Virus record (IMG/VR): IMGVR_UViG_3300042463_000422
Coordinates: 5,966-69,965 of that record
Origin: a virus
DNA length: 64,000 bases
Direction: 5' to 3' (one strand)
A program made the translations under genes and the position numbers. Shown one piece after another: positions 1-64,000 of this stretch (positions within the stretch are counted from its first letter, which is position 1; each line of letters opens with the position of its first letter). The notes below the pieces were generated by a model that worked only from the letters and a program-made list of their open reading frames with translations, ran no database searches and was not told the origin of the DNA.

Positions 1-292
1 CGTCCTTGTAGCCGACCTTCTCGATCTTCACCAAACCCTCCAAAGCAGCGATAGCCTTGGCCTCGTCGAGCCACGCGAAGTCGGTGGCGTACCACCCCTG
101 ACGCAGACGGAAGACTTTGACTGCCTCTGCTGGTTTTTGGTAGCCGCGCCACTCACTGCGACGTAGTGCTTCGGAGAGCGTGATTGGGGGTTTGATGCCT
201 CGATCGATGGCCTCAAGACGGATCGCGTCGTTGAGCTCTTCGTTGGTCAGATCGAGTGTCTCGTTTCTGGTGAGTTGACTGAATGGTTTCAT
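1..292 (-). CDS. hypothetical protein, truncated by window edge (MKPFSQLTRNETLDLTNEELNDAIRLEAIDRG...)
   Basis: Translated by hand; ATG at 292 just downstream of the promoter/palindrome at 305-333; open to position 1; not in the ORF track. Confidence 0.75.
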   Translation of the reverse strand, partial: MKPFSQLTRNETLDLTNEELNDAIRLEAIDRGIKPPITLSEALRRSEWRGYQKPAEAVKVFRLRQGWYATDFAWLDEAKAIAALEGLVKIEKVGYKD

Positions 293-304
293 GTTGCGGG
301 AACA

Positions 305-333
305 GGTGTAATACACCCGATATCCCGAGTCAA
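305..333 (-). promoter_or_regulatory. promoter/operator copy 1: TTGACT-N10-GGTGTATTACACC
   Basis: -35-like hexamer plus 13-bp palindrome at a fixed 10-bp spacing, repeated elsewhere in the window. Confidence 0.8.
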
Positions 334-482
334 GAGGCCTGATTGCGTTTTTTTCGGGGAATCGCAACGAACAGGACGCATACACCCAGCGAGAGGGCGA
401 TCGGCCACGTCGCGAGGATGAAGAGGCCGAGGCCGTAGGCCATGCACCAGAGCTCGAGGGCGATTTTCTTGATGAAATCCAT
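330..482 (-). CDS. 50-aa small membrane protein (MDFIKKIALELWCMAYGLGLFILATWPIALSLGVCVLFVAIPRKKRNQAS)
   Basis: Hand-translated; hydrophobic stretch plus basic tail; fills the gap between genes. Confidence 0.6.
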   Translation of the reverse strand: MDFIKKIALELWCMAYGLGLFILATWPIALSLGVCVLFVAIPRKKRNQAS

Positions 483-502
483 AGACTGAGAATCTCAAGC
501 CG

Positions 503-1045
503 TCACTCGCAAGACCACACTTCGTTCGAGAGTTTGAGCCCTGTCGGCCACTGGGGCTCCACAAACGACTTCTCCATGAAGAGCACCTTGTCGGTCGGCT
601 GGATCGTCAACCTCCCGTTGTAGAGCTTGATGAACATGAACTCCTTGGCCTGTGATGGGTGCCGAGAAAACCCGTCGTCGATGGGCGCTGCCGTGAAGAT
701 GTACTCACCGTCCAGCGTATTGACGCCGCATTTCGCTGAGCACTCAACCCCACGCAGGTAAGTGTACTCGATGGTGGAGAAATCTCGTCCGTAGCAGTCC
801 CATCGCTGAGCTTGCTGCGGAGTCCAGATCGCATCTGGCTTCTCGTTGAAGGCCATCAGGTGCGGCGGGATCGATCTGTAGACCGCCCCGCATTCCAGCA
901 TGACCGTGCATCCCCACATTCGGCCCGGTATCGAGACCAGACCGAACCAGACGCATGGCACGAACCCTTCACCGTTGCTGATGGCCGCTGCATCAACGTA
1001 GCAGTATTGGTGGTGCGGCAGTTGTCCTGACTGATGGTAGCTCAA
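503..1045 (-). CDS. phage hypothetical protein
   Basis: 180 aa; TTG start with AAGGAGG Shine-Dalgarno; protein-like composition. Confidence 0.8.
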   Translation of the reverse strand: MSYHQSGQLPHHQYCYVDAAAISNGEGFVPCVWFGLVSIPGRMWGCTVMLECGAVYRSIPPHLMAFNEKPDAIWTPQQAQRWDCYGRDFSTIEYTYLRGVECSAKCGVNTLDGEYIFTAAPIDDGFSRHPSQAKEFMFIKLYNGRLTIQPTDKVLFMEKSFVEPQWPTGLKLSNEVWSCE

Positions 1046-1064
1046 TCGATGTCCTCCTTCTTGG

Positions 1065-1316
1065 TTAAACCCACTCGGGCATCGCTTTCTTCAGCGCGGC
1101 AAGGGTGCAGTCTGTGCCGTCAGCGAGGTTGCGGTGCTGGTTAAGGGTGCTGAGGATGGCGGTCTCCAGCGCCCTGTTCCTATCCAGCAGCCTGTTGAGC
1201 TCCTTCACGATGGAAGTCGGTTTGGTGTCAGAAAGGATGGACAACTCAGGGGTGCCAATCAGGAAGCCGTGTCTCGGAGGAATGTTTGGAAGTCGCTCGA
1301 TGACATATCGCCTCAC
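1065..1316 (-). CDS. hypothetical protein
   Basis: GTG start overlapping the upstream TGA (GTGA) with AAGGAGG SD. Confidence 0.7.
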   Translation of the reverse strand: MRRYVIERLPNIPPRHGFLIGTPELSILSDTKPTSIVKELNRLLDRNRALETAILSTLNQHRNLADGTDCTLAALKKAMPEWV

Positions 1317-1504
1317 AGCTTGGCCTCCTTGACTCCCATGTAGGTCTTCCATTTCTTTGTGCGGATGCAGGCCAAACAATCTGTGTCTCTGGCATCATAC
1401 CCTGCAATGGCAGTAGAACTGACCAGACCACATGCAATGCGTCCGCTGTTAACGCGAAAGTGGGTTGGTCTGCCCAATCTGATGTCATATCTCACATATT
1501 TCAC
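1313..1504 (-). CDS. small Cys-containing hypothetical protein ending VKEAKL
   Basis: GTGA coupling and SD; H..CG..CxxC pattern. Confidence 0.65.
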   Translation of the reverse strand: MKYVRYDIRLGRPTHFRVNSGRIACGLVSSTAIAGYDARDTDCLACIRTKKWKTYMGVKEAKL

Positions 1505-1522
1505 AGCTTGGCCTCCTTGACT
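1313..1522. repeat. 22-bp direct repeat tcacagcttggcctccttgact at 1313-1334 and 1501-1522
   Basis: Exact match; carries SD plus overlapping stop/start. Confidence 0.9.
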
Positions 1523-1761
1523 TTGAACCAGTTCTCGGATGCGCTTTGGCAAGCCCGACAAGGCCCACCGCATCCACACCCACATCCCAGTCGTTCTTCG
1601 ACTGCATCCCCAGCCTCCTCCAGCCGCTTGATGCGTTCTTGCTGTTCCTCCAGACGCTGCGCTGCCTCAGCAATCGCAGCGTTAGCAACGCCGTCCTCTG
1701 ACTCGATGTCGTTGGCGAGCGTACGTATCGCCGCTACCAGTGTTTCGATGGGGGTTGTCAT
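1501..1761 (-). CDS. hypothetical protein (coiled coil RIKRLEEAGD + Cys cluster, ends VKEAKL)
   Basis: 86 aa ORF coupled to neighbours. Confidence 0.8.
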   Translation of the reverse strand: MTTPIETLVAAIRTLANDIESEDGVANAAIAEAAQRLEEQQERIKRLEEAGDAVEERLGCGCGCGGPCRACQSASENWFKVKEAKL

Positions 1762-1958
1762 TTCACCTCCTGCCGCTTGATGAACTCATCCAGAGCTACA
1801 TCTGCTATGTACTGGAGCTTGTAGCCGGTCTTCTGAGCGAACGCCTTGAAACGTGCGTGAGTCTCAGGTGAGACAAGCAACACCTTGTACGGGTCTCGCT
1901 CCCTGAGCGTCTTGACGGTGGCCTTCTTCGGTTCTGGAGGCTTGGTTTTGATTGGCAT
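1758..1958 (-). CDS. small ribbon-helix-helix-like DNA-binding protein
   Basis: KVLLVSPETHARFKAFAQKTGYKLQYIADVALDEFI fits a strand-helix-helix pattern. Confidence 0.6.
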   Translation of the reverse strand: MPIKTKPPEPKKATVKTLRERDPYKVLLVSPETHARFKAFAQKTGYKLQYIADVALDEFIKRQEVK

Positions 1959-1960
1959 GG

Positions 1961-2197
1961 TTATCCCCCGTAGCTCTTGATCTCGTCATTCATCGAGGAG
2001 ATCTGCGACTTCAGTTCTTCGATCTCGCCTTCAAGGTCTTTGGTCTTGTCTTTCAGCGCCTCGATCTCCTTGTCCTTCTCGTCGATGACATCATCGAGTC
2101 TGGTGACAACCTCGATGAGGGACTGGATCTTCCCGATGATGACGCTCTCTGCGTCGTTAATGACGCGGTCCTCGTGTGCGGTGGTGTTGGTTGGCAT
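1961..2197 (-). CDS. acidic coiled-coil hypothetical protein
   Basis: Heptad pattern over about 55 aa. Confidence 0.7.
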   Translation of the reverse strand: MPTNTTAHEDRVINDAESVIIGKIQSLIEVVTRLDDVIDEKDKEIEALKDKTKDLEGEIEELKSQISSMNDEIKSYGG

Positions 2198-2199
2198 GG

Positions 2200-3177
2200 T
2201 TACTGGTCCTTGTAGTTGCGGTTGATGATCTTGAATCCGAGTGGTCGTCCGATGCCCATGGCTTCTCCATCGATCGGGCGAACAACGATTCCCTCGGCAG
2301 GCTTGCCGTCAGGCAGCGTCACGATGTCGGCGACGCTTTGCAGGTGCTCAATGGTTTCATCGAGAGTAACGGTAACTACAGGAACCCATTTGCACTGGAA
2401 CTTGTCTCGGCACACCTGAGCCATATCGATGTATCGAAGCCATTTGCCATTGGTGAGATCACGGATCTGGTAGACGACGAGCGTAGGCTCAGTGAGCTTC
2501 AACTGGTTCCCCTGCACACCCGGCCCCATCAACTCGCCTTGGATGACGCAGTTGGCACCCGGCGGGATGGTCAGCTTCCTCGCAGCAATCCAAAACCCGT
2601 TCGAGGCTGATTCCTTGAGCGACAGGTTGCGGCTACAGACGTGCGTGATGTTACCATCGACAACCACGATGGTGCATGAAGAACCGTCCAGCTTCAGCGT
2701 GGCGACGCACGGCTTCGACAGCGTGTGCTTCACGATATCAGGATGGCTCAGGCCATTGTCCTCGTCGGTCTTCGGGGCGTAGGAGGTTGGGAAAGCTCCA
2801 GCCACCTCACCGGACAGGCACGCCGGGATCTCCTTCTCGTACTTCTTGATACCCAGTTCGCCGCCCACGTCAGCGCCCTCCTGCCAGCCACGGACGTGCT
2901 CAGGAAGTATCGAGAGCGGCTGGACAAGTCCCTGACTGTACTCACCGCGCAGGCGGATCGTGTTGAGCCGAATCGGCTTGTCGCCCTTCTTCAGGAACGC
3001 CGACCACTCGGCATCGGGCAAGATGGTGTCGATGGGGATGAAAACGACGGACTCACCGGCCTTGAACTCGCCCTTGCGGACGATGATCTGCCACCCGAGA
3101 ACCTTGGCGATTTCGAGCGAGTCTGCGTTGCTGTGAGGAACGATGTCCTTGATGACTTCGATGCTGGCTAGTTTCAT
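2200..3177 (-). CDS. ATP-dependent RNA ligase, DRB0094 family
   Basis: N-terminal PHSNADSLEIAKVLGWQIIVRKGEF, motif I KLDGSS, QGELMGPGVQGN, EGIVVR, FKIIN. Confidence 0.9.
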   Translation of the reverse strand: MKLASIEVIKDIVPHSNADSLEIAKVLGWQIIVRKGEFKAGESVVFIPIDTILPDAEWSAFLKKGDKPIRLNTIRLRGEYSQGLVQPLSILPEHVRGWQEGADVGGELGIKKYEKEIPACLSGEVAGAFPTSYAPKTDEDNGLSHPDIVKHTLSKPCVATLKLDGSSCTIVVVDGNITHVCSRNLSLKESASNGFWIAARKLTIPPGANCVIQGELMGPGVQGNQLKLTEPTLVVYQIRDLTNGKWLRYIDMAQVCRDKFQCKWVPVVTVTLDETIEHLQSVADIVTLPDGKPAEGIVVRPIDGEAMGIGRPLGFKIINRNYKDQ

Positions 3178-3204
3178 GTGGTTTCTTGGTGTGTTTCGAT
3201 GCTG

Positions 3205-3465
3205 TTAGTTCTGACCGAACTCAGCGTTTTCTGATCCGGCAATCTGTTTGGCCTTTTCCCTGACGATCTCTTTCTGCATTCGCACCCATTCATCAATCTG
3301 ACCAATGCGGGCATAGAAGTTCCCTGTGCCCATTGCGATGTGGGTCGTCTCTCCAGTGTCTGGATTGTGCGAATTGGTAAACACCTGGATGGTATCGAAC
3401 CTATCCGAGATGCTCTCGATCAGGCTCTGAATCAGTTCCGACTCTTCTTGGTATTTCTCGTCCAT
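3205..3465 (-). CDS. hypothetical protein (86 aa, MDEKYQEE...)
   Basis: Start re-set to ATG 3465 (GGAG SD); GNFYARIG motif. Confidence 0.7.
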   Translation of the reverse strand: MDEKYQEESELIQSLIESISDRFDTIQVFTNSHNPDTGETTHIAMGTGNFYARIGQIDEWVRMQKEIVREKAKQIAGSENAEFGQN

Positions 3466-3800
3466 TTTGTTTGCTCCCTTTTGTGACCGTTCATAATGCT
3501 GCTGATGTAGCTCTGTGCGACTCCGTACTTGGCTGATAGATCCTTGAGCAACACACCCTTCTTGCGCTCTGCAACGATTGCCCGGATTTTCTCCTCGCTG
3601 TGAACACATGGCCAATGCGAGTCCCCGCGTGTGTAGATGTCCTTGGTTGGCAGCTTCTCGAGATACTTGATCCTGTAGAATGTTCTCGTTGAGATGTGCC
3701 ACTTGCTCGTGATCTCGGCCACGGTGCAGCCCCTCTTCAAATCGTTGATGACACCCTTGATGTCATCCAACGGTAGACGAATCGGCTTACTGCTTATCAT
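3432..3800 (-). CDS. tandem HTH protein, resembling the DNA-binding tail of HNH homing endonucleases without the nuclease
   Basis: TVAEITSKWHISTRTFYRI and RGDSH...LKDLSAKYGVAQSYISSIMNG. Confidence 0.7.
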   Translation of the reverse strand: MISSKPIRLPLDDIKGVINDLKRGCTVAEITSKWHISTRTFYRIKYLEKLPTKDIYTRGDSHWPCVHSEEKIRAIVAERKKGVLLKDLSAKYGVAQSYISSIMNGHKREQTKWTRNTKKSRN

Positions 3801-3978
3801 CGTCTTTGAATGTAAAGTACTCAGTGAGCTCCCGCATGACTGCCATGTGGATGTTCTCAGTGAGGTTCTCAACAGTTCTCGGCTGGACTGACGGCGCAGC
3901 ACTCTCGGTGTTGCGGATTCCTTGACCAACTCCGTCAAGGACTAGGCGACTGATAATTGCGTACAGGTTTGGTTTCAT
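3787..3978 (-). CDS. phage hypothetical protein (63 aa, MKPNLYAIISRLV...)
   Basis: Start re-set to ATG 3978. Confidence 0.7.
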   Translation of the reverse strand: MKPNLYAIISRLVLDGVGQGIRNTESAAPSVQPRTVENLTENIHMAVMRELTEYFTFKDDDKQ

Positions 3979-4121
3979 GGTGTTGATGGTGTTAGGAGGA
4001 GAGCCCCCCAGTGCCATCGCGCACCAGGGGGCATAGACCACACGGGCCGGATTGATTCGATCATCCCACTCGGGAGTCGATCCGAACTCGCGACTTTCGG
4101 GCGGGGCAAACCGCCCAAAAA

Positions 4122-4364
4122 CTATTTCTCGATGCGAACCCCTTGTCCGTTGCCGTCGATCACCTCGACTGCTCGGATGTTTTTGAGGTTCGTGAAAATT
4201 GTATCTGCCAGTTTATGGATTGGCAGACCGGTTGACATGATCGCGTGACCGACCACGTCATTGTATTCGTACTCCTTGAGGAGCCCCGTCTCCGACCGCC
4301 AAACCGTCACGGTGCGACCACCTGTAAGGGAAAGACGGGTCACGCTGGAGATTGTCTTGCTCAT
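4122..4364 (-). CDS. hypothetical protein
   Basis: 80 aa ORF, ATGA coupled. Confidence 0.75.
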   Translation of the reverse strand: MSKTISSVTRLSLTGGRTVTVWRSETGLLKEYEYNDVVGHAIMSTGLPIHKLADTIFTNLKNIRAVEVIDGNGQGVRIEK

Positions 4365-4636
4365 TTCAGGCGCATCTCCAACTGGCCGATGGCATGATGC
4401 CAGGTCTCATCAAGGCTGATACGCTCAACCTTGCGGCTGTACTTCTGCCTGAAGCAGATCATGCCTTTTTCGACCCACGCCGTAACGCGGAGACCACCGA
4501 CTTGGAGCGTGCCGATTTGACGCTTTGCTGCGACTCGTCGGCTTGGAACAGGCGATGCCTGACGTACTGGGATCGAGTCATCTGCTTGGAGGCGGAAGAC
4601 TTGTCCAGTTCCTTCAATTGAGGCTTGGAGATCCAT
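4361..4636 (-). CDS. hypothetical protein; start uncertain, overlaps the RHH gene
   Basis: C-terminal half is protein-like and its stop is coupled to the next ATG. Confidence 0.45.
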   Translation of the reverse strand: MDLQASIEGTGQVFRLQADDSIPVRQASPVPSRRVAAKRQIGTLQVGGLRVTAWVEKGMICFRQKYSRKVERISLDETWHHAIGQLEMRLK

Positions 4637-4677
4637 ACTGCTAGTAGTGCTTGAGATTTTCCCCGTTGGTTAGGCAT
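4459..4677 (-). CDS. ribbon-helix-helix (CopG/Arc-like) regulator
   Basis: ALLAVWISKPQLKELDKSSASKQMTRSQYVRHRL; ATG 14 nt downstream of palindrome copy 2. Confidence 0.7.
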   Translation of the reverse strand: MPNQRGKSQALLAVWISKPQLKELDKSSASKQMTRSQYVRHRLFQADESQQSVKSARSKSVVSALRRGSKKA

Positions 4678-4690
4678 CTTCGTTTCGGAA

Positions 4691-4719
4691 GGTGTCTTAC
4701 ACCGAGGCGTGATTGTCAA
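4691..4719 (-). promoter_or_regulatory. promoter/operator copy 2: TTGACA-N10-GGTGTAAGACACC
   Basis: Same motif and spacing. Confidence 0.8.
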
Positions 4720-4730
4720 ATCTGAATTGG

Positions 4731-4922
4731 TCATTGGCTCGGCTGGAGCGGCTTAAATTTCGCGAGAAACTCAGCCTCAGTGCGCACATAAAACCGCAGT
4801 CTCTTGGTGTAGATGACGCATGGCTGACGAACCTCGCCAATCCTAAACTCCGCATCCGGACACACGACTTCGACCACGGTGTTTTGGTTGTGGACACTCT
4901 GGTACTTGTCTCCTGGATTCAT
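4731..4922 (-). CDS. DUF1653-like small protein
   Basis: Y..V.....V.VV ... VIY ... YVRTEAEFLAKF pattern. Confidence 0.6.
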   Translation of the reverse strand: MNPGDKYQSVHNQNTVVEVVCPDAEFRIGEVRQPCVIYTKRLRFYVRTEAEFLAKFKPLQPSQ

Positions 4923-5125
4923 ACGATGCACTTCTGGACTCCGAGTTTCTCGAGCGCCTTGATGATGCACACTCCGCACCACTTGCCGGCGATTCCGTGA
5001 AGGTCGACCCCGTTGTTCGGCGTCGTGTTGATGACCGGCATTGAACCTCCGTGAATCGGGCAGTGCGGAGGATCGAACTGCTCCAGCTTGGAAACATCGA
5101 TTTTCTTCTCTGGTTGGTTAGCCAT
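4919..5125 (-). CDS. small Zn-binding hypothetical protein
   Basis: CPIH and CGVC motifs. Confidence 0.7.
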   Translation of the reverse strand: MANQPEKKIDVSKLEQFDPPHCPIHGGSMPVINTTPNNGVDLHGIAGKWCGVCIIKALEKLGVQKCIV

Positions 5126-5133
5126 GTGGAAAA

Positions 5134-5162
5134 GGTGTAATACACCCAAAGCGTCATGTCAA
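5134..5162 (-). promoter_or_regulatory. promoter/operator copy 3: TTGACA-N10-GGTGTATTACACC
   Basis: Same motif and spacing. Confidence 0.8.
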
Positions 5163-5870
5163 GGACACGAATTGCATCAGGGCAGATCGGAGGTCAGGCC
5201 CGGTGTAGGACGGGCTTTTCATCAGCTTCCCGTCCTGATTCTTGATGCGGTAGCACCGGTCACTGGTCACGCCTGCTACCTTGGTCTCGGTCCACTTCAA
5301 GCTCTCGATTTTCAACTGGTTGTCATGCACCTCGGGCAGCGTCCACAGTTTGGTGTCGTTGCTGGTACACACAGCGCCTAGCGCATCCCAGAAGCGCACG
5401 GAGTAGTAGGTGGAGAGCGCGATCAGATCCAGCAACACCGCCTTGGCGTCAGAGGCCTGCAGCCTGTCCGTGTCCTCCACCCCTTTAATGAACAGGCCGA
5501 TACGCCCCTCCAGAGCGAGCACGTTCATGTCGGTTGACCTCGAGAACGAGATGTTGTCGAGCATGACGCCGTAGGCGTTAAGAAGACCCAGAATCGTGAA
5601 AGCCACGTCACCGATATCATCGGCGACATTTTCTCGGATGTTGTCGATCTTCTTGGTGATACCCTCCTCGAATAGTGCTGGAACCGAACTGAGCAGTTCG
5701 TTGTAGGTGGCGGCGTGGATGATGTACTCGTCATACCACTCGGACTTTACGAACCCCAGCTGCCTCTTGCAGAACTCGGGATCACGTTGCGTTGGTGTCT
5801 TCGTAACGGGCTGGGCTGCGACATCGCGCTGCCAGTTGAAGACGCGCTCTTGGTAGGATCTGATTTTCAT
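5154..5870 (-). CDS. MazG-like (all-alpha) NTP pyrophosphohydrolase
   Basis: SEWYDEY, ENVADDIGDVAF, SNDTK and C-terminal DGKLMKSPSYTGPDL. Confidence 0.8.
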   Translation of the reverse strand: MKIRSYQERVFNWQRDVAAQPVTKTPTQRDPEFCKRQLGFVKSEWYDEYIIHAATYNELLSSVPALFEEGITKKIDNIRENVADDIGDVAFTILGLLNAYGVMLDNISFSRSTDMNVLALEGRIGLFIKGVEDTDRLQASDAKAVLLDLIALSTYYSVRFWDALGAVCTSNDTKLWTLPEVHDNQLKIESLKWTETKVAGVTSDRCYRIKNQDGKLMKSPSYTGPDLRSALMQFVSLT

Positions 5871-7189
5871 TCGTCGAATAGTGATGTTGGATCGAATCGT
5901 GTGAGCTCTGGCCTGAAGCTGAACGGGATATCCACCCCTGCCTGACCCGCCCGTTGCTTGGCGATGAACAGGTTGATTCTCCTCGGTCCAGATTGGGCAG
6001 CCTCTGAGTCTTGTTGCTCAGCGGGGTAGAGCATTCCGACAAGGTCGGCATCTTGCTCAATGGCACCTGACTCGCGCAGATCGCTGAGCCGGGGTTTTCG
6101 GTTTCCATCACGCTCAATGGCGCGGTTCAGCTGGGCCAGAAGAACGATCGGTATCTTAAGTTCTTTGGCCAGCAGCTTCATGTTGCGGCTGATCGCATCG
6201 ATCTGCTCGCGTCTTTCCTTGCCCTCAGAGGCCGTGATCAACTGCAGGTAGTCGATGGCAAGCACCTTCAATCCTGAAGATCGAACCCAACGACGCGCCT
6301 TGGCAGCGATGCTCTGAGCGGTCTGATTGGGCTTGTCGTTGACCATGATCTTGTGCTTGGCCAGTCGGGCAGTAGCTGTTGTCAACTTCCTGAGCTCACC
6401 CTCATTCGGTTGATTGCGTTGATCGTACTTGCCGACATCCACCTGAGACTCAATTGCAAGCATGCGCATGCCGACCTCTTCGGCGCTCATCTCCAGGCTC
6501 ACGAAACCAGTCTGCACACCACTGGAGCAGAGTGAGGTCAAAAGACTCAAGGTGAACGCCGTCTTGCCGGCACCCGGGCGACCAGCAACCACGAACACCT
6601 GACCCGGACGCAATCCTCCCCTGAGGATTCTGTCCATGAAGGTCCACCCAGTTGGGATGGCGTCGCTCTTGCCGGCACAACGCTCCTGAATGAGGTCGAT
6701 GGCCGAAGTGGCTATCTGCTTGGCGGTGAAGTCGCTGTCAACGGAGTGCTCATTCCTGATCCCCATCAGTTTGGCTTCAAAACTGTCCAGCACCATGTCC
6801 ACCTTGGCAGCCCCGGAATAGGCCGTGTTGATGGCCTCTTGCGAGATCTCAATGAGCTTTCTGGCCCGCTGTTTGTCCCGTGCAATGTCCAGATAGTAGG
6901 GGAGGTTTGATGCGCTCGGGACAGCGTCCATCGCCTCGGACACGAACGCAATCCCGCCGACACGGTTGAACGAGTCGCCCTTGAGCCGGTTCGCGATCGT
7001 GACCATATCGATCGGAATGCGGTCGTCCCGCATCTTGATGATGATCTCCCACAGGTCATGGCATCGAACATCGTAGAACCAGTCCGCCTTGATGCCGCCG
7101 TTTATCGCGTCATCGATGGCGTTGTTGTTCAGCAAACAACACCCTATCACGCCAACTTCGGCTTCTTGTGAGAAAGGAGGCTCCCTCAC
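5867..7189 (-). CDS. dnaB: replicative DNA helicase
   Basis: PPFSQEAE N-terminus, AGRPGAGKT, SLEMS, IDYLQL, AQLNR, SDLRESGAIEQDAD, KQR. Confidence 0.97.
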   Translation of the reverse strand: MREPPFSQEAEVGVIGCCLLNNNAIDDAINGGIKADWFYDVRCHDLWEIIIKMRDDRIPIDMVTIANRLKGDSFNRVGGIAFVSEAMDAVPSASNLPYYLDIARDKQRARKLIEISQEAINTAYSGAAKVDMVLDSFEAKLMGIRNEHSVDSDFTAKQIATSAIDLIQERCAGKSDAIPTGWTFMDRILRGGLRPGQVFVVAGRPGAGKTAFTLSLLTSLCSSGVQTGFVSLEMSAEEVGMRMLAIESQVDVGKYDQRNQPNEGELRKLTTATARLAKHKIMVNDKPNQTAQSIAAKARRWVRSSGLKVLAIDYLQLITASEGKERREQIDAISRNMKLLAKELKIPIVLLAQLNRAIERDGNRKPRLSDLRESGAIEQDADLVGMLYPAEQQDSEAAQSGPRRINLFIAKQRAGQAGVDIPFSFRPELTRFDPTSLFDE

Positions 7190-8055
7190 TTGGCACCCCC
7201 GACCGCGGCCTTGAGCTCGAAGTACCGCTTCTTCATGGCTTCAAACTCCTGCTTCTGCGCTTCGGTCACCAGATCTCCGAACATCGCCTCGTGCCGTGGG
7301 TTCGCTACGTGCGCAGAAAGCCGCTCCACGAGGTTTTTAAGCTCATCTGGGGTGGAGACAGCGGACTTGCCATCAGGACGCGCTGTAGGGGCTGTAGCGC
7401 CCCAATGGTTCATCAAGGCCATCGGAGTCAGCACAGCATCGCGGAAGACGCGCCGATAGCCAGCGACGTGAGCATCGATCATCTCCTTGGTCAGGCTAGG
7501 CTCAGCCTTCTTGATTCCAGCCAGAGCAACCCCAACCCGCTTCCACTCGCCCTCGGTCATGCGTGTCACGTCCGATCCGCAAGCCTTGGCCAGATGGTCC
7601 GCAAGCTCGTTCCTTGGGCGCTCTTTCGCGGCACCGCCGCTCTCTTTCTTATGGTCTTCTTCTATAGTATTATTAGGTGACGGCTTTCCAGTTACTGGAA
7701 ACCCGCACTGGTTTTCCGCGCATAAAGGGGTGTTTTGAGCGGATTTCCAGTCAACGGATGGAGTGTCAGTGAATGTCCAAATCCTCTTGGAAAACCTCCC
7801 GTCAGCGGCCGTGTCTGTTTCCTCAAGGGATGCGTACCCAAGCTCTTTGAGCTCATTGAACACGGCCGCGATGGCATCACGCCCCTCGCAGCAATGCTCA
7901 GTTACCCACGCTTTGGTAACGACCCATTCGTCCATATTCGACAGGATCATGCACAGAAGCCCCTTGGCGCGAAGTGACATCTTGGAGCGCAGCAGCGAGT
8001 TGGGGATGATGGTGAAGCCGCCCTCCCGGCGCTGCACCCTGATGATTGTTTTCAT
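7186..8055 (-). CDS. phage replication initiator (N-terminal winged helix)
   Basis: FTIIPNSLL..MSLRAKGLL..ILS..DEW...GRDAI...ELKELGY; immediately upstream of dnaB. Confidence 0.85.
   Translation of the reverse strand: MKTIIRVQRREGGFTIIPNSLLRSKMSLRAKGLLCMILSNMDEWVVTKAWVTEHCCEGRDAIAAVFNELKELGYASLEETDTAADGRFSKRIWTFTDTPSVDWKSAQNTPLCAENQCGFPVTGKPSPNNTIEEDHKKESGGAAKERPRNELADHLAKACGSDVTRMTEGEWKRVGVALAGIKKAEPSLTKEMIDAHVAGYRRVFRDAVLTPMALMNHWGATAPTARPDGKSAVSTPDELKNLVERLSAHVANPRHEAMFGDLVTEAQKQEFEAMKKRYFELKAAVGGAK
7661..7751. repeat. candidate replication origin: GGnTTTCC(A/G) iterons plus AT-rich patch inside the initiator gene
   Basis: ggctttccagt 7682, inverted actggaaacc 7694, ggttttccgcg 7710, ggatttccagt 7741; AT-rich 7661-7677. 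Confidence 0.6.
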
Positions 8056-8234
8056 CGGTCGGTGAAAAAGCCCGTTTCAGTAAACTGGAAAAAAGAACCC
8101 CACGTAGTCCAAGGGGGAGAGATCGCTGGGGCGGATCAGCGAAACCTCGGAAAACGTGGGGCAAAAAACTGTGATTGAACCGCGCCTACTAAACATCCTC
8201 GACTCTCCTCTCACCGATCGCCGAGGACGCTGAA

Positions 8235-8263
8235 CTTGTAATACACCGCAGACAACCTGTCAA
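8235..8263 (-). promoter_or_regulatory. promoter/operator copy 4 (imperfect): TTGACA-N10-GGTGTATTACAAG
   Basis: Same spacing; upstream of the replication operon leader. Confidence 0.75.
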
Positions 8264-8742
8264 CAGTGTCTTCGGCCGTACTCCCAGATCAGGAGGGAGT
8301 CGGATGTCTTGAGCGTGATCGGAATGCCTGGAAATAGCTCCTGGGCGCGGCCCTTGAGCTTGTTCTTCCACTCTGTCTTCGAGAGCCCCTTGGAGTTTCC
8401 AAGGCCGAGTTCCTTCTGCCACGTTTGCGGAGGGACGCGCTCGATGCGGTAGCCCAGAGCCATGGCGGCACCAAGGACGATACCGAAATTCTCAAACATC
8501 ACTGCAGCCATTGAGCCGGGGATTCCCTTCCCGCCGCCCATTGGAACAAACCGCGGAAGCTGCTCGATGTGAAGAACAGTGTATCCCTTCAGCACCAGAT
8601 CGCTCAAGAGCTTGACCGTATCAGTCGGCTCCTGAGGCATTGGCACTGCGGTCATCGGTCCATCGCCGTTTTTCCATGCAATGCCTCCTGAGGCACCCGG
8701 GTCGATGGCAATGTGCCAGTAGTCACTTGGTGGGTTGATCAT
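8260..8742 (-). CDS. RuvC-like Holliday junction resolvase
   Basis: IAIDPGASGGIA, HIEQ, VPPQTWQK, AQELFP, SDSLLI. Confidence 0.88.
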   Translation of the reverse strand: MINPPSDYWHIAIDPGASGGIAWKNGDGPMTAVPMPQEPTDTVKLLSDLVLKGYTVLHIEQLPRFVPMGGGKGIPGSMAAVMFENFGIVLGAAMALGYRIERVPPQTWQKELGLGNSKGLSKTEWKNKLKGRAQELFPGIPITLKTSDSLLIWEYGRRHC

Positions 8743-8962
8743 CGGAGAATGCTTCGGGTGGATAGCTGATGAGACCTAATTTCACCATGCGCTGCATCAT
8801 GGGCCAGTTTGGACCACGGCGCGGATCGGCGTTGCACTTGGGTGCGTACCAAAGTTTACGGGCGCACTCAACGCAGGTTGGCCTGCCCGACCAGAAGTTC
8901 TTGGTCGGCTGAGTGCGCCCGCATCTGATGCAGGTTTTCGTTAACTCTTCTTTTTGGCCCAT
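8723..8962 (-). CDS. Zn-finger hypothetical protein
   Basis: KTCIRCG...NF...CVEC. Confidence 0.7.
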   Translation of the reverse strand: MGQKEELTKTCIRCGRTQPTKNFWSGRPTCVECARKLWYAPKCNADPRRGPNWPMMQRMVKLGLISYPPEAFSDDQPTK

Positions 8963-9903
8963 TCAGGAATGGATACACGACCGCGCACGCCATTTAGAGG
9001 ACGCTCCCAGACATCAGTCTTGAAGCACTCTGCGAGAGTTTCTAGGTGTCGCTTGTTGATGTCGCGTCCGGCCTCGATCGAGTCCTCATCGAGCTCGAGT
9101 GTAATGCACACGTATGGCGGCAACTTCTCCGCCACAACGAAGACCCACCGACTCTTCTTCACATCAGCGGTGAACGGATCGTCGGTCGCCGTCAGCATGT
9201 TGTACAGATCGATGTACCACGCAGCCTGTTGAGCGTAGCCCCACTTCTTGATGGAGTAGGAGAAGTCGTCAGGATTTGCGTAGCCTCGATCTACGGTCTT
9301 GAGGTCGGCGATCACCTCGGCATTTTTGCTCTTCGGGTCACAGATGATATCGGCCTTGCCCTTGATGCGAATCTTGCGCCCGTTGACCATAATGGTCTTG
9401 AACATGGCAACCTCTTTCATCGCGCCACTCATCAGCTGCATGGCGTCAGGATTCAACTGAACACCACCAGTGATGCCACTGATCTGAGCGGCCTCATCCT
9501 GAGAGAGCATGGTTTTGTGTCCGTGCTCCTTGTTCCAGTCTTCCCACCACTTGATTGCAGCGATCGTTTCGTCGCTTGGCTTCTTGGCGTTGATCTGCGC
9601 CGACGTTGGTTTCCTTGGAGCATCGACTGGCTCAAGAACTATCCGTTTGGCGTATTCTTCCGCCTCAAGAACCGACAGGTGAGTCAGAGTTCCAATGTAC
9701 TGAGCGCCCGTCTGCTCAGCACGGTATCCTCCGAACTTCTTGGAGTAGAAGTGGGCAGGCGAAATGGACATCTCCTTTAGGTCAGAGATGGCGATTGCTG
9801 GGTCGCGCCGGTACACCGTTTCATCTAGCAGATGATGGATTCCATCTGGGACAAGAGTCGGCTCCGGAAACGGAACAACAGCTTCGGTAGATTGAGTTTC
9901 CAT
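8941..9903 (-). CDS. RecE/exonuclease VIII-like PD-(D/E)XK nuclease (DUF3799)
   Basis: SISPAHFY, GTLTH..VLE, KGKADI, IADLKT, YAQQAAWY, FVVAEKLPPY. Confidence 0.9.
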   Translation of the reverse strand: METQSTEAVVPFPEPTLVPDGIHHLLDETVYRRDPAIAISDLKEMSISPAHFYSKKFGGYRAEQTGAQYIGTLTHLSVLEAEEYAKRIVLEPVDAPRKPTSAQINAKKPSDETIAAIKWWEDWNKEHGHKTMLSQDEAAQISGITGGVQLNPDAMQLMSGAMKEVAMFKTIMVNGRKIRIKGKADIICDPKSKNAEVIADLKTVDRGYANPDDFSYSIKKWGYAQQAAWYIDLYNMLTATDDPFTADVKKSRWVFVVAEKLPPYVCITLELDEDSIEAGRDINKRHLETLAECFKTDVWERPLNGVRGRVSIPEWAKKKS

Positions 9904-9923
9904 GGTTCAGTTCAATCAACGTG

Positions 9924-10790
9924 TCAGGCCGTGGCCTTGGCGAGGAATGCGGCCGTGTTTGACAGGATCTTCTCGGCGTTGGTTACAGACAGATCCCGGA
10001 ATGTTTGACCTTCTTTGATCCACCCAAGCGTGACGAGGAACGTGTTGGCCTTGGGTTCATTAGCGCCGATGACAGCGGTCAACTGCGTCTTCCATAACGG
10101 CTCACCACCAGACAGACGCCACGCTTCAAGCTGCGCACCGGTCTCCTCGGTAATCTGGAAGATCTTGTCGACGAAGAGGCCAGAGCGGTCCTTGCTGACA
10201 GCGGCTTGATGATTCAGAGCCACGTCGAACACGGTGGTGAACTCGTATTCGATTCCGTCGCGCATAATCGGGGCGAGGCCGACCTTCTTGATCTGTGTCT
10301 TGCCGCGATCGTCCTTCTCCTGAACGTAGTCCATCTTGGAGCGCATGCAGCAGATGACGTGGGCAGGAGACTGCAGCACGGCCTTGACGATTCCGCCGAA
10401 CTTGTCGCCGGCAATCTTCCAGTTGGTGTAGGAGTTTCCTCCGCGCTGATCGAGCTTGTCTTTGTAGTCGAGGATCCCCTCCCAGAAGTGCGACGCGCTA
10501 TCGATGACGATGGCACCGTACCCAGCTTCGACAGCCGCGTTGACCCCATCGACGAACTTCTCGTTGTCGAACGGAGGAGCAATATCGAGCGTGTCAAAAT
10601 CGAAGCGGTCAGCGTACAGGGACGCAGAACGATTCTCGGTATCGATGAGCGCGATCTTGCCGCTGGGTCCAACAAGACCCCGAGCGAGTCGCAGCGACGA
10701 GTAGGTTTTTCCGGAGCCGGACGGACCAGTGACCGCGAGTTTTAGGAAGACCTTCTCGCGGGTTGCTTTGCGAAACAGTGGTGTAGACAT
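9924..10790 (-). CDS. Sak4-like AAA ssDNA-annealing protein
   Basis: GPSGSGKT, IDTE, VIDSASHFW, MRSK, GIEYEF, KDRSGLF; next to the RecE-like gene. Confidence 0.9.
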   Translation of the reverse strand: MSTPLFRKATREKVFLKLAVTGPSGSGKTYSSLRLARGLVGPSGKIALIDTENRSASLYADRFDFDTLDIAPPFDNEKFVDGVNAAVEAGYGAIVIDSASHFWEGILDYKDKLDQRGGNSYTNWKIAGDKFGGIVKAVLQSPAHVICCMRSKMDYVQEKDDRGKTQIKKVGLAPIMRDGIEYEFTTVFDVALNHQAAVSKDRSGLFVDKIFQITEETGAQLEAWRLSGGEPLWKTQLTAVIGANEPKANTFLVTLGWIKEGQTFRDLSVTNAEKILSNTAAFLAKATA

Positions 10791-10822
10791 GGTTTTGAAT
10801 GACTTGGCTTAATGCCAAGCCG

Positions 10823-10850
10823 AGAGTAGGTGTAAAACACCATGAGTCAA
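10823..10850 (-). promoter_or_regulatory. promoter TTGACT-N16-TACTCT with palindrome copy 5 (GGTGTTTTACACC) in the spacer
   Basis: Palindrome at 10829-10841. Confidence 0.7.
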
Positions 10851-10853
10851 CAC

Positions 10854-11366
10854 CTATCGGGTCTGGAGATACGCGTCGCCAGCGGCAGCGAATCGGCCGA
10901 CCCGATCCCACAGCACATCAAGCGACGAGTCGTTGATGATGGTGTCGTGGATCGCGCCTCCGTCGTAGAGCTCCTGGAGTCGGGTTCTCTCCCAGTCGGT
11001 TGCGGGCTCCACTCCGGGGCGTCGGATTCTCAGGATAATGCCGCCTCGCTTAATCCATTCTTTGGCCTCACGCAGGCGAACCAGCCGGGTGTTCACGGCG
11101 TAGTTTGGAAGAGAGTCGAAGAACTCCTTCATCACCCCGTCGTAGTTTACCTCGCCCCACTGTTCCAAGATCGGGCGGATCTGCTTCTTTTGGGTGTCGT
11201 TCTCAGTGAATGCCGAGAACCCAAGATGCTGCTGCACCAGCGAGTCGATCTGGTGCTTGATGATGTCACCGAACGCAATGCGCTTCCATCCGAGGTTGAT
11301 GAGCCTCGTCGCGGCGGCGTCCTTACCTTCACGGGCGTAACCCGCGAACGCAATCAGGTTAGCCAT
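10854..11366 (-). CDS. deoxynucleoside monophosphate kinase
   Basis: IAFAGYAREGKDAAA P-loop, IAFGDIIK, RPILEQWG, IINDSSL. Confidence 0.85.
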   Translation of the reverse strand: MANLIAFAGYAREGKDAAATRLINLGWKRIAFGDIIKHQIDSLVQQHLGFSAFTENDTQKKQIRPILEQWGEVNYDGVMKEFFDSLPNYAVNTRLVRLREAKEWIKRGGIILRIRRPGVEPATDWERTRLQELYDGGAIHDTIINDSSLDVLWDRVGRFAAAGDAYLQTR

Positions 11367-11373
11367 GTGATGT

Positions 11374-11841
11374 TCAGTTCTGGAACTTCAGGGGAGTCTG
11401 GAAGTCGATGGTGAACACCGACGCATTGGAGGAAACGGTGCCGTCGAAGTTGATGTACGCCAGCAACGAGCTTGTGGCCGGATTGCCAGTGGGGAGATAG
11501 ATGATCGCGCCTTTAGCCGTGATAGTCGAACCGCCAGCGCCAAGACCCCACTGCACGTCGTTGATTTCGACCTGCACAAAATTCCCAACCTGATTGGTGG
11601 TGGTCGTAATGTTTCCGAGAGTCTTGCCACCAGTGTCATATCCGGACCCAGAGGCTTCCACAGCGCCAGCCGCAATTGCATCGCTCAGATATACGTGAGC
11701 CTTGGAGTGCGTGTAGCTCGAGCCCGATCCGAGAAGAAGCACCTTGTAAGGAGGTGTTGACCCGGAGGGAGTGGTGGCGAGAGTCATGGTCCCGGAGATG
11801 ATCTGCTCCAGAGCCTTGTTGTAGATGGTGGTCGTAGCCAT
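11374..11841 (-). CDS. virion/tail-associated-like beta protein
   Basis: IYN...KVLLL..Y...GY.TGGKTL...TITAKGAIIY...LLAYINF pattern recalled from phage minor structural proteins. Confidence 0.6.
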   Translation of the reverse strand: MATTTIYNKALEQIISGTMTLATTPSGSTPPYKVLLLGSGSSYTHSKAHVYLSDAIAAGAVEASGSGYDTGGKTLGNITTTTNQVGNFVQVEINDVQWGLGAGGSTITAKGAIIYLPTGNPATSSLLAYINFDGTVSSNASVFTIDFQTPLKFQN

Positions 11842-11892
11842 AAATCGTTTGGTGCCTACACGGTTTCCGTGTGAGGCGAAAGTCGGAGTCGT

Positions 11893-12297
11893 TTAGTCGC
11901 GGTACTTCGAGGTCTTGCTTGCGATCGATCTTGGTTGGCGGACGAACTGTTTTCCAGCCCTCATGCCAGCACGCTTCTTGGCGCTCGTCGCAGAATACTC
12001 CGAGTCGCTCAACGCCTCTCGAGCTTTTCTTGGCAGGTATCGCTCTCCTGTGGCACCACGGCCGACGACGGAGTTTTTGCCGCTCTTGGTCCCCCAATCT
12101 TCACGGGTCCATTTGGACAGGCTGTTCGACGGAGACTTGGAACCCTTGTATGAGCCGCCGCGATCCTTGTAACGGCTCACTGCAATCTGAGCCTTGCGGG
12201 CGCTCCACTGTCCGGACCTGCCGCCTTTCGACGACGCCTTCACCTCGCGGACAATCCGGTTCCAGAGAGACGGGTTGGACTTGGATGCAACTTTCAC
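11893..12297 (-). CDS. very basic protein, DUF5872-like
   Basis: KGGRSGQWSARKAQ..YKDRGGSY, SLSKWTREDW, TGERYLP, GKQFV. Confidence 0.8.
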   Translation of the reverse strand: MKVASKSNPSLWNRIVREVKASSKGGRSGQWSARKAQIAVSRYKDRGGSYKGSKSPSNSLSKWTREDWGTKSGKNSVVGRGATGERYLPRKAREALSDSEYSATSAKKRAGMRAGKQFVRQPRSIASKTSKYRD

Positions 12298-12611
12298 CAG
12301 AGAATCCTTCTCGCCCAGTAGTTCGCGGAGAACTTGTCGTTCTTGGTCAACTCGCCGCTCTTGTTGCGGATACCCCCTGATCGAGCGAGATAGTTGGCCC
12401 TGCGCTTGGGATTCTTGTGCTTTGTGAAGTCGCTGTATCCACGGTGGCCAAACGGGACGACCTTGACCTTGTTACCCTTTTTGGCGAGCACTCGTTTCTT
12501 GTTGGTGTCTCCAGCAGGGGCGGCCTTGGGCTTGTTGAAGCCGGGGAACCGCTCGCCACGATAGATGACGCCACCGGACGGAAGACGTTTGACACCCTTG
12601 ATTGCTGGCAT
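12294..12611 (-). CDS. very basic protein, DUF5754/Tlr6F-like
   Basis: FG..GYSDFTKHKNPKRRANYLAR...SANYWARRILW. Confidence 0.7.
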   Translation of the reverse strand: MPAIKGVKRLPSGGVIYRGERFPGFNKPKAAPAGDTNKKRVLAKKGNKVKVVPFGHRGYSDFTKHKNPKRRANYLARSGGIRNKSGELTKNDKFSANYWARRILW

Positions 12612-12614
12612 GGT

Positions 12615-13133
12615 TCAGTTCTCCTTGATTTCAACAGTATCGGCCCCGCCGTTGCCGGCGTTAACCATCACGTTGACCTGTGTTGGGCCAACCTGAGCAC
12701 GCGGAGCGAATCCTGGCAATACAACCATGGCCTCAGCTTTGGCGGTCTCAGCCGCCTGCTGGGCCGACTTGATCAGAAGTTCGGCCGCCTTGTTGGATTC
12801 GCTGATCAGTGATGCGTGGACCTTCATTACCCCAATCATCGATTCTGGATGAGGGAACTCACGGTTCTCGATCGCAGACTCACAGAAGTCCATCGCCCTG
12901 TCAGTGCGCGCCAGATTCATGGCGAGGCGCGATCTTCCAAGATGGATTGCGCCAACCTGAGATACGAACTCACCAAAGATTCCAGCGGCCTTCAGCTGCT
13001 TGGCGTCAATGATATTGAACCCCGCCTCGCGCGCGGCCTTCTCGGCAACCGCCATAGAGATCGGAGGCTTGCCGCCCACTGGGCGTGCTGGCTGAGTAGC
13101 GGAATCGTTTTGTTCAGCTGGGATTGGTGTCAT
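12615..13133 (-). CDS. hypothetical helical protein (possible small terminase)
   Basis: 172 aa near TerL; C-terminal TQVNVMVN; function inferred from position only. Confidence 0.6.
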   Translation of the reverse strand: MTPIPAEQNDSATQPARPVGGKPPISMAVAEKAAREAGFNIIDAKQLKAAGIFGEFVSQVGAIHLGRSRLAMNLARTDRAMDFCESAIENREFPHPESMIGVMKVHASLISESNKAAELLIKSAQQAAETAKAEAMVVLPGFAPRAQVGPTQVNVMVNAGNGGADTVEIKEN

Positions 13134-13530
13134 TGATCCAGGTTTTCTTGAGATTCATTTCCACAAGCCAGCACTCCTTGTCCTGTAACTTGGCAGCGAG
13201 GGGTATGTAACACCAGCACCCCACTGTCGTGCGCCCCCCATCCAGTTGTTTGATCGTTTCCCCGTGGTGTCCGCACGTCATCATCCGCTTGTTGTAAATC
13301 GGACATTTTGAACAGGCGCGCAGCCTTTTCCTCCAAGTACCCAGCGGAGTCCTCGATCCCGAGGAAATCATCAACGCTGCTGTCGCTGCCCTCGTCGCAT
13401 TCAAGAACCGGGGCAGTGCCAAGGATAGTGGGAGATGCTTGAACAAACTGCATACCCCGCTGACCACGACGCCAGAGTACTCGGCAAGTCGGTGCAGTTT
13501 CTTTTTGAATGTGAGCAGAGAGGATCTCAT
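13114..13530 (-). CDS. Cys-rich Zn-finger protein nested in another frame of the 409-aa gene
   Basis: RLRACSKCPIY...TCG...GCWC...ECW. Confidence 0.6.
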   Translation of the reverse strand: MRSSLLTFKKKLHRLAEYSGVVVSGVCSLFKHLPLSLALPRFLNATRAATAALMISSGSRTPLGTWRKRLRACSKCPIYNKRMMTCGHHGETIKQLDGGRTTVGCWCYIPLAAKLQDKECWLVEMNLKKTWINDTNPS

Positions 13531-14359
13531 AAACTGTCTCTTCAATCTGTGAAACACGGTTCGCCCAGCGTTTGACGTATGGTATTGGGCCAAGTTTGGC
13601 AGCCGCCTTCCCTTCTACATCGTCGCATGTCTTTTCCCAGTCTGAGTCGTGCAACACTTCAACAGTCCAGGAGAAAAGGGGGTTTCCACGACGTATGTGA
13701 CACTCAGTTAATTCAGACAATCTCACGATCCTCGATGCGGCCGTGAATGCCATAGACAGCAACCGTTTGGGTTCTCGGACCATGAGAGCCTTACGGAGCG
13801 TAGGATAACGTGCGAGCACGATCTCCTTCCAGTTGCGCCGGTAAGGAACCGCAGCCAACCGGATTGACCCAAGATTCAGCGTGTTGCCAGCAAGCAGCCA
13901 TCCCGGAACCGATTGAACAATTGCTAAATATGAGACGATTAGTAGTTCCTTACTAACACCAGAAGTTGACGCAACGTGATCAATAAACAGGTCGGATGAA
14001 TGGGTCTTCTTCGGCTGCTTCGGTTGCTTGACCTGCTCAGGTTCAAGCGTCGGCCGCTTTGCCTGGCACCCGTCCCAGATGTAGTAAAATTCTGGCGTGA
14101 TGCCCCCAGCTTTGGAGGCAACATGAGTGAACGAGCTAACCTCGAGGAGCCAGCCAGACTTCAGAGCGGTCGCGCCCCTGTGCGTCAGAACCCGCTCCAG
14201 TTCACCAGACTGAGCAAAACCAAGCGGCACTGCCGGGATGACGTGGACGTAACCAGCATCGTCCATAACGCAGTGATGGCACTTGACGGGTATGGACCAG
14301 CCAGAGTCGCCGACCACCCACAGTTCAATGTCTCGATCGTTGCAGTAGGTGAGCTTCAT
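13130..14359 (-). CDS. 409-aa protein with a central HU/IHF-like segment
   Basis: FIDHVASTSGVSKELL...WLLAGNTLNLGSIRL resembles the HU helix-helix-beta arm; ATGA-coupled at both ends. Confidence 0.65.
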   Translation of the reverse strand: MKLTYCNDRDIELWVVGDSGWSIPVKCHHCVMDDAGYVHVIPAVPLGFAQSGELERVLTHRGATALKSGWLLEVSSFTHVASKAGGITPEFYYIWDGCQAKRPTLEPEQVKQPKQPKKTHSSDLFIDHVASTSGVSKELLIVSYLAIVQSVPGWLLAGNTLNLGSIRLAAVPYRRNWKEIVLARYPTLRKALMVREPKRLLSMAFTAASRIVRLSELTECHIRRGNPLFSWTVEVLHDSDWEKTCDDVEGKAAAKLGPIPYVKRWANRVSQIEETVYEILSAHIQKETAPTCRVLWRRGQRGMQFVQASPTILGTAPVLECDEGSDSSVDDFLGIEDSAGYLEEKAARLFKMSDLQQADDDVRTPRGNDQTTGWGAHDSGVLVLHTPRCQVTGQGVLACGNESQENLDQ

Positions 14360-15831
14360 TGGGTGAAAACAACTGTCGGCTTCTTGGACACTGTAATGGC
14401 CCGTCGTTCTACATCCATGGGCGTCTCGCTGATGAGCATGTAGGTGAGAGCATCGAAGATGTGCTTGTTCTTGTCTCCATCGCGAATTGGCTCAGCCCGG
14501 TTTGGACCTGGCTTCATTTCTCGAACCATCTTGATCGTGTTGTGAAGCTGGGCCGATATGAATACGCGCCTATCGAAGAGCAGCTTCTTCAGAAGTCCGA
14601 TGCGCTGTTTCACGCTGCCAGAGCCTTTCGTAACGGCGTGCAGGACAATCTTGCCTTGTGACACCTGTCGAACCACAAGCTCGTCGTACACGTCGGAAGC
14701 GGCTCGATATCTCCACGCAGAGTTGTCGGACCAATGACGCCACAGGACATTGGTTGTTCCGTGGGTGTCCTTGAGGTAGTCCTCCCACCACTGCATCTTC
14801 TCCATGACCAACTCGGTGAAGTCAGCGATCGACACCTTGCGGTCGATAACAACCGCCTCGTCCAAAACATCGAAGATCGAGTTTCCGTCGTCTCCAGTAC
14901 GCTTGCAGCAGATTGAGCATGCGTGATTTACGTCACCCAAGTCCCAACCGGTAAAGAGCTCAAAGCAGTTCTTGGGAGGCACAATGATCTCGTGATCGTC
15001 CTCGGTGGCGCTGGTCACATTCCCAACGATGTGGGTGCCCGGAACAAAGACATCCGCAAAGTGGCCATCGCTGACATCCTCAACCCATTCACCCATGACA
15101 TAGCGAGCGTACAGCTGCTTGTCGTACATGTACTTGTTGATGAGGTCTTGCTTCTCCCGCGGATCTAGGAACGTGTTGTCGTTGAGGCTGAATTGGATGC
15201 GCTGGAACTGTGACTCAAACTGCTCGTTGTCGCTCGGTTTGCGTGTGAGCCAGATTCCGGCCAACCAGTGGTTCACTCCGTTCTCAGGCGGATTGAGGTC
15301 AGCGATGATCTGGTGGTTCTCGTATGGAATCTCAACGACACGCAGCTGGTCGGTCAGAACGTCGAACACGATTCGGTCCTCGAACTGGTCAGCTTCCGAT
15401 AGCCACAGCAGCGAGAATCGCGTCCCCTTGAACTTGGCTGATGCCTCCCAGACGTTCTCCAGTGAATGCAACTGAACCTCAGACTCGCCACCGTAAGCGT
15501 TGCGGACGCGGGCGTAAGACATCTTGGTCGCTACGTCCATCGTGGGCTCCTTGGTCCACTTCATGCCGATCTTGGCATCCATCCATTGAGGCAAGATGGT
15601 CTTCGTGAGGTCTGACCATACGCCGACCTTCCCGTTTTTCAGGGTCTTAGCAATGATGCCAACGGTGGCGTTGTTGTTCTCGAAAAGGTGGCGTGCAACA
15701 CGATGTGCAATCGCAAGCGATTTACCCGCTTTACGAGGGCCGTCCACCATGAGGTATCTGGCATACGAGTTGAATACCTCGAACCCTCGTGGTGAAAGAT
15801 CGGGCAACCACCGCCCTTGAGTGTCTTGCAT
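14356..15831 (-). CDS. terL: terminase large subunit
   Basis: Walker A GPRKAGKS, variant Walker B LLWLSEAD, DLNP, DNTFL, ARYVMGEW, nuclease GWDLG and KHIFDALTY. Confidence 0.92.
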   Translation of the reverse strand: MQDTQGRWLPDLSPRGFEVFNSYARYLMVDGPRKAGKSLAIAHRVARHLFENNNATVGIIAKTLKNGKVGVWSDLTKTILPQWMDAKIGMKWTKEPTMDVATKMSYARVRNAYGGESEVQLHSLENVWEASAKFKGTRFSLLWLSEADQFEDRIVFDVLTDQLRVVEIPYENHQIIADLNPPENGVNHWLAGIWLTRKPSDNEQFESQFQRIQFSLNDNTFLDPREKQDLINKYMYDKQLYARYVMGEWVEDVSDGHFADVFVPGTHIVGNVTSATEDDHEIIVPPKNCFELFTGWDLGDVNHACSICCKRTGDDGNSIFDVLDEAVVIDRKVSIADFTELVMEKMQWWEDYLKDTHGTTNVLWRHWSDNSAWRYRAASDVYDELVVRQVSQGKIVLHAVTKGSGSVKQRIGLLKKLLFDRRVFISAQLHNTIKMVREMKPGPNRAEPIRDGDKNKHIFDALTYMLISETPMDVERRAITVSKKPTVVFTQ

Positions 15832-15900
15832 AAGGTCGGTGCGACTTTCAGTTGTAAAAGAGCAGGATCACGGGAAATCCTCCATCGAAAGTCGCCATCT

Positions 15901-16209
15901 ATGGAATCGATCACACTCAAGCGGGACGGCCTCGACGAATCGATCAACTCGCTCGAAGAGGGGGAAGCCATGGAGATCCACGGTACTTTTACCGTCATCT
16001 CAAAGTCCGACACTGAGATCGTTGGCGAACTCACCGACGTGAAGAAGTGCGGGCACATGGGCGAGGATGAATACGAGCTCGACGACGAGGAAGGAGAAGA
16101 CGAGGGTGGTGAGTACGAGGGCGAGTCGAAAGGCAAACCCATGATGCACGGCAAGAAGGGCAAGGGCATGGGCATCCTCATTATGATCGGTGGCCCTAAG
16201 AAGAAGTAA
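15901..16209 (+). CDS. small acidic protein, first gene of the head operon
   Basis: ATG 15901; acidic tract then basic tail. Confidence 0.7.
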   Translation: MESITLKRDGLDESINSLEEGEAMEIHGTFTVISKSDTEIVGELTDVKKCGHMGEDEYELDDEEGEDEGGEYEGESKGKPMMHGKKGKGMGILIMIGGPKKK

Positions 16210-16220
16210 CCTCCTGACAC

Positions 16221-18680
16221 ATGGTCGATCTCGAAGTCCTCAAGAAGCGCGGCGGAACGGTCGAAGAACTCAAGAAGAAGTTCACGGCCGAGAAGCTCGA
16301 CGACAAGATCAAGGCGTTGATCGACATGAACTCGTCGCGTATCGACGAGGGCATCCAGCGCAACTTGAACGAGGCCAGGACTTGGTACGCGATCGACCAG
16401 GCGTTTGATGCTTCGCAGCGGCAGATTACCTACACCCTCGTTGAGGGCCTGCTTTCCAAGGGCACCTCTACGGAGAAGGTGATGGACGCCATGAAGTCGA
16501 TGGGCCTCACGTCGAGGCTGTCGAACATGCTGCTCCCGCTGTGTAATTCGGACGGCACCAAGAAGTGTGGGCCAGACGGCAAGCCGCTGATGAAGCTGGA
16601 CATGCCGACGTTCTTCCACATTTTCGTTCCGCTGGTTCAGGCGTACACGAAGATGCGCTGGGCCAAGCTGTTCAGTGATCGAGACATCTACCCGCTCTAC
16701 AAGTATGAGCCGGTGTCCACCACGATGCAGAACCGTGTGCGCTGTGAGATCATCACCAGCCGCATTCAGCGCATGGTTCAGGAAATGGGCTATCGCGAGG
16801 ACGAGCGTCAATCGATTCTGCAGATGCTCAAGTACGGCGTCTGCCTAAACTTCCCTGCTGAGGACTTCTACCGCGAGAAGCAGATCTATCTCGAGGACAA
16901 GAAGGAGGTTGAGCGCACTATCAAGGAGGGCGTCCGCTTCGAGATACCTCACCCAAGCCGCATGTTCTACGACCTCAACAGTCGTTTGAGCACTGCCAAC
17001 ACCGATACCGGGATCGAGTATGCTGGCTTCTGGAACGTGCTTCGGTACAAGGACGTAAAGAACAACAAGCAGTTCTGGAACACGGAGAACATCCAGTTCA
17101 AATACGGAAGCTGGGTTGAGTCGAAGTACAACTTCTATCGCGAAATCAACCCTTGCATGCTCAAGTTTCCGGACCCGACGGCGTTCAGCCCGGGAGCCGG
17201 TGACTCTGATCGTGTTCGCGAGGCGTACCGGTACACGACCAATCACCAAGACGAGGGTGTCACAGTGGTCAGCTACTTCCAGAAGCTCATTCCGTCTGAG
17301 TGGAACCTGTTTGACTACGATCACCCCGTGTGGATGCGATTCATCCATACTGGATCTCATACTGTCAGTCATGCTGTACCGCTGGCCTATAACCCGCTGG
17401 TTGCCTACCTCTATGACGCGGACATGGGCAACGCCAGAAACTCCTCACTCGCGTTGGAGATTCTTCCGTTCCAGGACCATCTGTCCAACATGCTCACCCA
17501 GTACATTCTGACGGTGAAGCAGAACCTAGAGCGCATCGTTTTCTGGAACTCGGATGTCGTTGACCAGAAGTACATCGACATCATCAACAACCTCGGTGAG
17601 AAGAAGTACCGCGGCGTCACTTTCGTTCCGTACTCCAAGCGGGAGTTGTCGTGGCAGCAGCAGTCTGAGCGTGATGCGTTTACGCCCGTCCAGTTGCCTC
17701 AAGGCTCTTCTGGCGAGATCGCAAGCGGCGTGAACCAGTTGCTCTCCATGATGGAGCGCGTACTTGGTTTCTCACCTCAGGAGGTTGGTCTTCCTGCCTC
17801 TCACGAGCAAACAGCCCAAGAGGTTCAGATCATTGCCAGCAACACGAGCAACCGACTGGAACTTACCGGCAGTTTCATCGACGCCGCCATCAAGGCCCGC
17901 AAGAAGCTCCTTTACGAGGCATTCTTGGCGTACTCAGACGATGAGGTGCTGGCTGATGTCGCTGAGGTTGACGATGTGAAGAAGCAGACCCTTGACAAGA
18001 TGGGTTTTGAAGTGGATGAGCCAGAGGGTCGCAACACGACTGCTGGTATTCGCGGCAGCAAGGACGCCCTCCGAGTCGACGGCTTCTCGAGTGATCGTGA
18101 GGGCGCTGACCGTATCGTGGATTCCAAGTTGGCCGGAACGATGATCCAGACGTTCCAGTCGATCTTCGCGAACCCGGTACTCGCCCAAGCGGCTGGTCTC
18201 GATCAGCTGGTCGACCTCTTCAATCAGGTGCTCGTCTACAGCGGTGCGCCCAAAGATTTCCGCCTGCGTGTTCAGCCTCAACAGGAACAACCATCGCCCG
18301 AGGAGGCTCAGCAACAGCAGGCGGCCCAAGAGCAGCAACAGGCTGCTCAGCAGCAGCAGATACAAGAGCAGTTGGCCCAAATGGCCAGCCAGATTGTGGA
18401 CGGGAAGCTGATGGAACTCAGCGAGGGTCTTCGGACCAATCTGGTGGAGCCAATGCAGGTTCAGTCGCAACAGACCACACAGGCAATTCAACAGCTTGCC
18501 CAGCAGCAGGATCAACAGAGTCAGGCGCTGGTCAGGCTGTTTCAGATAATCCAGTCGGCACAGCAAGATCCCAATGTTGGAAGTCCAAGTCAGGTCGCTG
18601 GAGGCTACCCAGTCGGGCAAGCTCCAGAAGTGGCTCCTGTCCCCGGAGTACTACCTCCTCAGGCAGGCGTTGTTGGCTGA
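16221..18680 (+). CDS. portal protein (probable)
   Basis: 819 aa; position; EQTAQEVQ motif; Gln-rich coiled-coil C-terminus as in podovirus portals. Confidence 0.75.
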   Translation: MVDLEVLKKRGGTVEELKKKFTAEKLDDKIKALIDMNSSRIDEGIQRNLNEARTWYAIDQAFDASQRQITYTLVEGLLSKGTSTEKVMDAMKSMGLTSRLSNMLLPLCNSDGTKKCGPDGKPLMKLDMPTFFHIFVPLVQAYTKMRWAKLFSDRDIYPLYKYEPVSTTMQNRVRCEIITSRIQRMVQEMGYREDERQSILQMLKYGVCLNFPAEDFYREKQIYLEDKKEVERTIKEGVRFEIPHPSRMFYDLNSRLSTANTDTGIEYAGFWNVLRYKDVKNNKQFWNTENIQFKYGSWVESKYNFYREINPCMLKFPDPTAFSPGAGDSDRVREAYRYTTNHQDEGVTVVSYFQKLIPSEWNLFDYDHPVWMRFIHTGSHTVSHAVPLAYNPLVAYLYDADMGNARNSSLALEILPFQDHLSNMLTQYILTVKQNLERIVFWNSDVVDQKYIDIINNLGEKKYRGVTFVPYSKRELSWQQQSERDAFTPVQLPQGSSGEIASGVNQLLSMMERVLGFSPQEVGLPASHEQTAQEVQIIASNTSNRLELTGSFIDAAIKARKKLLYEAFLAYSDDEVLADVAEVDDVKKQTLDKMGFEVDEPEGRNTTAGIRGSKDALRVDGFSSDREGADRIVDSKLAGTMIQTFQSIFANPVLAQAAGLDQLVDLFNQVLVYSGAPKDFRLRVQPQQEQPSPEEAQQQQAAQEQQQAAQQQQIQEQLAQMASQIVDGKLMELSEGLRTNLVEPMQVQSQQTTQAIQQLAQQQDQQSQALVRLFQIIQSAQQDPNVGSPSQVAGGYPVGQAPEVAPVPGVLPPQAGVVG

Positions 18681-18891
18681 GGTCACTGTTCTGCAGGCAA
18701 CTGCATCGAACGTCATCACGAGAAATGCTGATGCAATCCGCGTTCAAGCGGGGTTGGACACTCGTGCGTCTCAGTCGCTCACCCAAGCAGCGCGTCTTCA
18801 GACGTGCCTAGACATTCTCGCAACGGTGTCCTCAGAGGGATACCAGTTCAAAACCGCAGAAGTGCATATCACGGACAAGCATGACAACTGA
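18574..18891 (+). CDS. small head-associated protein
   Basis: 105 aa helical ORF between portal and scaffold; 107-bp overlap with portal. Confidence 0.6.
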   Translation: MLEVQVRSLEATQSGKLQKWLLSPEYYLLRQALLAEVTVLQATASNVITRNADAIRVQAGLDTRASQSLTQAARLQTCLDILATVSSEGYQFKTAEVHITDKHDN

Positions 18892-20428
18892 ACAACAGCA
18901 GTCGCAAGACGCAGACCAGACAGGACTCGGGCAGATGAATGCTGCCCGCAGCGCACCGGCAGAAAAGTCGCCGGCAGAAACTGCAGCCATGAACGAAGCC
19001 GCCAAAGAGGCGAGCATGATGCTGCTGGACAAGCTGCTTGGTGAGGAGAACCAGCAACAGTCCGAAGATGATCGGAAGGCCGCTGAGGAGCCTGGAAATG
19101 AGGAGTCTCCCGCGAAGAAGCCTGAGGAGAAAAGGCCCGTAAAGAAGACCGAAAAGAAGGCTGAACCGAAAGCGGAGCAGAAGGTCGTTGAGAAGCCCGC
19201 CCCCAAGGCAAGCGAGGAGGAATCCGAAGATCTTCCTGAAGATCCGAAACCTCGCCGAAGAATCACGGCCGAAAAGATCACGGAGATGGCCAGCAAGGCA
19301 GCCGCGGAGGCTACCGCTGAGACATTGCGTCAAATGGAGGAGCGCCGCCTCGAGACTGAGTACGCTCGGAAGCAGGAGGCGGCCCGCCGCGAGGAAGAGG
19401 TCGAGGTTCCTGAAGAGTTCCGTGATGAGGTTGACCGTCTTCGCGAGGTCCAGAAGCTGCACCCGAACGACTACAAGGGGCGCGATCTCGCCAAGGAGTT
19501 CCTCGAGAGTTCCAAGAAAGAACGGGACTACGAGAAGAAGTGGCGCAAGGAGAACCCGGGTGTCGAGTTCGACTGGGAAGACGAGGAGCACTCCAACTTC
19601 GTTGATCAAAACGCCGTCGAGGTTGACGAACGCCACCTGAAAAACGCTGAGCGTTCCATCATCAAAGAGCAGGCGATCAGGGAAGCTGAGGAGCGTTTCG
19701 CCAAGAAGTACGGCCAAGACATCGAAGAGGTCCGCCGATCACGTGCTGAGGCCCAGCTTGCGCCGTTGCGGCAGCAGGTTGACCAGATGGCGTCTCAGAG
19801 CCTCCTGGAGGTTCTGCGGCCTGACTTGGTAGACACGTTCGCCACTGACAGAGCCAAGGTGGTTGACGAGATTAAGAACGACCCCATTACAATGGAGGCT
19901 GTCTCTACGGTCGAGCAGTGGAGTCTTCCTGCACTCGATGCCGCTGTGCGCGTCATCAACAACCCGGATGGGTACAGCAACAAGTCGCCCGAGGTTCAGC
20001 GATTGGTCAACACGGCGCTGCACGTCGAGAAGGTGCTTTCGTCAGTCCCGCGTGAAGAGCGTCCTGTGGCGGAAGACGGCCGCAAGTTCGCCACGATGCG
20101 CGACTACGCCAACATGCCCGCCGCTCAGCGTTCCAAGTACTACACAGTGCGAGATGAGGAGTTGGTTCCCCAGCTGATCATCAAGACCGCGCAATATGAG
20201 GCCGGCCGCATAAAGTCCGACCTCGAAAATAAGGCCGAGGCATTCGCGAAACGCATGGGCTACACGAAAACGGAGAGCAAGCCCTCACAAAAGACGGAGC
20301 AAAAACAGGCTCGAGAGGCGAGTGCTCCCAGTGTCAGGGCTCAGGTGGCACAGCCTGATGCTGGCAATGATGACAACGGAAATGTCAACGGTCTCCCTAA
20401 AGCGTTTTGGCAGAGCATCGGACTGTGA
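18881..20428 (+). CDS. scaffolding protein (probable)
   Basis: Highly charged E/K-rich helical protein just before the capsid gene. Confidence 0.7.
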   Translation: MTTEQQQSQDADQTGLGQMNAARSAPAEKSPAETAAMNEAAKEASMMLLDKLLGEENQQQSEDDRKAAEEPGNEESPAKKPEEKRPVKKTEKKAEPKAEQKVVEKPAPKASEEESEDLPEDPKPRRRITAEKITEMASKAAAEATAETLRQMEERRLETEYARKQEAARREEEVEVPEEFRDEVDRLREVQKLHPNDYKGRDLAKEFLESSKKERDYEKKWRKENPGVEFDWEDEEHSNFVDQNAVEVDERHLKNAERSIIKEQAIREAEERFAKKYGQDIEEVRRSRAEAQLAPLRQQVDQMASQSLLEVLRPDLVDTFATDRAKVVDEIKNDPITMEAVSTVEQWSLPALDAAVRVINNPDGYSNKSPEVQRLVNTALHVEKVLSSVPREERPVAEDGRKFATMRDYANMPAAQRSKYYTVRDEELVPQLIIKTAQYEAGRIKSDLENKAEAFAKRMGYTKTESKPSQKTEQKQAREASAPSVRAQVAQPDAGNDDNGNVNGLPKAFWQSIGL

Positions 20429-20540
20429 TGGCGTTCTGCGCAAATTAGAGCAGCACAGATTGTAAAACAGAAAATGAGCGGGCCTATTCACAAACTGGCC
20501 CGTTTAGTGAAAAGATAAGCAGCGAAAGGAATAACTGAAT

Positions 20541-22310
20541 ATGCCTATTGCAACCCCAACCGACAACCTGTTCAGCAGGTGTCTTCCGGCCATCGGGACC
20601 AACATTGAGTCCTGTGGCGCTGTGACCGCGTGCGACGCCAAGGTCGTCACGTCCGGTGATCTCGCGTCGATCTACGGATCGAACGACACCAACTACCGCA
20701 TTCTCGGCAACTTGATTGCCGCGGACTTCGTGGGAAAGGCTGTCGGCGTCCGTCAGAACGGTCTCTATGACTTCCTCCAGGCCAACAAGCGCGTGATGGG
20801 CGGCAAGCGCCTGAGCGTGCAGCAGGTGGCTGGCGGCGTCTGGGAGCTCTCGCCCTTCATCAAGATGGGTCGGAAGCGTCAGGTCAACAGTGAGTACTGG
20901 ACCGCTCGCGTGGTCGCTGCCACTGGTGCTACCCCGTCTCAGACCGCTGATCTCGACCTGAAGATCTACTCGCAGAGCTCCATCCCTGCGGACTCTCGCT
21001 GGTTCCCGAATGGTCTTCGGATCTTCGTGTCCGGCAAGAATGTTGCCTCCGGCAGCCCTGCCGTTGGTGACACCACCTACCGCCTTGCGTTCGTTGTGAA
21101 GGCGTATGTTAGCGCCGGTTCCGATGCTAACGGAGCGTTCGTTCGCATCACCGTCACCCCGCAGAATGCTGGTTCCGTGTTTGCGGCTTCCGGTAATGCT
21201 GCTGCGGTTCAGGCCAAGGCGAAGATCCCGGCCAACCTCGCTGCGGACGCCGTCATCGGTCTTGTGGTGCGCGGAACTCCCAACGTCTCCGACTACGAGA
21301 GTCACTGTGCTGAGATCCCTGGCATCAACAACAACCAGCTGCTTCCGTTCTGGATCGAGACCACCCGGTACTCGATCTGCGAAGACGAGCTCACCCAGAA
21401 GTACCTCACGGCGCTTCGGGACTCGAACCCGTTCTTCAAGCAGTTTGGCGATGTTGAGACCGTTGAGCTCAACCGCCAGATCATTGAGGATTTCCAGCGC
21501 CGTCACGCCAACAGCTTCTTCTTCAACAAGCCGCTGAACACGAACCAGACGCTGGCGAACTACAACAACCTCCCTGCGATCAATGTGCCCACCGGCTCTT
21601 TGAACCTCGCTGTGGACGGTCGCTGCATTGGTCGCAAGGCCAACGCCACCGGCATCTACGAGCAGCTGGGCGAGTGCGGTCGCGTGCACGACATGGAGGC
21701 TGAAACCCTCGACCTGAACAAGCTGTTCAACACGCTGTACCGCCTCCAACGGGAGCGCGAAGCGGCTGGCACCAAGGCCGACATCATCGAGCTCTTCACC
21801 GACTCGTTCTACGCCAACCAGTTCATCATCGGCATGGTGAACTACTTCAAGGCGAAGTACGGCTCCGACGTGTTCCGCTTGACCATGCAGTTGAACCAGG
21901 GTGGCGAGCAGGGGCCGTTCGGCTTCCGCTTCTACCGCTTCACCCTCGACTACCCGCAGGTCGAGCTCCGCATCGTCACCCACCGCATGTTCGACGACAT
22001 GCTCGCTGCCCACAAGGCTGCTGGGTTCGAGACCGCTGGCCGTATGATGTGGGCCATCGACTGGCAGAACGTCTATCAGGGAATCATCGATTCCAACTCC
22101 GTCACCAACAAAACTGGCGACCTGAAGCAGCTTGCCGCTGTGGATGACTCGTACAGCTGCGTGATGAAGGTGCCGAGCCGGACCACCAAGCTGACCAGCA
22201 CCACCTACACGGCGGTTCTGGAAGCTGAGACCACCAGCTTCGTGCTGGAGAATCTGGCTGCCACTGCGCCGATTGGAAACAGCACGAACGACGGCAGTTT
22301 CTACGTCTAA
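20541..22310 (+). CDS. major capsid protein (probable)
   Basis: 589 aa; AAGGA SD, strongly biased codons, followed by a terminator; follows scaffold. Confidence 0.8.
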   Translation: MPIATPTDNLFSRCLPAIGTNIESCGAVTACDAKVVTSGDLASIYGSNDTNYRILGNLIAADFVGKAVGVRQNGLYDFLQANKRVMGGKRLSVQQVAGGVWELSPFIKMGRKRQVNSEYWTARVVAATGATPSQTADLDLKIYSQSSIPADSRWFPNGLRIFVSGKNVASGSPAVGDTTYRLAFVVKAYVSAGSDANGAFVRITVTPQNAGSVFAASGNAAAVQAKAKIPANLAADAVIGLVVRGTPNVSDYESHCAEIPGINNNQLLPFWIETTRYSICEDELTQKYLTALRDSNPFFKQFGDVETVELNRQIIEDFQRRHANSFFFNKPLNTNQTLANYNNLPAINVPTGSLNLAVDGRCIGRKANATGIYEQLGECGRVHDMEAETLDLNKLFNTLYRLQREREAAGTKADIIELFTDSFYANQFIIGMVNYFKAKYGSDVFRLTMQLNQGGEQGPFGFRFYRFTLDYPQVELRIVTHRMFDDMLAAHKAAGFETAGRMMWAIDWQNVYQGIIDSNSVTNKTGDLKQLAAVDDSYSCVMKVPSRTTKLTSTTYTAVLEAETTSFVLENLAATAPIGNSTNDGSFYV

Positions 22311-22324
22311 TCCGTGAATGCACC

Positions 22325-22359
22325 GGGCGGGTGGGTCTAACGGCTCACCCGCCCTTTTT
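22325..22359 (+). terminator. rho-independent terminator
   Basis: gggcgggtggg / ctcacccgccc stem followed by ttttt. Confidence 0.9.
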
Positions 22360-22409
22360 GTTGGATGACTTTCAGTTGCGACCCTCAACACCCTGATCAA
22401 AATCTCGCC

Positions 22410-22826
22410 ATGCGGTACTTTGGAAAATCTCTCGTTTACAACACCATTCAGGCGGCCGACGGACGCACCGTCCCGTTCATCGAGGGCGCTGCCGGCATCG
22501 GTCTTCTGGCCACTGAGGACGCGGTCTTTATCGCAGAACTCGAGCTCCGAATCCGCGAAAAGCGCGGCGGAATCTGGGAGATGACCCAAGAGGTTTACGA
22601 CGAGGAGTTAAAAAAAAAGAACGCCTCGCAATCGCTGCAGCCGTCGTTAACCAGACAGGGTCTAACTCTGGCGGTGGTTCAAGCTCAGGCACAACTCCAG
22701 TCAGGCGATCCTGCTGCGGCCGCGGCTCCCGCGTCTGAAAAACCGAATCAGGCTGATCAAACGCCGCCCACCTCACCAGACGAAGTCAAGGTTTCAAAGC
22801 CGACAGTTGGCAAATTGAAACGCTAA
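22410..22826 (+). CDS. hypothetical virion protein with a probable -1 frameshift site
   Basis: ATG 22410; TTA AAA AAA AAG at 22608-22619. Confidence 0.75.
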   Translation: MRYFGKSLVYNTIQAADGRTVPFIEGAAGIGLLATEDAVFIAELELRIREKRGGIWEMTQEVYDEELKKKNASQSLQPSLTRQGLTLAVVQAQAQLQSGDPAAAAAPASEKPNQADQTPPTSPDEVKVSKPTVGKLKR

Positions 22827-22841
22827 ACCAGGCCACATCCC

Positions 22842-23093
22842 ATGAGCGACATTCAAGCCAACCACATTGTTGCAGCCAAGTCTGGTGCCATGTCCATTGG
22901 CGGGATGGTCGCCATGGCTGTTTCTCACATTTTCAGCCTGCCTAGCTGGGTTCAGATGGCCGCAGCGGTGGCTACAATGTGCGCGAGCTTCTATGCCATC
23001 CGTTTGAGCCGGGTGAACATCAAGAAGATTGAGGCTGAGCTCAAGATACTACGAGCCAAGGCTAACCAGCTTGGGGTATCAATAGACGACTGA
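22842..23093 (+). CDS. holin-like membrane protein
   Basis: 83 aa, two hydrophobic segments, charged tail. Confidence 0.55.
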   Translation: MSDIQANHIVAAKSGAMSIGGMVAMAVSHIFSLPSWVQMAAAVATMCASFYAIRLSRVNIKKIEAELKILRAKANQLGVSIDD

Positions 23094-23749
23094 TGAAAAC
23101 ATTCCTGATCACGCTGATTCTCTTCATCGCTGGGTGCGGCGCTTTGGTGCCAAGCACCGCAAAGCGAACATCGGCCACATCGGAGGCTGCTACCTCTACG
23201 CTCAAGGGGTCTGAGCAGTTCTCGAAAATCGTTACAGGGCATAAGACTGAACCCAAAACTGCTGCAGAGTTCCATGTCGGAGGTCTTGGAAACAAGGTGA
23301 GCGTGACGATCCCCAAGGTGCCTGACCAGATCTCGGCACCTCCTCAGGTAACGGTTGTCGCAGTTCCGTCGGTTCCTAAAGAGGTGACTCAAGCTGCTCA
23401 AACTCAGGCGCAGCAACCGTACCGCGAGGAGGTTCACTACTCGTCAAACGTGGACGCAACCGACAAGGAAAAGACCACTGAGTCTACATCCAAGTCAGTT
23501 TCGATCCCGCTTGGCGTGAACCTGATCCTATTGGCGATCGGAATGTTGGCTGTCATATTTGCAATCAATAGGGTCAGGAAATCCAGCCTTGCCGTGAACG
23601 CTGCATACCAAGCGTTCGACTCTGCGCTTGCAGGGCAGATCAGGAGTGTTCGTGAGCGCGCCATTCTCTCGACGGATAACCAGACCATCAGCATGCTGAA
23701 TGCCCAGATCGCCGATCTTGAGGCACAACGTGGAAGACTCGCCCGATGA
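23093..23749 (+). CDS. lipoprotein with C-terminal TM helix (u-spanin-like architecture)
   Basis: MKTFLITLILFIAG|C lipobox; TM IPLGVNLILLAIGMLAVIFAI. Confidence 0.6.
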   Translation: MKTFLITLILFIAGCGALVPSTAKRTSATSEAATSTLKGSEQFSKIVTGHKTEPKTAAEFHVGGLGNKVSVTIPKVPDQISAPPQVTVVAVPSVPKEVTQAAQTQAQQPYREEVHYSSNVDATDKEKTTESTSKSVSIPLGVNLILLAIGMLAVIFAINRVRKSSLAVNAAYQAFDSALAGQIRSVRERAILSTDNQTISMLNAQIADLEAQRGRLAR

Positions 23750-24513
23750 ACTTCTCTCAATATTACGCCGAGATTAGCGCCGCCGTCTTTCCTGAGGGTG
23801 AGGCTGAAAACCTTGTCCACGTCCACAAGCTGGCTGTGAAGGATGCGCTCATCGACATCCAGACCAAAATCCCATGCCTGCGGACCAACCACGCTGATTA
23901 CGTTGGTCAGTCATCCACGCTGTTCCATTGCGGTGCGAGCACGTTCGATACAGTGGACGGTAACATTGAGCGCATCTACACGTCGGCGCTGGACGGTGGT
24001 TGCGATCCTGTTGAGGCCATGTTTGTGGACCATGAGCGCATGCTCGACATGATCCACAGCTATCGTTGCTGTCTTGCTGGCGATGCTTACGGGATGACCC
24101 CTCACGCGCCAAATGACGCTGTCGGTGCCCCGATCTACGCGCCTGGTAGTGCAAGTACCGACAAGGGGTTTCGCACCGGACCAGGAGCCCTCTACTGGTC
24201 CATCAATCGCGGCACCGTCTACGTGTTTCCGTCCATCGACAGCACTGAGCAGATCGTGGTTGAGTGGAACGGTATTCAGCGGACGTTCATCGACACGACC
24301 GTGATACCGGTGACGTTTGAGAGCCGCGACGTCATGCAGGCGGTTGAAGTCTACTTGGACGCACAAGTGGCTCGGCGCGAGACCAAGGATATGAGCGACT
24401 ACCAGACCGCAAACTCGCTGTACACGAGCGCAATTTCACAGTTGGCATACGACTGCCGTAAAGCTCAACAGGCAGTTCGTAGCCCCAAGGTGATGCCTCC
24501 CGATGTATGCTGA
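23746..24513 (+). CDS. head-tail adaptor / tail tubular A-like protein
   Basis: Helical ends, central beta region (YWSI..GTVYVFPS); position. Confidence 0.55.
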   Translation: MNFSQYYAEISAAVFPEGEAENLVHVHKLAVKDALIDIQTKIPCLRTNHADYVGQSSTLFHCGASTFDTVDGNIERIYTSALDGGCDPVEAMFVDHERMLDMIHSYRCCLAGDAYGMTPHAPNDAVGAPIYAPGSASTDKGFRTGPGALYWSINRGTVYVFPSIDSTEQIVVEWNGIQRTFIDTTVIPVTFESRDVMQAVEVYLDAQVARRETKDMSDYQTANSLYTSAISQLAYDCRKAQQAVRSPKVMPPDVC

Positions 24514-25493
24514 CGGTCAATGTTCGCCCCCCTCTCGCATCCCATGCACGCCTCTCCGGTAGACCGCTGAGGTTCTACACGCAAGCGACAGATCCATCCA
24601 CTGGTTATGGTCGCCTTGCTGAGGCCTGCATGCAGGCGCTCAACATGGTCCACGTCTCGCCGCTCGATTACCCGGACTTCATACTTTCCGATCCGAGTGC
24701 CGTGGCAATCTCCCCTATTCGGTTCACGATGTGGGAGCCAACTCAGCTTCCGCCAAGCTGCGCTGGTTTTATGACAGCCAAGGCGATCATCGTGCCGTGC
24801 AAGATGAACGTGCGTGTATTTAGGTCCAGTGGCTATCGCGGACTGATCCATTCGGTTCCGTTGTGGGGCGAAGCGCCATGGGCACCGATGCCGCCTGATG
24901 ACGTGTTCAAGTTCGTGTCCATTGGCCGAGACAACGGTGTCAGGTCTCGCAAGGGGATCGATGATCTGATTGAGTTGTTTGGATTGGCGTTCCCAACCGA
25001 GAAGGACGTGCGATTGACTGTTAAGAGTAGTCCTCATTGCCCGCGCAGAGATCCTTCAGATAAGCGTATAACTGTAATCCAAGAGGATTTCACTCGATCA
25101 AAGTACGAGGAAATGATCGCTGCTCATCACTGCGGCGTATTCCTGTCCGGCCTAGAGGGGTGGAACTTTCCAGCTTGTGAACTTATGGCGGCTGGCCGCC
25201 CGTCAATCCTAGTGCCGTGGGGAGGACCTGCTGATTTCACCACGCCAGAAACATCGTGGCATCTTCCGTACACAATGGTTCAGGCACCTGATGGCCATCC
25301 ATACCACGGTGTTGGTCAGGGAGCGAAGCCAACTAGGGAGGGCGTCATCGAAGCGTTGCGAGAAGCCTACCAGAATCGCGCCCTACTGAACGAGAAGGCG
25401 ACAAGGTCTTACGAGATGTCGTTCAAGTTCACCAAGTCCAAGTTCATGGAACGACTCCGTGTTGTCGCACTAGACATTCTCAGTAGTGTTTGA
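24507..25493 (+). CDS. glycosyltransferase (GT-B, GT4-like)
   Basis: STGYGR, FTMWEPT, RKGIDDLI..F, EGWNFPACELMAAGRP (E-x7-E). Confidence 0.9.
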   Translation: MLTVNVRPPLASHARLSGRPLRFYTQATDPSTGYGRLAEACMQALNMVHVSPLDYPDFILSDPSAVAISPIRFTMWEPTQLPPSCAGFMTAKAIIVPCKMNVRVFRSSGYRGLIHSVPLWGEAPWAPMPPDDVFKFVSIGRDNGVRSRKGIDDLIELFGLAFPTEKDVRLTVKSSPHCPRRDPSDKRITVIQEDFTRSKYEEMIAAHHCGVFLSGLEGWNFPACELMAAGRPSILVPWGGPADFTTPETSWHLPYTMVQAPDGHPYHGVGQGAKPTREGVIEALREAYQNRALLNEKATRSYEMSFKFTKSKFMERLRVVALDILSSV

Positions 25494-25496
25494 TCC

Positions 25497-26114
25497 ATGG
25501 CATCCAACGCCAAGGCAACCCTGATCAAGCGGTTGGCATCAACCCCTGGCAGGGGTAATGGTGCCAATACCGGCTTGGGTACTGCCGACGTTGTAATACC
25601 TGACTTTCCGCAGCTTCCTCAGAAGCTCAATGATGCCACTGTCAGGGAGTTTTCAGATGCCGTAAACCGGTGGCGGATCAGCCTTCAGGCTCAGTTCCCG
25701 ATTCCGACTCAGCAGGCGGCTGTGGTTACCGAGGCTCAGGCTGCTGACGTTTCTGATCAGATCTCCGGAGCGATTCAGTCTGCAGTCGCCAGCATCAATT
25801 CTCAGATCGATTCGCTGAATCAGCTGATCGTGTCGAACACGACCAACCTTCAGAACCAGATCGACTCAATCAGCACTGACGGCGGTGTTACGGTTGACGA
25901 GGTTGAGTCGCTCATTCAGTCGGCAAGGTACATCCACACTCAGGGTGTTGCATCGGCTTCATGGACAATCAATCACGGGCTGGGGTGGTTCCCATCAGTC
26001 ACCGTGGTTGATCAGTCCAAGAACGTCTTTTATGGAGACGTTCGATACATTGACTCGAACTCTCTCGTGGTCACGTTTTACGCAGAAGTGTCGGGAACCG
26101 CGTATCTAAATTAG
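25497..26114 (+). CDS. tail-associated protein
   Basis: Coiled coil plus C-terminal YIHTQ..ASASWTINHGLG.FPSVTVVD...SGTAYLN domain. Confidence 0.75.
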   Translation: MASNAKATLIKRLASTPGRGNGANTGLGTADVVIPDFPQLPQKLNDATVREFSDAVNRWRISLQAQFPIPTQQAAVVTEAQAADVSDQISGAIQSAVASINSQIDSLNQLIVSNTTNLQNQIDSISTDGGVTVDEVESLIQSARYIHTQGVASASWTINHGLGWFPSVTVVDQSKNVFYGDVRYIDSNSLVVTFYAEVSGTAYLN

Positions 26115-26121
26115 GACTGCC

Positions 26122-28251
26122 ATGCCCAAGTTTCTCTCAATCCTAGACATGTCGAACCTGCAGATTGTTAATCTGCAGATCCACAACAGCCCGACGGTCC
26201 CGTATGCAGCGAGCACTGGGAAAGGCTCGATGTGGATGGACACGTCGAACAACCGTCTCAACTGGAGCGACGGCGTTAACTGGCGAGCCATCTACCCGAT
26301 GGACACCCAAGCGACCGCTAACACCGCGGTGCTTCGTGATAGCTCTGGCGGGTTCTCAGCCGGAACTATTACCGCGACGCTTTTTGATGGCACGGCAACT
26401 CAAGCAAACAAGCTCACCAATGCTCGTAACATCGCCATCAGCGGAAAGGCTACGGCCGCTGGTGTTGGGTTCGATGGGACGGCGGCGATCAGCCTCAACG
26501 TCACGGCGCTTTCAGTTGTTCCCGGGGAAATCACGCTCGCGAACAACCAGATCATCGTCGGCAACGGAAGTGGTGTTGGTGCTGCGGTAGCTAAGAGCAC
26601 TTTCCTGCTGTCCGAATTAGGTGCTCCGACTGGCCCTGTTTCTTTCAACGGCCAGCTGATCACTAACGTCGCCGATCCTGTTTCTGGAACTGACGCAGCC
26701 AACCGCCAGTTCGTCGAGAGTTTCGCTCAAGGTCTTGACCCCAAGGCGTCTTGTCGTGTTGCCACCACCGCTGATCTCGGCGGCACCTACAACAACATTA
26801 CCAAGACGATGACGGGCGGACTGACTCCGCTCATCATTGATGGTGTTACGCTTGCTGCTGGTAACCGGGTGCTTGTCAAAAACGAAACCAGCGGGAGCGG
26901 TGCGAGCGAAAACGGTATCTACACGGTCACCAATGCTGGCAGTTACAGCGTGGCCTGGGTGCTGACCCGCGCCACTGATTTCGACACCAGTGCCAAAGCA
27001 AGCCCGGGATCGTTCACCTTCATCGAAGAGGGCACTGTCAACAAGGACACCGGCTGGGTGATGACTGCCGATGCCCCGGTGGCTCTCGACACCACGGCGC
27101 TCAACTGGACCCAGTTCTCCGGTGCAGGCTCGTACACGGCTGGTCGAGGTATTGTCCTCAACGGAACCCAGTTCCACTTCGCGCAGAACTCAGACTACAC
27201 GGCGAACACGATCCCGTACGCCACTGGCGCGACCACGATCGGGTTTATCGGAGCAGGCTCAGCAAACCAAGTGCTCCGTATTCCGTCCGGTGGAGGGGCT
27301 CCAGCGTTTGGTGCTATCGACATCAGTCAGGCCGCTGCCGTCACCGGAACGCTTGCGGCAGCCAACGGCGGCACGGGCCAGTCTTCGTACACGATTGGCG
27401 ACATCCTTTATGCCAGTGCCTCCAACGCGCTTTCCAAGCTGGCGGGGGTGGCTGTTGGCAACGCGCTGATCTCTGGCGGCGTTGGCGCTGCTCCTAGCTG
27501 GGGTAAGATCACACTTACCAGCCACGTCAGTGGAATCCTGCCGATTGGTAACGGCGGCACGGGCCTTTCGACGTGGACCACTAACGGGGTGTTCTACGGC
27601 GGTGCGAGCGCGATGGGTCAGACGCTTGCGCCAACATCTGGCCAACTTCTTGTTGGTAGCGTTGGAGGTGTTCCGACGTTCGTTGGCATGTCGGGCGATG
27701 CCACGCTGTCTGCGGCAGGTGGGCTCACAATCTCTGCGAATGCGGTCACATACGCCAAGTTCCAGCAGATCGCTGGCTTGTCTGTGTTTGGCAATTCGAG
27801 CCCTTCTGCGGCGAACGGAGGAGCGATCTCGGGAACAGCCAATCAGGTTCTCCGGGTTGACCCGACTGGCACCGCGCTTGGTTTCGGTGCGATCAACCTT
27901 GCGAGCGGCAGTGCTGTCACCGGAATCCTTCCCGGCGCGAACGGCGGCACTGGAACCCAGTACGCTCAGTTCACGACTGGCGGGTCCACGCTGCGCACCT
28001 ATTCGCTGCCGAATCTGAACGTCCAGTTGGCGGCTCAGGTGTCTGGTACGATCACCGGAAACAACAGCACCACGGTCTTCAGCGCCACCCACAACCTGAA
28101 CACCAAGAACGTCGTCGTCTCAGTGTTCGACTCCAGTGACGACAGAGTGTATGTGGACACCAAGACATTCGACGTGAACACCGTTCGCTTCACTTTCGCT
28201 GTCGCTCCCGCATCGGGAATCACATATCGCTGGGTCGTCGTCGGCTACTAA
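26122..28251 (+). CDS. tail fibre protein
   Basis: KASCRVATT, RVLVKN, ENGIY, LTRATDFD, WTQFSGAG, L(P/A)xxNGGTG repeats, HNLNTK C-terminus. Confidence 0.85.
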   Translation: MPKFLSILDMSNLQIVNLQIHNSPTVPYAASTGKGSMWMDTSNNRLNWSDGVNWRAIYPMDTQATANTAVLRDSSGGFSAGTITATLFDGTATQANKLTNARNIAISGKATAAGVGFDGTAAISLNVTALSVVPGEITLANNQIIVGNGSGVGAAVAKSTFLLSELGAPTGPVSFNGQLITNVADPVSGTDAANRQFVESFAQGLDPKASCRVATTADLGGTYNNITKTMTGGLTPLIIDGVTLAAGNRVLVKNETSGSGASENGIYTVTNAGSYSVAWVLTRATDFDTSAKASPGSFTFIEEGTVNKDTGWVMTADAPVALDTTALNWTQFSGAGSYTAGRGIVLNGTQFHFAQNSDYTANTIPYATGATTIGFIGAGSANQVLRIPSGGGAPAFGAIDISQAAAVTGTLAAANGGTGQSSYTIGDILYASASNALSKLAGVAVGNALISGGVGAAPSWGKITLTSHVSGILPIGNGGTGLSTWTTNGVFYGGASAMGQTLAPTSGQLLVGSVGGVPTFVGMSGDATLSAAGGLTISANAVTYAKFQQIAGLSVFGNSSPSAANGGAISGTANQVLRVDPTGTALGFGAINLASGSAVTGILPGANGGTGTQYAQFTTGGSTLRTYSLPNLNVQLAAQVSGTITGNNSTTVFSATHNLNTKNVVVSVFDSSDDRVYVDTKTFDVNTVRFTFAVAPASGITYRWVVVGY

Positions 28252-28263
28252 CCAATCTCCAGA

Positions 28264-31200
28264 ATGAAGTTCGAGAGCCAACTGCAGATCGTCACGGCAG
28301 CGGGGGTTCCCCCGTTCACGGTCAATCAGACCGCGCTGGTGATCAACCTCAACGCCGACCTGTTGGACGGGCAGCACGGGTCGTACTACGCGGCGGCATC
28401 GTCGCTTGGTAACTACCTTCCGCTGACTGGTGGAACACTCACCGGAACGCTGACTGGAACGGTTGGCATCTTCACAACGCTCAGAGCGACTGAGCTCACC
28501 AGCCTGCTCGGGTCGAATGGTCCGATCACGATCACTCCTGACGGCACCGGACACGTCCACATCAACTCGACGGACATCCGTATTGGCACGAACAACACGA
28601 ACGCCACGCTCGCAACTCGAGGCACTGGCGACCTGATACTCAGAACCCACGAGGGTTCCGCGAACGAGGGTTTCATCCGAATCTACGATGGCGCGAACGG
28701 CAACATCGAGATCACCCCCAACGGAACCGGCACGGTTGTTGTTGGGAGGCTGTCAGGAAGCACCGCGTCGTTCAGTGGTGCGTTGTCGATAACTGGACTG
28801 GGCACGTTCGCCAACAGTGCTGGCAACAGCTACAACGAGAATCTGAGGCTCCCTCGCGGCGGAAGCAGTTACGTCTCGGTTGCGCTTGCTTGCGACACTT
28901 CCGGGTCTGGAAGCATTGCTGGCCAGTTCAACCTCATCGTCTACCCGACCACCGTCAATCAGGGGGCATTTGCGATTCGTGCCAACGGCACTGATGCGCT
29001 GACAATGACGACAGGGGGTGCCGTCAACATCCCGACACTGTCTGGAACCACCGCCACATTCTCTGGCGTGGTAAGCGGAGCGAGCTTCAGTGGAGCAGGA
29101 ACTGGCCTCACTGGCACCGCCGCGTCACTGAACATTGGGGGCAACGCTGCGACTGCTACCTCGGCAGCACTGCTTGGTACAAACACTGGAACTAACCCCA
29201 GTTCACTCCAGTATTGGCAGTTGACAGGAAACTCAACCCTCAACCCAAACACCAGCTATTGGTACGCATTACGAATGGGTCATGGTGATGCTGACACCTA
29301 CTACTCAGCTACTATCGCGGTTGATTTCTTCAACGACGACATTCAGTTCCGACGGAAGACAAACGGCACCAACCAAAGCTGGAGATCCCTTCTCCACGCA
29401 GGGAACTTCTCATCCTACGCTCTCCCGCTTACTGGCGGAACCATCACCGGACAGCTGTCCATCAACGGCTCAACAGCTTCAGACATCCTGCGGCTTTACA
29501 TCACTGGATCAACCGTCTGGAAGCTCGGTGTAACCGACGCCAGCGGTAGCCTGTTCAACATCACGGCTGACTTCGGGAACTTCACGATCAACAAGAGCAA
29601 CGGCAACGTCGCCACACCGGGAGCGTTCGTATCGACTGTAGCCACTGGCACCGCTCCTCTGTCAGTCACGAGTACCACGGTCGTCAGCAACCTGAACTCC
29701 GACCTGCTCGATGGGCAGCACGGGTCATACTTCGAGGGCAGGGACACAACTGCCATCGGGTTCTCGGGCGGATCACTCACCCTGACACGAACTGCGGGCA
29801 ATCTTAGTGTCAGCCTTGACGGGCGCTACCTGCCACTCACTGGTGGTGTGCTTACAGGTGCGCTCACGGGCACGACTGCTGCATTCGGTGGCGACGTGTC
29901 GCTGAACGCTAAAGTCTCGTTCGGAAACCGTGCTGCGAGCTACAGCCTGTTTCATGGCGGCGCTCAAGATCTCGCGTGGAAGAAGATCGCGGACATCACG
30001 TTCGGCACCTCACTCTACTCGGGAGCGACATTCAAGGTTGAGGTCATCGACGCCAACACCAACTTCGGCGCGAACGCAGACTGCAAGCCGATGACGTTCT
30101 TTGTGTCGTGTCGTCGGAGCGGTGGTGTGCTGAACGATCTCGATAGCGCACTTGTGTTCGGCCCGGTCGCGGACTACGTGCGGGCGGTAAAGACGGCAAC
30201 AGGAGTGTACGAGCTTCAGATCCGGCAGATAGCCGACTGGATGGTACACACCTTCATCGTCGAGGTCATTAGCCAAGGGGCTGGCACGGTCACTTACGTC
30301 ACTGGAACACCTCCGAACGGATCTACCACTGGAACCATCTATCTGCCAACCACAGGTGGCTACACTCAGCGGTTCACGAATCTTGCTGTCACTGGTGCTA
30401 CTACGTTTGGAGGTGTCGCTGCGTTTAGTGCTGCCTCTGGAACGTACATCAACACAGGCGGAGGAAATGATGCGTTCGGTTACAACGCCACGGCAGGCCT
30501 AGGTCACTACATCAAGGGCACCGGAAACACATACATCTACGGCGGTGGCGCTTTCTTCGATGGAAGCACGACGCGCACGTTGTTGCATGCAGGCAACTTC
30601 AACTCCTACGCCCTCCCGCTGACGGGCGGCGCAATGACAGGAAGCTCGACGATCAGTGGCGACAACCACATGACGTTCGGGCCAAACTCTACGTGGAGTA
30701 ACTCGATCCGAATCGGTGGAAATGGGTACACAGCCACTGGGACGCAGATGGCTTCCGTTGCAACGACCAACGGAAACCTGCACCTCGATTCAGCGAAGCT
30801 AACGGCGAGAGGTATTTACCTTAATTGGTACGGTGGAGATGCTGGAACGTATTTCGGAAACGGGTCCAGTGGTCAGGTTGGCCGTGTTGATGGGTCTGGA
30901 AATGCGTCGTTCATTGGCACTGTCACATCTAACTACGGCACATTTTCCGCACCCGGATTGATCGTTGGTGACGCTCAGTACGGTCTGTACGCATCTGCTG
31001 GAAGCCTCTTCTACAAGAGCGCGTCCACGGGGAATCACGTCTGGCGCAACATCGCCAACTCGGCGAACACGATGACGCTGGACAACAGCGGCAACCTCAC
31101 GATTACCGGCACACTGACCGAGGGTGGATACCTCGCGTTCCCTGAGCGCGTCTACACGATCAACCTGAACGCGCAGTCAGCTGCGAACTTCTACCCGATC

Positions 31201-34200
31201 GTCATCAACGGGAGCCCCGGCAATGATCCGTGGCATCATCGGTTCTCTCTTGAGATGCCATCACTGGGTGGTGCGTCGGCGTACAACATGGACCACATCC
31301 ATGGTGAGGCTCGTGGTCAGGGGTGGTCCGACCAGACCGGCTTCTACCGCATCTTCCACAACTGCTACGAAAACAACGAGCGTTCTGTTCTTGGCTTGTG
31401 GAGAGGGACTCAGGATTGGTACGGCATCGTTCTCTACGTCCGAGGTGGGCAGACCTACTACGTGCGGACCACCTCGCGCTCTGTGGCAGGCTTCACCGCT
31501 GCAACCACTCAGGGTAATGCGACGTTCGCGATTAAGAATGCTGCTGGCGCTGACGTGTCTGGAACGTCTACCGCGATCGGGGAGCTCTTCAACCTGATCA
31601 ATACGCCTCAGGGGTTCCACAGCAGCTACAACAATTACATCGGCGGCACGCAGGTCGTCACGAACACGGGCACTTGGGGTATCAGCATTAGCGGCACCGC
31701 TGCGACTGCAACCACTGCCAATGGCCTGAACGCGGCCAACAACTATCAGGTCAACTCGATCGGCGTCGGAATAGCCGCGAGCGGAACGGCTGGATCCATC
31801 GGCTTAAATCAGGCGGGCACTCGGTCTTGGTCGATTACCCCAAGCGGAGGAAACCTCAACTTCGCCTCAGGGGATGGAAGTGGTGCTGCAAACTTCTCTG
31901 TTGCACTGCAACAAGGAGGCCAACAAGTCCTACACGCTGGCAACTACACTTCCTACGCGGCTGGTCTCGGGACGTACAACGTGTTGACCAACGTCAACCA
32001 GTTCCGGTCAAACATCGGAAACGGTTTTTACCTCGGTACGGCTAACAATCCTCCACTACAAGCATTCTCTAGCGACGGAGGTGCGGCGTTCATGTCGTTC
32101 CATCGATCCGGTTTCTACGCTGTCAACATGGGTCTGGACCCAGACAACGTCCTGCGAATCGGCGGATGGTCTGCTGCTGCCAATCGGTGGCAGCTAGACA
32201 TGTCCGGCAACGAGACCATCGCCGGAAGCCTGACTGCTGTTGGTGGAATCTTTAGTGGCCCAATCACTCAAGGCCCCTACTCGCGCAGACAGATCGACTT
32301 CACGTCGCCCGCTGCCAACTTTGGAAATTTCAAACAGTTCCTACGTTTGTGGGCAGCGAGCGGAAGTGGCTCAAATCTGTTTACGCTGCGAGTGTCTGTT
32401 AGATCTACTTGGAACTGGGCAACCGCATACGGCGGGATCGAAGCGGTGTACTCATTGTACATTCCGGGAGACGGAAGCATAAGCTCGATTCGAGATTTCA
32501 GAATCACTCATGTGTCCGGGCCTGCAACAGACACCATGCGTCTTGGGGATGCGGTGATTGAAAACGGCTTCGTCTCGATCCCGGTCTGGTGCGCTAACAC
32601 GAACCCGATTTGCGCCACCGTTGAGCAGTGGAACGGGACCGCAATCCTAGGAACCACAACCGCCGCTGTCTCCGAGGCGCTTCCAGCGTTCATTGCGCCC
32701 AGCTTCCGTGGAGGTCTCACCTCTAACGGTCCAACGACCATCACCGACTCGAACAGCGGCGTGTTGTTGTCGGCCGCAAACGACGCACGGTTCTACATTC
32801 GCTCGGGCACTGCTGGTGCTTGGCTCGACATCCGCTCAGAGACGAACGGGTACGCTGCAGTGAACCTGTATGGCGGCGGTGCGACCACAGGCCGTTGGTC
32901 GGCAGGCATGACCGGCGGCAACTCGAACTACCGAATCACGTCTGGTGCCCAAGGCGCTGGCACCGTGCTGCTGGAGATCAACGGTTCGACAAACGTCTCC
33001 AACTTCCCGAACGCGCTTCAGCAGGGTGGAAACCCGGTCCTCTCTGAGGCTGTCGTCACGTTCACTCCGACAGCCGTCGGCTGGTATCGCATTGCTATAG
33101 CTGGCGGCATTTCATCTGGAACGATCAGGATTACTGGCGTCTACGACAATCGCTCTGCAGCGATGGAGTTCGACTACACCGTCAACGGGTGGAATCAGAA
33201 TTGCAGTATCAACGTCAGGAACGTAAATAACTATGTTGGATCACTGATTACGCAGATTCGTGCGAGCAACGATGTCAGCACTGCGAACGGTTATCTCGAC
33301 ATCTACATTGCTACCGCGACCACTCCAGCTCCGCTGACGATTTACAACTTCGGACCATCCAGAGCAGGTCTTGTTGCATCGCCAGTTGTCGGCGCGGTCG
33401 TTGGAACAAACGTAGTCAGGATCGCCACCGTCATTAACGCCATGGGGTTTGTCACAACAGGTGTGCTCAATGGCGACACGCTTGGTATCGCTGGAAACGG
33501 GACTGTTGGAGGGACTCTGTCCGTCACAGGTGCCATCACCCAAGGCGGTAACCAAGTCCTGCATGCTGGAAATGTGTCCACCTACGCGCTCCCCATCAGT
33601 GGCGGCACACTGACGGGTGCAGTCAGTTTCCTTGGCACAGTCTACAACAACGTCGGGGGTGCAAGGTTCTTCGCAGGAAGTGGCGGATTCAACTACCTGT
33701 ACACGAACACCAGTGGCATGGTTTGGAGGAACCAAGCCGACAGCGCAACGGTCGCCACACTGACGGACGCAGGGGCTTTCAACGCTGCGGGTGCCATCAC
33801 CCAAGCAGGCAACCAAGTTGTCCACGCCGGAAACGTTTCGACGTACACGATCCCGTACCTTTCGGCAGTTGCAGAAGCGAGCCTAGACACGGCCACTGGA
33901 ACTGGGTTGCGAGTCATAAACAAGACTGGCTACAGCAGCACGCTGCTCACGCTCAACGTCGCAGGATCGACAGGTCCATTCCAACTGGACGCCAATTACA
34001 CCGGAGTCCTCAGGTGGCGCAACCAAACCGACAGCACGACGTGGACGGCTTGGAAGACGCTGATCCACGACGCAAACGTCTCCTCCTACGCACTCCCGAT
34101 CTCCGGCGGCACACTGACTGGAAATCTGGCTCTCAACACAGGGGTCATTTTCAATCGCGGCTCTGCTCCGAGCATCACCAACATCCAGTGCTCGATCTTC

Positions 34201-36216
34201 AACGAGCTCAACGGAATCGCGAGTTCAGAGTCGTTGAACTTCAGGGCGTACGGTGGATTCAAATGGCAGTACTGGGATGGATCTGCGACGTGGATGCAGT
34301 TGACCTCTGCAGGCCTGTCGATCACGGGAACACTGAACGCCACTGGAGCCATCACACAAGGCGGCAATCAAGTCCTGCACGCAGGCAACTACACCGGGTA
34401 CTTCAATAACTTCGTTCAGGGCGCGGGTTCGAGAGGTCGCTCAAGCGGCCGCACAAACGGTAGCGCAAACAACCTGACCGATCCATCTGGGTTCTACTTC
34501 GGAAACACTGTGACAGGAATGCCGTCCACGGACTGGTGGAACTGGCTGAACTGCATCGGCAACGACTGGTCCTCCCCGGACGGCTATGGCTACCAGTTGG
34601 CCTACTCGTTCTGGAGTGACGACATCAGGATGCGTCGGCTGACTTCTGGAACTTGGAATAGCTGGGTGTCGTTGATTCACAGCGGCAACTACACCAACTA
34701 TCCGCCTGCACGCTGGGCCACCGGCCGAACAATCGCCCTGACCGGAGATGTCACCGGAACCAGCGGTTTGTTCGACGGCACGGCCAATCTCTCGTTTGCT
34801 GCGACGATCGCAAACTCATCGGTAACCTACGCAAAGATCCAGAACGTCGCGGTGTCGAGCGTTCTTGGGAACAGCAGCGCATCAGTGGCTCAGGCTCCGC
34901 AGGCGCTCTCGATGGCCACACTGGCTGGCATGCTTAGCGGGCAGACGATGAACATCGTTGGAAGCTCAACCAGCGTGTCGGCAGCGGCGGATCAGGCGAT
35001 CGTCAATCAGCACAACGGAAGCGGCTCAGCATGGTACGGACGCATTCTCTCCAAGAACTCGACCAACGATAGGTCGGCGTTCCTTGGGACATACGGAAGC
35101 GTTGCGGGCGTCTTCGCTCACAACAACGCCTTAACCGCATGGGCTGACCTTTACATCAACACGGTGGATGGAAGCACTGGCGGCACCGTCCGAATGCCGT
35201 CATCCGTTCTGATCAACGGCAATCAGGCGCTCCACGCTGGAACAACAAGTGCCCCGAGTTTGAGTATTGGTGGCAATGCCGCGACAGCAACCAATCTCAG
35301 CACCAACAGAACCAACTGGTCCACGAATGGTGTGATCTCAGCTGTGGTCGGTCAGTTGGCTTGGAAGCACTACAACAACAACCACACGATCTTCGACGCT
35401 TCCAACTCTACGTCCCCAGCCGGAGGCGCGATCAGCAACACCAACGCGCAGGTCGCTTGGTCTTCAACCTACCCGACCCTGATGGGTTGGAATGGAGTCA
35501 ACACGTATGGCGTTCGAGTGGACTCGGCTAGGGTTGCTGATTCCTGCTCCGGTTCTGCGGCGCAGCTGAACGGTCAGGCCGCAAGCTACTACGAGAACCG
35601 CGACATCACTGCGGTCGGATTCGCGTCAGGAACACTGACTCTCACTCGCGCTGCGGGGAATCTCTCCGTCAGCCTCGACGGACGATACCTGACTGGAAAC
35701 CAGACGATCTCACTGACGGGGGCTGTAACAGGATCTGGCACCACGTCCATCGCGACTACGCTCGCGAACTCGACTGTCACCTACGCGAAGATTCAGAACG
35801 TGGGCGCGTCAAGCGTGCTGGGTAACAGTAGCGCGTCTGTCTCGCAAGCTCCGCAGGAGATCACGTTCGCCAACCTGAACAACCTCCTGTCTGGTGCAGC
35901 CAAGGCGTGGGTCACGTTCAACGAGAACCCGACCACCGGAGCGATCACGATCAACGCCAGCTTCAACGTCTCCAGTATAACGCGCATCAACTACGGGCAG
36001 TATCGGGTCAACTTCTCAACAGCGTTTGGCGATGCCAACTATGCTATTTCTGGAACTATTGGATTTGAGTCGAACGGAGGATACCTCTACGGCGGATTTC
36101 TAAACGTAGCCCGTAGTGCAACCCCGAAAACCACCACCTACTGTGAGGTCACCGCCAGTTACGGCGACGGCAACACATACAACGCACGCTATGTCCACGT
36201 CGTTATCGACCGATAA
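28264..36216 (+). CDS. giant modular tail fibre (2650 aa)
   Basis: G/T/N/S-rich; repeated DLLDGQHGSY, LHAGN...LPxxGGTLTG, VTYAKIQNV; C-terminal AKAWVTFN...FNVSSI domain. Confidence 0.88.
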   Translation: MKFESQLQIVTAAGVPPFTVNQTALVINLNADLLDGQHGSYYAAASSLGNYLPLTGGTLTGTLTGTVGIFTTLRATELTSLLGSNGPITITPDGTGHVHINSTDIRIGTNNTNATLATRGTGDLILRTHEGSANEGFIRIYDGANGNIEITPNGTGTVVVGRLSGSTASFSGALSITGLGTFANSAGNSYNENLRLPRGGSSYVSVALACDTSGSGSIAGQFNLIVYPTTVNQGAFAIRANGTDALTMTTGGAVNIPTLSGTTATFSGVVSGASFSGAGTGLTGTAASLNIGGNAATATSAALLGTNTGTNPSSLQYWQLTGNSTLNPNTSYWYALRMGHGDADTYYSATIAVDFFNDDIQFRRKTNGTNQSWRSLLHAGNFSSYALPLTGGTITGQLSINGSTASDILRLYITGSTVWKLGVTDASGSLFNITADFGNFTINKSNGNVATPGAFVSTVATGTAPLSVTSTTVVSNLNSDLLDGQHGSYFEGRDTTAIGFSGGSLTLTRTAGNLSVSLDGRYLPLTGGVLTGALTGTTAAFGGDVSLNAKVSFGNRAASYSLFHGGAQDLAWKKIADITFGTSLYSGATFKVEVIDANTNFGANADCKPMTFFVSCRRSGGVLNDLDSALVFGPVADYVRAVKTATGVYELQIRQIADWMVHTFIVEVISQGAGTVTYVTGTPPNGSTTGTIYLPTTGGYTQRFTNLAVTGATTFGGVAAFSAASGTYINTGGGNDAFGYNATAGLGHYIKGTGNTYIYGGGAFFDGSTTRTLLHAGNFNSYALPLTGGAMTGSSTISGDNHMTFGPNSTWSNSIRIGGNGYTATGTQMASVATTNGNLHLDSAKLTARGIYLNWYGGDAGTYFGNGSSGQVGRVDGSGNASFIGTVTSNYGTFSAPGLIVGDAQYGLYASAGSLFYKSASTGNHVWRNIANSANTMTLDNSGNLTITGTLTEGGYLAFPERVYTINLNAQSAANFYPIVINGSPGNDPWHHRFSLEMPSLGGASAYNMDHIHGEARGQGWSDQTGFYRIFHNCYENNERSVLGLWRGTQDWYGIVLYVRGGQTYYVRTTSRSVAGFTAATTQGNATFAIKNAAGADVSGTSTAIGELFNLINTPQGFHSSYNNYIGGTQVVTNTGTWGISISGTAATATTANGLNAANNYQVNSIGVGIAASGTAGSIGLNQAGTRSWSITPSGGNLNFASGDGSGAANFSVALQQGGQQVLHAGNYTSYAAGLGTYNVLTNVNQFRSNIGNGFYLGTANNPPLQAFSSDGGAAFMSFHRSGFYAVNMGLDPDNVLRIGGWSAAANRWQLDMSGNETIAGSLTAVGGIFSGPITQGPYSRRQIDFTSPAANFGNFKQFLRLWAASGSGSNLFTLRVSVRSTWNWATAYGGIEAVYSLYIPGDGSISSIRDFRITHVSGPATDTMRLGDAVIENGFVSIPVWCANTNPICATVEQWNGTAILGTTTAAVSEALPAFIAPSFRGGLTSNGPTTITDSNSGVLLSAANDARFYIRSGTAGAWLDIRSETNGYAAVNLYGGGATTGRWSAGMTGGNSNYRITSGAQGAGTVLLEINGSTNVSNFPNALQQGGNPVLSEAVVTFTPTAVGWYRIAIAGGISSGTIRITGVYDNRSAAMEFDYTVNGWNQNCSINVRNVNNYVGSLITQIRASNDVSTANGYLDIYIATATTPAPLTIYNFGPSRAGLVASPVVGAVVGTNVVRIATVINAMGFVTTGVLNGDTLGIAGNGTVGGTLSVTGAITQGGNQVLHAGNVSTYALPISGGTLTGAVSFLGTVYNNVGGARFFAGSGGFNYLYTNTSGMVWRNQADSATVATLTDAGAFNAAGAITQAGNQVVHAGNVSTYTIPYLSAVAEASLDTATGTGLRVINKTGYSSTLLTLNVAGSTGPFQLDANYTGVLRWRNQTDSTTWTAWKTLIHDANVSSYALPISGGTLTGNLALNTGVIFNRGSAPSITNIQCSIFNELNGIASSESLNFRAYGGFKWQYWDGSATWMQLTSAGLSITGTLNATGAITQGGNQVLHAGNYTGYFNNFVQGAGSRGRSSGRTNGSANNLTDPSGFYFGNTVTGMPSTDWWNWLNCIGNDWSSPDGYGYQLAYSFWSDDIRMRRLTSGTWNSWVSLIHSGNYTNYPPARWATGRTIALTGDVTGTSGLFDGTANLSFAATIANSSVTYAKIQNVAVSSVLGNSSASVAQAPQALSMATLAGMLSGQTMNIVGSSTSVSAAADQAIVNQHNGSGSAWYGRILSKNSTNDRSAFLGTYGSVAGVFAHNNALTAWADLYINTVDGSTGGTVRMPSSVLINGNQALHAGTTSAPSLSIGGNAATATNLSTNRTNWSTNGVISAVVGQLAWKHYNNNHTIFDASNSTSPAGGAISNTNAQVAWSSTYPTLMGWNGVNTYGVRVDSARVADSCSGSAAQLNGQAASYYENRDITAVGFASGTLTLTRAAGNLSVSLDGRYLTGNQTISLTGAVTGSGTTSIATTLANSTVTYAKIQNVGASSVLGNSSASVSQAPQEITFANLNNLLSGAAKAWVTFNENPTTGAITINASFNVSSITRINYGQYRVNFSTAFGDANYAISGTIGFESNGGYLYGGFLNVARSATPKTTTYCEVTASYGDGNTYNARYVHVVIDR

Positions 36217-36219
36217 GCC

Positions 36220-36702
36220 ATGAAAGTCATTGTGTTCAACGGCGATTCTGGGAGTGCTCAGATACTCACGCCAAACTATCCAAAAAGCATAACCCCTGAA
36301 GAGGAGGCGCAGTTATTGAGTCGTCTTCAGGTTACCGATGTGATGCCGCTTCCAGATGGCAGCCAGCGTCCGTCGTTCGTCAAGGAGGTTGATTCTCCTG
36401 AGATCACTCGCATGTCGATGCTGTACTCGTCTTGGAAGGTGTCAGATTCTGGAGACGTCTACTGGAATGCTGATGCTGGGCGAGAGATCAAGAGAGGTGT
36501 GTTCCGCGCCCTACGGAAGCCGCTGCTCGAAAAGCTCGACGTGCATTTCATGCGGGCTCTGGAAGACGGGGACACCGCGACCATTGCTGCGATCGCCGCC
36601 AAGAAGAAGGCTCTCCGCGATGTTACGTTGATCGATCTCTCGCAGTACGATACACCGGAGACACTGAACGCCTTCACACCCGAAGTGCTGAAAGAAAACT
36701 GA
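36220..36702 (+). CDS. tail fibre assembly-like protein
   Basis: R..RKPLLEKLDV.FMRALE...K.ALRDVT. Confidence 0.7.
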   Translation: MKVIVFNGDSGSAQILTPNYPKSITPEEEAQLLSRLQVTDVMPLPDGSQRPSFVKEVDSPEITRMSMLYSSWKVSDSGDVYWNADAGREIKRGVFRALRKPLLEKLDVHFMRALEDGDTATIAAIAAKKKALRDVTLIDLSQYDTPETLNAFTPEVLKEN

Positions 36703-36703
36703 T

Positions 36704-37015
36704 ATGCAACAGAACTACCGCCAGATCCAACCGGCCCCCGTGCTGGACAAAACCGCCAACGCCATCGCCATCCCGTACGTCAATGTGCAGCTGTTCCAGT
36801 CCTGCACGGCCCAGTACGAGGTGCGCCAGATCACCGAGATCCCACCCCTCCCAGACGGTCAGGTGCTACCTCCGATGTGGGGTCCGGTCCTGATGAACGG
36901 CAGCATCACCCTATCCGGCGATGACTACACGTCATGGGGCACTGACGACAACTTCCTGTATGAGAAGGTGGCCGAGAAGTTGGGTCTGACGCTGATCCCG
37001 CTGCCAACCGCTTGA
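36704..37015 (+). CDS. small fibre-associated protein
   Basis: G.ITLSGDDY..WG.DD..LY..VA.KLGLTL. Confidence 0.7.
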   Translation: MQQNYRQIQPAPVLDKTANAIAIPYVNVQLFQSCTAQYEVRQITEIPPLPDGQVLPPMWGPVLMNGSITLSGDDYTSWGTDDNFLYEKVAEKLGLTLIPLPTA

Positions 37016-37040
37016 CACATCGAATCCGGTGTTGTACACC
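37012..37040 (+). promoter_or_regulatory. promoter/operator copy 6: TTGACA-N10-GGTGTTGTACACC
   Basis: Same motif; only plus-strand copy. Confidence 0.8.
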
Positions 37041-37049
37041 TAAATCCGC

Positions 37050-37295
37050 ATGGCTGACACCACCGATATCGTCTCGAAGATCAACACTGAGCGGGAGCTT
37101 GTTCTGAGCAACATTCAGCAGCTTGAGCAGAACATCAACATCCTGACCCAGCAGTTGAATCAAGCGCAACAGAACCTCGTCGCCTCCAAGGGCGCTGTCA
37201 TCGGTTTCGACCGCCTTCTCGCTACATTCGCTCCCCCGGTCCCCGTTGGGACCGAGCCCGTCCTCAGTGAACCCACTGACCCGGCTACCAACTAA
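37050..37295 (+). CDS. small coiled-coil protein
   Basis: 81 aa, Gln/Leu heptads; own promoter and terminator. Confidence 0.75.
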   Translation: MADTTDIVSKINTERELVLSNIQQLEQNINILTQQLNQAQQNLVASKGAVIGFDRLLATFAPPVPVGTEPVLSEPTDPATN

Positions 37296-37316
37296 CAGGG
37301 AACAACCCTGACACAC

Positions 37317-37346
37317 GGCCCATCCTCGAAAGGGGGTGGGCCTTTT
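37317..37346 (+). terminator. rho-independent terminator
   Basis: ggcccatcctc GAAA gggggtgggcc tttt. Confidence 0.88.
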
Positions 37347-37399
37347 CATTTAGCGACTCCCGCTTGCTGCTGGAGTGTGCGCGGAGTACCACCGTGAGC

Positions 37400-38116
37400 A
37401 TGAGTTCGCCGATCACAGGCAGCAGTTTTACTATAGCGACGCTTGGAGAGAGCTTTTGCAACCGGATCACCAATCTTCTGGCGCTGTCGTCCAAGATGAA
37501 GCTGTGGTTCGACTGGGCTTTTGACAGTGCTGGAAACGCTACATCTGACTTCAAATCGATGTTTCTTCCTCCTCCCAACGTCATCATGCCGTTTTACATG
37601 TCGGACACGGAGGCTGCTGTTAAAACCGCTGTCGAGGCGCTCAACAAACCGACCGGAGACACTGGGCTTGCGTTCTGGAGGCTCTGCGACGGAACCAATG
37701 GCACTCCCGATCTGCGTGGCCGCGTGATTTCTGGTGCTGGTGCTGGGGTTTCGCTGACACAGCGCAACAACGGAGACATTTTTGGCTCAGAAAAAGTCAC
37801 CCTCGCCTCAAATCAAGTGCCTGTTCAGCCTCATTTTCACGGTGTTGGACGACGTGCCGCGGGTGGCTCGATCGATGCTGGCAACAACGACTTCGACTTC
37901 ATCATGCGCCAGTGGACACTTCCTGGAAATTACCACTACAACGAGCTTCAGGGTGACGGAAGTCTATCTGGCAACGGAAACTTCTCAAATACCGGCAATG
38001 CGGCCACCACTGGTCTCATCGCTGACGGTGAGGCTGCGGCCCCTGCTGCTGGTGTTTCTGTGTTTCAGCCCTCGATGGCCATCTGGTTCATCATGCGAAC
38101 CACTCGAACTGTATGA
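37400..38116 (+). CDS. tail collar domain protein
   Basis: WRLCDGTNGTPDLRGR..GAG, GSEKVTL...P.H.H, QPS....FIMR. Confidence 0.85.
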   Translation: MSSPITGSSFTIATLGESFCNRITNLLALSSKMKLWFDWAFDSAGNATSDFKSMFLPPPNVIMPFYMSDTEAAVKTAVEALNKPTGDTGLAFWRLCDGTNGTPDLRGRVISGAGAGVSLTQRNNGDIFGSEKVTLASNQVPVQPHFHGVGRRAAGGSIDAGNNDFDFIMRQWTLPGNYHYNELQGDGSLSGNGNFSNTGNAATTGLIADGEAAAPAAGVSVFQPSMAIWFIMRTTRTV

Positions 38117-38835
38117 AGAGACTTGGAGGCGTTAGAGAGACCGGTATTCAGCTGAATGCTGTATCACTGGATCTGCGATCCCCTGCTGGAAAGACCAGCG
38201 AGGGGTACTTTCGCCTTGTCGTCAACGCTATCAGCGACCGGGAGGGGCGGATGAGGCGTCTCGGTGGCTGGAGGCCGCTTGCGCTAGGGGCTCTTCCTGC
38301 AGGAAACGAGGATCTTCACGACCAGCTTCTGACCAACACGGTGTCTCCGAGCGTGATCAGCGGTACGGCGGTGATCTCGGTTGTTGGTGCTACCGTTGCG
38401 GTTCAAAACCCGGGATCAGTAGTGGCTCCGACAGTTACGGTTTCATTCACTGGAGGAACCGTTTTTGCCTACATCCCGATCATCTCCAACTTCCCGACGA
38501 TTTCGATCGTCCCTCCGGATGTTCATTCGTTCGTTCCGTGGACTGGCTATCTGTGGCGCGTGTCTACACGTACCACAGCTGCTGTAACAACCAGTTCTCC
38601 AGGATACGTTGATCTCCAGTACAACTCTATCCAGGCTGGAGGTAATCAGACCGTCCGAATGTACTCAAACACGAACGCTGCAGCGGGCCAGAACGTGTTT
38701 GCGTACGGGTGTGCGCCATCTGACGCGATCAATTTCACCGACGCTGGTGTTTCAGACAAGCTGATGGTCTGGAACTTAACAGCCCAAGACAGTAGCCTGC
38801 TTCCGCCCACCAACACTCAAATCGTTTGTGAATGA
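38113..38835 (+). CDS. tail protein; N-terminus resembles the start of a nozzle protein
   Basis: LDLRSP...FRLVVN...GRMRRLGGW. Confidence 0.6.
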   Translation: MKRLGGVRETGIQLNAVSLDLRSPAGKTSEGYFRLVVNAISDREGRMRRLGGWRPLALGALPAGNEDLHDQLLTNTVSPSVISGTAVISVVGATVAVQNPGSVVAPTVTVSFTGGTVFAYIPIISNFPTISIVPPDVHSFVPWTGYLWRVSTRTTAAVTTSSPGYVDLQYNSIQAGGNQTVRMYSNTNAAAGQNVFAYGCAPSDAINFTDAGVSDKLMVWNLTAQDSSLLPPTNTQIVCE

Positions 38836-40628
38836 GCGCACCTGAGTACATTACTTTTCTAGCCCACATGCGTGGCGAAAGCGGAGACACTCGTCTCTTG
38901 GCTGGAACGCGCTCTCGCCTCTACTCAAACACCGGTCTTGACGGAAACTGGCGTCTGCTGATTGGTGGTTTGGGCGGTGAAGTGCCGGCTGCTGGTGTTC
39001 CAGAGACGCGGTGGAAGCACGCCCAGATGGGTGGCATCACGATTTTCACCAACGGTATGGATCAGCCATACTGGTGGTCATGGGAGAAGCCTGCAGACTC
39101 AAACACTGGCTACTCCGCAGAGCTTTTGGACGACTTCGTGGCCATGGATATCACCACGGTGCGGTCCATTGGCGCTTGGCGCGGGTTTGTCTTCGTTGGA
39201 AACGTCATCAGCGAGGGCGCTGTCTACCAGAACCGCGTATTCTGGTCTGACTTCAATGATCCGCTGAGTTTTGTGCCCGGACCTGAGTCTTTGGCTGGCT
39301 ACATCGACCTCGGTGAGGACGAGCGTGTGCTTGCAATGGCTCCTCTTGGAGCGCAGTTCCGCGTCTACACCGACAAGGCCATCTACAACGTGGACTTGGT
39401 GGGCGGGGATGAGGTTTTCAATTTCCGCGAGGTTTATCGAGGCCCTCAAGTACTGCGGTTCGAGAACAGCTTGGTGAATCTGGGTGAACTGCACGTCTAC
39501 GGAGGAGAAGACACGATCTACGTCATCGGCGAGTTTGATCGCAGCCCGAGAATCCTCGACTGGCTGTACCGTGCGTGCGGTGCGATCTACAACGGCGTCA
39601 GTGCCGACTATCTTGGCGGCGTCACCACCTCTTCGTTCCCTGCTTTCGGCCCAATCAACCGCGGCGCATGTCACTTGCTGGTTGGTGGCTACGATGAGGC
39701 CGAGCGGATGGTGTGGTTCTCGTGGGCTCCTGACGCTGAGACGGTTCCTTCCAAGTCGCTGGTCCTTCAGATGGACATTGGCAAGGCCTGCTTGGTTGAG
39801 TCTGGTTTCACCTCGTTCGTTTCGCACCTGCCCAGCTATCAAGCCAATGTGAGGCGGTGGTTGGCTGACATCGGGGCGTGCCTTCCAGAACCGCTGCCGG
39901 GTGAGGGCAACCCGCTTCCGATCACGTTCGTTCCGGACACCAGCCTGACCTGCATTCGCAACACCACCGAGGACTACACGCTTCCGCCAAGCCCAACCGG
40001 TTCTCTGTGCGCCAAGATGGACGCGAATCCCAGCTTGGAGCCGGACTGCACCCCCTGTGGCAACGGCTACAAGTTCATCATGGCCTCCTCTCAGGACAAG
40101 TGCCTGAAAGAGTACACGCCTGATGTCTATGCCAGAACCTATTGCACCACTGATCCCAACAATCGGTCTGGTCTGGCGTGGACTACTACGAACCATCCGA
40201 CAACCGTGGTGAGCTACGCGGACTATGGCTACACCACTCTTCTCCAGACAGACTCTCAGGACATGGGGACGCCGAATAACAAGACGATCTCACGCATCGC
40301 TGTTGAGTATGACGCCCCAGACGTGCCTGACATCAACGCTGCGTTACTGCATGTAGACATTGGGTATGGCTCCCAGCCTCACCGGCTGATCTGGCAGACC
40401 TCAAACCCTCGAAAGATCGACCGCTTGTCTTCGCAAACTGAGAGCCAGATGGCGACCAACAACATTCGGCCGAATCGCATCGCGACGTACCAGTTCTTCA
40501 GGACTGGGTCTCAGATTGGGTTCCGGTTGATGATCGCAAACTCCAGTCGCAATCCGGTGATCGGCGGTTCGTCTTCTCTCAATGAGATGAGTGTCTCAAT
40601 GAGGTCGTCGCACGGAGACTATTTCTAG
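38832..40628 (+). CDS. tail nozzle / tubular protein B-like (beta-propeller)
   Basis: IFTNG.DQP, RVFWSD..DP.SF, YIDLGE, VYTDKAIY; precedes ejection proteins. Confidence 0.75.
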   Translation: MSAPEYITFLAHMRGESGDTRLLAGTRSRLYSNTGLDGNWRLLIGGLGGEVPAAGVPETRWKHAQMGGITIFTNGMDQPYWWSWEKPADSNTGYSAELLDDFVAMDITTVRSIGAWRGFVFVGNVISEGAVYQNRVFWSDFNDPLSFVPGPESLAGYIDLGEDERVLAMAPLGAQFRVYTDKAIYNVDLVGGDEVFNFREVYRGPQVLRFENSLVNLGELHVYGGEDTIYVIGEFDRSPRILDWLYRACGAIYNGVSADYLGGVTTSSFPAFGPINRGACHLLVGGYDEAERMVWFSWAPDAETVPSKSLVLQMDIGKACLVESGFTSFVSHLPSYQANVRRWLADIGACLPEPLPGEGNPLPITFVPDTSLTCIRNTTEDYTLPPSPTGSLCAKMDANPSLEPDCTPCGNGYKFIMASSQDKCLKEYTPDVYARTYCTTDPNNRSGLAWTTTNHPTTVVSYADYGYTTLLQTDSQDMGTPNNKTISRIAVEYDAPDVPDINAALLHVDIGYGSQPHRLIWQTSNPRKIDRLSSQTESQMATNNIRPNRIATYQFFRTGSQIGFRLMIANSSRNPVIGGSSSLNEMSVSMRSSHGDYF

Positions 40629-40676
40629 CATCAACACCGCTTCGGCGGTTCACTAACTCAAAGAACAGGACACGCT

Positions 40677-41615
40677 ATGGCTATTTCAAATCTCGGTGGA
40701 ATCATCGGGGCATTCACTGGCTCCAAGATGGAGCGGATGAACAAGAATCAGGGTCTCCAGAGCCAGATCGACACGTCTGTTGGCGGCATGGACAAGTATC
40801 GTCAAGAGGCGGACACCGCTCTTGGCAATTACACTGCCGCGAACCGAACCGCGATTGGCGAGGTCGGCCGACTCAACAAGCAGACCGAGGGTGAAACCAA
40901 CCAGATGCTTGGCGGTCTTCGTCAGGCCAGCTTCATGGGTGACCGCGAGCGTGCCCGAGAAGGCGACCTCGGTGCGCTTCAAGGATTTCTTGGTCAGCTG
41001 GGTGGTGGAATGTCCAAGGCCGACAAGATGGCCGCTTCCCGATTGGGCTATGCTGGCAAGGCTTCTGGCACCTACATGGACAAGCAGCGTGCCGGCTATG
41101 TTGGAGCGTTTGGTGCGCCTATCGCCCAGCAGATCTTTGGTGGCCTCAATCAGGCTGCCTCTGGTGCGGGCGCTGAGCGTGGCGCGAACGTCGGCCAGCA
41201 GATGGGTCTGATGCAGTACCGCAACCAGCTGCCGATGAACGTGGCCCAGATGGAGCTCAACCCACTGCAGGCTCGTCAGCAGGCTCGTCAGTCCGAGATC
41301 GGACAGCTGGGTGGTCTGTCTGACGTGAACAACTCGAACTTCGCTGGCTTCCAGGAGAAGCAGAACAAGTGGGCCAAGCTGGGTAGTGCTCTTGATTCGA
41401 GTGTCAACAGCGCCATCGACACCGGCATGAGCCTGTACAGCGGCGGAATGCTCGGCAGTGGCGGCATGCTTGGCGGCCTGATGGGTGGTCTCGGTGTACA
41501 GGGTCGCCAGCAGCAGGCTCCCACTCCGATGCCAGCTTATGGCTACCCGCAGCCGGCCTATGGTTACGGCAATCCGATGATGTACGGAATGCCGATGTAC
41601 GGCCGCCCCTACTGA
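40677..41615 (+). CDS. internal virion / DNA ejection protein
   Basis: G/A/Q/M-rich; position after nozzle. Confidence 0.7.
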   Translation: MAISNLGGIIGAFTGSKMERMNKNQGLQSQIDTSVGGMDKYRQEADTALGNYTAANRTAIGEVGRLNKQTEGETNQMLGGLRQASFMGDRERAREGDLGALQGFLGQLGGGMSKADKMAASRLGYAGKASGTYMDKQRAGYVGAFGAPIAQQIFGGLNQAASGAGAERGANVGQQMGLMQYRNQLPMNVAQMELNPLQARQQARQSEIGQLGGLSDVNNSNFAGFQEKQNKWAKLGSALDSSVNSAIDTGMSLYSGGMLGSGGMLGGLMGGLGVQGRQQQAPTPMPAYGYPQPAYGYGNPMMYGMPMYGRPY

Positions 41616-41649
41616 TCAACCCTGAACAACAATCAGACCTAATAAATTT

Positions 41650-42774
41650 ATGGCAGACGCTTATGGATCGACGCTGGACTCGCTGATGGCCAACAAGGCG
41701 GCTCAGCAGTCCGCTCAGCAGGCCGAGGCAAACTCGTACCGCAACTTCCTCAATCAGGTGTCCAACACCAATCTGCGCCGCCGTGAGGGCGAGGCCCTCG
41801 ACCGCCGTGGCATGGAAGAGTTGGGTATCAACCGCATGAACGTGTCCGGCCTGAACGATTATCGTCGTGGTCAGGTGGACATCGGCATGGAAGACGCCCG
41901 TACTCGCCGGTACGAGGGCGAGACCGGCCGTGAAAACGTCGGCGGTTTGAACCGGCTCCGTGAGGGTCAGGTTGAAATCGGTAGGACCGATGCCGGAAGC
42001 CGTCGACTCGACACCGAGAGCATGGGTCAGTACCGAACTGGTTTGACCCAGAATGAGGCTGACCGCATCGCTTCTGGTGAACGTCTTGGGATGCGCGGTT
42101 TCGACACGTCTGAGCGTAATGTTGGCCGGCAGGCTCAGGCTATTGAATTCGGCGCTGAGGCTGGTGTTCGCAGCACCGGAATCCAAGCTGGTGCCAGCAT
42201 GGCCGACTCTGCCAACCGGCTTAAGGCGGCTCAGCTGCAGTACGATCGACTCCCGCGTGCCGAACAGCTTGCGTTCGATCAAGGCGGTGTTGAGGGGCTG
42301 CAGCAGTTTCGTGCTGCTACCAACCCTGCCGGCGAGAATGCGCGTCTCATGCGGATGTCCTATCAGCAGGAGCAGGACGCCCAGCGTCGCAATGCGTACC
42401 AGTCCACGATGGACAAGTTGAACAGCGACTTCCAAGGAGACCAAGGATGGTTTGGAGGTTTCGACGAACCGCGCACCAAAGATATCCGAGCAGAGCAAGC
42501 ACGTATTAGGGCTTCGCGACCTGACCTCAAATTGACGGATGATCAGGTCTATGACGAGGCTCTCGGAAACGTCTCTCGCCGGATTGTTGATGCTCGCTTC
42601 GGTTCTCGCCCGAGCATTGATGAGATTATGCGAGAAGATCGGTACGACGCTGGTCAGCCGCCTCTTCCGGGCCGCCCCCCTGGCGTTCCTGGAGCCCCCG
42701 GGCTTTCTGAGCCTGGCCTTGCCCCGACCAACACCGTCCCTGGTCGTGTATTCATTCCGCGTGGGCGTCGCTAA
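41650..42774 (+). CDS. internal virion / DNA ejection protein
   Basis: R/Q/G-rich helical protein with internal repeat. Confidence 0.7.
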   Translation: MADAYGSTLDSLMANKAAQQSAQQAEANSYRNFLNQVSNTNLRRREGEALDRRGMEELGINRMNVSGLNDYRRGQVDIGMEDARTRRYEGETGRENVGGLNRLREGQVEIGRTDAGSRRLDTESMGQYRTGLTQNEADRIASGERLGMRGFDTSERNVGRQAQAIEFGAEAGVRSTGIQAGASMADSANRLKAAQLQYDRLPRAEQLAFDQGGVEGLQQFRAATNPAGENARLMRMSYQQEQDAQRRNAYQSTMDKLNSDFQGDQGWFGGFDEPRTKDIRAEQARIRASRPDLKLTDDQVYDEALGNVSRRIVDARFGSRPSIDEIMREDRYDAGQPPLPGRPPGVPGAPGLSEPGLAPTNTVPGRVFIPRGRR

Positions 42775-42853
42775 ACGTCTTAACGAGTAACTTCAGAGGC
42801 TGAAGAACAGCTTATAGTCACCCATCAATCAGTCCGGTAAAGACCACACACTC

Positions 42854-45800
42854 ATGCCCAAGATCATTGCAGTTGAAGGACAGGGAAACCTTCAGTTTGG
42901 CGACGATTGGTCCGACGAGCAGATCGATCAGTACATCGAAGACAAGTACTTCGGTGGCCAGTCGTCTGCACAGTCGCAAGCGATACCAGCTGCAGAGAAG
43001 CAGGGTGTGTGGGACTCGTTCACCAGCGGTTTCGGCCGCGGATTCGAGGCTGGCGGCATTCCGTTCTACAGCGGTGGTAAGGAGGCGGTGAAGTCGGTCG
43101 GTGTGCTGAGTGCGGCGCTCGCTGCTCGGGAAGGCACAGCATCTGACGAGCAGATGCAGAGGCTGCGTGAGTACAAGGCCGAGGAGGACAAGGCTGCTGC
43201 CGAGGCTGAAGGACGTGGATCGCTCGAGCGGATTGCATACGGTGTCGGCCGAGTTCTCGGTGAGGCCCCTGGCTTCGCTGGTGAACTGGCTCTGACCGGT
43301 GGTATTGCCACCGCTGGTGAGAAGGCCGCAGTCAAGGCTGCTGCAACTGCCGTCAAGGCGCTTGGCAAGGAGACCGCCTACACAGCAACCCGCAAAGCTG
43401 CAGACTGGGCTGCCGACAAGGTCAGTGGTCGGATCGTTCGCGGTGCTGCAGGCGCTGCTGCTCAGACCATCCCGTCTGGTGCGGCTCGCATTGTGTCTGG
43501 AACTGCTGAGCGGATGACTCCCGGATTCGAGCTCGAGGAGGCTCCCGGTGGAACCTACTTCACCGAGACCAAGCAGGCTGACCCGTTCGTTACTGCAGCC
43601 TACAAGGCGCTCGGAGATCAGTTCATTGAGGTGCTGAGTGAGCGGTCTGGTGGGTTCCTCACCGACATGCTCGGTACCGGTGCCCGCAAGGCTGGTCTCG
43701 GCAGCACAATCGACTGGGCCTCTGGCCTCAAAAAGGCAGTGGCAGGTCGAGTGGCTCAGAAGTACCCCGGGATGTTTGAGGGCAATAACTTCATCGATGC
43801 CATCGGCAAAACCACCAAGTGGGACGGCGTCTTCGGTGAGATGCTTGAGGAGCGTGCCGGTGAAGTTGGACGAGCCGCTCTTGGTGTGCAGGATTACCAA
43901 GCTCCGTCGATGGAGCAGCTGGCCACCGAGGCTCTTGGCTTCGGTTTGATCGATGCTGGTTTCAATGGCGCTCGATTGGCTGCGGCCCTGAGCAAGAAGA
44001 ACCTGTCCAAGGATCAACGCGCACGGACACAGCAGGCTCTCGATGCGGTCACTGCTGCTGAGATAATCACTCCGCAAACCGATCTTGTTGAGAATCAAGA
44101 GCCCATTTCTGGCGATGTTGCAGGTAGCACTGTAGCAATAACTCCTTCCGGTCGAATCATCAGAACCAACAGCGCCAAGCGCCGCGCTGAGCTAGAGGCA
44201 GGGCTTTTTCTCCAGCAAGATAGCGGGCAGGTTATTGACGATCAGGAGGTGGCCGATGAGCAGCGTGTTGGACAGTACCCTCCCGAGGGTTTTGGAACTG
44301 GCGTCATTCCTTCTGCGGAAGAGCAGCAGCGTCGAGCCGCTGTTCGAGCTCGTGTCGCAAGTAGGAACCGAGAAGCAGCAAACGCCGCACGCTTGCAGGC
44401 CATGGCCGCAGAAGAGCAGGCGCAGCGTGAGGCTGATGCCGCTGCCGCTGTGCCTCAGAGCAGAGAGTCCGCTGCTGACCAGTTAAACGCTGTCACGTCG
44501 CTGCTGGCTGATCAGGAGGCGCTCGTCAACCAGCCTCAGTCCCGGTTCGGCCCAGGTGCTCGCGGCGAGGTTCCCCAGACCATCCGCGACGCCGGTACGG
44601 ACGTGATGGCAAAGCTCCGAGCACTCCAACAGCGTGACCGCGAATTAAACGCCCAGATCGAAGCCGAGATTGCTGCACGCGCTGAGGCTAAGCGTCTTGC
44701 TGCCGAGAAGGCTGCACAAGAGCAAGCCGCTCGTGAGCAAGCTGCGGCCCAAGCCCGTGCTGCCGCCGAGAAGGCTGCTCAAGAGAAGGCTGCCGCTGAG
44801 GCTGCTGCCGCTAACACCCCGACTTCCCCGCCGACTGATATTTCGCTACCGGTGGGAACCGGGGCTGCTCCTGTGGGTGGTGTCCCAGTTGCAGCCCCGG
44901 TCGTTGCCTCCAATGGTACACAAATCCAAGCGCCTCCAGCGGCGGCTGTGGCCACGGTCCAGCCCGCCAAAACCGAAACGCCTAGTGGGCCAGCAGGTTC
45001 GCAAACAACCCAAGCCCAAAACCAGCTAACGCCTCCTGCATCTAGGGTTGCAGAAGTAAACGCGGAGGTGATCAGCGCAAAGCCGGATCACTATTACCGC
45101 TCCATTCAGACCCCAGAGGATCTTGATGGAACGCGCCACATGGATCTTGGGCGTATCTGGCCAGACACGTTCGTGATCGAAATGAGCCCTGAGCAGAAGG
45201 CTACAAATACAGGGGCTAACGACACGTTCCGTGGAAAGGTAAACCCCAACAACGTCACTCGGATTATCTACGATAATCGCTCCTACAGTGAATACCCTGC
45301 AGACTACGTTCAGGCTCTTCGCAGTCGATTCCCTAATGCAGAGTTCGTTGACGCCGTTCTAAATGACAAGGAAGACGGTTACGTTGTTCTCCGCAAAACC
45401 CCATCGATCAATGCCAATCAAGTCCAAGGACCAGTAGCCGCGCCCAAGTACAGTGATGGCACCGAGGTTAAGGCTGGCGACACCATTCGCTGGCGCACCG
45501 CTGCCGGTAAGAACGAGGTGCTTGGCACCATCGACTCCATCAAGGACGGGGTGCCGCAGGTTCGCGTCACGCAGCTGTCCAAGAAGGCTCCGAACACCCA
45601 GAAGATCGGCAACATCGAGCTCAGTGGTGTGTACCCGGTGATCAACTCCAACCTGCTCGAGAAGCGTGAGCCGGTGAAGGAGGAGGAGAAGAAGAAGATC
45701 GGCCGCCCGTCGAAGATCACCCAGACCGACGACGAGAATGTGGCAGCGATCTTGGAGGAGGGTGTGAACCATCCCATGTGGCCCAGGTTCTCTGAGCTCA

Positions 45801-48800
45801 TGAGGGGCGCTCTCAATGAGAACGAGGCTGACGAGGAGGCGTTGGATGCTCTTCGTGAGCAGGTTGGCACACGGGCGTCCGTGGCCATGGAGGCCGCGTT
45901 CAACCAGCAGACTGCATTCGACTTCATCGATGGCCAGCAAAGTGTAGTCAACGTCGAGATAGACGATGTATTAACAAACTACGATCGCGGCCTGAAGAAG
46001 TGGGTGCTCAAGAACATCGACAGTAAATCGCCTGTTGGGTTCTCACCCAAGAAGAACTTGGTCATCGCGGTTCGCAACTCCCGCAAGAAGTCGCTCGTCG
46101 AGAAGAAAACAACCGCGATGAGCTCGTCCGTCAACGAAGACGGCGAGGAGAGCTCACCGATCGAGCAGTTTGCTCAGCCTGTTAATAAAGAGAGTGCTGC
46201 TTCGCTGGCGTCCATCTTCAGGAATGTCGAGGCGCTTGCTGATGCCGTGGTCTCTGCAATCCAGAAGGCCGAGGCTGCTGTGCGTGGGCGTCAGCTGACC
46301 CCTGATGAGTTCACCAAGGCTGTCGTCAGTGGATTCAAATCACTGATTCCAAACGCCCCTGCAAACGTAGCCGCAACTCTTGAGAGTATCGGTCTCACTG
46401 CATCTGGAAACCTTCAAGACATCTACGACGAGAAGGGTATCGATGGCGTTGATAATGCCATCGCTGAAGGTGAAGCCCTCCTAGCCAACGCTGCCGCTCA
46501 GGACACTGGCAACCAGTCTCTCCAGCAGGGCGAGATAACCCTGGCCGACGCAATCAACACCGTGCTTGCTGGCAACACTGCTAGTAGCTGGATGCGCGGC
46601 ATCGCTGAGAAGCTACTCAAGGCCAAGCTCCGTGCCCGTGTGGTTGTGCTGTCCGACGCTGAGTTCGATCGCATCGCCCCGCGCCCCGGACAGGCCGCGT
46701 TCTACGACTCCAACCCTCAGTCCGACACGATCTACATCCGCCAGTCTGCTGCGTCGCACGACTACTTGGTCATGCACGAGGCGGTCCACGCGGCCACGGT
46801 GTACGCGCTGCGGACCAACGTGAGCTTCCGTAACGAGGTTCGCCGGTTGCGCGACGCTGCCGTCAACGCTCTTGGAGCGAACAGCTTCTACGGCCTGCAG
46901 GAGCACGGCTCCAACTTCAACAACCTGGCCGAGTTCGTCGGCGAGTCGATGTCCAGCCAGGAGTTCCGCGATGCGCTGAACGGTGTGGTCGACAAGGATG
47001 GTCAGTCGCTGTGGACCAAGTTCCTCAACCTGATCGGCCGCCTGTTCGGGTTCAAGGGTGAGCAGAAGACCCTGCTCGATCAGATCGTCAACCTGAGCAC
47101 CGAGCAGTTCGCGCCTAACATCGCCATCAGCGAGGGTGATCAGGGTGTTGGTGAGCTCATGTCTGCACCGCAGATTGAGAGCGCCGAGCAGCTGAACGAT
47201 CTAACATCTGTACCCGGACTCAACGCGGCGAACATCGCTGCGATCGAGAACCTGGCGGCGACGCAGGCCCAGATGGTTCCGGGTTCAATCGTTTCCCAGA
47301 TTGCAACGCTTCCTACCACGGTGCGTCGTAGCTTGAATTGGCTTGTTGAGCAGGCTGCTGCATCTCCATCACCTAAAGCCCTGTCCTCGATGCCAACCGT
47401 TACCGAGGAGGATGTGCAGGCCAAGCATGAGGCGGCGCACGCTGTCGACAAGCTGGCTCGAGATGTTGAGAACGAACGCAGCAAGGTGCTCGAAAGCCTT
47501 GAAGAGCAACGGAATCAGTACGCCGCTTTGATCAACGGCCTGAAGGCTAACCTTGCATCGGCCAACGCTGAAGTGGCTGCAACCACTGGTGTCGTTGACA
47601 ACCTTGTCGAAGACTACAAGGACTACGTTGAAGACGTGAAGTCGGTCAGCGGTGTGTTGAGCATGGCTCAAAAAACAGCCATCGAGAAAGAGGCTGAGAT
47701 TGTGCGCCGCACGCACAAGGAGTCCGACCAGATGCGCAAGGCGATCTCGGCGATTGCTGAAGGTGTCACTGACGCTGAGCTCAACAACGCTCAGACCAAC
47801 GACGACATCGTCAACATCATCGCCACTCGCAAGATGTTGGACGGAAAGGTTCTACCCGAGACGATCAACACGCTCTTCACTGTTGGCTCATCAGGCAAGA
47901 CCCCGCTTCAGTCCATGCGCCGGTTGATCCCCGCGTTGAAGATGATCAAGAAGATCAACTCCAACATCGCCGGGGTAAGGGCTTCAGTCGATGCGTTCGA
48001 GAAGGCTGTGTCTGGAATGACCGGCAACAAGCAGCGCAAGGTGAACCCTCGCGCATTCGCTCGCCTCTATCGCCGAGTCCTCCAGAAACAGTCTAAAGCC
48101 ATTGAGGAGGCGCGGCTGCTTGATAACACCATCAACCGGATGGAGCGCAAGATTCTCCGGTTGGTTCAGGAGCTCGACGTTTACGACAACTTGGTCGCGT
48201 CGCCTGAGTTCTCATCTCAGTACGAGGAGGCGATCCGAAACCTGAACATTCTATCCAGCAACGCTGGAGATTATGGTGGCGCAGAGGGTGCCAAGAGCGA
48301 CCGCAAGGTTACCTACAAAATTGGATCTCAACTGTACACCATTGAGTACAGCGCAGACCCAGTAACCAACGCGAACAACAACGCTGTTGTGATGAGCGCG
48401 CTTACTGCGATTGAGGCAGAGCTTAAGAAGCCGCTGAGCCCGATCGATCGCTACAAGCTGAAGTGGATGCGCACCAAGCTGACGTTGTTCTCAAATCCGA
48501 TGGGGGACGCCGCTCTTGCGATCAACAGTTTCGACATCATCAACCGGCTGCGTGTTGCAATCCCGATCCTCACGCCGCTGATCGATCGCGCTTACGTCTT
48601 ATCTTTGATGCCGGGCACTGTCGGCAAGGAGCTCCGAATCCTGCTCAAGGTTTCCATGTCGGTTGCGTCTGGTATTGAGGCGGCCCGCATGAATCCGCGG
48701 TACGGTGAGTACGCGATCAACCTTGCCGTCGACAACGCTATCAAGAGCCATCCCGGTCTCGACGCTCGCACTTGGGACAAGGAGGTTCTGAACGAGTTCC

Positions 48801-51800
48801 TCGGCAGCAATCAGGAGCGCACCGGTCGCAACCTCAAGGTTGGCGACACCACCGCATTCGGCCACGTCATCACCAAGGAGGATGTGAAAGCGGCTGAGCT
48901 TCAGGCCCGGTTCGCTGACGCGATCTATAAGGCGGCTCGCGGTTCTGAGAGCGGCGGCATCGCCATGTACTATCCGACTCTGGTTCAGGAGTCGTTCATT
49001 CAGAATGGCGAGAAGCGCACCCGATACCGTTACGCTTATGCGGGCGGCGCGTTCACGACCCCGATGATTCTGGATCGAAGCGAGCTTCCCGGAAGCGTGC
49101 TCGACATGGCGAAGCAGTGGTACAATTACGGTACTAGCCCATCAACAGCCTACTCCAACCGACTCGCGCTTCTGCAGGGTCGCAAGTGGTTGGTCAACTT
49201 CGCACTCAAGCACGTCATGGAGACAAGCCCTCTCTACAAGAGGAAGTCTCCGTACGCGAAGATCTATCAATCCCTCGCCGATCGCTATGCGTCTACAGGC
49301 AAGCTGCCCGGAACCCTAGATGATCTGGTCAATGACATCGACGCGATGACTCCGGCTCTCGGAGACGAGGTTGCGCGCAAGGCTGAGATAACCCAGCGAC
49401 TGGTCGAAGAGATCAATCAGTTCGTTGAATCGTACCTGACTCAGGTTCAGGGTTCTGATCGCGATGAAGAGACTGCTGCTCTGAAGACCGATGCGCTGTC
49501 GGCCAACTCTTTTAACTCGATCATCAGCGGGTCAAATAACTTCACCAAGCCTCGTGGTGAAATGGTTGCTCCGTCCAACTTCTACAACTTCACACTGTCG
49601 AGCGATAGCGCCAAGGGTGTGATCGCGCACTCGGCCATGATGCCGATTCGCATGCGCCAGTTGACGCTGATGGGAGATGCCAAGAAGGCGTTCGAGGTTG
49701 AGCTCGCAAAGATCAACGATGAGATCAAGAACCGAAAGGGGTCAGCAGGATATCTTAATCGCGAATGGACTGAGCCGAAGCGGAACGTGCTCTCTGGTAA
49801 AGCGTATCTGAATCAAGGCCAGTTGATTGATCTCGTTACGATGATCAACAACAGCCTCGATGTTCTTAAGCAGACGCTTGAGAAGCCTGCTGTTGGACGC
49901 CTTCAGACCACCGTTATCGAGGATATGCTGCAAGTTCGCCGAGTGATGCTGGTTGCTCAGCTGACATCGGCGATTATGAACTTCACTCAGGCCGTGACCG
50001 CGGGGCAGTTCACTCCGAGCATCTATCTTCAGGGCTACAAGCCGAAGAGCCTGGTCAAACAGAGCCTGCTGCAGATTGTCAGAGGCGCTTGGGATACCGC
50101 TGCCGCGCTGTCTTCCGAGAACAAGGCGGTGTCTGGATGGCTCAAGGCCAACAAGTCCAAGTCCATGTTCCTGATGCGCAAGTTCGCTGAGCGCACCGAG
50201 GAGTTCCAGAAGATGCAGGCTCGTTCCAATTTCGAGGGATTCGCTGCTCCCAGATTGGGTGTGTTTGAACGTGCTAGGATCATTCGACAACTCGGAGGGT
50301 ATGGATCTCAAGTTGAGGGTTTTGCTGACTCCAAGGGCTCCACGTCGCAGGCGCTTGAGAGCGTCTTCTCGAAGTGGTTTCTTCCGCACGTTGTGCTGGC
50401 AGTTCAGAACATCCCGGCATCGGTTGATCGAGTGGCAAACATGATCAACCTCATGTCCATTCAGGACTCGCTGAATCTTGTGATGCGTTCCGGCACATCA
50501 ATCATGGAGAAGCGAGCGGCGTCTGGCGCTGCCGGATGGGACAACTGGTCTGACCCGAAGAACCTGATCAGCGAGGCTGAGGCCGAGGCCGCTGGTTGGC
50601 AGCGTGAGACTCTGGTCAACATGCGTCAGGCGTTCTCTGGGCTTGGTGGCTTGGAGCGCGTGCTGCACGACTACTGGTTGCGGGTGCAGGCTGCCAAGGT
50701 TGCAGGCACTAGCATCGATGACGTCCCACCGATTGCTGATGAGGGATTCAACCGCGACATATCACGCGAGCTTCTCGGCATGACCAATGCCGCGATGGAG
50801 GGCATGCGTCCTGAGGCTATTCAGGGCCGCACCGTGTTGGGTCGCATCTACAACTTCCTGTTCACGTTCTCCAGCTGGGTGAACCGATACTTCAGCACGC
50901 TTGGAAACCTGACTGCTGTTGACCCGAAGCGTGGCTACATCAATTTCGCTGCTTACTCAGCGGTCTCGATGGCGCTTCTTCTGACTGTGCTTGCCATCTC
51001 TGGGGCATGGAACAACGAGATCCGTGGGTTCTTCTACGAATTCGTGAAGGGTCGGCCGTACGCAGTGACCCGCGTTGGTGATGTGCTCCGAGATACCACC
51101 CCCGGAAGCATTGCGAAGCTGGCAGCTGCGTCGATTGGCTTGATGGTCCCCTACGCTGGCGAGTCGATAGCCAATCTGGTGGGCGGTCAGAACTACCGGA
51201 ACTCTCCGACCGATATCGCCAGCTTCTCGCAGAGTGTGCAGCTGGCCAAGACGTTCTCATCCGCCATCGAGAGCGGCATGAAGACTGGTGACTGGACTGG
51301 AACACTGGTCAACACGTTGCGTCAGACGGTGCCAGGAACCGATGCTGTGCTTAACCGATTGCCGGGTGTGCGTGCTGCAGATGCATCGGCTGATGCAGGA
51401 CGTGCCGCCCGTGTCGCTGCTGGCCCGCTGGAGCTCTCCGACAAGGGTGGGCAGGGTGGAACACCCACCAAGTTCAGCAACCTCGTCAGAAGGGCAGAGG
51501 CTGCCGCCGCTGGTGGCAACCTTGAGGAAGCCAGAAGCCTGCTTGAGCAAGCCGCTGAGGAGAAGAAGAAGACTGGAGGCACCGATCCGTACGGTGCTGT
51601 GAAGTCTGCGATCGCCGGCCGATCTGTTGATCGGAAGACGTTCGGCCGAAAGCTGACGGACGACGAGCGTGAGGGGCTGCTCTCTCGCATGAGCGATGGT
51701 CAGCGTGCTGCCTATCAGAAGGCGGAAGACGCCAACAATGCACTTGCCGGCCTAGTTCCTGAATCGGGAAGCCGAGGCGAGTACGAGCGGGTTGGCGGAA

Positions 51801-52015
51801 AGCCGAAGACTGCGATCGATCGAATGAACACGAAGCTCAGGAAGATCCGCCGCTCCGCTACACCCAAGGCGTTGAGGGCGATCAACAAGAAGATCAAGTC
51901 CCTCAAGCCGAAGAAGCTGAAGATCTCGAAGCCGAAGAACGTGTCCGGCTCAAGGCTGCTGCGACCAAAAGCTCGGGGGGCGGGGGCTTCTGTGCTGCGC
52001 CCCGCCTCGATGTGA
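42854..52015 (+). CDS. giant ejection / polyvalent-type protein (3053 aa) with zincin HExxH motif
   Basis: Ala-rich helical; AAFY...IYI...MHEAVHAAT...EFVGE; last gene of the virion operon. Confidence 0.8.
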   Translation: MPKIIAVEGQGNLQFGDDWSDEQIDQYIEDKYFGGQSSAQSQAIPAAEKQGVWDSFTSGFGRGFEAGGIPFYSGGKEAVKSVGVLSAALAAREGTASDEQMQRLREYKAEEDKAAAEAEGRGSLERIAYGVGRVLGEAPGFAGELALTGGIATAGEKAAVKAAATAVKALGKETAYTATRKAADWAADKVSGRIVRGAAGAAAQTIPSGAARIVSGTAERMTPGFELEEAPGGTYFTETKQADPFVTAAYKALGDQFIEVLSERSGGFLTDMLGTGARKAGLGSTIDWASGLKKAVAGRVAQKYPGMFEGNNFIDAIGKTTKWDGVFGEMLEERAGEVGRAALGVQDYQAPSMEQLATEALGFGLIDAGFNGARLAAALSKKNLSKDQRARTQQALDAVTAAEIITPQTDLVENQEPISGDVAGSTVAITPSGRIIRTNSAKRRAELEAGLFLQQDSGQVIDDQEVADEQRVGQYPPEGFGTGVIPSAEEQQRRAAVRARVASRNREAANAARLQAMAAEEQAQREADAAAAVPQSRESAADQLNAVTSLLADQEALVNQPQSRFGPGARGEVPQTIRDAGTDVMAKLRALQQRDRELNAQIEAEIAARAEAKRLAAEKAAQEQAAREQAAAQARAAAEKAAQEKAAAEAAAANTPTSPPTDISLPVGTGAAPVGGVPVAAPVVASNGTQIQAPPAAAVATVQPAKTETPSGPAGSQTTQAQNQLTPPASRVAEVNAEVISAKPDHYYRSIQTPEDLDGTRHMDLGRIWPDTFVIEMSPEQKATNTGANDTFRGKVNPNNVTRIIYDNRSYSEYPADYVQALRSRFPNAEFVDAVLNDKEDGYVVLRKTPSINANQVQGPVAAPKYSDGTEVKAGDTIRWRTAAGKNEVLGTIDSIKDGVPQVRVTQLSKKAPNTQKIGNIELSGVYPVINSNLLEKREPVKEEEKKKIGRPSKITQTDDENVAAILEEGVNHPMWPRFSELMRGALNENEADEEALDALREQVGTRASVAMEAAFNQQTAFDFIDGQQSVVNVEIDDVLTNYDRGLKKWVLKNIDSKSPVGFSPKKNLVIAVRNSRKKSLVEKKTTAMSSSVNEDGEESSPIEQFAQPVNKESAASLASIFRNVEALADAVVSAIQKAEAAVRGRQLTPDEFTKAVVSGFKSLIPNAPANVAATLESIGLTASGNLQDIYDEKGIDGVDNAIAEGEALLANAAAQDTGNQSLQQGEITLADAINTVLAGNTASSWMRGIAEKLLKAKLRARVVVLSDAEFDRIAPRPGQAAFYDSNPQSDTIYIRQSAASHDYLVMHEAVHAATVYALRTNVSFRNEVRRLRDAAVNALGANSFYGLQEHGSNFNNLAEFVGESMSSQEFRDALNGVVDKDGQSLWTKFLNLIGRLFGFKGEQKTLLDQIVNLSTEQFAPNIAISEGDQGVGELMSAPQIESAEQLNDLTSVPGLNAANIAAIENLAATQAQMVPGSIVSQIATLPTTVRRSLNWLVEQAAASPSPKALSSMPTVTEEDVQAKHEAAHAVDKLARDVENERSKVLESLEEQRNQYAALINGLKANLASANAEVAATTGVVDNLVEDYKDYVEDVKSVSGVLSMAQKTAIEKEAEIVRRTHKESDQMRKAISAIAEGVTDAELNNAQTNDDIVNIIATRKMLDGKVLPETINTLFTVGSSGKTPLQSMRRLIPALKMIKKINSNIAGVRASVDAFEKAVSGMTGNKQRKVNPRAFARLYRRVLQKQSKAIEEARLLDNTINRMERKILRLVQELDVYDNLVASPEFSSQYEEAIRNLNILSSNAGDYGGAEGAKSDRKVTYKIGSQLYTIEYSADPVTNANNNAVVMSALTAIEAELKKPLSPIDRYKLKWMRTKLTLFSNPMGDAALAINSFDIINRLRVAIPILTPLIDRAYVLSLMPGTVGKELRILLKVSMSVASGIEAARMNPRYGEYAINLAVDNAIKSHPGLDARTWDKEVLNEFLGSNQERTGRNLKVGDTTAFGHVITKEDVKAAELQARFADAIYKAARGSESGGIAMYYPTLVQESFIQNGEKRTRYRYAYAGGAFTTPMILDRSELPGSVLDMAKQWYNYGTSPSTAYSNRLALLQGRKWLVNFALKHVMETSPLYKRKSPYAKIYQSLADRYASTGKLPGTLDDLVNDIDAMTPALGDEVARKAEITQRLVEEINQFVESYLTQVQGSDRDEETAALKTDALSANSFNSIISGSNNFTKPRGEMVAPSNFYNFTLSSDSAKGVIAHSAMMPIRMRQLTLMGDAKKAFEVELAKINDEIKNRKGSAGYLNREWTEPKRNVLSGKAYLNQGQLIDLVTMINNSLDVLKQTLEKPAVGRLQTTVIEDMLQVRRVMLVAQLTSAIMNFTQAVTAGQFTPSIYLQGYKPKSLVKQSLLQIVRGAWDTAAALSSENKAVSGWLKANKSKSMFLMRKFAERTEEFQKMQARSNFEGFAAPRLGVFERARIIRQLGGYGSQVEGFADSKGSTSQALESVFSKWFLPHVVLAVQNIPASVDRVANMINLMSIQDSLNLVMRSGTSIMEKRAASGAAGWDNWSDPKNLISEAEAEAAGWQRETLVNMRQAFSGLGGLERVLHDYWLRVQAAKVAGTSIDDVPPIADEGFNRDISRELLGMTNAAMEGMRPEAIQGRTVLGRIYNFLFTFSSWVNRYFSTLGNLTAVDPKRGYINFAAYSAVSMALLLTVLAISGAWNNEIRGFFYEFVKGRPYAVTRVGDVLRDTTPGSIAKLAAASIGLMVPYAGESIANLVGGQNYRNSPTDIASFSQSVQLAKTFSSAIESGMKTGDWTGTLVNTLRQTVPGTDAVLNRLPGVRAADASADAGRAARVAAGPLELSDKGGQGGTPTKFSNLVRRAEAAAAGGNLEEARSLLEQAAEEKKKTGGTDPYGAVKSAIAGRSVDRKTFGRKLTDDEREGLLSRMSDGQRAAYQKAEDANNALAGLVPESGSRGEYERVGGKPKTAIDRMNTKLRKIRRSATPKALRAINKKIKSLKPKKLKISKPKNVSGSRLLRPKARGAGASVLRPASM

Positions 52016-52316
52016 ACGACAGGGGGCTGACGGTCTTCCGCGGGTCGAGAGACCTGCGGAGGAAGTATCGGTGACGCCAGAGGTTGCGGAGTGTGACGCC
52101 GCAGCCTCGCATGAATGCGTCAGCATCTCCGATGGAGACCTTGTCCCACGACTTCATCAGCGACAGGTCGCGCACCTTTTCATAGGAGAGTCCGCTACGC
52201 TTGGCGATGTCGTGATGTGTGAGGCGCTTGGCCCCTCGACCTTTACCCTCCCGCGCCAAGAGCCGGATGATCTGGGGAGGGAATGCACTGAGCATTTGGG
52301 AGATCGTGTCTTTCAT
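51903..52316 (-). CDS. HTH-like basic protein
   Basis: LTHHDIAKRSGLSYEKVRDLS; convergent overlap with the giant gene. Confidence 0.65.
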   Translation of the reverse strand: MKDTISQMLSAFPPQIIRLLAREGKGRGAKRLTHHDIAKRSGLSYEKVRDLSLMKSWDKVSIGDADAFMRGCGVTLRNLWRHRYFLRRSLDPRKTVSPLSFTSRRGAAQKPPPPELLVAAALSRTRSSASRSSASSA

Positions 52317-52333
52317 CTGCAGCTGACTGTAAA

Positions 52334-52487
52334 TGGATGACCCATCGGATTGAACGGCTGGATTTCAACAAGGTTCCAGTGAGTAGGTTTGCATCCACCC
52401 CACCGTCTCTCAGCCAAAGTACCCGAACCTCTGGACCCTAGGCCCAGCGTGTCTTATGCCCGTCGGCTTTCTCTACACCATGGATCA
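52334..52487 (-). ncRNA. 154-nt tRNA-like RNA with expanded D and T arms and a CCA end
   Basis: Acceptor UGAUCCA/UGGGUCA+U+CCA; D stem GUGU/ACAC; anticodon stem CUGGG/UCCAG; T stem UCGG/CCGA with GUUCAAU. Confidence 0.7.
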
Positions 52488-52491
52488 AAAT

Positions 52492-52566
52492 TGGTAGCGG
52501 GGGGTGGACTCGAACCACCGACCGTCTGCTTATGAGGCAGCCTAGCTACCACTGCTACACCCCGCC
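52492..52566 (-). tRNA. tRNA-Met(CAT), initiator-like body
   Basis: GGCGGGG UG UAGC AGUGGUA GCUA G GCUGC CUCAUAA GCAGA CGGUC GGUGG UUCGAGU CCACC CCCCGCU A CCA. Confidence 0.93.
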
Positions 52567-52575
52567 ACGAAAGCA

Positions 52576-52663
52576 ACTGGGGCGCTCCGTTTTATGCGGT
52601 TACGGAGCAGGGATACCATGTGACCAGCGAACCACCACCGCCGCAATCCCTGCTTGCCCCAGT
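52576..52663 (-). ncRNA. three-way-junction RNA with potential loop-loop pairing
   Basis: ACUGGGGC/GCCCCAGU, AGGGAU/AUCCCU, GCUCCGU/ACGGAGC; loops UGCGG and CCGCA. Confidence 0.55.
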
Positions 52664-52670
52664 AGAAAAT

Positions 52671-52790
52671 GTGCCCGTTGTTGTCTCAGTGTGAGGAGGC
52701 TAGAAGATCCTTCCCCCTCGGGCGCACTGCGGATGCCGGTCTTTCCCGACTGTCACTGCTTGTCATCGCAGACTTGAGTCAACCAGTGCT
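52671..52790 (-). ncRNA. structured RNA, first element of the ncRNA cassette
   Basis: CUGCG/CGCAG, GUCGG-GAAAGA-CCGGC, GAGGGGG/CCUCCUC, GCCCG/CGGGC. Confidence 0.5.
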
Positions 52791-52795
52791 CACTA

Positions 52796-52824
52796 GGTGT
52801 AGTACACCATGTGGGCGGTGTCAA
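52796..52824 (-). promoter_or_regulatory. promoter/operator copy 7: TTGACA-N10-GGTGTACTACACC
   Basis: Directly upstream of the ncRNA/tRNA cassette. Confidence 0.8.
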
Positions 52825-52832
52825 CGAGTGCT

Positions 52833-53300
52833 TTAGAAAGGCACGTCGTCGTCCATACTGACAGGACCATCGTTGGAAACACCCGCAGCAGCCTGCCGCT
52901 GGCTGACAGGGGCCTGCTGTTGATTGAAGCGTTGGACATTGGAACCGCCACCAGTCGGAGGAGTGGACGGCCGAGACAGCAGCTGGAGGTTCTCACCAAA
53001 GATGCCGAGCTTGCTCCGCTTCTCGCCCGTCTTCTTATCCTCCCACTGGTCGAGCTTGAGGCGTCCGTCGATCAGGATGGGGTCACCCTTCTTGACGTAC
53101 TTACTGACCACGTCGGAAACCTTCCCGATGAAGTCAACGTCGACGAACGTGGTTTCCTCCTTCTTCTCACCACTCTCAGTGGAGAACTTGCGGGAGACTG
53201 CCAGTCCGATCTTTGCGATAGAGGTGCCCTTGGGGGTGACCCTGACTTCGGGATCACGGGTGACGTTGCCCATGAGGACGACCTTGTTGTACGATGCCAT
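52833..53300 (-). CDS. ssb: single-stranded DNA-binding protein
   Basis: NKVVLMGNVTRDPE, GRLKLDQWEDK, DDDVPF tail. Confidence 0.97.
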   Translation of the reverse strand: MASYNKVVLMGNVTRDPEVRVTPKGTSIAKIGLAVSRKFSTESGEKKEETTFVDVDFIGKVSDVVSKYVKKGDPILIDGRLKLDQWEDKKTGEKRSKLGIFGENLQLLSRPSTPPTGGGSNVQRFNQQQAPVSQRQAAAGVSNDGPVSMDDDVPF

Positions 53301-53339
53301 GTTATTCCTTTTGGTTAGTGATAGCGCACGAAGCGCGTG

Positions 53340-54521
53340 CTAACTAAAGATGCTCACGTCCCTGATGTCAACGACCAGTCTGAACCCACAGGTGGGCTCG
53401 CCGCGTTCGTCGCATGGGATGGTGACTGCTCGCTTTCCTTCAGCGTTTACAAGGGTCTTCACGAACTGCACCGGCTCTCCGTCCGGCAGGTTGATCCGCC
53501 CCTTCTTCACGATGTAGATGCGCTCAGGTTTGAACGTGAACGCGCTGGATTGGGAGACGCGCTGGCCGTTGGTGACCACTGTGATCTCCTGCATGTTGCC
53601 TGCTTTGACGCGAGCCTCGGACACGCCTTGTCTTATGGCGTCGGTATCAACGTGAACGTACTGGGAGAAGATCCGCGGATCGAGGTGACCCGAGACCTTG
53701 GTTGCCAGAATGGTGCTCATGCCGCTGTTGGCCAGCATTGAGACGAATGAGTGGCGGAGGCTGTGGAACCGCTTGCTGCGATCGATGCCCGCCTTGTCTG
53801 CGATGTACCTGAATGCGTCACTGCCACTGCTGGCAATGACGTGTCGGTCCATGTTGACCCTGCTGCCTGCTTGATCCGACACGAAGTCGGTTGGGCTGGC
53901 AGTGGGGGATTCAGCACGCAGGGCCTGCAACGCCCTGCCAAGCTCGTCTGTTGGGTTGAATGGTATGATCGACTCGGTTCCTGTCTTCACACGCCTGATG
54001 CGGATGAAGCATTTGTCCATGTCGATGTCACCCCACCGCAGCATCATGCAGTCCGCGATGGACATGCCGGTGTTCCATCCAAGAAGTATGACCCAGTCCA
54101 TCCAGTGGCCGGCCGCTGTGTGTCGCAGCTTGATGTACTCTTCGTGAGTGATGGCGTTGACGCTCCGCTCGTCGCGGATGGTTGGAGTTCGCACGGCGTG
54201 GTGCGGACTGGTATTTACTCGACCAGTGGTCTCAAGCCACCTCAGGAACCGACGCACCGAGTTCCAGTACTCCTGAGCAGTGCGCGGCTTGTGGTTCTCG
54301 AAGAGCCGGGTGCAGTAGGTCTGCAGGTTCTCCGACGTGATGGTGTCGTGATGGCACGCCTTCATCCAAGATATCCACTTATTGATCCAAAGTTTCGAGA
54401 AGTGGATTGTAGCTGGGCGGCGACCCGGGAAGTCGCTGTTGTGATATGTCACAGCAAGATGCGCAAGCTGTGATGGGTTCATGTAGATCACATGTCCTTG
54501 GTACGTAGTTTCTGTGGTCAT
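53340..54521 (-). CDS. tyrosine recombinase/integrase family protein (first catalytic Arg replaced by Ser)
   Basis: SAM-like N-terminus, TGMSIAD, KT, FHSLRHSF, SGH, QYVH. Confidence 0.88.
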   Translation of the reverse strand: MTTETTYQGHVIYMNPSQLAHLAVTYHNSDFPGRRPATIHFSKLWINKWISWMKACHHDTITSENLQTYCTRLFENHKPRTAQEYWNSVRRFLRWLETTGRVNTSPHHAVRTPTIRDERSVNAITHEEYIKLRHTAAGHWMDWVILLGWNTGMSIADCMMLRWGDIDMDKCFIRIRRVKTGTESIIPFNPTDELGRALQALRAESPTASPTDFVSDQAGSRVNMDRHVIASSGSDAFRYIADKAGIDRSKRFHSLRHSFVSMLANSGMSTILATKVSGHLDPRIFSQYVHVDTDAIRQGVSEARVKAGNMQEITVVTNGQRVSQSSAFTFKPERIYIVKKGRINLPDGEPVQFVKTLVNAEGKRAVTIPCDERGEPTCGFRLVVDIRDVSIFS

Positions 54522-54593
54522 TGTATTAGTATTCTAAGTATTGTGATAACGATGTAGATCTCAGCTATCCACATCACGAGTATCCCGAAGAGC

Positions 54594-54872
54594 TTAAGCG
54601 AGCCCTTCATCGAATGTCCTCGATACTCTAGGCTTTAGATCCTTGTAGTAGGACCAGACACCACGCATAAACTGAAGGCGTGATCGACACCCGACTGAGG
54701 AGTCAACGATCGCCTTGAGGTGTAGGTTCATCTTGTCCATAGACTGCATCGTTGTCGCTGCCTTCAACTCCTTGATCTCCGATTCCATCTTATCGATGGC
54801 GGACATTATGATCTGCGCATTGTAGTCGAGCTTACCTTTAGTGAGTTTGAACAAGTCTTCGTCTGAAATCAT
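54594..54872 (-). CDS. hypothetical helical protein
   Basis: 92 aa ORF. Confidence 0.7.
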   Translation of the reverse strand: MISDEDLFKLTKGKLDYNAQIIMSAIDKMESEIKELKAATTMQSMDKMNLHLKAIVDSSVGCRSRLQFMRGVWSYYKDLKPRVSRTFDEGLA

Positions 54873-54884
54873 GGCGGTGTCGTG

Positions 54885-55466
54885 TTACTTGTTTGCTTCC
54901 TTCTCGACCGATACGCACAGGTTGAAGAGCCAGTCGCGGATCGCGATCAGCTTCCGCTTCACCCATGAGGGCTGAGCAGTCTTCGGAGCGTCAGGCTTGC
55001 GGACAGTTGTGACGCTAGGGTTGATCAGTGACGATGCCGTGTAAGCCTTCTGTCTCGCGAGCTCTTGATCTTGCATCATCGACTGTGAGATCAGGTCAGC
55101 AGTGTAGATCACAGCAGCGTTGCGCATTGCAGCCGCCTCTTTGGCAGCACGCTCGAGGTCCAGCTTGCGCTGGTAACGCTTGAGCCCTTGAGGGCTGGGG
55201 CTCGCATGCCTGAGGTGTTCAGGAGCAAAGCGGCGGCGAGCCGTGCAAACGGGAGGGCAGGTTACACTGTTCTCTTTGGCGATCTGGTGGTCAGGCTTGG
55301 TCCAGTCAACCTTGGTCCAGTCGATGCGGTACTTCTCGCGCTTGAACTTGCGGAGGTGTGTCTGCTTTCGGTAGTAGGCGATCAAGGACGGAGTCACCCC
55401 GAGGGATTCTGAAATCTCTCGGTTGGTTAGATCCCAGTTGATGGATTGAATATCGATGCGGTTCAT
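54885..55466 (-). CDS. tandem HTH protein (DW-type repeats)
   Basis: INWDLTNREISESLGVT..YR and VDWTKPDHQIAKENSVT..AR. Confidence 0.7.
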   Translation of the reverse strand: MNRIDIQSINWDLTNREISESLGVTPSLIAYYRKQTHLRKFKREKYRIDWTKVDWTKPDHQIAKENSVTCPPVCTARRRFAPEHLRHASPSPQGLKRYQRKLDLERAAKEAAAMRNAAVIYTADLISQSMMQDQELARQKAYTASSLINPSVTTVRKPDAPKTAQPSWVKRKLIAIRDWLFNLCVSVEKEANK

Positions 55467-55544
55467 GTGTATTGTGTGTTCAGTTTTTTGCTCGGCGTCA
55501 TTGCCGACAGAACCCAACAGCTGCGACTGATGGGTCTATGTCGA

Positions 55545-56261
55545 TCATGCTGCGACCATCTGCTCGATCTGGTGTCTGACCACGAACCCAGTGGTGTCCT
55601 TCTTGGCCTCGCCCTTGGGCTTGAGTCCAACGACTGTTCCGCGAGGATCAATGAACCTCAGGTCATGCTGGTCGCCGTCGATGACAGGCCAGCTGTTCCA
55701 GCGAGAGGGTCTCTCACCCTCGAAGATGACGGCCACGTTCCCGCCACGGGCAAGGATGTCGAGGCAGTCCTCGTTGTTGCTCCCGCTGTAGGAGAACGTG
55801 AGCTTGTAGTTGGGCGGCAGGTCGCCCTTGAGCATCTTGCCAACGCGATACGCCGACTTGGTGTAGTCGTAGAACTGTACGTGTGGGTGCTTCTTTATGA
55901 CGCTGTGCTGACCAAGTTCCCAAGCGATGTCACTCGTCCCATTGAGGCGGACGCAGGGCTTGAGGCCGTCGCGCTCAGCATCGAGCTTCAGCTGCTTGAT
56001 GTCGTAGTTCAGTGCGTTCATGAAGTCGTCGCGCTGAGAGAAGAACCAGCGCGTCTTGCGAATGCGGGCCAGCTGGACGTTGGCGAACTTGCCGCGACCG
56101 GACGTGTTGAGACACGCCTCGGTGCAGCCAGCATTGCGCCATGGGCAGACCTCAAACCCAGACAGGTTGCCCGGTGCGAGGTAGAGGATTCCAGTGAGGT
56201 AGCCAAGGGCTGTTCCCTTGGGTGTCTTGGCGTCAGTGTTGACGCCCAGCAGTTGGTACAT
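55545..56261 (-). CDS. gp88-like Cys-cluster protein
   Basis: ILYLAP, VCP...GC...CL..SGRG, VRLNGTSDI, FYDYTK, LTFS, IDGD.HDLRF.D, VGLK.KG. Confidence 0.85.
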   Translation of the reverse strand: MYQLLGVNTDAKTPKGTALGYLTGILYLAPGNLSGFEVCPWRNAGCTEACLNTSGRGKFANVQLARIRKTRWFFSQRDDFMNALNYDIKQLKLDAERDGLKPCVRLNGTSDIAWELGQHSVIKKHPHVQFYDYTKSAYRVGKMLKGDLPPNYKLTFSYSGSNNEDCLDILARGGNVAVIFEGERPSRWNSWPVIDGDQHDLRFIDPRGTVVGLKPKGEAKKDTTGFVVRHQIEQMVAA

Positions 56262-56276
56262 AGTTCCTTGTGAGTA

Positions 56277-56305
56277 GGTGTAATACACCTGTTGAGGTTA
56301 CGCAA
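56277..56305 (-). promoter_or_regulatory. promoter/operator copy 8: TTGCGT-N10-GGTGTATTACACC
   Basis: Same spacing. Confidence 0.75.
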
Positions 56306-56366
56306 GTCCGTTGTTGGCCTTGCCTACAACCCGTCACCCTTTCGAGTCACGGGCTGTGTGGCAGGG

Positions 56367-56573
56367 TCAGAAGACGAAGAAGTCCTCAGCCTTGTAGCTC
56401 GACGTGACACCGTCAGCCCAGAAGAGCGAGGCCCAGTCGTCGTTGATGATGCAGTGGACGAACCACTTGCCGTTCTTGTCCTGCTTCAACTGGTAGGCAC
56501 CAGTCTTCCAGCAGACACGCATACCGTTCTTCACTGCCGAGATGGCCTCGGCGATGGTGTGGAAGTGGTTCAC
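56367..56573 (-). CDS. small hypothetical early protein
   Basis: GTGA coupled; TIAEAISAVKNGMRVCW. Confidence 0.75.
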   Translation of the reverse strand: MNHFHTIAEAISAVKNGMRVCWKTGAYQLKQDKNGKWFVHCIINDDWASLFWADGVTSSYKAEDFFVF

Positions 56574-56860
56574 TTCACACCCCCCGCCTCACGGGTGATC
56601 TTCTCTGCATCTTGGCGCACGTCTTCAAGGCCAGAGTCAGACGTGATCAGTCGATCCTTGATCATGCGTGCAACCGAATCGCACACCGAATCAAAATTAG
56701 CCTGACACCAGTCGATGCCTTTAGCCTCGGCGTCAGCTATGCCGATCGCCCCGGCTGCGATCTTCTCGGAGGTGCTGATCTGGCCAGACGATTCGATGCG
56801 CGCTGCCAGCTGTGCCGCTGCGAATGCTACGTTGAAGACGTGGGTGTGGACGATGCTCAC
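56570..56860 (-). CDS. hypothetical early protein
   Basis: GTGA coupled, GGAGG SD. Confidence 0.75.
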   Translation of the reverse strand: MSIVHTHVFNVAFAAAQLAARIESSGQISTSEKIAAGAIGIADAEAKGIDWCQANFDSVCDSVARMIKDRLITSDSGLEDVRQDAEKITREAGGVK

Positions 56861-57282
56861 AGCGCACCTCCCTTGGCCTTGGAGATGGCGGCTGAATCCA
56901 GCCTGAGCGTCAGCTTGTATTCAGGTTGGTCAGACCGCAGCGGCTTTGATGAATCCCGATCTTGGAACCCAAGCCTCCTGTGAAAGTCGGCTGGTAGACG
57001 AGTGCTGAGCTCAAACGAGCCAATGAACGTGCATGGAGTAGACGGCATCGCTATCACCACAAGCCTCCTCCCATCACCCAACCCCCATTCCAGACGGAAC
57101 TCACCCGTGTCTAGGTCCTTGAGTATTTTGGCTGGGATTATGGCTCGATCGAGAACATTCACTGCCACTTTTCCCGGCAGAATCCCACGCCTTTCCCAAG
57201 GGCGATTGCTCCATAGGTTTCCCGGTAACCCTCCGTCCCAGTATTCCTGAAGCGTCAGCTTGTCACCTTTATTAAGGCTCAC
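56857..57282 (-). CDS. hypothetical early protein
   Basis: GTG start at 57282 with GGAGG SD; ends AISKAKGGAL. Confidence 0.65.
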   Translation of the reverse strand: MSLNKGDKLTLQEYWDGGLPGNLWSNRPWERRGILPGKVAVNVLDRAIIPAKILKDLDTGEFRLEWGLGDGRRLVVIAMPSTPCTFIGSFELSTRLPADFHRRLGFQDRDSSKPLRSDQPEYKLTLRLDSAAISKAKGGAL

Positions 57283-57596
57283 TTGGCACCTCCCTTGGCC
57301 TTGGCGATGGCTTCCCTGCACTTCTGCTGCGTTGCCATGCTTAGCGTGATGCGGCTTCTCGGGTGGATATCTGCTTTCGGATTCGTAATGTCCTCAAGGC
57401 ATTGCTCAAGCGCAGCGAGCATATCAGGCGCGGCGTCACGCAACGGCTCAGCGATGGACACCAGCGCCTCGCACTCAGGGCACTCACCGTTTGGGAAAGT
57501 GTCTCCGGGTTCAATCCTCTGGAAGACCTCGATACCAACCGAGTCGAGTTCACTGGTGTCGCCTGACCAGTCGCAGTTTGGGCAGCTGCATTTCAC
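57279..57596 (-). CDS. Zn-ribbon plus AAPDML...AIAKAKG module protein
   Basis: CPNC...ECPEC; GTG start. Confidence 0.75.
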   Translation of the reverse strand: MKCSCPNCDWSGDTSELDSVGIEVFQRIEPGDTFPNGECPECEALVSIAEPLRDAAPDMLAALEQCLEDITNPKADIHPRSRITLSMATQQKCREAIAKAKGGAK

Positions 57597-57787
57597 AGCG
57601 CACCTCCAGTGTTGGTGATCGCGTTGGTTGCTATCGCGCTGATCATGGTCAGCAGCTTCGCGAAGTCGGGTGCTTCGTGCCGCTGCCATGGCAGTGTGTT
57701 TGCTGGAGTGGCCAGCACCCTGATTCGCTGCATTGCCTCGACCAGTTGACGGTCGGGCTTGGTTTGGTCTTTGTGTATGGTGATCAT
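57593..57787 (-). CDS. hypothetical early protein
   Basis: 64 aa, coupled. Confidence 0.65.
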   Translation of the reverse strand: MITIHKDQTKPDRQLVEAMQRIRVLATPANTLPWQRHEAPDFAKLLTMISAIATNAITNTGGAL

Positions 57788-58134
57788 TTGTTCATGTGGT
57801 TGTTGAGCTTCTCCTGTAGTGCCTTGAGCTCGTCGTCGTGGATGTCGAGCGACTCAGCGATACCAACGAACAGGTCGGCATCACCAAGTGTCATACGCGC
57901 TGCCTCCAGTAGGGTGACTAGCTCCTCGTCGGTGAATGGGTGAACGTGGACAACATCGCTCCCTGTTACCATCGTCTTGAAGAAGCCATTGTCGTCGGAC
58001 GTACCCAGTTTCAGTTCCGTCGCACCGGAATAGATGGCATCAACGGTTTCGGAGCTCCATTCGGTTTGCTCCTCCAGCACGCTCAGCGTGTGGATCGCGA
58101 AATCAATTAGTCGCTTCTGTAAGTCTGATGTCAT
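57784..58134 (-). CDS. acidic hypothetical early protein
   Basis: 116 aa, coupled. Confidence 0.75.
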   Translation of the reverse strand: MTSDLQKRLIDFAIHTLSVLEEQTEWSSETVDAIYSGATELKLGTSDDNGFFKTMVTGSDVVHVHPFTDEELVTLLEAARMTLGDADLFVGIAESLDIHDDELKALQEKLNNHMNK

Positions 58135-58150
58135 GGTGATTGAGTGATTG

Positions 58151-58351
58151 TTAGTTGATGGTTCCGTCGGGTTCGATCTCGCGGTACTCGTTGGAGAATC
58201 GATTCGTCTTCTTGCGCATAAGCATGATGGCTATCTCTTGGCTGGGCTGTTTTTCAGGAGTAGGCATATCGACCATCCACCTGTAGAACTTGAATCCCTG
58301 TTTGTTGAGCTTCTTCTCTGCGTCTAGTTGAGCTTGTGTTGGTTTGTACAT
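58151..58351 (-). CDS. hypothetical early protein (MYKPTQAQ...EIEPDGTIN)
   Basis: AAGGA SD, ATG 58351. Confidence 0.75.
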   Translation of the reverse strand: MYKPTQAQLDAEKKLNKQGFKFYRWMVDMPTPEKQPSQEIAIMLMRKKTNRFSNEYREIEPDGTIN

Positions 58352-58391
58352 AGTTCCTTGGATCTGCCGCCACACCGTGTGGAAGCAGACC

Positions 58392-58416
58392 AAAAGAGCC
58401 GGGTGTCACCCCGGCT
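58392..58416 (-). terminator. rho-independent terminator-like hairpin
   Basis: AGCCGGG-GUGACA-CCCGGCU-CUUUU after the GATase stop. Confidence 0.7.
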
Positions 58417-58422
58417 GGTGTG

Positions 58423-59406
58423 TTACTTGTGCAGGTCACCGTTCAGGTGAGCCTCGACCTGAGCCTCGATGTTAGGATCGAAGTCAGGGAATGACTCGCG
58501 CTGGGTGTCGCGAGGAACGCTGATCGCCTTGCTTGGGTTGACCGCCTCGCGGGGCGCAAGTTTGTCATCCCACATGTCGGTCTGCCGTCCGTACCTCCTC
58601 GACATGTAGGCGTCGCGAGAGGTGCGAATACCCATCGACCGATCCCATGCAGTATCGCGAACCGAGTCGGCGAACCCGCACCACTTCTCATTGAGGATCA
58701 GCGAGGCGCGAGACCCACCAAGCGAGAACTCAGCAACAGTCTTGGGCATCATCGAGACCGACTTGGTTGCGAGCTTGATGCCAGCAGCACGGGCGATGTG
58801 CATGGCGTCATGCCCACTGGTACTGAACAAGTGGTTGTCCTTGCCGTCACTGACCCAGTCGAGATTCCCCGACCCGCACTTGGCGACGATCAGTCGCTTG
58901 GTATTCGAGTCGATGATTCCGAACACGCCATAGCCAGACCAGTGCTTGTTGGTGGCGGACCACTTGTTGTTAGTCTTGCGATGCAACCACCACTGGAAGA
59001 ACTCCTCGGTGTCGCATCCGTTCTTAGCCTTGGGACCGGGACCGTCACCAACCCATCGCAGTATCCCGTTGTGGGCGAGGTGGATGCCATTGGATTGGAA
59101 CGGATGGCAGTTATCGACGATCACCTTGTTGGTGGAGGTCCGACCGTGAACCACCAGAGCGGTCACGACCGGAGGGATCTCACCCTCCTCGATCTGGGTG
59201 GTGTTGATGAATGGCGGAACCTTGACTCCGAACCCGCAGTAGGATTCAGGTTTGAGGTATCGACCGTAGGCCACACCTTTCGGGCCGTAGGCCGTGAAGC
59301 CAAACCCGTCACGCTGAGTGACAGCGAAGACGTTGTTGGCCTCGGCGATCATGCGGAGCACTTGCTCACGGGAGAACTTGCCGGCTGCGATGAATAGTTT
59401 GCACAT
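58423..59406 (-). CDS. class II (Ntn) glutamine amidotransferase
   Basis: N-terminal MC, DGFG, HGRTST, NCHPF, LAHNGIL, DTE. Confidence 0.92.
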   Translation of the reverse strand: MCKLFIAAGKFSREQVLRMIAEANNVFAVTQRDGFGFTAYGPKGVAYGRYLKPESYCGFGVKVPPFINTTQIEEGEIPPVVTALVVHGRTSTNKVIVDNCHPFQSNGIHLAHNGILRWVGDGPGPKAKNGCDTEEFFQWWLHRKTNNKWSATNKHWSGYGVFGIIDSNTKRLIVAKCGSGNLDWVSDGKDNHLFSTSGHDAMHIARAAGIKLATKSVSMMPKTVAEFSLGGSRASLILNEKWCGFADSVRDTAWDRSMGIRTSRDAYMSRRYGRQTDMWDDKLAPREAVNPSKAISVPRDTQRESFPDFDPNIEAQVEAHLNGDLHK

Positions 59407-59442
59407 AGATATCAGTGATTAAGATGTTGTGTTGACGGTGTT

Positions 59443-60573
59443 TTACTCGACGTTGCCACCGGGAGCGAAGTCCAAGGCTGATGCGACACGGGCATCTACT
59501 GCACCGACGTTGCCGTGCAGACGCTGGTTGCGGAGGACGCACCAGGAAGCCATCCACGAGGGTAGGATGGCGAGGAAGCCGGACCAGTTGGTCGGCACGC
59601 TGTTGTTCTTGTTGGCGCAGTGATCGAACAGGTGCCTACACAACAGTGCCCACGACTCGATCTTCACCACGTTGGTCGAGCCATTGGCGCAGCGGAACTC
59701 GATGGTCTTGTACTTCTTGTACGCCTCGAAGTTGATCGCAGCGTAGCGACCAGCACTCGCATTGTATCGATCAGAGTCAGGGTTGTTGTTTACCCACTTG
59801 CAGTACTTGTTACGAAGCCGTGATTCACTCACCAGCTTCTTGAGCATGGGGTACAGCAGCGTGAGCCGATCGTAGGTTTGCGACGCGGTGAGAAGCATCC
59901 TGTCGTCGGACGGCTCGGTAGGAAGGTGACGGGCATCGATGTGGATGTGGACACCGCACTTCTTGTTAATCCGATACCCCTGCAGCTGCTTCTCCAGTGA
60001 GAGCAGACCCATGAGCCGACCATTGCTGGCCCAGGTCATGCGCTTGATTTCGATGCCGCCGCTGTCGAGTGATCCATCGTTGCCGACCTCGGTCAGACCA
60101 TTGTCTACCGGGAATTTTCCGTATGGGTAGTAGCACTCGATCTCGACCGACACCAGTCGGCCGACCAGCTTGGGTGCCTGCTTGGCAGCTTCCATCGCAG
60201 ACAGTTTTGAGACCGGCTTGGTCGGTGGGAAGAGCTTGTTGCGATGGTGAGCTAACTGGATGCGATTGCTTCCAGCATAGTCACCGATCAAGCTATCAGG
60301 AAGGGTGCTGTTCTTGAGTGAGTAGAACGACTTGGCGTTCCGCATCATTGACGCCAGCAGCGTGTCCTTGGCTCGCACCGGAGCACCGTGGACAGGGGCA
60401 AGGCTGTGGCCATAAGACGTTCTGTCCACAAGGTGGATGCACTGCTTGTAGCGGTGAGCGTCGCTTGAGTAGACGCCTGGGTATTTACTACCAGCAGCGA
60501 CCTCCGTCTTCTTAACGTAATTGAGGCCGCCGGTGTAACCCGCAGAGCGGAACATGGAGATGACTTGATACAT
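59443..60573 (-). CDS. putative amidoligase (amidoligase_2 / COOH-NH2 ligase)
   Basis: SVEIE, DGSL, IEI, CGVHIHID, RYAAIN, TIEFR..GS; start re-set to MYQV. Confidence 0.9.
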   Translation of the reverse strand: MYQVISMFRSAGYTGGLNYVKKTEVAAGSKYPGVYSSDAHRYKQCIHLVDRTSYGHSLAPVHGAPVRAKDTLLASMMRNAKSFYSLKNSTLPDSLIGDYAGSNRIQLAHHRNKLFPPTKPVSKLSAMEAAKQAPKLVGRLVSVEIECYYPYGKFPVDNGLTEVGNDGSLDSGGIEIKRMTWASNGRLMGLLSLEKQLQGYRINKKCGVHIHIDARHLPTEPSDDRMLLTASQTYDRLTLLYPMLKKLVSESRLRNKYCKWVNNNPDSDRYNASAGRYAAINFEAYKKYKTIEFRCANGSTNVVKIESWALLCRHLFDHCANKNNSVPTNWSGFLAILPSWMASWCVLRNQRLHGNVGAVDARVASALDFAPGGNVE

Positions 60574-60689
60574 AGGTGACTGAGTTGATGTTCTGACGCG
60601 GTGACGTTGTGTCACCGGCTTGGTCGTGGTTGACCACAGCACACAACCCATCTCTGTGAGAGCGATGGGTTGGCTGCTTTGGTCAGCAG

Positions 60690-60971
60690 TTAGTCGGTCC
60701 AGAGGATGTCCAGATCGGCCGATTGCCAGACGATGCAGGTGTCCGGGTCTCGGCCGTCTGTGATTATGCAAGCCTCCCAATCGAAGAGTCCGCGGAGTGG
60801 CTTGGATGTCTCGATGATGTGCTCAGTGTCTTCACCGAACTCACGCTTGGTCCACTTGCGGACCAGAGTTTCGAGGTCCAGTGGCTCATTGGCAGCAATC
60901 TCCATGATGGATTGCGTGCCCTCGCGCCGGTTGGTGACCAGCAGGTACTGGTCTGGGTATGTGGTGCTCAT
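60690..60971 (-). CDS. acidic hypothetical early protein
   Basis: 93 aa, ATGA coupled. Confidence 0.7.
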   Translation of the reverse strand: MSTTYPDQYLLVTNRREGTQSIMEIAANEPLDLETLVRKWTKREFGEDTEHIIETSKPLRGLFDWEACIITDGRDPDTCIVWQSADLDILWTD

Positions 60972-61321
60972 GCGAGTTCTTCCACCCAGTCGCGTTGCTT
61001 ACCGGCCGGTGTAACGCGGTGCATTATGGCACCACCCACCATTGACTCCCACCCGCTGAACCGGTGGGTCAGACCGCCCTTGACGCCCCATGTCAGGAAC
61101 TCCGTGGGCTGTAGCTTGTCGGGGGTCTTGGCGACCTCTCGATAGATCTCCTCGCGCACCACCTCGATGGCGGAGGCTGCAGACTCAGCGATGACGGGCG
61201 AGAACACCCGCTTCTTGGACCAGAACAGGCCGCTGGTCACGGCGACGACGGTGAACTTGAAGTACCGCCGCCCCTTGTAGGTGTCGAGGCAGGCGGTGGC
61301 AGGGATGGGACGTGGTTTCAT
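60968..61321 (-). CDS. hypothetical early protein
   Basis: 117 aa. Confidence 0.7.
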   Translation of the reverse strand: MKPRPIPATACLDTYKGRRYFKFTVVAVTSGLFWSKKRVFSPVIAESAASAIEVVREEIYREVAKTPDKLQPTEFLTWGVKGGLTHRFSGWESMVGGAIMHRVTPAGKQRDWVEELA

Positions 61322-61324
61322 AGG

Positions 61325-61750
61325 TTAGACGGCTGCTGCTTCACAGAGGTCTTCCCAGACGGAGTCCTGTCTGGACTTGGCTACGGTTTTGAGGTGCTCG
61401 AATTGAGCGGGCTTCATTGCGTCGAAGCCTTCAAGCCGGGCCATACGGAGAGCATTTTGGAGGGTGAATTCCATACGCCTGTTCTCAATCAGAACAACAT
61501 CGAGGTCTTGTTCTATGTACGCTGACTCAACACGGTCAATGTACATCACAATACGTCCACTGTTATTGCTCTGAGTGACCTCCACTTTGATGATCTTAGT
61601 GGCTACTATATAGGTATCACTATTCGACACATAGCACATGCCGATCAGTGACATTAGGTTGTTGTAGATCTCATCGTTGTCGAGTTTCACGATGAGGTTG
61701 CCGATGCTGTTGTGCAGAGCTTTTAGCTCTTCAATAGTACTTGTCTTCAT
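61325..61750 (-). CDS. hypothetical protein, visibly AT-rich
   Basis: 141 aa; atypical codons. Confidence 0.7.
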   Translation of the reverse strand: MKTSTIEELKALHNSIGNLIVKLDNDEIYNNLMSLIGMCYVSNSDTYIVATKIIKVEVTQSNNSGRIVMYIDRVESAYIEQDLDVVLIENRRMEFTLQNALRMARLEGFDAMKPAQFEHLKTVAKSRQDSVWEDLCEAAAV

Positions 61751-61753
61751 AGG

Positions 61754-62110
61754 TTAGTTCTTGGCGAGTTCAGGTGACAGGTGGCGGTTGACCTTGGTCC
61801 AGTAGGACTTGGTCGCAGACTTGGTGTGACCGGTGGGGCCACCATTCCAGATTCGGGCAGCGTCTTCAGGGCTTTTGCCCTTGGCCCACTTTCGCAGGTA
61901 GAGGTCACAGACCTTCCGGGCATCGGCACGATTGGTCATGCCATTCCATGTGTAGGACGTGCCGTAGAAGTGATTAACGTCTTTAACGACCTCGCGGTGG
62001 ATTTGGAGAGCGCCGATCGCCTTGCCGCCATCACCGACAGCGGTGTCAGGGTTGCGATAGCCGCCTGATTCGACAGCCATGAGGGCTGAGATGAGTGCAC
62101 TGTAGTTCAT
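61754..62110 (-). CDS. lysozyme-superfamily hydrolase (i-type/destabilase-like)
   Basis: AVESGG..AVGDGGKAIGALQIH...DVN, ARIWNGGP, T..YW.KV. Confidence 0.85.
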   Translation of the reverse strand: MNYSALISALMAVESGGYRNPDTAVGDGGKAIGALQIHREVVKDVNHFYGTSYTWNGMTNRADARKVCDLYLRKWAKGKSPEDAARIWNGGPTGHTKSATKSYWTKVNRHLSPELAKN

Positions 62111-62313
62111 CGGAGGATGCCCTCCGCTTTAAGGTGTGCCTCGAATAGCGGCAATGCCGCTTTGGCGGTCCTTGCCTTGATGCCCAGTGCCTTGACCATG
62201 GACAAGGCTGAGGGGCCGTGTGAACGACGCATACCCAAGCTCTCCAGCTTGAGCGCGCCCTTGATAGCGAGCATCCGATAGGCGTGGATGCCATCGGGAG
62301 TGTTGATAGTCAT
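62107..62313 (-). CDS. small basic phage protein (MTINTPDGIHAYRMLAIKGALKLE..GM)
   Basis: ATG 62313, ATGA-coupled to lysozyme. Confidence 0.75.
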   Translation of the reverse strand: MTINTPDGIHAYRMLAIKGALKLESLGMRRSHGPSALSMVKALGIKARTAKAALPLFEAHLKAEGILR

Positions 62314-62363
62314 AGTGAACAGAAGAACCCGCCAAAACCGGACGGGAACGGAACGAGGAACGT

Positions 62364-62418
62364 CGCTGGGCTTGTGACCAGCGTGCCGCATTACCGGGCC
62401 GAAGCCCGTCACTCTGCG
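62364..62418 (-). ncRNA. twister ribozyme, circularly permuted (P5-type)
   Basis: CGCA GAG UGA CGGGC UUCG GCCCG G U|AA UGC GGC A CGCUG GUCACAAGCC CAGCG; P1, P2, P4, T1 (UCAC/GUGA) and T2 (GGC/GCC) all pair. Confidence 0.88.
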
Positions 62419-62419
62419 A

Positions 62420-62605
62420 TTAGAACCGAAGCAGTAGGCCAGCGACCAGTAGGCCGACGACGCCTGCGATTGTGGGTGTCTCGCCGTGCTCCACGATCAC
62501 CCGCACTTCACGGGTGCCGACACGGACGACGTGGTGATTGGCTTTGGGCCACGCTTGGCGGGCGTAGCCGATGCCCCAAGGGCGTGACCTGCATTCGAGG
62601 ATCAC
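62420..62605 (-). CDS. small protein with C-terminal TM segment
   Basis: GTGA coupled, GGAGG SD; IAGVVGLLVAGLLL. Confidence 0.6.
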   Translation of the reverse strand: MILECRSRPWGIGYARQAWPKANHHVVRVGTREVRVIVEHGETPTIAGVVGLLVAGLLLRF

Positions 62606-62775
62606 GCGAGCCTCCGATCATGGAAAGCCAACTCGCTCCTGAGTTGGCGGATGTACCGCTGAGCAACACGGTCATCAGCGAGAGCCGTGTTGATCGAATG
62701 CTCCAAGCGGAGCTTCAGTTGCCGAACCCGGCGAACAGTCTCGGCTGGATTGAGTGGGATGAACTTGGCGCTCAT
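62602..62775 (-). CDS. 57-aa basic helical protein (MSAKFIPLNPAETVRRVRQLKLRLEHS...)
   Basis: Hand-translated; ATG directly after the upstream TAA; not in the ORF track. Confidence 0.65.
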   Translation of the reverse strand: MSAKFIPLNPAETVRRVRQLKLRLEHSINTALADDRVAQRYIRQLRSELAFHDRRLA

Positions 62776-62982
62776 TTAGTTGGCGTGAGTGGTGAGCTTT
62801 TCCAGAGCCTCGACGGTGATAGTCCCGTAGGACTTCGAGAACTGAGCACGGACGTCCGGATCATTCTCAATGAGCATCGCCATGGCTCGCACGGCGGCAC
62901 CGATAGCCAGAGCCTCGGTCACTTCGATTGACTGACTACGCCCGTTGAGGGCCTTGGATACAATTGAATCGATGGGAAACAT
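62776..62982 (-). CDS. 68-aa hypothetical protein whose AUG lies in hammerhead stem I
   Basis: MFPIDSIVSKALNG... Confidence 0.7.
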   Translation of the reverse strand: MFPIDSIVSKALNGRSQSIEVTEALAIGAAVRAMAMLIENDPDVRAQFSKSYGTITVEALEKLTTHAN

Positions 62983-63038
62983 AGGACGGGCCAGAAGCCC
63001 GTTTCGGCCCACTTGTGGCGGGGCCATCGTCAGCTATG
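62980..63038 (-). ncRNA. hammerhead ribozyme, type I
   Basis: CAUAG CUGACGA U GGCCC-loop-GGGCC GAAA CGGGC UUCUG GCCCG UC| CUAUG; full core and three stems. Confidence 0.9.
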
Positions 63039-63049
63039 GCCGGGACCGC

Positions 63050-63451
63050 TCAGGCGAGGAAGGCCTCGGCCTCGGCGATGGTGGCAAACTTGCCACGGTT
63101 GACCAGTTGCTGGGCGAGGGTAACCGGCTTGGCCACCTCTTCAGCCTTGATGAACTTAATCTGGGCAGAGTTCTTCCGCACGTCGACCGTATCGGCCACG
63201 AAGCCCTTGGACGCCAAGGCGGAGACGGTTGCGGCAACGGTCGCAGCACGGGCCGCAGATTCATCGGAAAGGGCAGCGTTGACGTAGTCCTTGAGGGCAT
63301 TGCCCTTGAGTCCAAGGGTCTTGCCGGTTTCCTTGAGGGTCTTGGCGCAGGCGGTCCCGATGAAGTAACGGGTACCCATATTGCGACCCTTGAATCCGAG
63401 AATGGGCGCGGAGGTGGAAGGCAGGGTGGCGACGGCGTTGGTGACGGACAT
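63050..63451 (-). CDS. Ala/Lys-rich early protein (133 aa, MSVTNAVATL...)
   Basis: Strong codon bias; ATG 63451. Confidence 0.8.
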   Translation of the reverse strand: MSVTNAVATLPSTSAPILGFKGRNMGTRYFIGTACAKTLKETGKTLGLKGNALKDYVNAALSDESAARAATVAATVSALASKGFVADTVDVRKNSAQIKFIKAEEVAKPVTLAQQLVNRGKFATIAEAEAFLA

Positions 63452-63469
63452 ATTGATTGAGAGTTGCAA

Positions 63470-64000
63470 GCGTTGGCCCGTATCGGCCCAAGTCTGAAGA
63501 CTTGGAATAAACCGCACGGTGGACACCCTAGGCGACGTGGACGCCGCTTGCATCTAGGGCAAACCGGTTGACCCCAACGGGATCGGACCGGCAAAGAGAA
63601 TGGACCCAACGGGTCCGGGTAAGGGTTGAAGTGTGCAGTGACCCTGCACGGGTATGGGTAGACTTTACCTTTAACGGCATACCTATAGGTACACCGGGCC
63701 GCTTGCCATTGCTGAAGAACCACGGTCGCGCCCTCCATGGTCAATGACCATGTAGGCTACCCTCAGTGCCAACTCGCTCCGATAGCTCATTGCCCAATTC
63801 GACCGCAGACTGTCAGGTGGATTCCGACACACCCCTTGCGGGGCCTTGAACCGACTCACGGGACCGGCCACACCCTTGAGAGGGCCGCCGTCTCCGACCT
63901 TACGGTTGAGCTTTGAAAGAACCGTCAGCACCGCCTCGCTTTCGCTTGGCACTACCGACACCACCCCTAGGAAACGCCTTCCTTTTCTCCGAATTGTGGG
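63470..64000 (-). ncRNA. large structured non-coding region / leader RNA (may extend beyond the window)
   Basis: About 12 hairpins, GNRA loops in minus orientation, long-range AGUGCCAA/UUGGCACU pair; no credible ORF. Confidence 0.5.

What the first reader, a model, noticed from the sequence alone, without database searches (positions are those of the whole stretch)
62980..63038. Hammerhead whose stem I contains the downstream start codon
Seen: stem I is CAUAG paired with CUAUG, and this AUG starts ORF 62776-62982. No SD is visible. Cleavage would leave 5'-CU-AUG, an almost leaderless mRNA. There is an extra U between A9 and G10.1, and CCGC at stem-loop II could pair with GCGG just upstream (63046-63049). 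Inference: translation is coupled to ribozyme cleavage, with the AUG sequestered before the cut and exposed after it.
Basis: partly seen in the sequence, partly recalled or inferred. Interest (0 to 1): 0.85.

Follow-up and report, generated by a model that had tools for sequence, protein, structure and literature searches.

The report
Phage hammerhead ribozyme holding start codon
A self-cutting RNA (a hammerhead ribozyme) in the early genes of a lake-water phage has the next gene's start codon built into one of its helices, so the cut should leave a messenger with almost no leader; relatives show that the ribozyme is real, but nobody has tested whether the cut turns translation on.

Summary
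Window 63038-62980 (minus strand) is a complete type I hammerhead. It has every core nucleotide, one extra U after A9, three helices, and a predicted cut between 62985 and 62984. This is not chance: the full descriptor hits the window once, 3 of 300 shuffles under loose rules and 0 of 300 under strict rules. Twelve of 14 related phage contigs carry a hammerhead at the same place, just after the stop codon of the gene upstream (two unrelated genes among the relatives), with compensatory changes in all three helices. All 14 carry a Twister-P5 0.25-1.1 kb downstream. The AUG in helix I (62982-62980) is the true start: 8 of 8 homologues begin M-x-x-I-D, and the in-frame AUG upstream is closed by a stop in a relative. 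The AUG-in-helix design occurs in 3 of 8 distinct hammerhead sequences and precedes two unrelated ORF families. The other 5 keep a leader of about 60 nt with a hairpin. The most likely function is constitutive processing of the early polycistronic RNA, giving a 5'-OH mRNA with a 2-nt leader. Cleavage-dependent translation is plausible but unshown. The proposed GCGG/CCGC pseudoknot is unsupported. This is a new variant of a known kind.

The parts
63050..63553 (-). Upstream gene, the first gene of the minus-strand early operon. The longest ORF is 167 aa and the true start is probably further in. The stop codon UGA is at 63052-63050.
   Evidence: ORF list. Homologues stand in the same place in L004 (44% aa identity), L005/L006 (75%) and L003 (100%). 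No Pfam or PHROG family matched.
63039..63049 (-).
   Evidence: Sequence. The spacer is the same in L018 and one C longer in L012. In the minimum-energy fold it pairs into a hairpin that excludes the hammerhead.
62980..63038 (-). Type I hammerhead ribozyme. Parts: helix I 63038-63034 with 62984-62980; core 63033-63027; extra U 63026; stem-loop II 63025-63006; GAA 63005-63003; stem-loop III 63002-62986; C17 62985. The predicted cut lies between 62985 and 62984.
   Evidence: 0-3 of 300 shuffles. RF00163 matches exactly here but weakly: 14.7 bits against a cut-off of 34. Model R1, built from the three AUG-type variants, finds the leader-type hammerheads of all 6 leader-type loci searched. On the alignment of all ten, 99.1% of 109 cells pair and 6 of 16 pairs change on both sides.
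62776..62982 (-). ORF of 68 aa whose AUG (62982-62980) is the last three bases of helix I. It is the first cargo gene after the ribozyme.
   Evidence: Seven protein clusters, all 68 aa long. M1, I4 and D5 are invariant in 8 of 8 aligned homologues, including L005, whose AUG lies behind a 55-nt leader. No Pfam or PHROG family matched.
62602..62775 (-). ORF of 57 aa. Its AUG directly follows the stop codon of the 68-aa ORF.
   Evidence: No family matched. Homology was not tested.
62420..62605 (-). ORF of 61 aa (GUG start preceded by GGAGG, hydrophobic C-terminus). It is the last gene before the twister.
   Evidence: The translations printed for the window and L004 (60 aa), and the DNA of L012, look homologous by eye; no alignment was run.
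62366..62418 (-). Twister-P5 ribozyme that closes the cassette. By the recalled twister architecture the cut lies between 62393 and 62392.
   Evidence: Rfam RF02684 scores 59.7 bits against a gathering score of 37.6. The same ribozyme is present in 12 of 12 related loci scanned.
62107..62313 (-). Next ORF (68 aa, phrog_19182, function unknown). It lies behind the twister, a hairpin and a pyrimidine-rich stretch.
   Evidence: Conserved in L004.

Best explanation
This is a genuine, probably active type I hammerhead in the early, minus-strand operon of a 69,965-bp tailed phage with direct terminal repeats. It sits 11 nt after the stop codon of the operon's first gene. It cuts the polycistronic RNA in cis after C17 (62985).

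The upstream mRNA keeps the ribozyme body (stem-loops II and III, 2',3'-cyclic phosphate end) as a structured 3' end. The downstream RNA starts 5'-HO-CU-AUG. Together with the Twister-P5 about 590 nt further on, the cut releases a cassette of three small ORFs. The content of this cassette differs from phage to phage.

In this lineage the usual ~60-nt leader with a hairpin is missing, and the 3' strand of helix I itself supplies the start codon of the first cargo gene. That gene is then translated from the cleaved, nearly leaderless RNA by 5'-end-proximal initiation that does not depend on a Shine-Dalgarno motif. The cut is constitutive and acts as a processing step, not as a sensor. Removing helix I and the GC-rich stem III next to the AUG is what makes the AUG usable.

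What is shown: the motif, its conservation and covariation, the identity of the start codon, and the cassette layout. What is inferred: cleavage in vivo, and translation of the cleaved form.
For: The motif is complete and is not expected by chance.

Conservation of position. A hammerhead follows the stop codon of the upstream gene in 12 of 14 related contigs. That gene is the 167-aa family in most of them and an unrelated gene in L008 and L017. Five contigs carry the AUG-in-helix type: the window's own genome, L003, L012, L018 and L019. Seven carry the leader type: L004, L005, L006, L008, L014, L015 and L017.

Covariation. The model built from the three AUG-type sequences recovers every leader-type hammerhead at E 0.0017-0.13. 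On the ten aligned sequences (8 distinct), 99.1% of 109 cells pair, against 15-41% when the partners are slid. Six of 16 pairs change on both sides. The covariation score is 0.426 against 0.129 in shuffles, reached by 0 of 500 shuffles. Within the AUG type, stem II shows G-C to A-U (window against L018).

The extra base after A9 is a known natural variant. CChMVd has an extra A10, and changing it to U raised the cleavage rate 3-4 fold (review PMC3705267, passage). Penelope-element hammerheads also carry a base there (PMC4209133).

Start codon. Seven clusters are all 68 aa and all begin M[F/Y]PID. Codons 4-5 are kept through synonymous changes in L005. The upstream frame is closed in L018. In L012 a different gene family follows the same CUAUG. 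Its ancestral AUG is lost, and only the helix I AUG keeps the conserved N-terminus in frame. A DNA contig of run X14 matches from 63600 down to exactly 62980 with no listed difference inside the hammerhead, then carries 281 other letters, and rejoins at 62604.

Host usage. Thirty-seven of 64 crude gene calls lack a Shine-Dalgarno-like motif.

The modelled accessibility of the AUG rises after the cut in all 3 variants.

Precedents. An engineered hammerhead that leaves a 2-nt leader gave a translated mRNA in E. coli, in vivo and in vitro (PMC5101355, passages). Hammerheads flank genes in prophages, and a halovirus hammerhead lies 13 nt before a start codon with the transcript's 5' end mapped within 3 nt of the cut (PMC3088659).
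Against: There is no RNA evidence at all: no RNA run holds the stretch.

No Rfam hammerhead model reaches its gathering score, here or in any relative. RF00163 scores 14.7 bits here. At that E-value level the same search also matches 13 of 14 control genomes. The full cmscan at E<=10 lists no hammerhead.

Two of the five covariation measures are unremarkable. The count of pairs with changes on both sides was reached by 106 of 500 shuffles, and the count of further pair types by 88 of 500. That alignment was also fitted to the model's structure.

The three AUG-type variants show no variation at all in helix I or stem III, so those helices are supported only by comparison with the leader type.

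No conserved helix I/loop II tertiary contact was found. With the 5' flank included, a non-hammerhead hairpin is 9.4 kcal/mol more stable in the window. The L012 hammerhead is not the minimum-energy fold. The ribozyme could therefore be slow.

The product has a 5'-OH and a 2-nt leader. A review states that a 5' phosphate is required for leaderless translation and that distance from the 5' end lowers it in some species (PMC9031893).

The twister's 3' product also begins with one base followed by an AUG, and that AUG is out of frame with the next gene in L004 and L005. Either such AUGs are not used efficiently, or they are tolerated.
Confidence: 0.55

Rival explanations
1. Regulated switch. The RNA first folds into an inactive hairpin made of the 5' flank and the 5' half of the ribozyme. 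Cleavage, and with it translation of the cargo, happens only when something releases that hairpin. One candidate is a ribosome terminating at the UGA 11 nt upstream. Cargo expression would then be coupled to translation of the first gene or to a cellular signal.
For: In the window the alternative hairpin is more stable than the hammerhead secondary structure (-29.6 against -20.2 kcal/mol), and it is transcribed first. Its 5' arm begins directly after the stop codon. The AUG is paired in the hammerhead fold and freer after the cut.
Against: The alternative hairpin is not conserved. It has a mismatch in L018 and no counterpart in L012. Leader-type relatives have 1-11 nt between the stop codon and helix I, and their AUG lies outside the ribozyme. 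No aptamer-like extra domain is present.
Confidence: 0.12
2. The cut serves the upstream gene or lowers cargo expression. The hammerhead gives the first early mRNA a structured, cyclic-phosphate 3' end and uncouples it from what follows. The cleaved cargo RNA (5'-OH, no leader) is translated poorly. The protein is made only from the uncleaved fraction or at a low level, so the AUG in helix I is a tolerated by-product of a leader deletion or recombination.
For: The type I topology leaves the whole ribozyme body on the upstream fragment. A review reports that a 5' phosphate and a 5'-terminal AUG matter for leaderless translation in E. coli (PMC9031893). The AUG next to the twister cut is evidently not a start in L004 and L005. 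The joint at 62980 in run X14, and the two ORF families behind the same CUAUG, also fit recombination at a conserved sequence.
Against: The 68-aa protein is conserved over 7 clusters at 63-85% identity with a fixed N-terminus, so it is expressed. In L012 the gene lost its own AUG and came to depend on the helix I AUG, which argues that this AUG works. In uncleaved RNA the AUG is paired and abuts a 7-bp GC-rich stem. A hammerhead-made 2-nt-leader mRNA was translated in E. coli (PMC5101355).
Confidence: 0.2
3. RNA release for another fate. The hammerhead and twister cuts leave one ~590-nt RNA with a 5'-OH and a 2',3'-cyclic phosphate. These are the ends that an RtcB-type ligase joins, so the cassette could become a circular RNA or be spliced out.
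For: The two ribozymes flank the cassette in all 12 contigs that show both. The chemistry of the ends is established knowledge. Perreault et al. raised circular or spliced products as a possibility for clustered phage hammerheads (PMC3088659). The phage encodes an RNA-ligase-family protein.
Against: The phage has no RtcB, and its ligase family joins 5'-P to 3'-OH ends (recalled). I saw no conserved pairing between the two ends, and the 5' ends differ between the two hammerhead types. Perreault et al. looked for such products and found none. The cassette holds ordinary conserved ORFs.
Confidence: 0.05
4. Not a ribozyme. On this view the element is a terminator-like hairpin behind the first gene that resembles a hammerhead by chance.
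For: The terminator scan lists stem III plus the tail that follows as terminator-like. Rfam hammerhead models score below threshold.
Against: Zero to 3 of 300 shuffles give the full motif. All core positions are kept in 8 distinct sequences whose helices differ by compensatory changes. Canonical hammerheads stand at the same site in relatives. The tail after the hairpin is not a run of U.
Confidence: 0.03

Closest known systems
Clustered hammerheads that flank genes in prophages and phages (Perreault et al. 2011, PMC3088659; passages read)
   Same: These are DNA-encoded hammerheads in intergenic regions of phage operons. Several ribozymes bracket single genes or short gene blocks whose identity varies. 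The proposed role is processing of long phage transcripts. Pseudoknots are a common tertiary contact.
   Different: In the passages I read, that paper describes no start codon inside helix I. Here the second ribozyme is a twister, not another hammerhead. The supplementary figures of that paper were not available to me and may show closer cases.
HHphage of haloviruses HF1/HF2 (same paper)
   Same: The hammerhead lies just upstream of the first ORF of an early polycistronic transcript, 13 nt before the start codon. The transcript's 5' end was mapped within 3 nt of the cut.
   Different: It is an archaeal virus. The leader is 13 nt and the AUG lies outside the ribozyme. It is a structurally unusual variant with a very short stem II.
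Type I hammerheads in the 5' UTRs and intergenic regions of RNA mycoviruses (Lopez-Galiano et al., NAR 2026, PMC13725137; abstract and passages read)
   Same: A type I hammerhead lies immediately before an ORF. In PtFV1 the ribozyme fills the 66-nt intergenic region and cuts 7 nt before the ORF2 start. Self-cleavage was shown to be essential for translation initiation of a chrysovirus reporter. Typical loop-loop contacts are absent.
   Different: Those are eukaryotic hosts and RNA genomes, and the cut substitutes for a cap. Here the setting is a DNA phage and bacterial initiation, with a 2-nt leader and the AUG paired within helix I. The authors set DNA-phage hits aside as already described.
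Engineered hammerhead used to make a leaderless mRNA (Di Martino et al. 2016, PMC5101355; passages read)
   Same: A hammerhead placed before an ORF produced, in E. coli, an mRNA that starts 2 nt before the AUG. That mRNA was translated in vivo and in vitro. The window predicts the same product geometry.
   Different: It is a synthetic construct under a T7 promoter. It is not a natural element and has no paired twister.
Hammerheads with an extra base between A9 and G10.1 (CChMVd A10, Penelope-element hammerheads; PMC3705267 and PMC4209133, passages read)
   Same: One inserted nucleotide stands at the same core position. A U at that position was reported to speed up trans-cleavage.
   Different: Those occur in viroid and retroelement contexts, with type III or dimeric minimal forms.

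Membership tests
Hammerhead ribozyme, type I | Conserved core: C3 U4 G5 A6 N7 G8 A9, G12 A13 A14, the A15.1-U16.1 pair, and H17 (not G) at the cut | tested here: met
   All are present at 63033-63027, 63005-63003, 63002/62986 and 62985. One U is inserted after A9 (63026), a known natural variant. The core is the same in all 8 distinct related sequences.
Hammerhead ribozyme, type I | Three helices around the core, with helix I open and helices II and III closed by loops, supported by covariation | tested here: met
   The topology can be read directly. 99.1% of 109 cells pair. Six of 16 pairs change on both sides (helix I 4, II 1, III 1). The covariation score was reached by 0 of 500 shuffles, and slid controls pair at 15-41%. 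Caveats: the alignment was fitted to the model, and two of the measures were reached by 88 and 106 of 500 shuffles.
Hammerhead ribozyme, type I | G10.1-C11.1 pair at the base of helix II | tested here: met
   G-C in 8 of 8 distinct sequences.
Hammerhead ribozyme, type I | Score at or above the Rfam RF00163 gathering threshold (34 bits) | tested here: not met
   14.7 bits, E 0.07 for this genome, placed exactly at 62979-63039. There is no hammerhead row in cmscan at E<=10. The canonical relatives also fall short (L004: 22.4 bits; none at gathering). Short helices and the inserted U lower the score.
Hammerhead ribozyme, type I | Tertiary contact between helix I and loop II (loop-loop or pseudoknot), needed for fast cleavage at cellular Mg2+ | tested here: inconclusive
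   GCGG (63049-63046) could pair with CCGC at loop II in the window and in L018, but nothing covaries. L012 has no CCGC. In the minimum-energy fold this pairing belongs to a competing hairpin.
Hammerhead ribozyme, type I | Site-specific self-cleavage that gives 2',3'-cyclic phosphate and 5'-OH ends | not testable with these tools
   This needs transcription and cleavage assays or end-specific RNA-seq. No RNA run holds the stretch.
Twister ribozyme, type P5 (partner element) | Rfam RF02684 gathering score (37.6 bits) | tested here: met
   59.7 bits at 62366-62418, and 57.6-64.8 bits in 12 of 12 related loci.
Leaderless (5'-end-dependent) mRNA | Start codon at or within a few nucleotides of the mRNA 5' end in vivo | not testable with these tools
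   A 2-nt leader is predicted from hammerhead chemistry. No 5'-end data exist.
Leaderless (5'-end-dependent) mRNA | 5' phosphate or triphosphate, reported as required in E. coli | tested here: not met
   Ribozyme 3' products carry a 5'-OH (established; also stated in the abstract start of PMC8782182 in the listing). The requirement was seen only as cited in the review PMC9031893. I found no kinase in the phage: PF13671 gave only a weak hit inside the helicase gene.
Ribozyme-dependent translation initiation (as in RNA mycoviruses) | Translation of the downstream ORF is lost when the ribozyme is catalytically dead | not testable with these tools
   Reporter assays are needed. Only structural accessibility was modelled.

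The most novel reading that the evidence does not exclude
The hammerhead and its built-in AUG form a portable 'ribozyme-start' module of phages. A single self-cut ends the upstream cistron and creates a 5'-OH mRNA with a 2-nt leader. The host, which seldom uses Shine-Dalgarno sites, translates this mRNA from its 5' end, so expression of the first cargo gene depends on catalysis. Because the module ends exactly at the AUG, any ORF recombined behind it is expressed. This would explain why two unrelated ORF families, and a third sequence I could not read, follow the same CUAUG. It would be the bacterial counterpart of the ribozyme-driven translation just reported for RNA mycoviruses.
Probability: 0.33. 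Interest if true: 0.75.

Novelty: new variant of a known kind. Interest (0 to 1): 0.55.

Why it matters
What the many hammerhead and twister ribozymes of bacteria and phages are for is still called largely elusive (review PMC6765202, passages). Processing of polycistronic RNA has been suggested but rarely tied to a consequence that can be measured.

Here the link is unusually direct. The start codon is one strand of the ribozyme, so one catalytic point mutation should show whether cleavage controls translation. Close relatives offer a natural control: the same ribozyme position with a 60-nt leader.

If the cleaved form is the translated one, it would show that a bacterial ribosome can start on a 5'-OH, 2-nt-leader RNA made by a ribozyme. 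It would also give synthetic biology a natural minimal insulator that leaves no scar. If not, the case still documents a hypervariable early-gene cassette bounded by two ribozyme classes.

Tried and rejected
Rfam. The whole window at gathering thresholds gave only Twister-P5 and a tRNA. The region at E<=10 gave only the twister. The hammerhead therefore had to be established by a descriptor, by synteny and by a model of my own.

Phage GenBank collection: blastn of 60000-64000 found no match.

Genome collection. The twister word found nothing. The terminase found an 81%-identical copy on an 11-kb contig binned with an Armatimonadetes MAG, and a 35% match in a Hydrogenedentales MAG. This is only a weak lead to the host, because a binned phage contig proves little.

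RNA evidence. No RNA holder was listed, so expression and 5' ends could not be examined. The four DNA runs laid were contigs only. The letters of the 281-nt replacement in X14 were not given.

The viral scan for the same helix I with free stems II and III returned L012 and L013, plus two matches inside coding sequence without a stem II (L025, L026). I rejected those two by eye.

Two twister-bearing loci showed no hammerhead in the DNA held: L016 (454 nt upstream of its twister) and L020 (1516 nt upstream).

MAFFT did not align the two hammerhead types structurally. I used the covariance model instead. I dropped its 5 weakest matches (E 0.14-7.3: window 49050 and 63707, L005 3835, L014 6349, L018 1543) by re-running at E<=0.135 before counting pairs.

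I checked by eye a uORF in the leader of the leader-type relatives. It is not conserved in frame or in end point, so I dropped the idea.

Stem-loop II of the window's hammerhead resembles the leader hairpin of the leader-type relatives. This is suggestive only and remains untested.

RtcB is absent. The PF13671 kinase-like hit is weak and lies in the helicase gene.

The sigma-70 promoter scan found 0 sites in 61800-64000.

Giliberti et al. 2012 is not held and is cited only through a review. I did not ask for supplementary files of papers.

That a phage hammerhead with the start codon inside helix I is not in print rests only on searches of the held library. It is not a proof of absence.
Full report
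WHAT IS THERE. On the minus strand, 63038-62980 reads as a type I hammerhead. The parts are:
- helix I: CAUAG (63038-63034) with CUAUG (62984-62980)
- core: CUGACGA (63033-63027)
- one extra U (63026)
- stem-loop II: 5 bp with a 10-nt loop (63025-63006)
- GAA (63005-63003)
- stem-loop III: closed by A-U (63002-62986)
- C17 (62985)

The rule for hammerheads is a cut 3' of position 17. That places the cut between 62985 and 62984, so the downstream RNA would begin CU-AUG. The 59 nt alone fold into this three-way junction as the minimum-energy structure. The window is part of a 69,965-bp virus record with 127-bp direct terminal repeats and 56.8% G+C.

IS IT MORE THAN CHANCE. The bare core pattern is not enriched (18 matches against 15.1 expected). 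The full descriptor, with its three helices, hits the window once. It hit 3 of 300 dinucleotide-preserving shuffles under loose rules and 0 of 300 under strict rules. Rfam does not call it. There is no hammerhead row at gathering or at E<=10. RF00163 scores 14.7 bits against a cut-off of 34, although the match is placed exactly on the element. Matches that weak also turn up in 13 of 14 control genomes, so this score counts for nothing by itself.

RELATIVES. I collected 14 related contigs, counting the window's own genome, using three queries: the upstream protein, a conserved word of the downstream twister, and a word of stem III. Twelve carry a hammerhead within 1-12 nt after the stop codon of the gene upstream. 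That gene is a homologue of the 167-aa family in most contigs. It is an unrelated gene in L008 and L017. All 14 carry a Twister-P5 0.25-1.1 kb downstream. The two contigs without a hammerhead, L016 and L020, hold only 454 and 1516 nt upstream of their twister.

The hammerheads fall into two types.
- A 'leader' type occurs in 5 distinct sequences on 7 contigs: L004, L005, L006, L008, L014, L015 and L017. It has a canonical core, short helices, and then 55-58 nt of leader with a hairpin before the next AUG.
- An 'AUG' type occurs in 3 distinct sequences on 5 contigs: the window, L003, L018, L012 and L019. Its helix I 3' strand is CUAUG, and the ORF starts right there.

A covariance model built only from the three AUG-type sequences finds every leader-type hammerhead at E 0.0017-0.13. 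I dropped the five weaker, unrelated matches by re-running at E<=0.135. On the resulting alignment, 99.1% of 109 cells pair, against 15-41% with slid partners. Six of 16 pairs change on both sides. The covariation score and the share of paired cells were reached by 0 of 500 shuffles. Two other measures were reached by 106 and 88 of 500 shuffles. The alignment is fitted to the model, which favours the structure. Within the AUG type, the only informative change is G-C to A-U in stem II between the window and L018. Taken together, the element is a hammerhead by sequence, structure, covariation and synteny. Catalysis itself is untested.

THE EXTRA U. L018 keeps the extra U. L012 can be drawn either with an extra A one position further in, or as a canonical core with an A-A mismatch in stem II. 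A type III hammerhead in L019 has the same inserted U. An inserted base at this position is known in CChMVd, where changing it to U raised trans-cleavage 3-4 fold, and in Penelope-element hammerheads (passages). The insertion therefore does not argue against activity.

IS THE AUG THE START. Yes, with good confidence.
- A search of the large protein collection gave 7 clusters, all 68 aa long. All begin M[F/Y]PID.
- With the L005 homologue, whose AUG lies behind a 55-nt leader, M1, I4 and D5 are invariant in 8 of 8 sequences.
- Codons 4 and 5 differ synonymously in L005, so they are translated, and no other start codon lies between them and the AUG.
- The window has an in-frame AUG inside the core (63027). 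In L018 that frame hits UGA after three codons, and L012 has no such AUG.

In L012 and L019 the same CUAUG is followed by a different gene, a homologue of the 79-aa ORF of L004. The position of the ancestral AUG now reads GUC. A remnant of the old leader is translated as a 7-residue extension, in frame with the helix I AUG. A DNA contig of run X14 matches the window from 63600 down to exactly 62980, with no listed difference in the hammerhead. It then has 281 other letters and rejoins at 62604. So the helix I AUG heads at least two unrelated ORF families, and apparently a third sequence whose letters I could not see.

SETTING. Crude gene calls place the element near the start of a minus-strand block that runs from the right genome end. 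The block includes an amidoligase-like gene, a GP88-family gene, an SSB and an integrase. Structural genes lie on the plus strand. The cassette between the two ribozymes holds three small ORFs in the window (68, 57 and 61 aa), one in L005, two in L018 and four in L004. None matches a family. Thirty-seven of 64 gene calls lack a Shine-Dalgarno-like motif, and many starts follow A/C-rich stretches. 'No SD' is therefore normal for this phage and hints at a host that relies on unstructured start regions.

MECHANISM. The best-supported reading is constitutive processing. The type I topology leaves the folded ribozyme body on the upstream mRNA and only CU before the AUG on the downstream one. In a secondary-structure model, the probability that the AUG is unpaired rises after the cut in all three variants: 0.61 to 0.98, 0.19 to 0.49 and 0.08 to 0.54. 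The first ~30 nt of the product are predicted to be open, although no more open than shuffled sequence. An engineered hammerhead that leaves a 2-nt leader yielded a translated mRNA in E. coli. In RNA mycoviruses, type I hammerheads just before ORFs are needed for translation.

Several things count against it.
- The product has a 5'-OH, and a review says leaderless translation in E. coli needs a 5' phosphate and suffers when the AUG is moved away from the 5' end.
- Helix I is weak, so 'sequestration' is modest.
- Most relatives do without it.
- No tertiary contact is evident.
- With its 5' flank, the window sequence prefers a non-hammerhead hairpin by 9.4 kcal/mol. It is weakened in L018 and absent in L012, so I treat it neither as a conserved switch nor as a supported pseudoknot.
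- The twister's 3' product also starts with one base followed by an AUG, which is part of the twister core. That AUG is out of frame with the next gene in L004 and L005. An AUG next to a cut is not automatically used.

COMPARISON AND NOVELTY. Hammerheads that flank variable genes in prophages, and the idea that they process phage transcripts, date from 2011. The same paper notes a halovirus hammerhead 13 nt before a start codon. The closeness of different ribozyme classes to one another in bacteria is also known, and their function is called elusive. What I did not find in six searches of the held library is a phage or bacterial hammerhead whose helix I contains the start codon. Supplementary figures were not available to me. 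I therefore rate this a new variant of a known kind. Interest is moderate to good, because it turns an old question into a one-mutation experiment and has natural leader-type controls.

VERDICT.
- Ribozyme identity: about 0.95.
- The AUG as the start: about 0.9.
- The composite explanation (processing plus translation of the cleaved, near-leaderless RNA): 0.55.
- Regulated coupling: about 0.12.

Noticed in passing
window 62366-62418 (-), with 62389-62393: The Twister-P5 (59.7 bits) closes the cassette. By the recalled twister architecture its cut lies between 62393 and 62392. Its 3' product would then start with one A followed by an AUG (62391-62389) that belongs to the conserved twister core. 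In the window this AUG is in frame with the next ORF (AUG 62313). In L004 and L005 it is not.
   Followed up: partly
window ~63554-64000 (-), next to the terminal repeat: About 450-560 nt upstream of the first early gene are much better conserved at DNA level between the window and L004 than the gene that follows (44% aa identity). No Rfam family matches (best 15.3 bits, E 1.5). This could be a conserved leader, a structured RNA or the early promoter region.
   Followed up: partly
L019 5268-5328 (+): A type III hammerhead, again with an extra U after A9 and with an 8-bp helix III. It ends 10 nt before an AUG. In this topology the whole ribozyme stays on the downstream mRNA. The same locus also has the AUG-type type I hammerhead and the twister.
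   Followed up: partly
L008 2044-2109 (-): A twister-P1-like motif (47.5 bits, E 1.3e-9, below the gathering score of 67.2; P1 does not pair) lies upstream of the gene that precedes the hammerhead. That relative therefore has twister, gene, hammerhead, genes, twister.
   Followed up: partly
window 62328-62346 (-), and the leaders of L004, L005 and L008: Both ribozyme types are followed, in most relatives, by a GC-rich hairpin, then a pyrimidine-rich stretch (CUUCUGU-like), then the AUG. This resembles the engineered ribozyme-plus-hairpin insulator RiboJ (recalled). Stem-loop II of the window's hammerhead resembles that leader hairpin in sequence.
   Followed up: partly
window 2200-3177 (-): A phage gene with the PHA02142 OB-fold domain plus an RNA-ligase nucleotidyltransferase domain (PF21189, PF09414). 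No RtcB was found in the genome.
   Followed up: partly
window 52495-52566 (-) and 53340-54521 (-): A tRNA with anticodon CAU (58.8 bits) lies close to a tyrosine-integrase-like gene, so the phage may be temperate. The terminase is 81% identical to one on a contig binned with an Armatimonadetes MAG (L021), which is a weak lead to the host.
   Followed up: no
window 28264-36216 (+) and 42854-52015 (+): Two giant ORFs of 2650 and 3053 aa. The first has a tail-fibre-like C-terminus (phrog_11355). The second has no PHROG or Pfam match at all.
   Followed up: no
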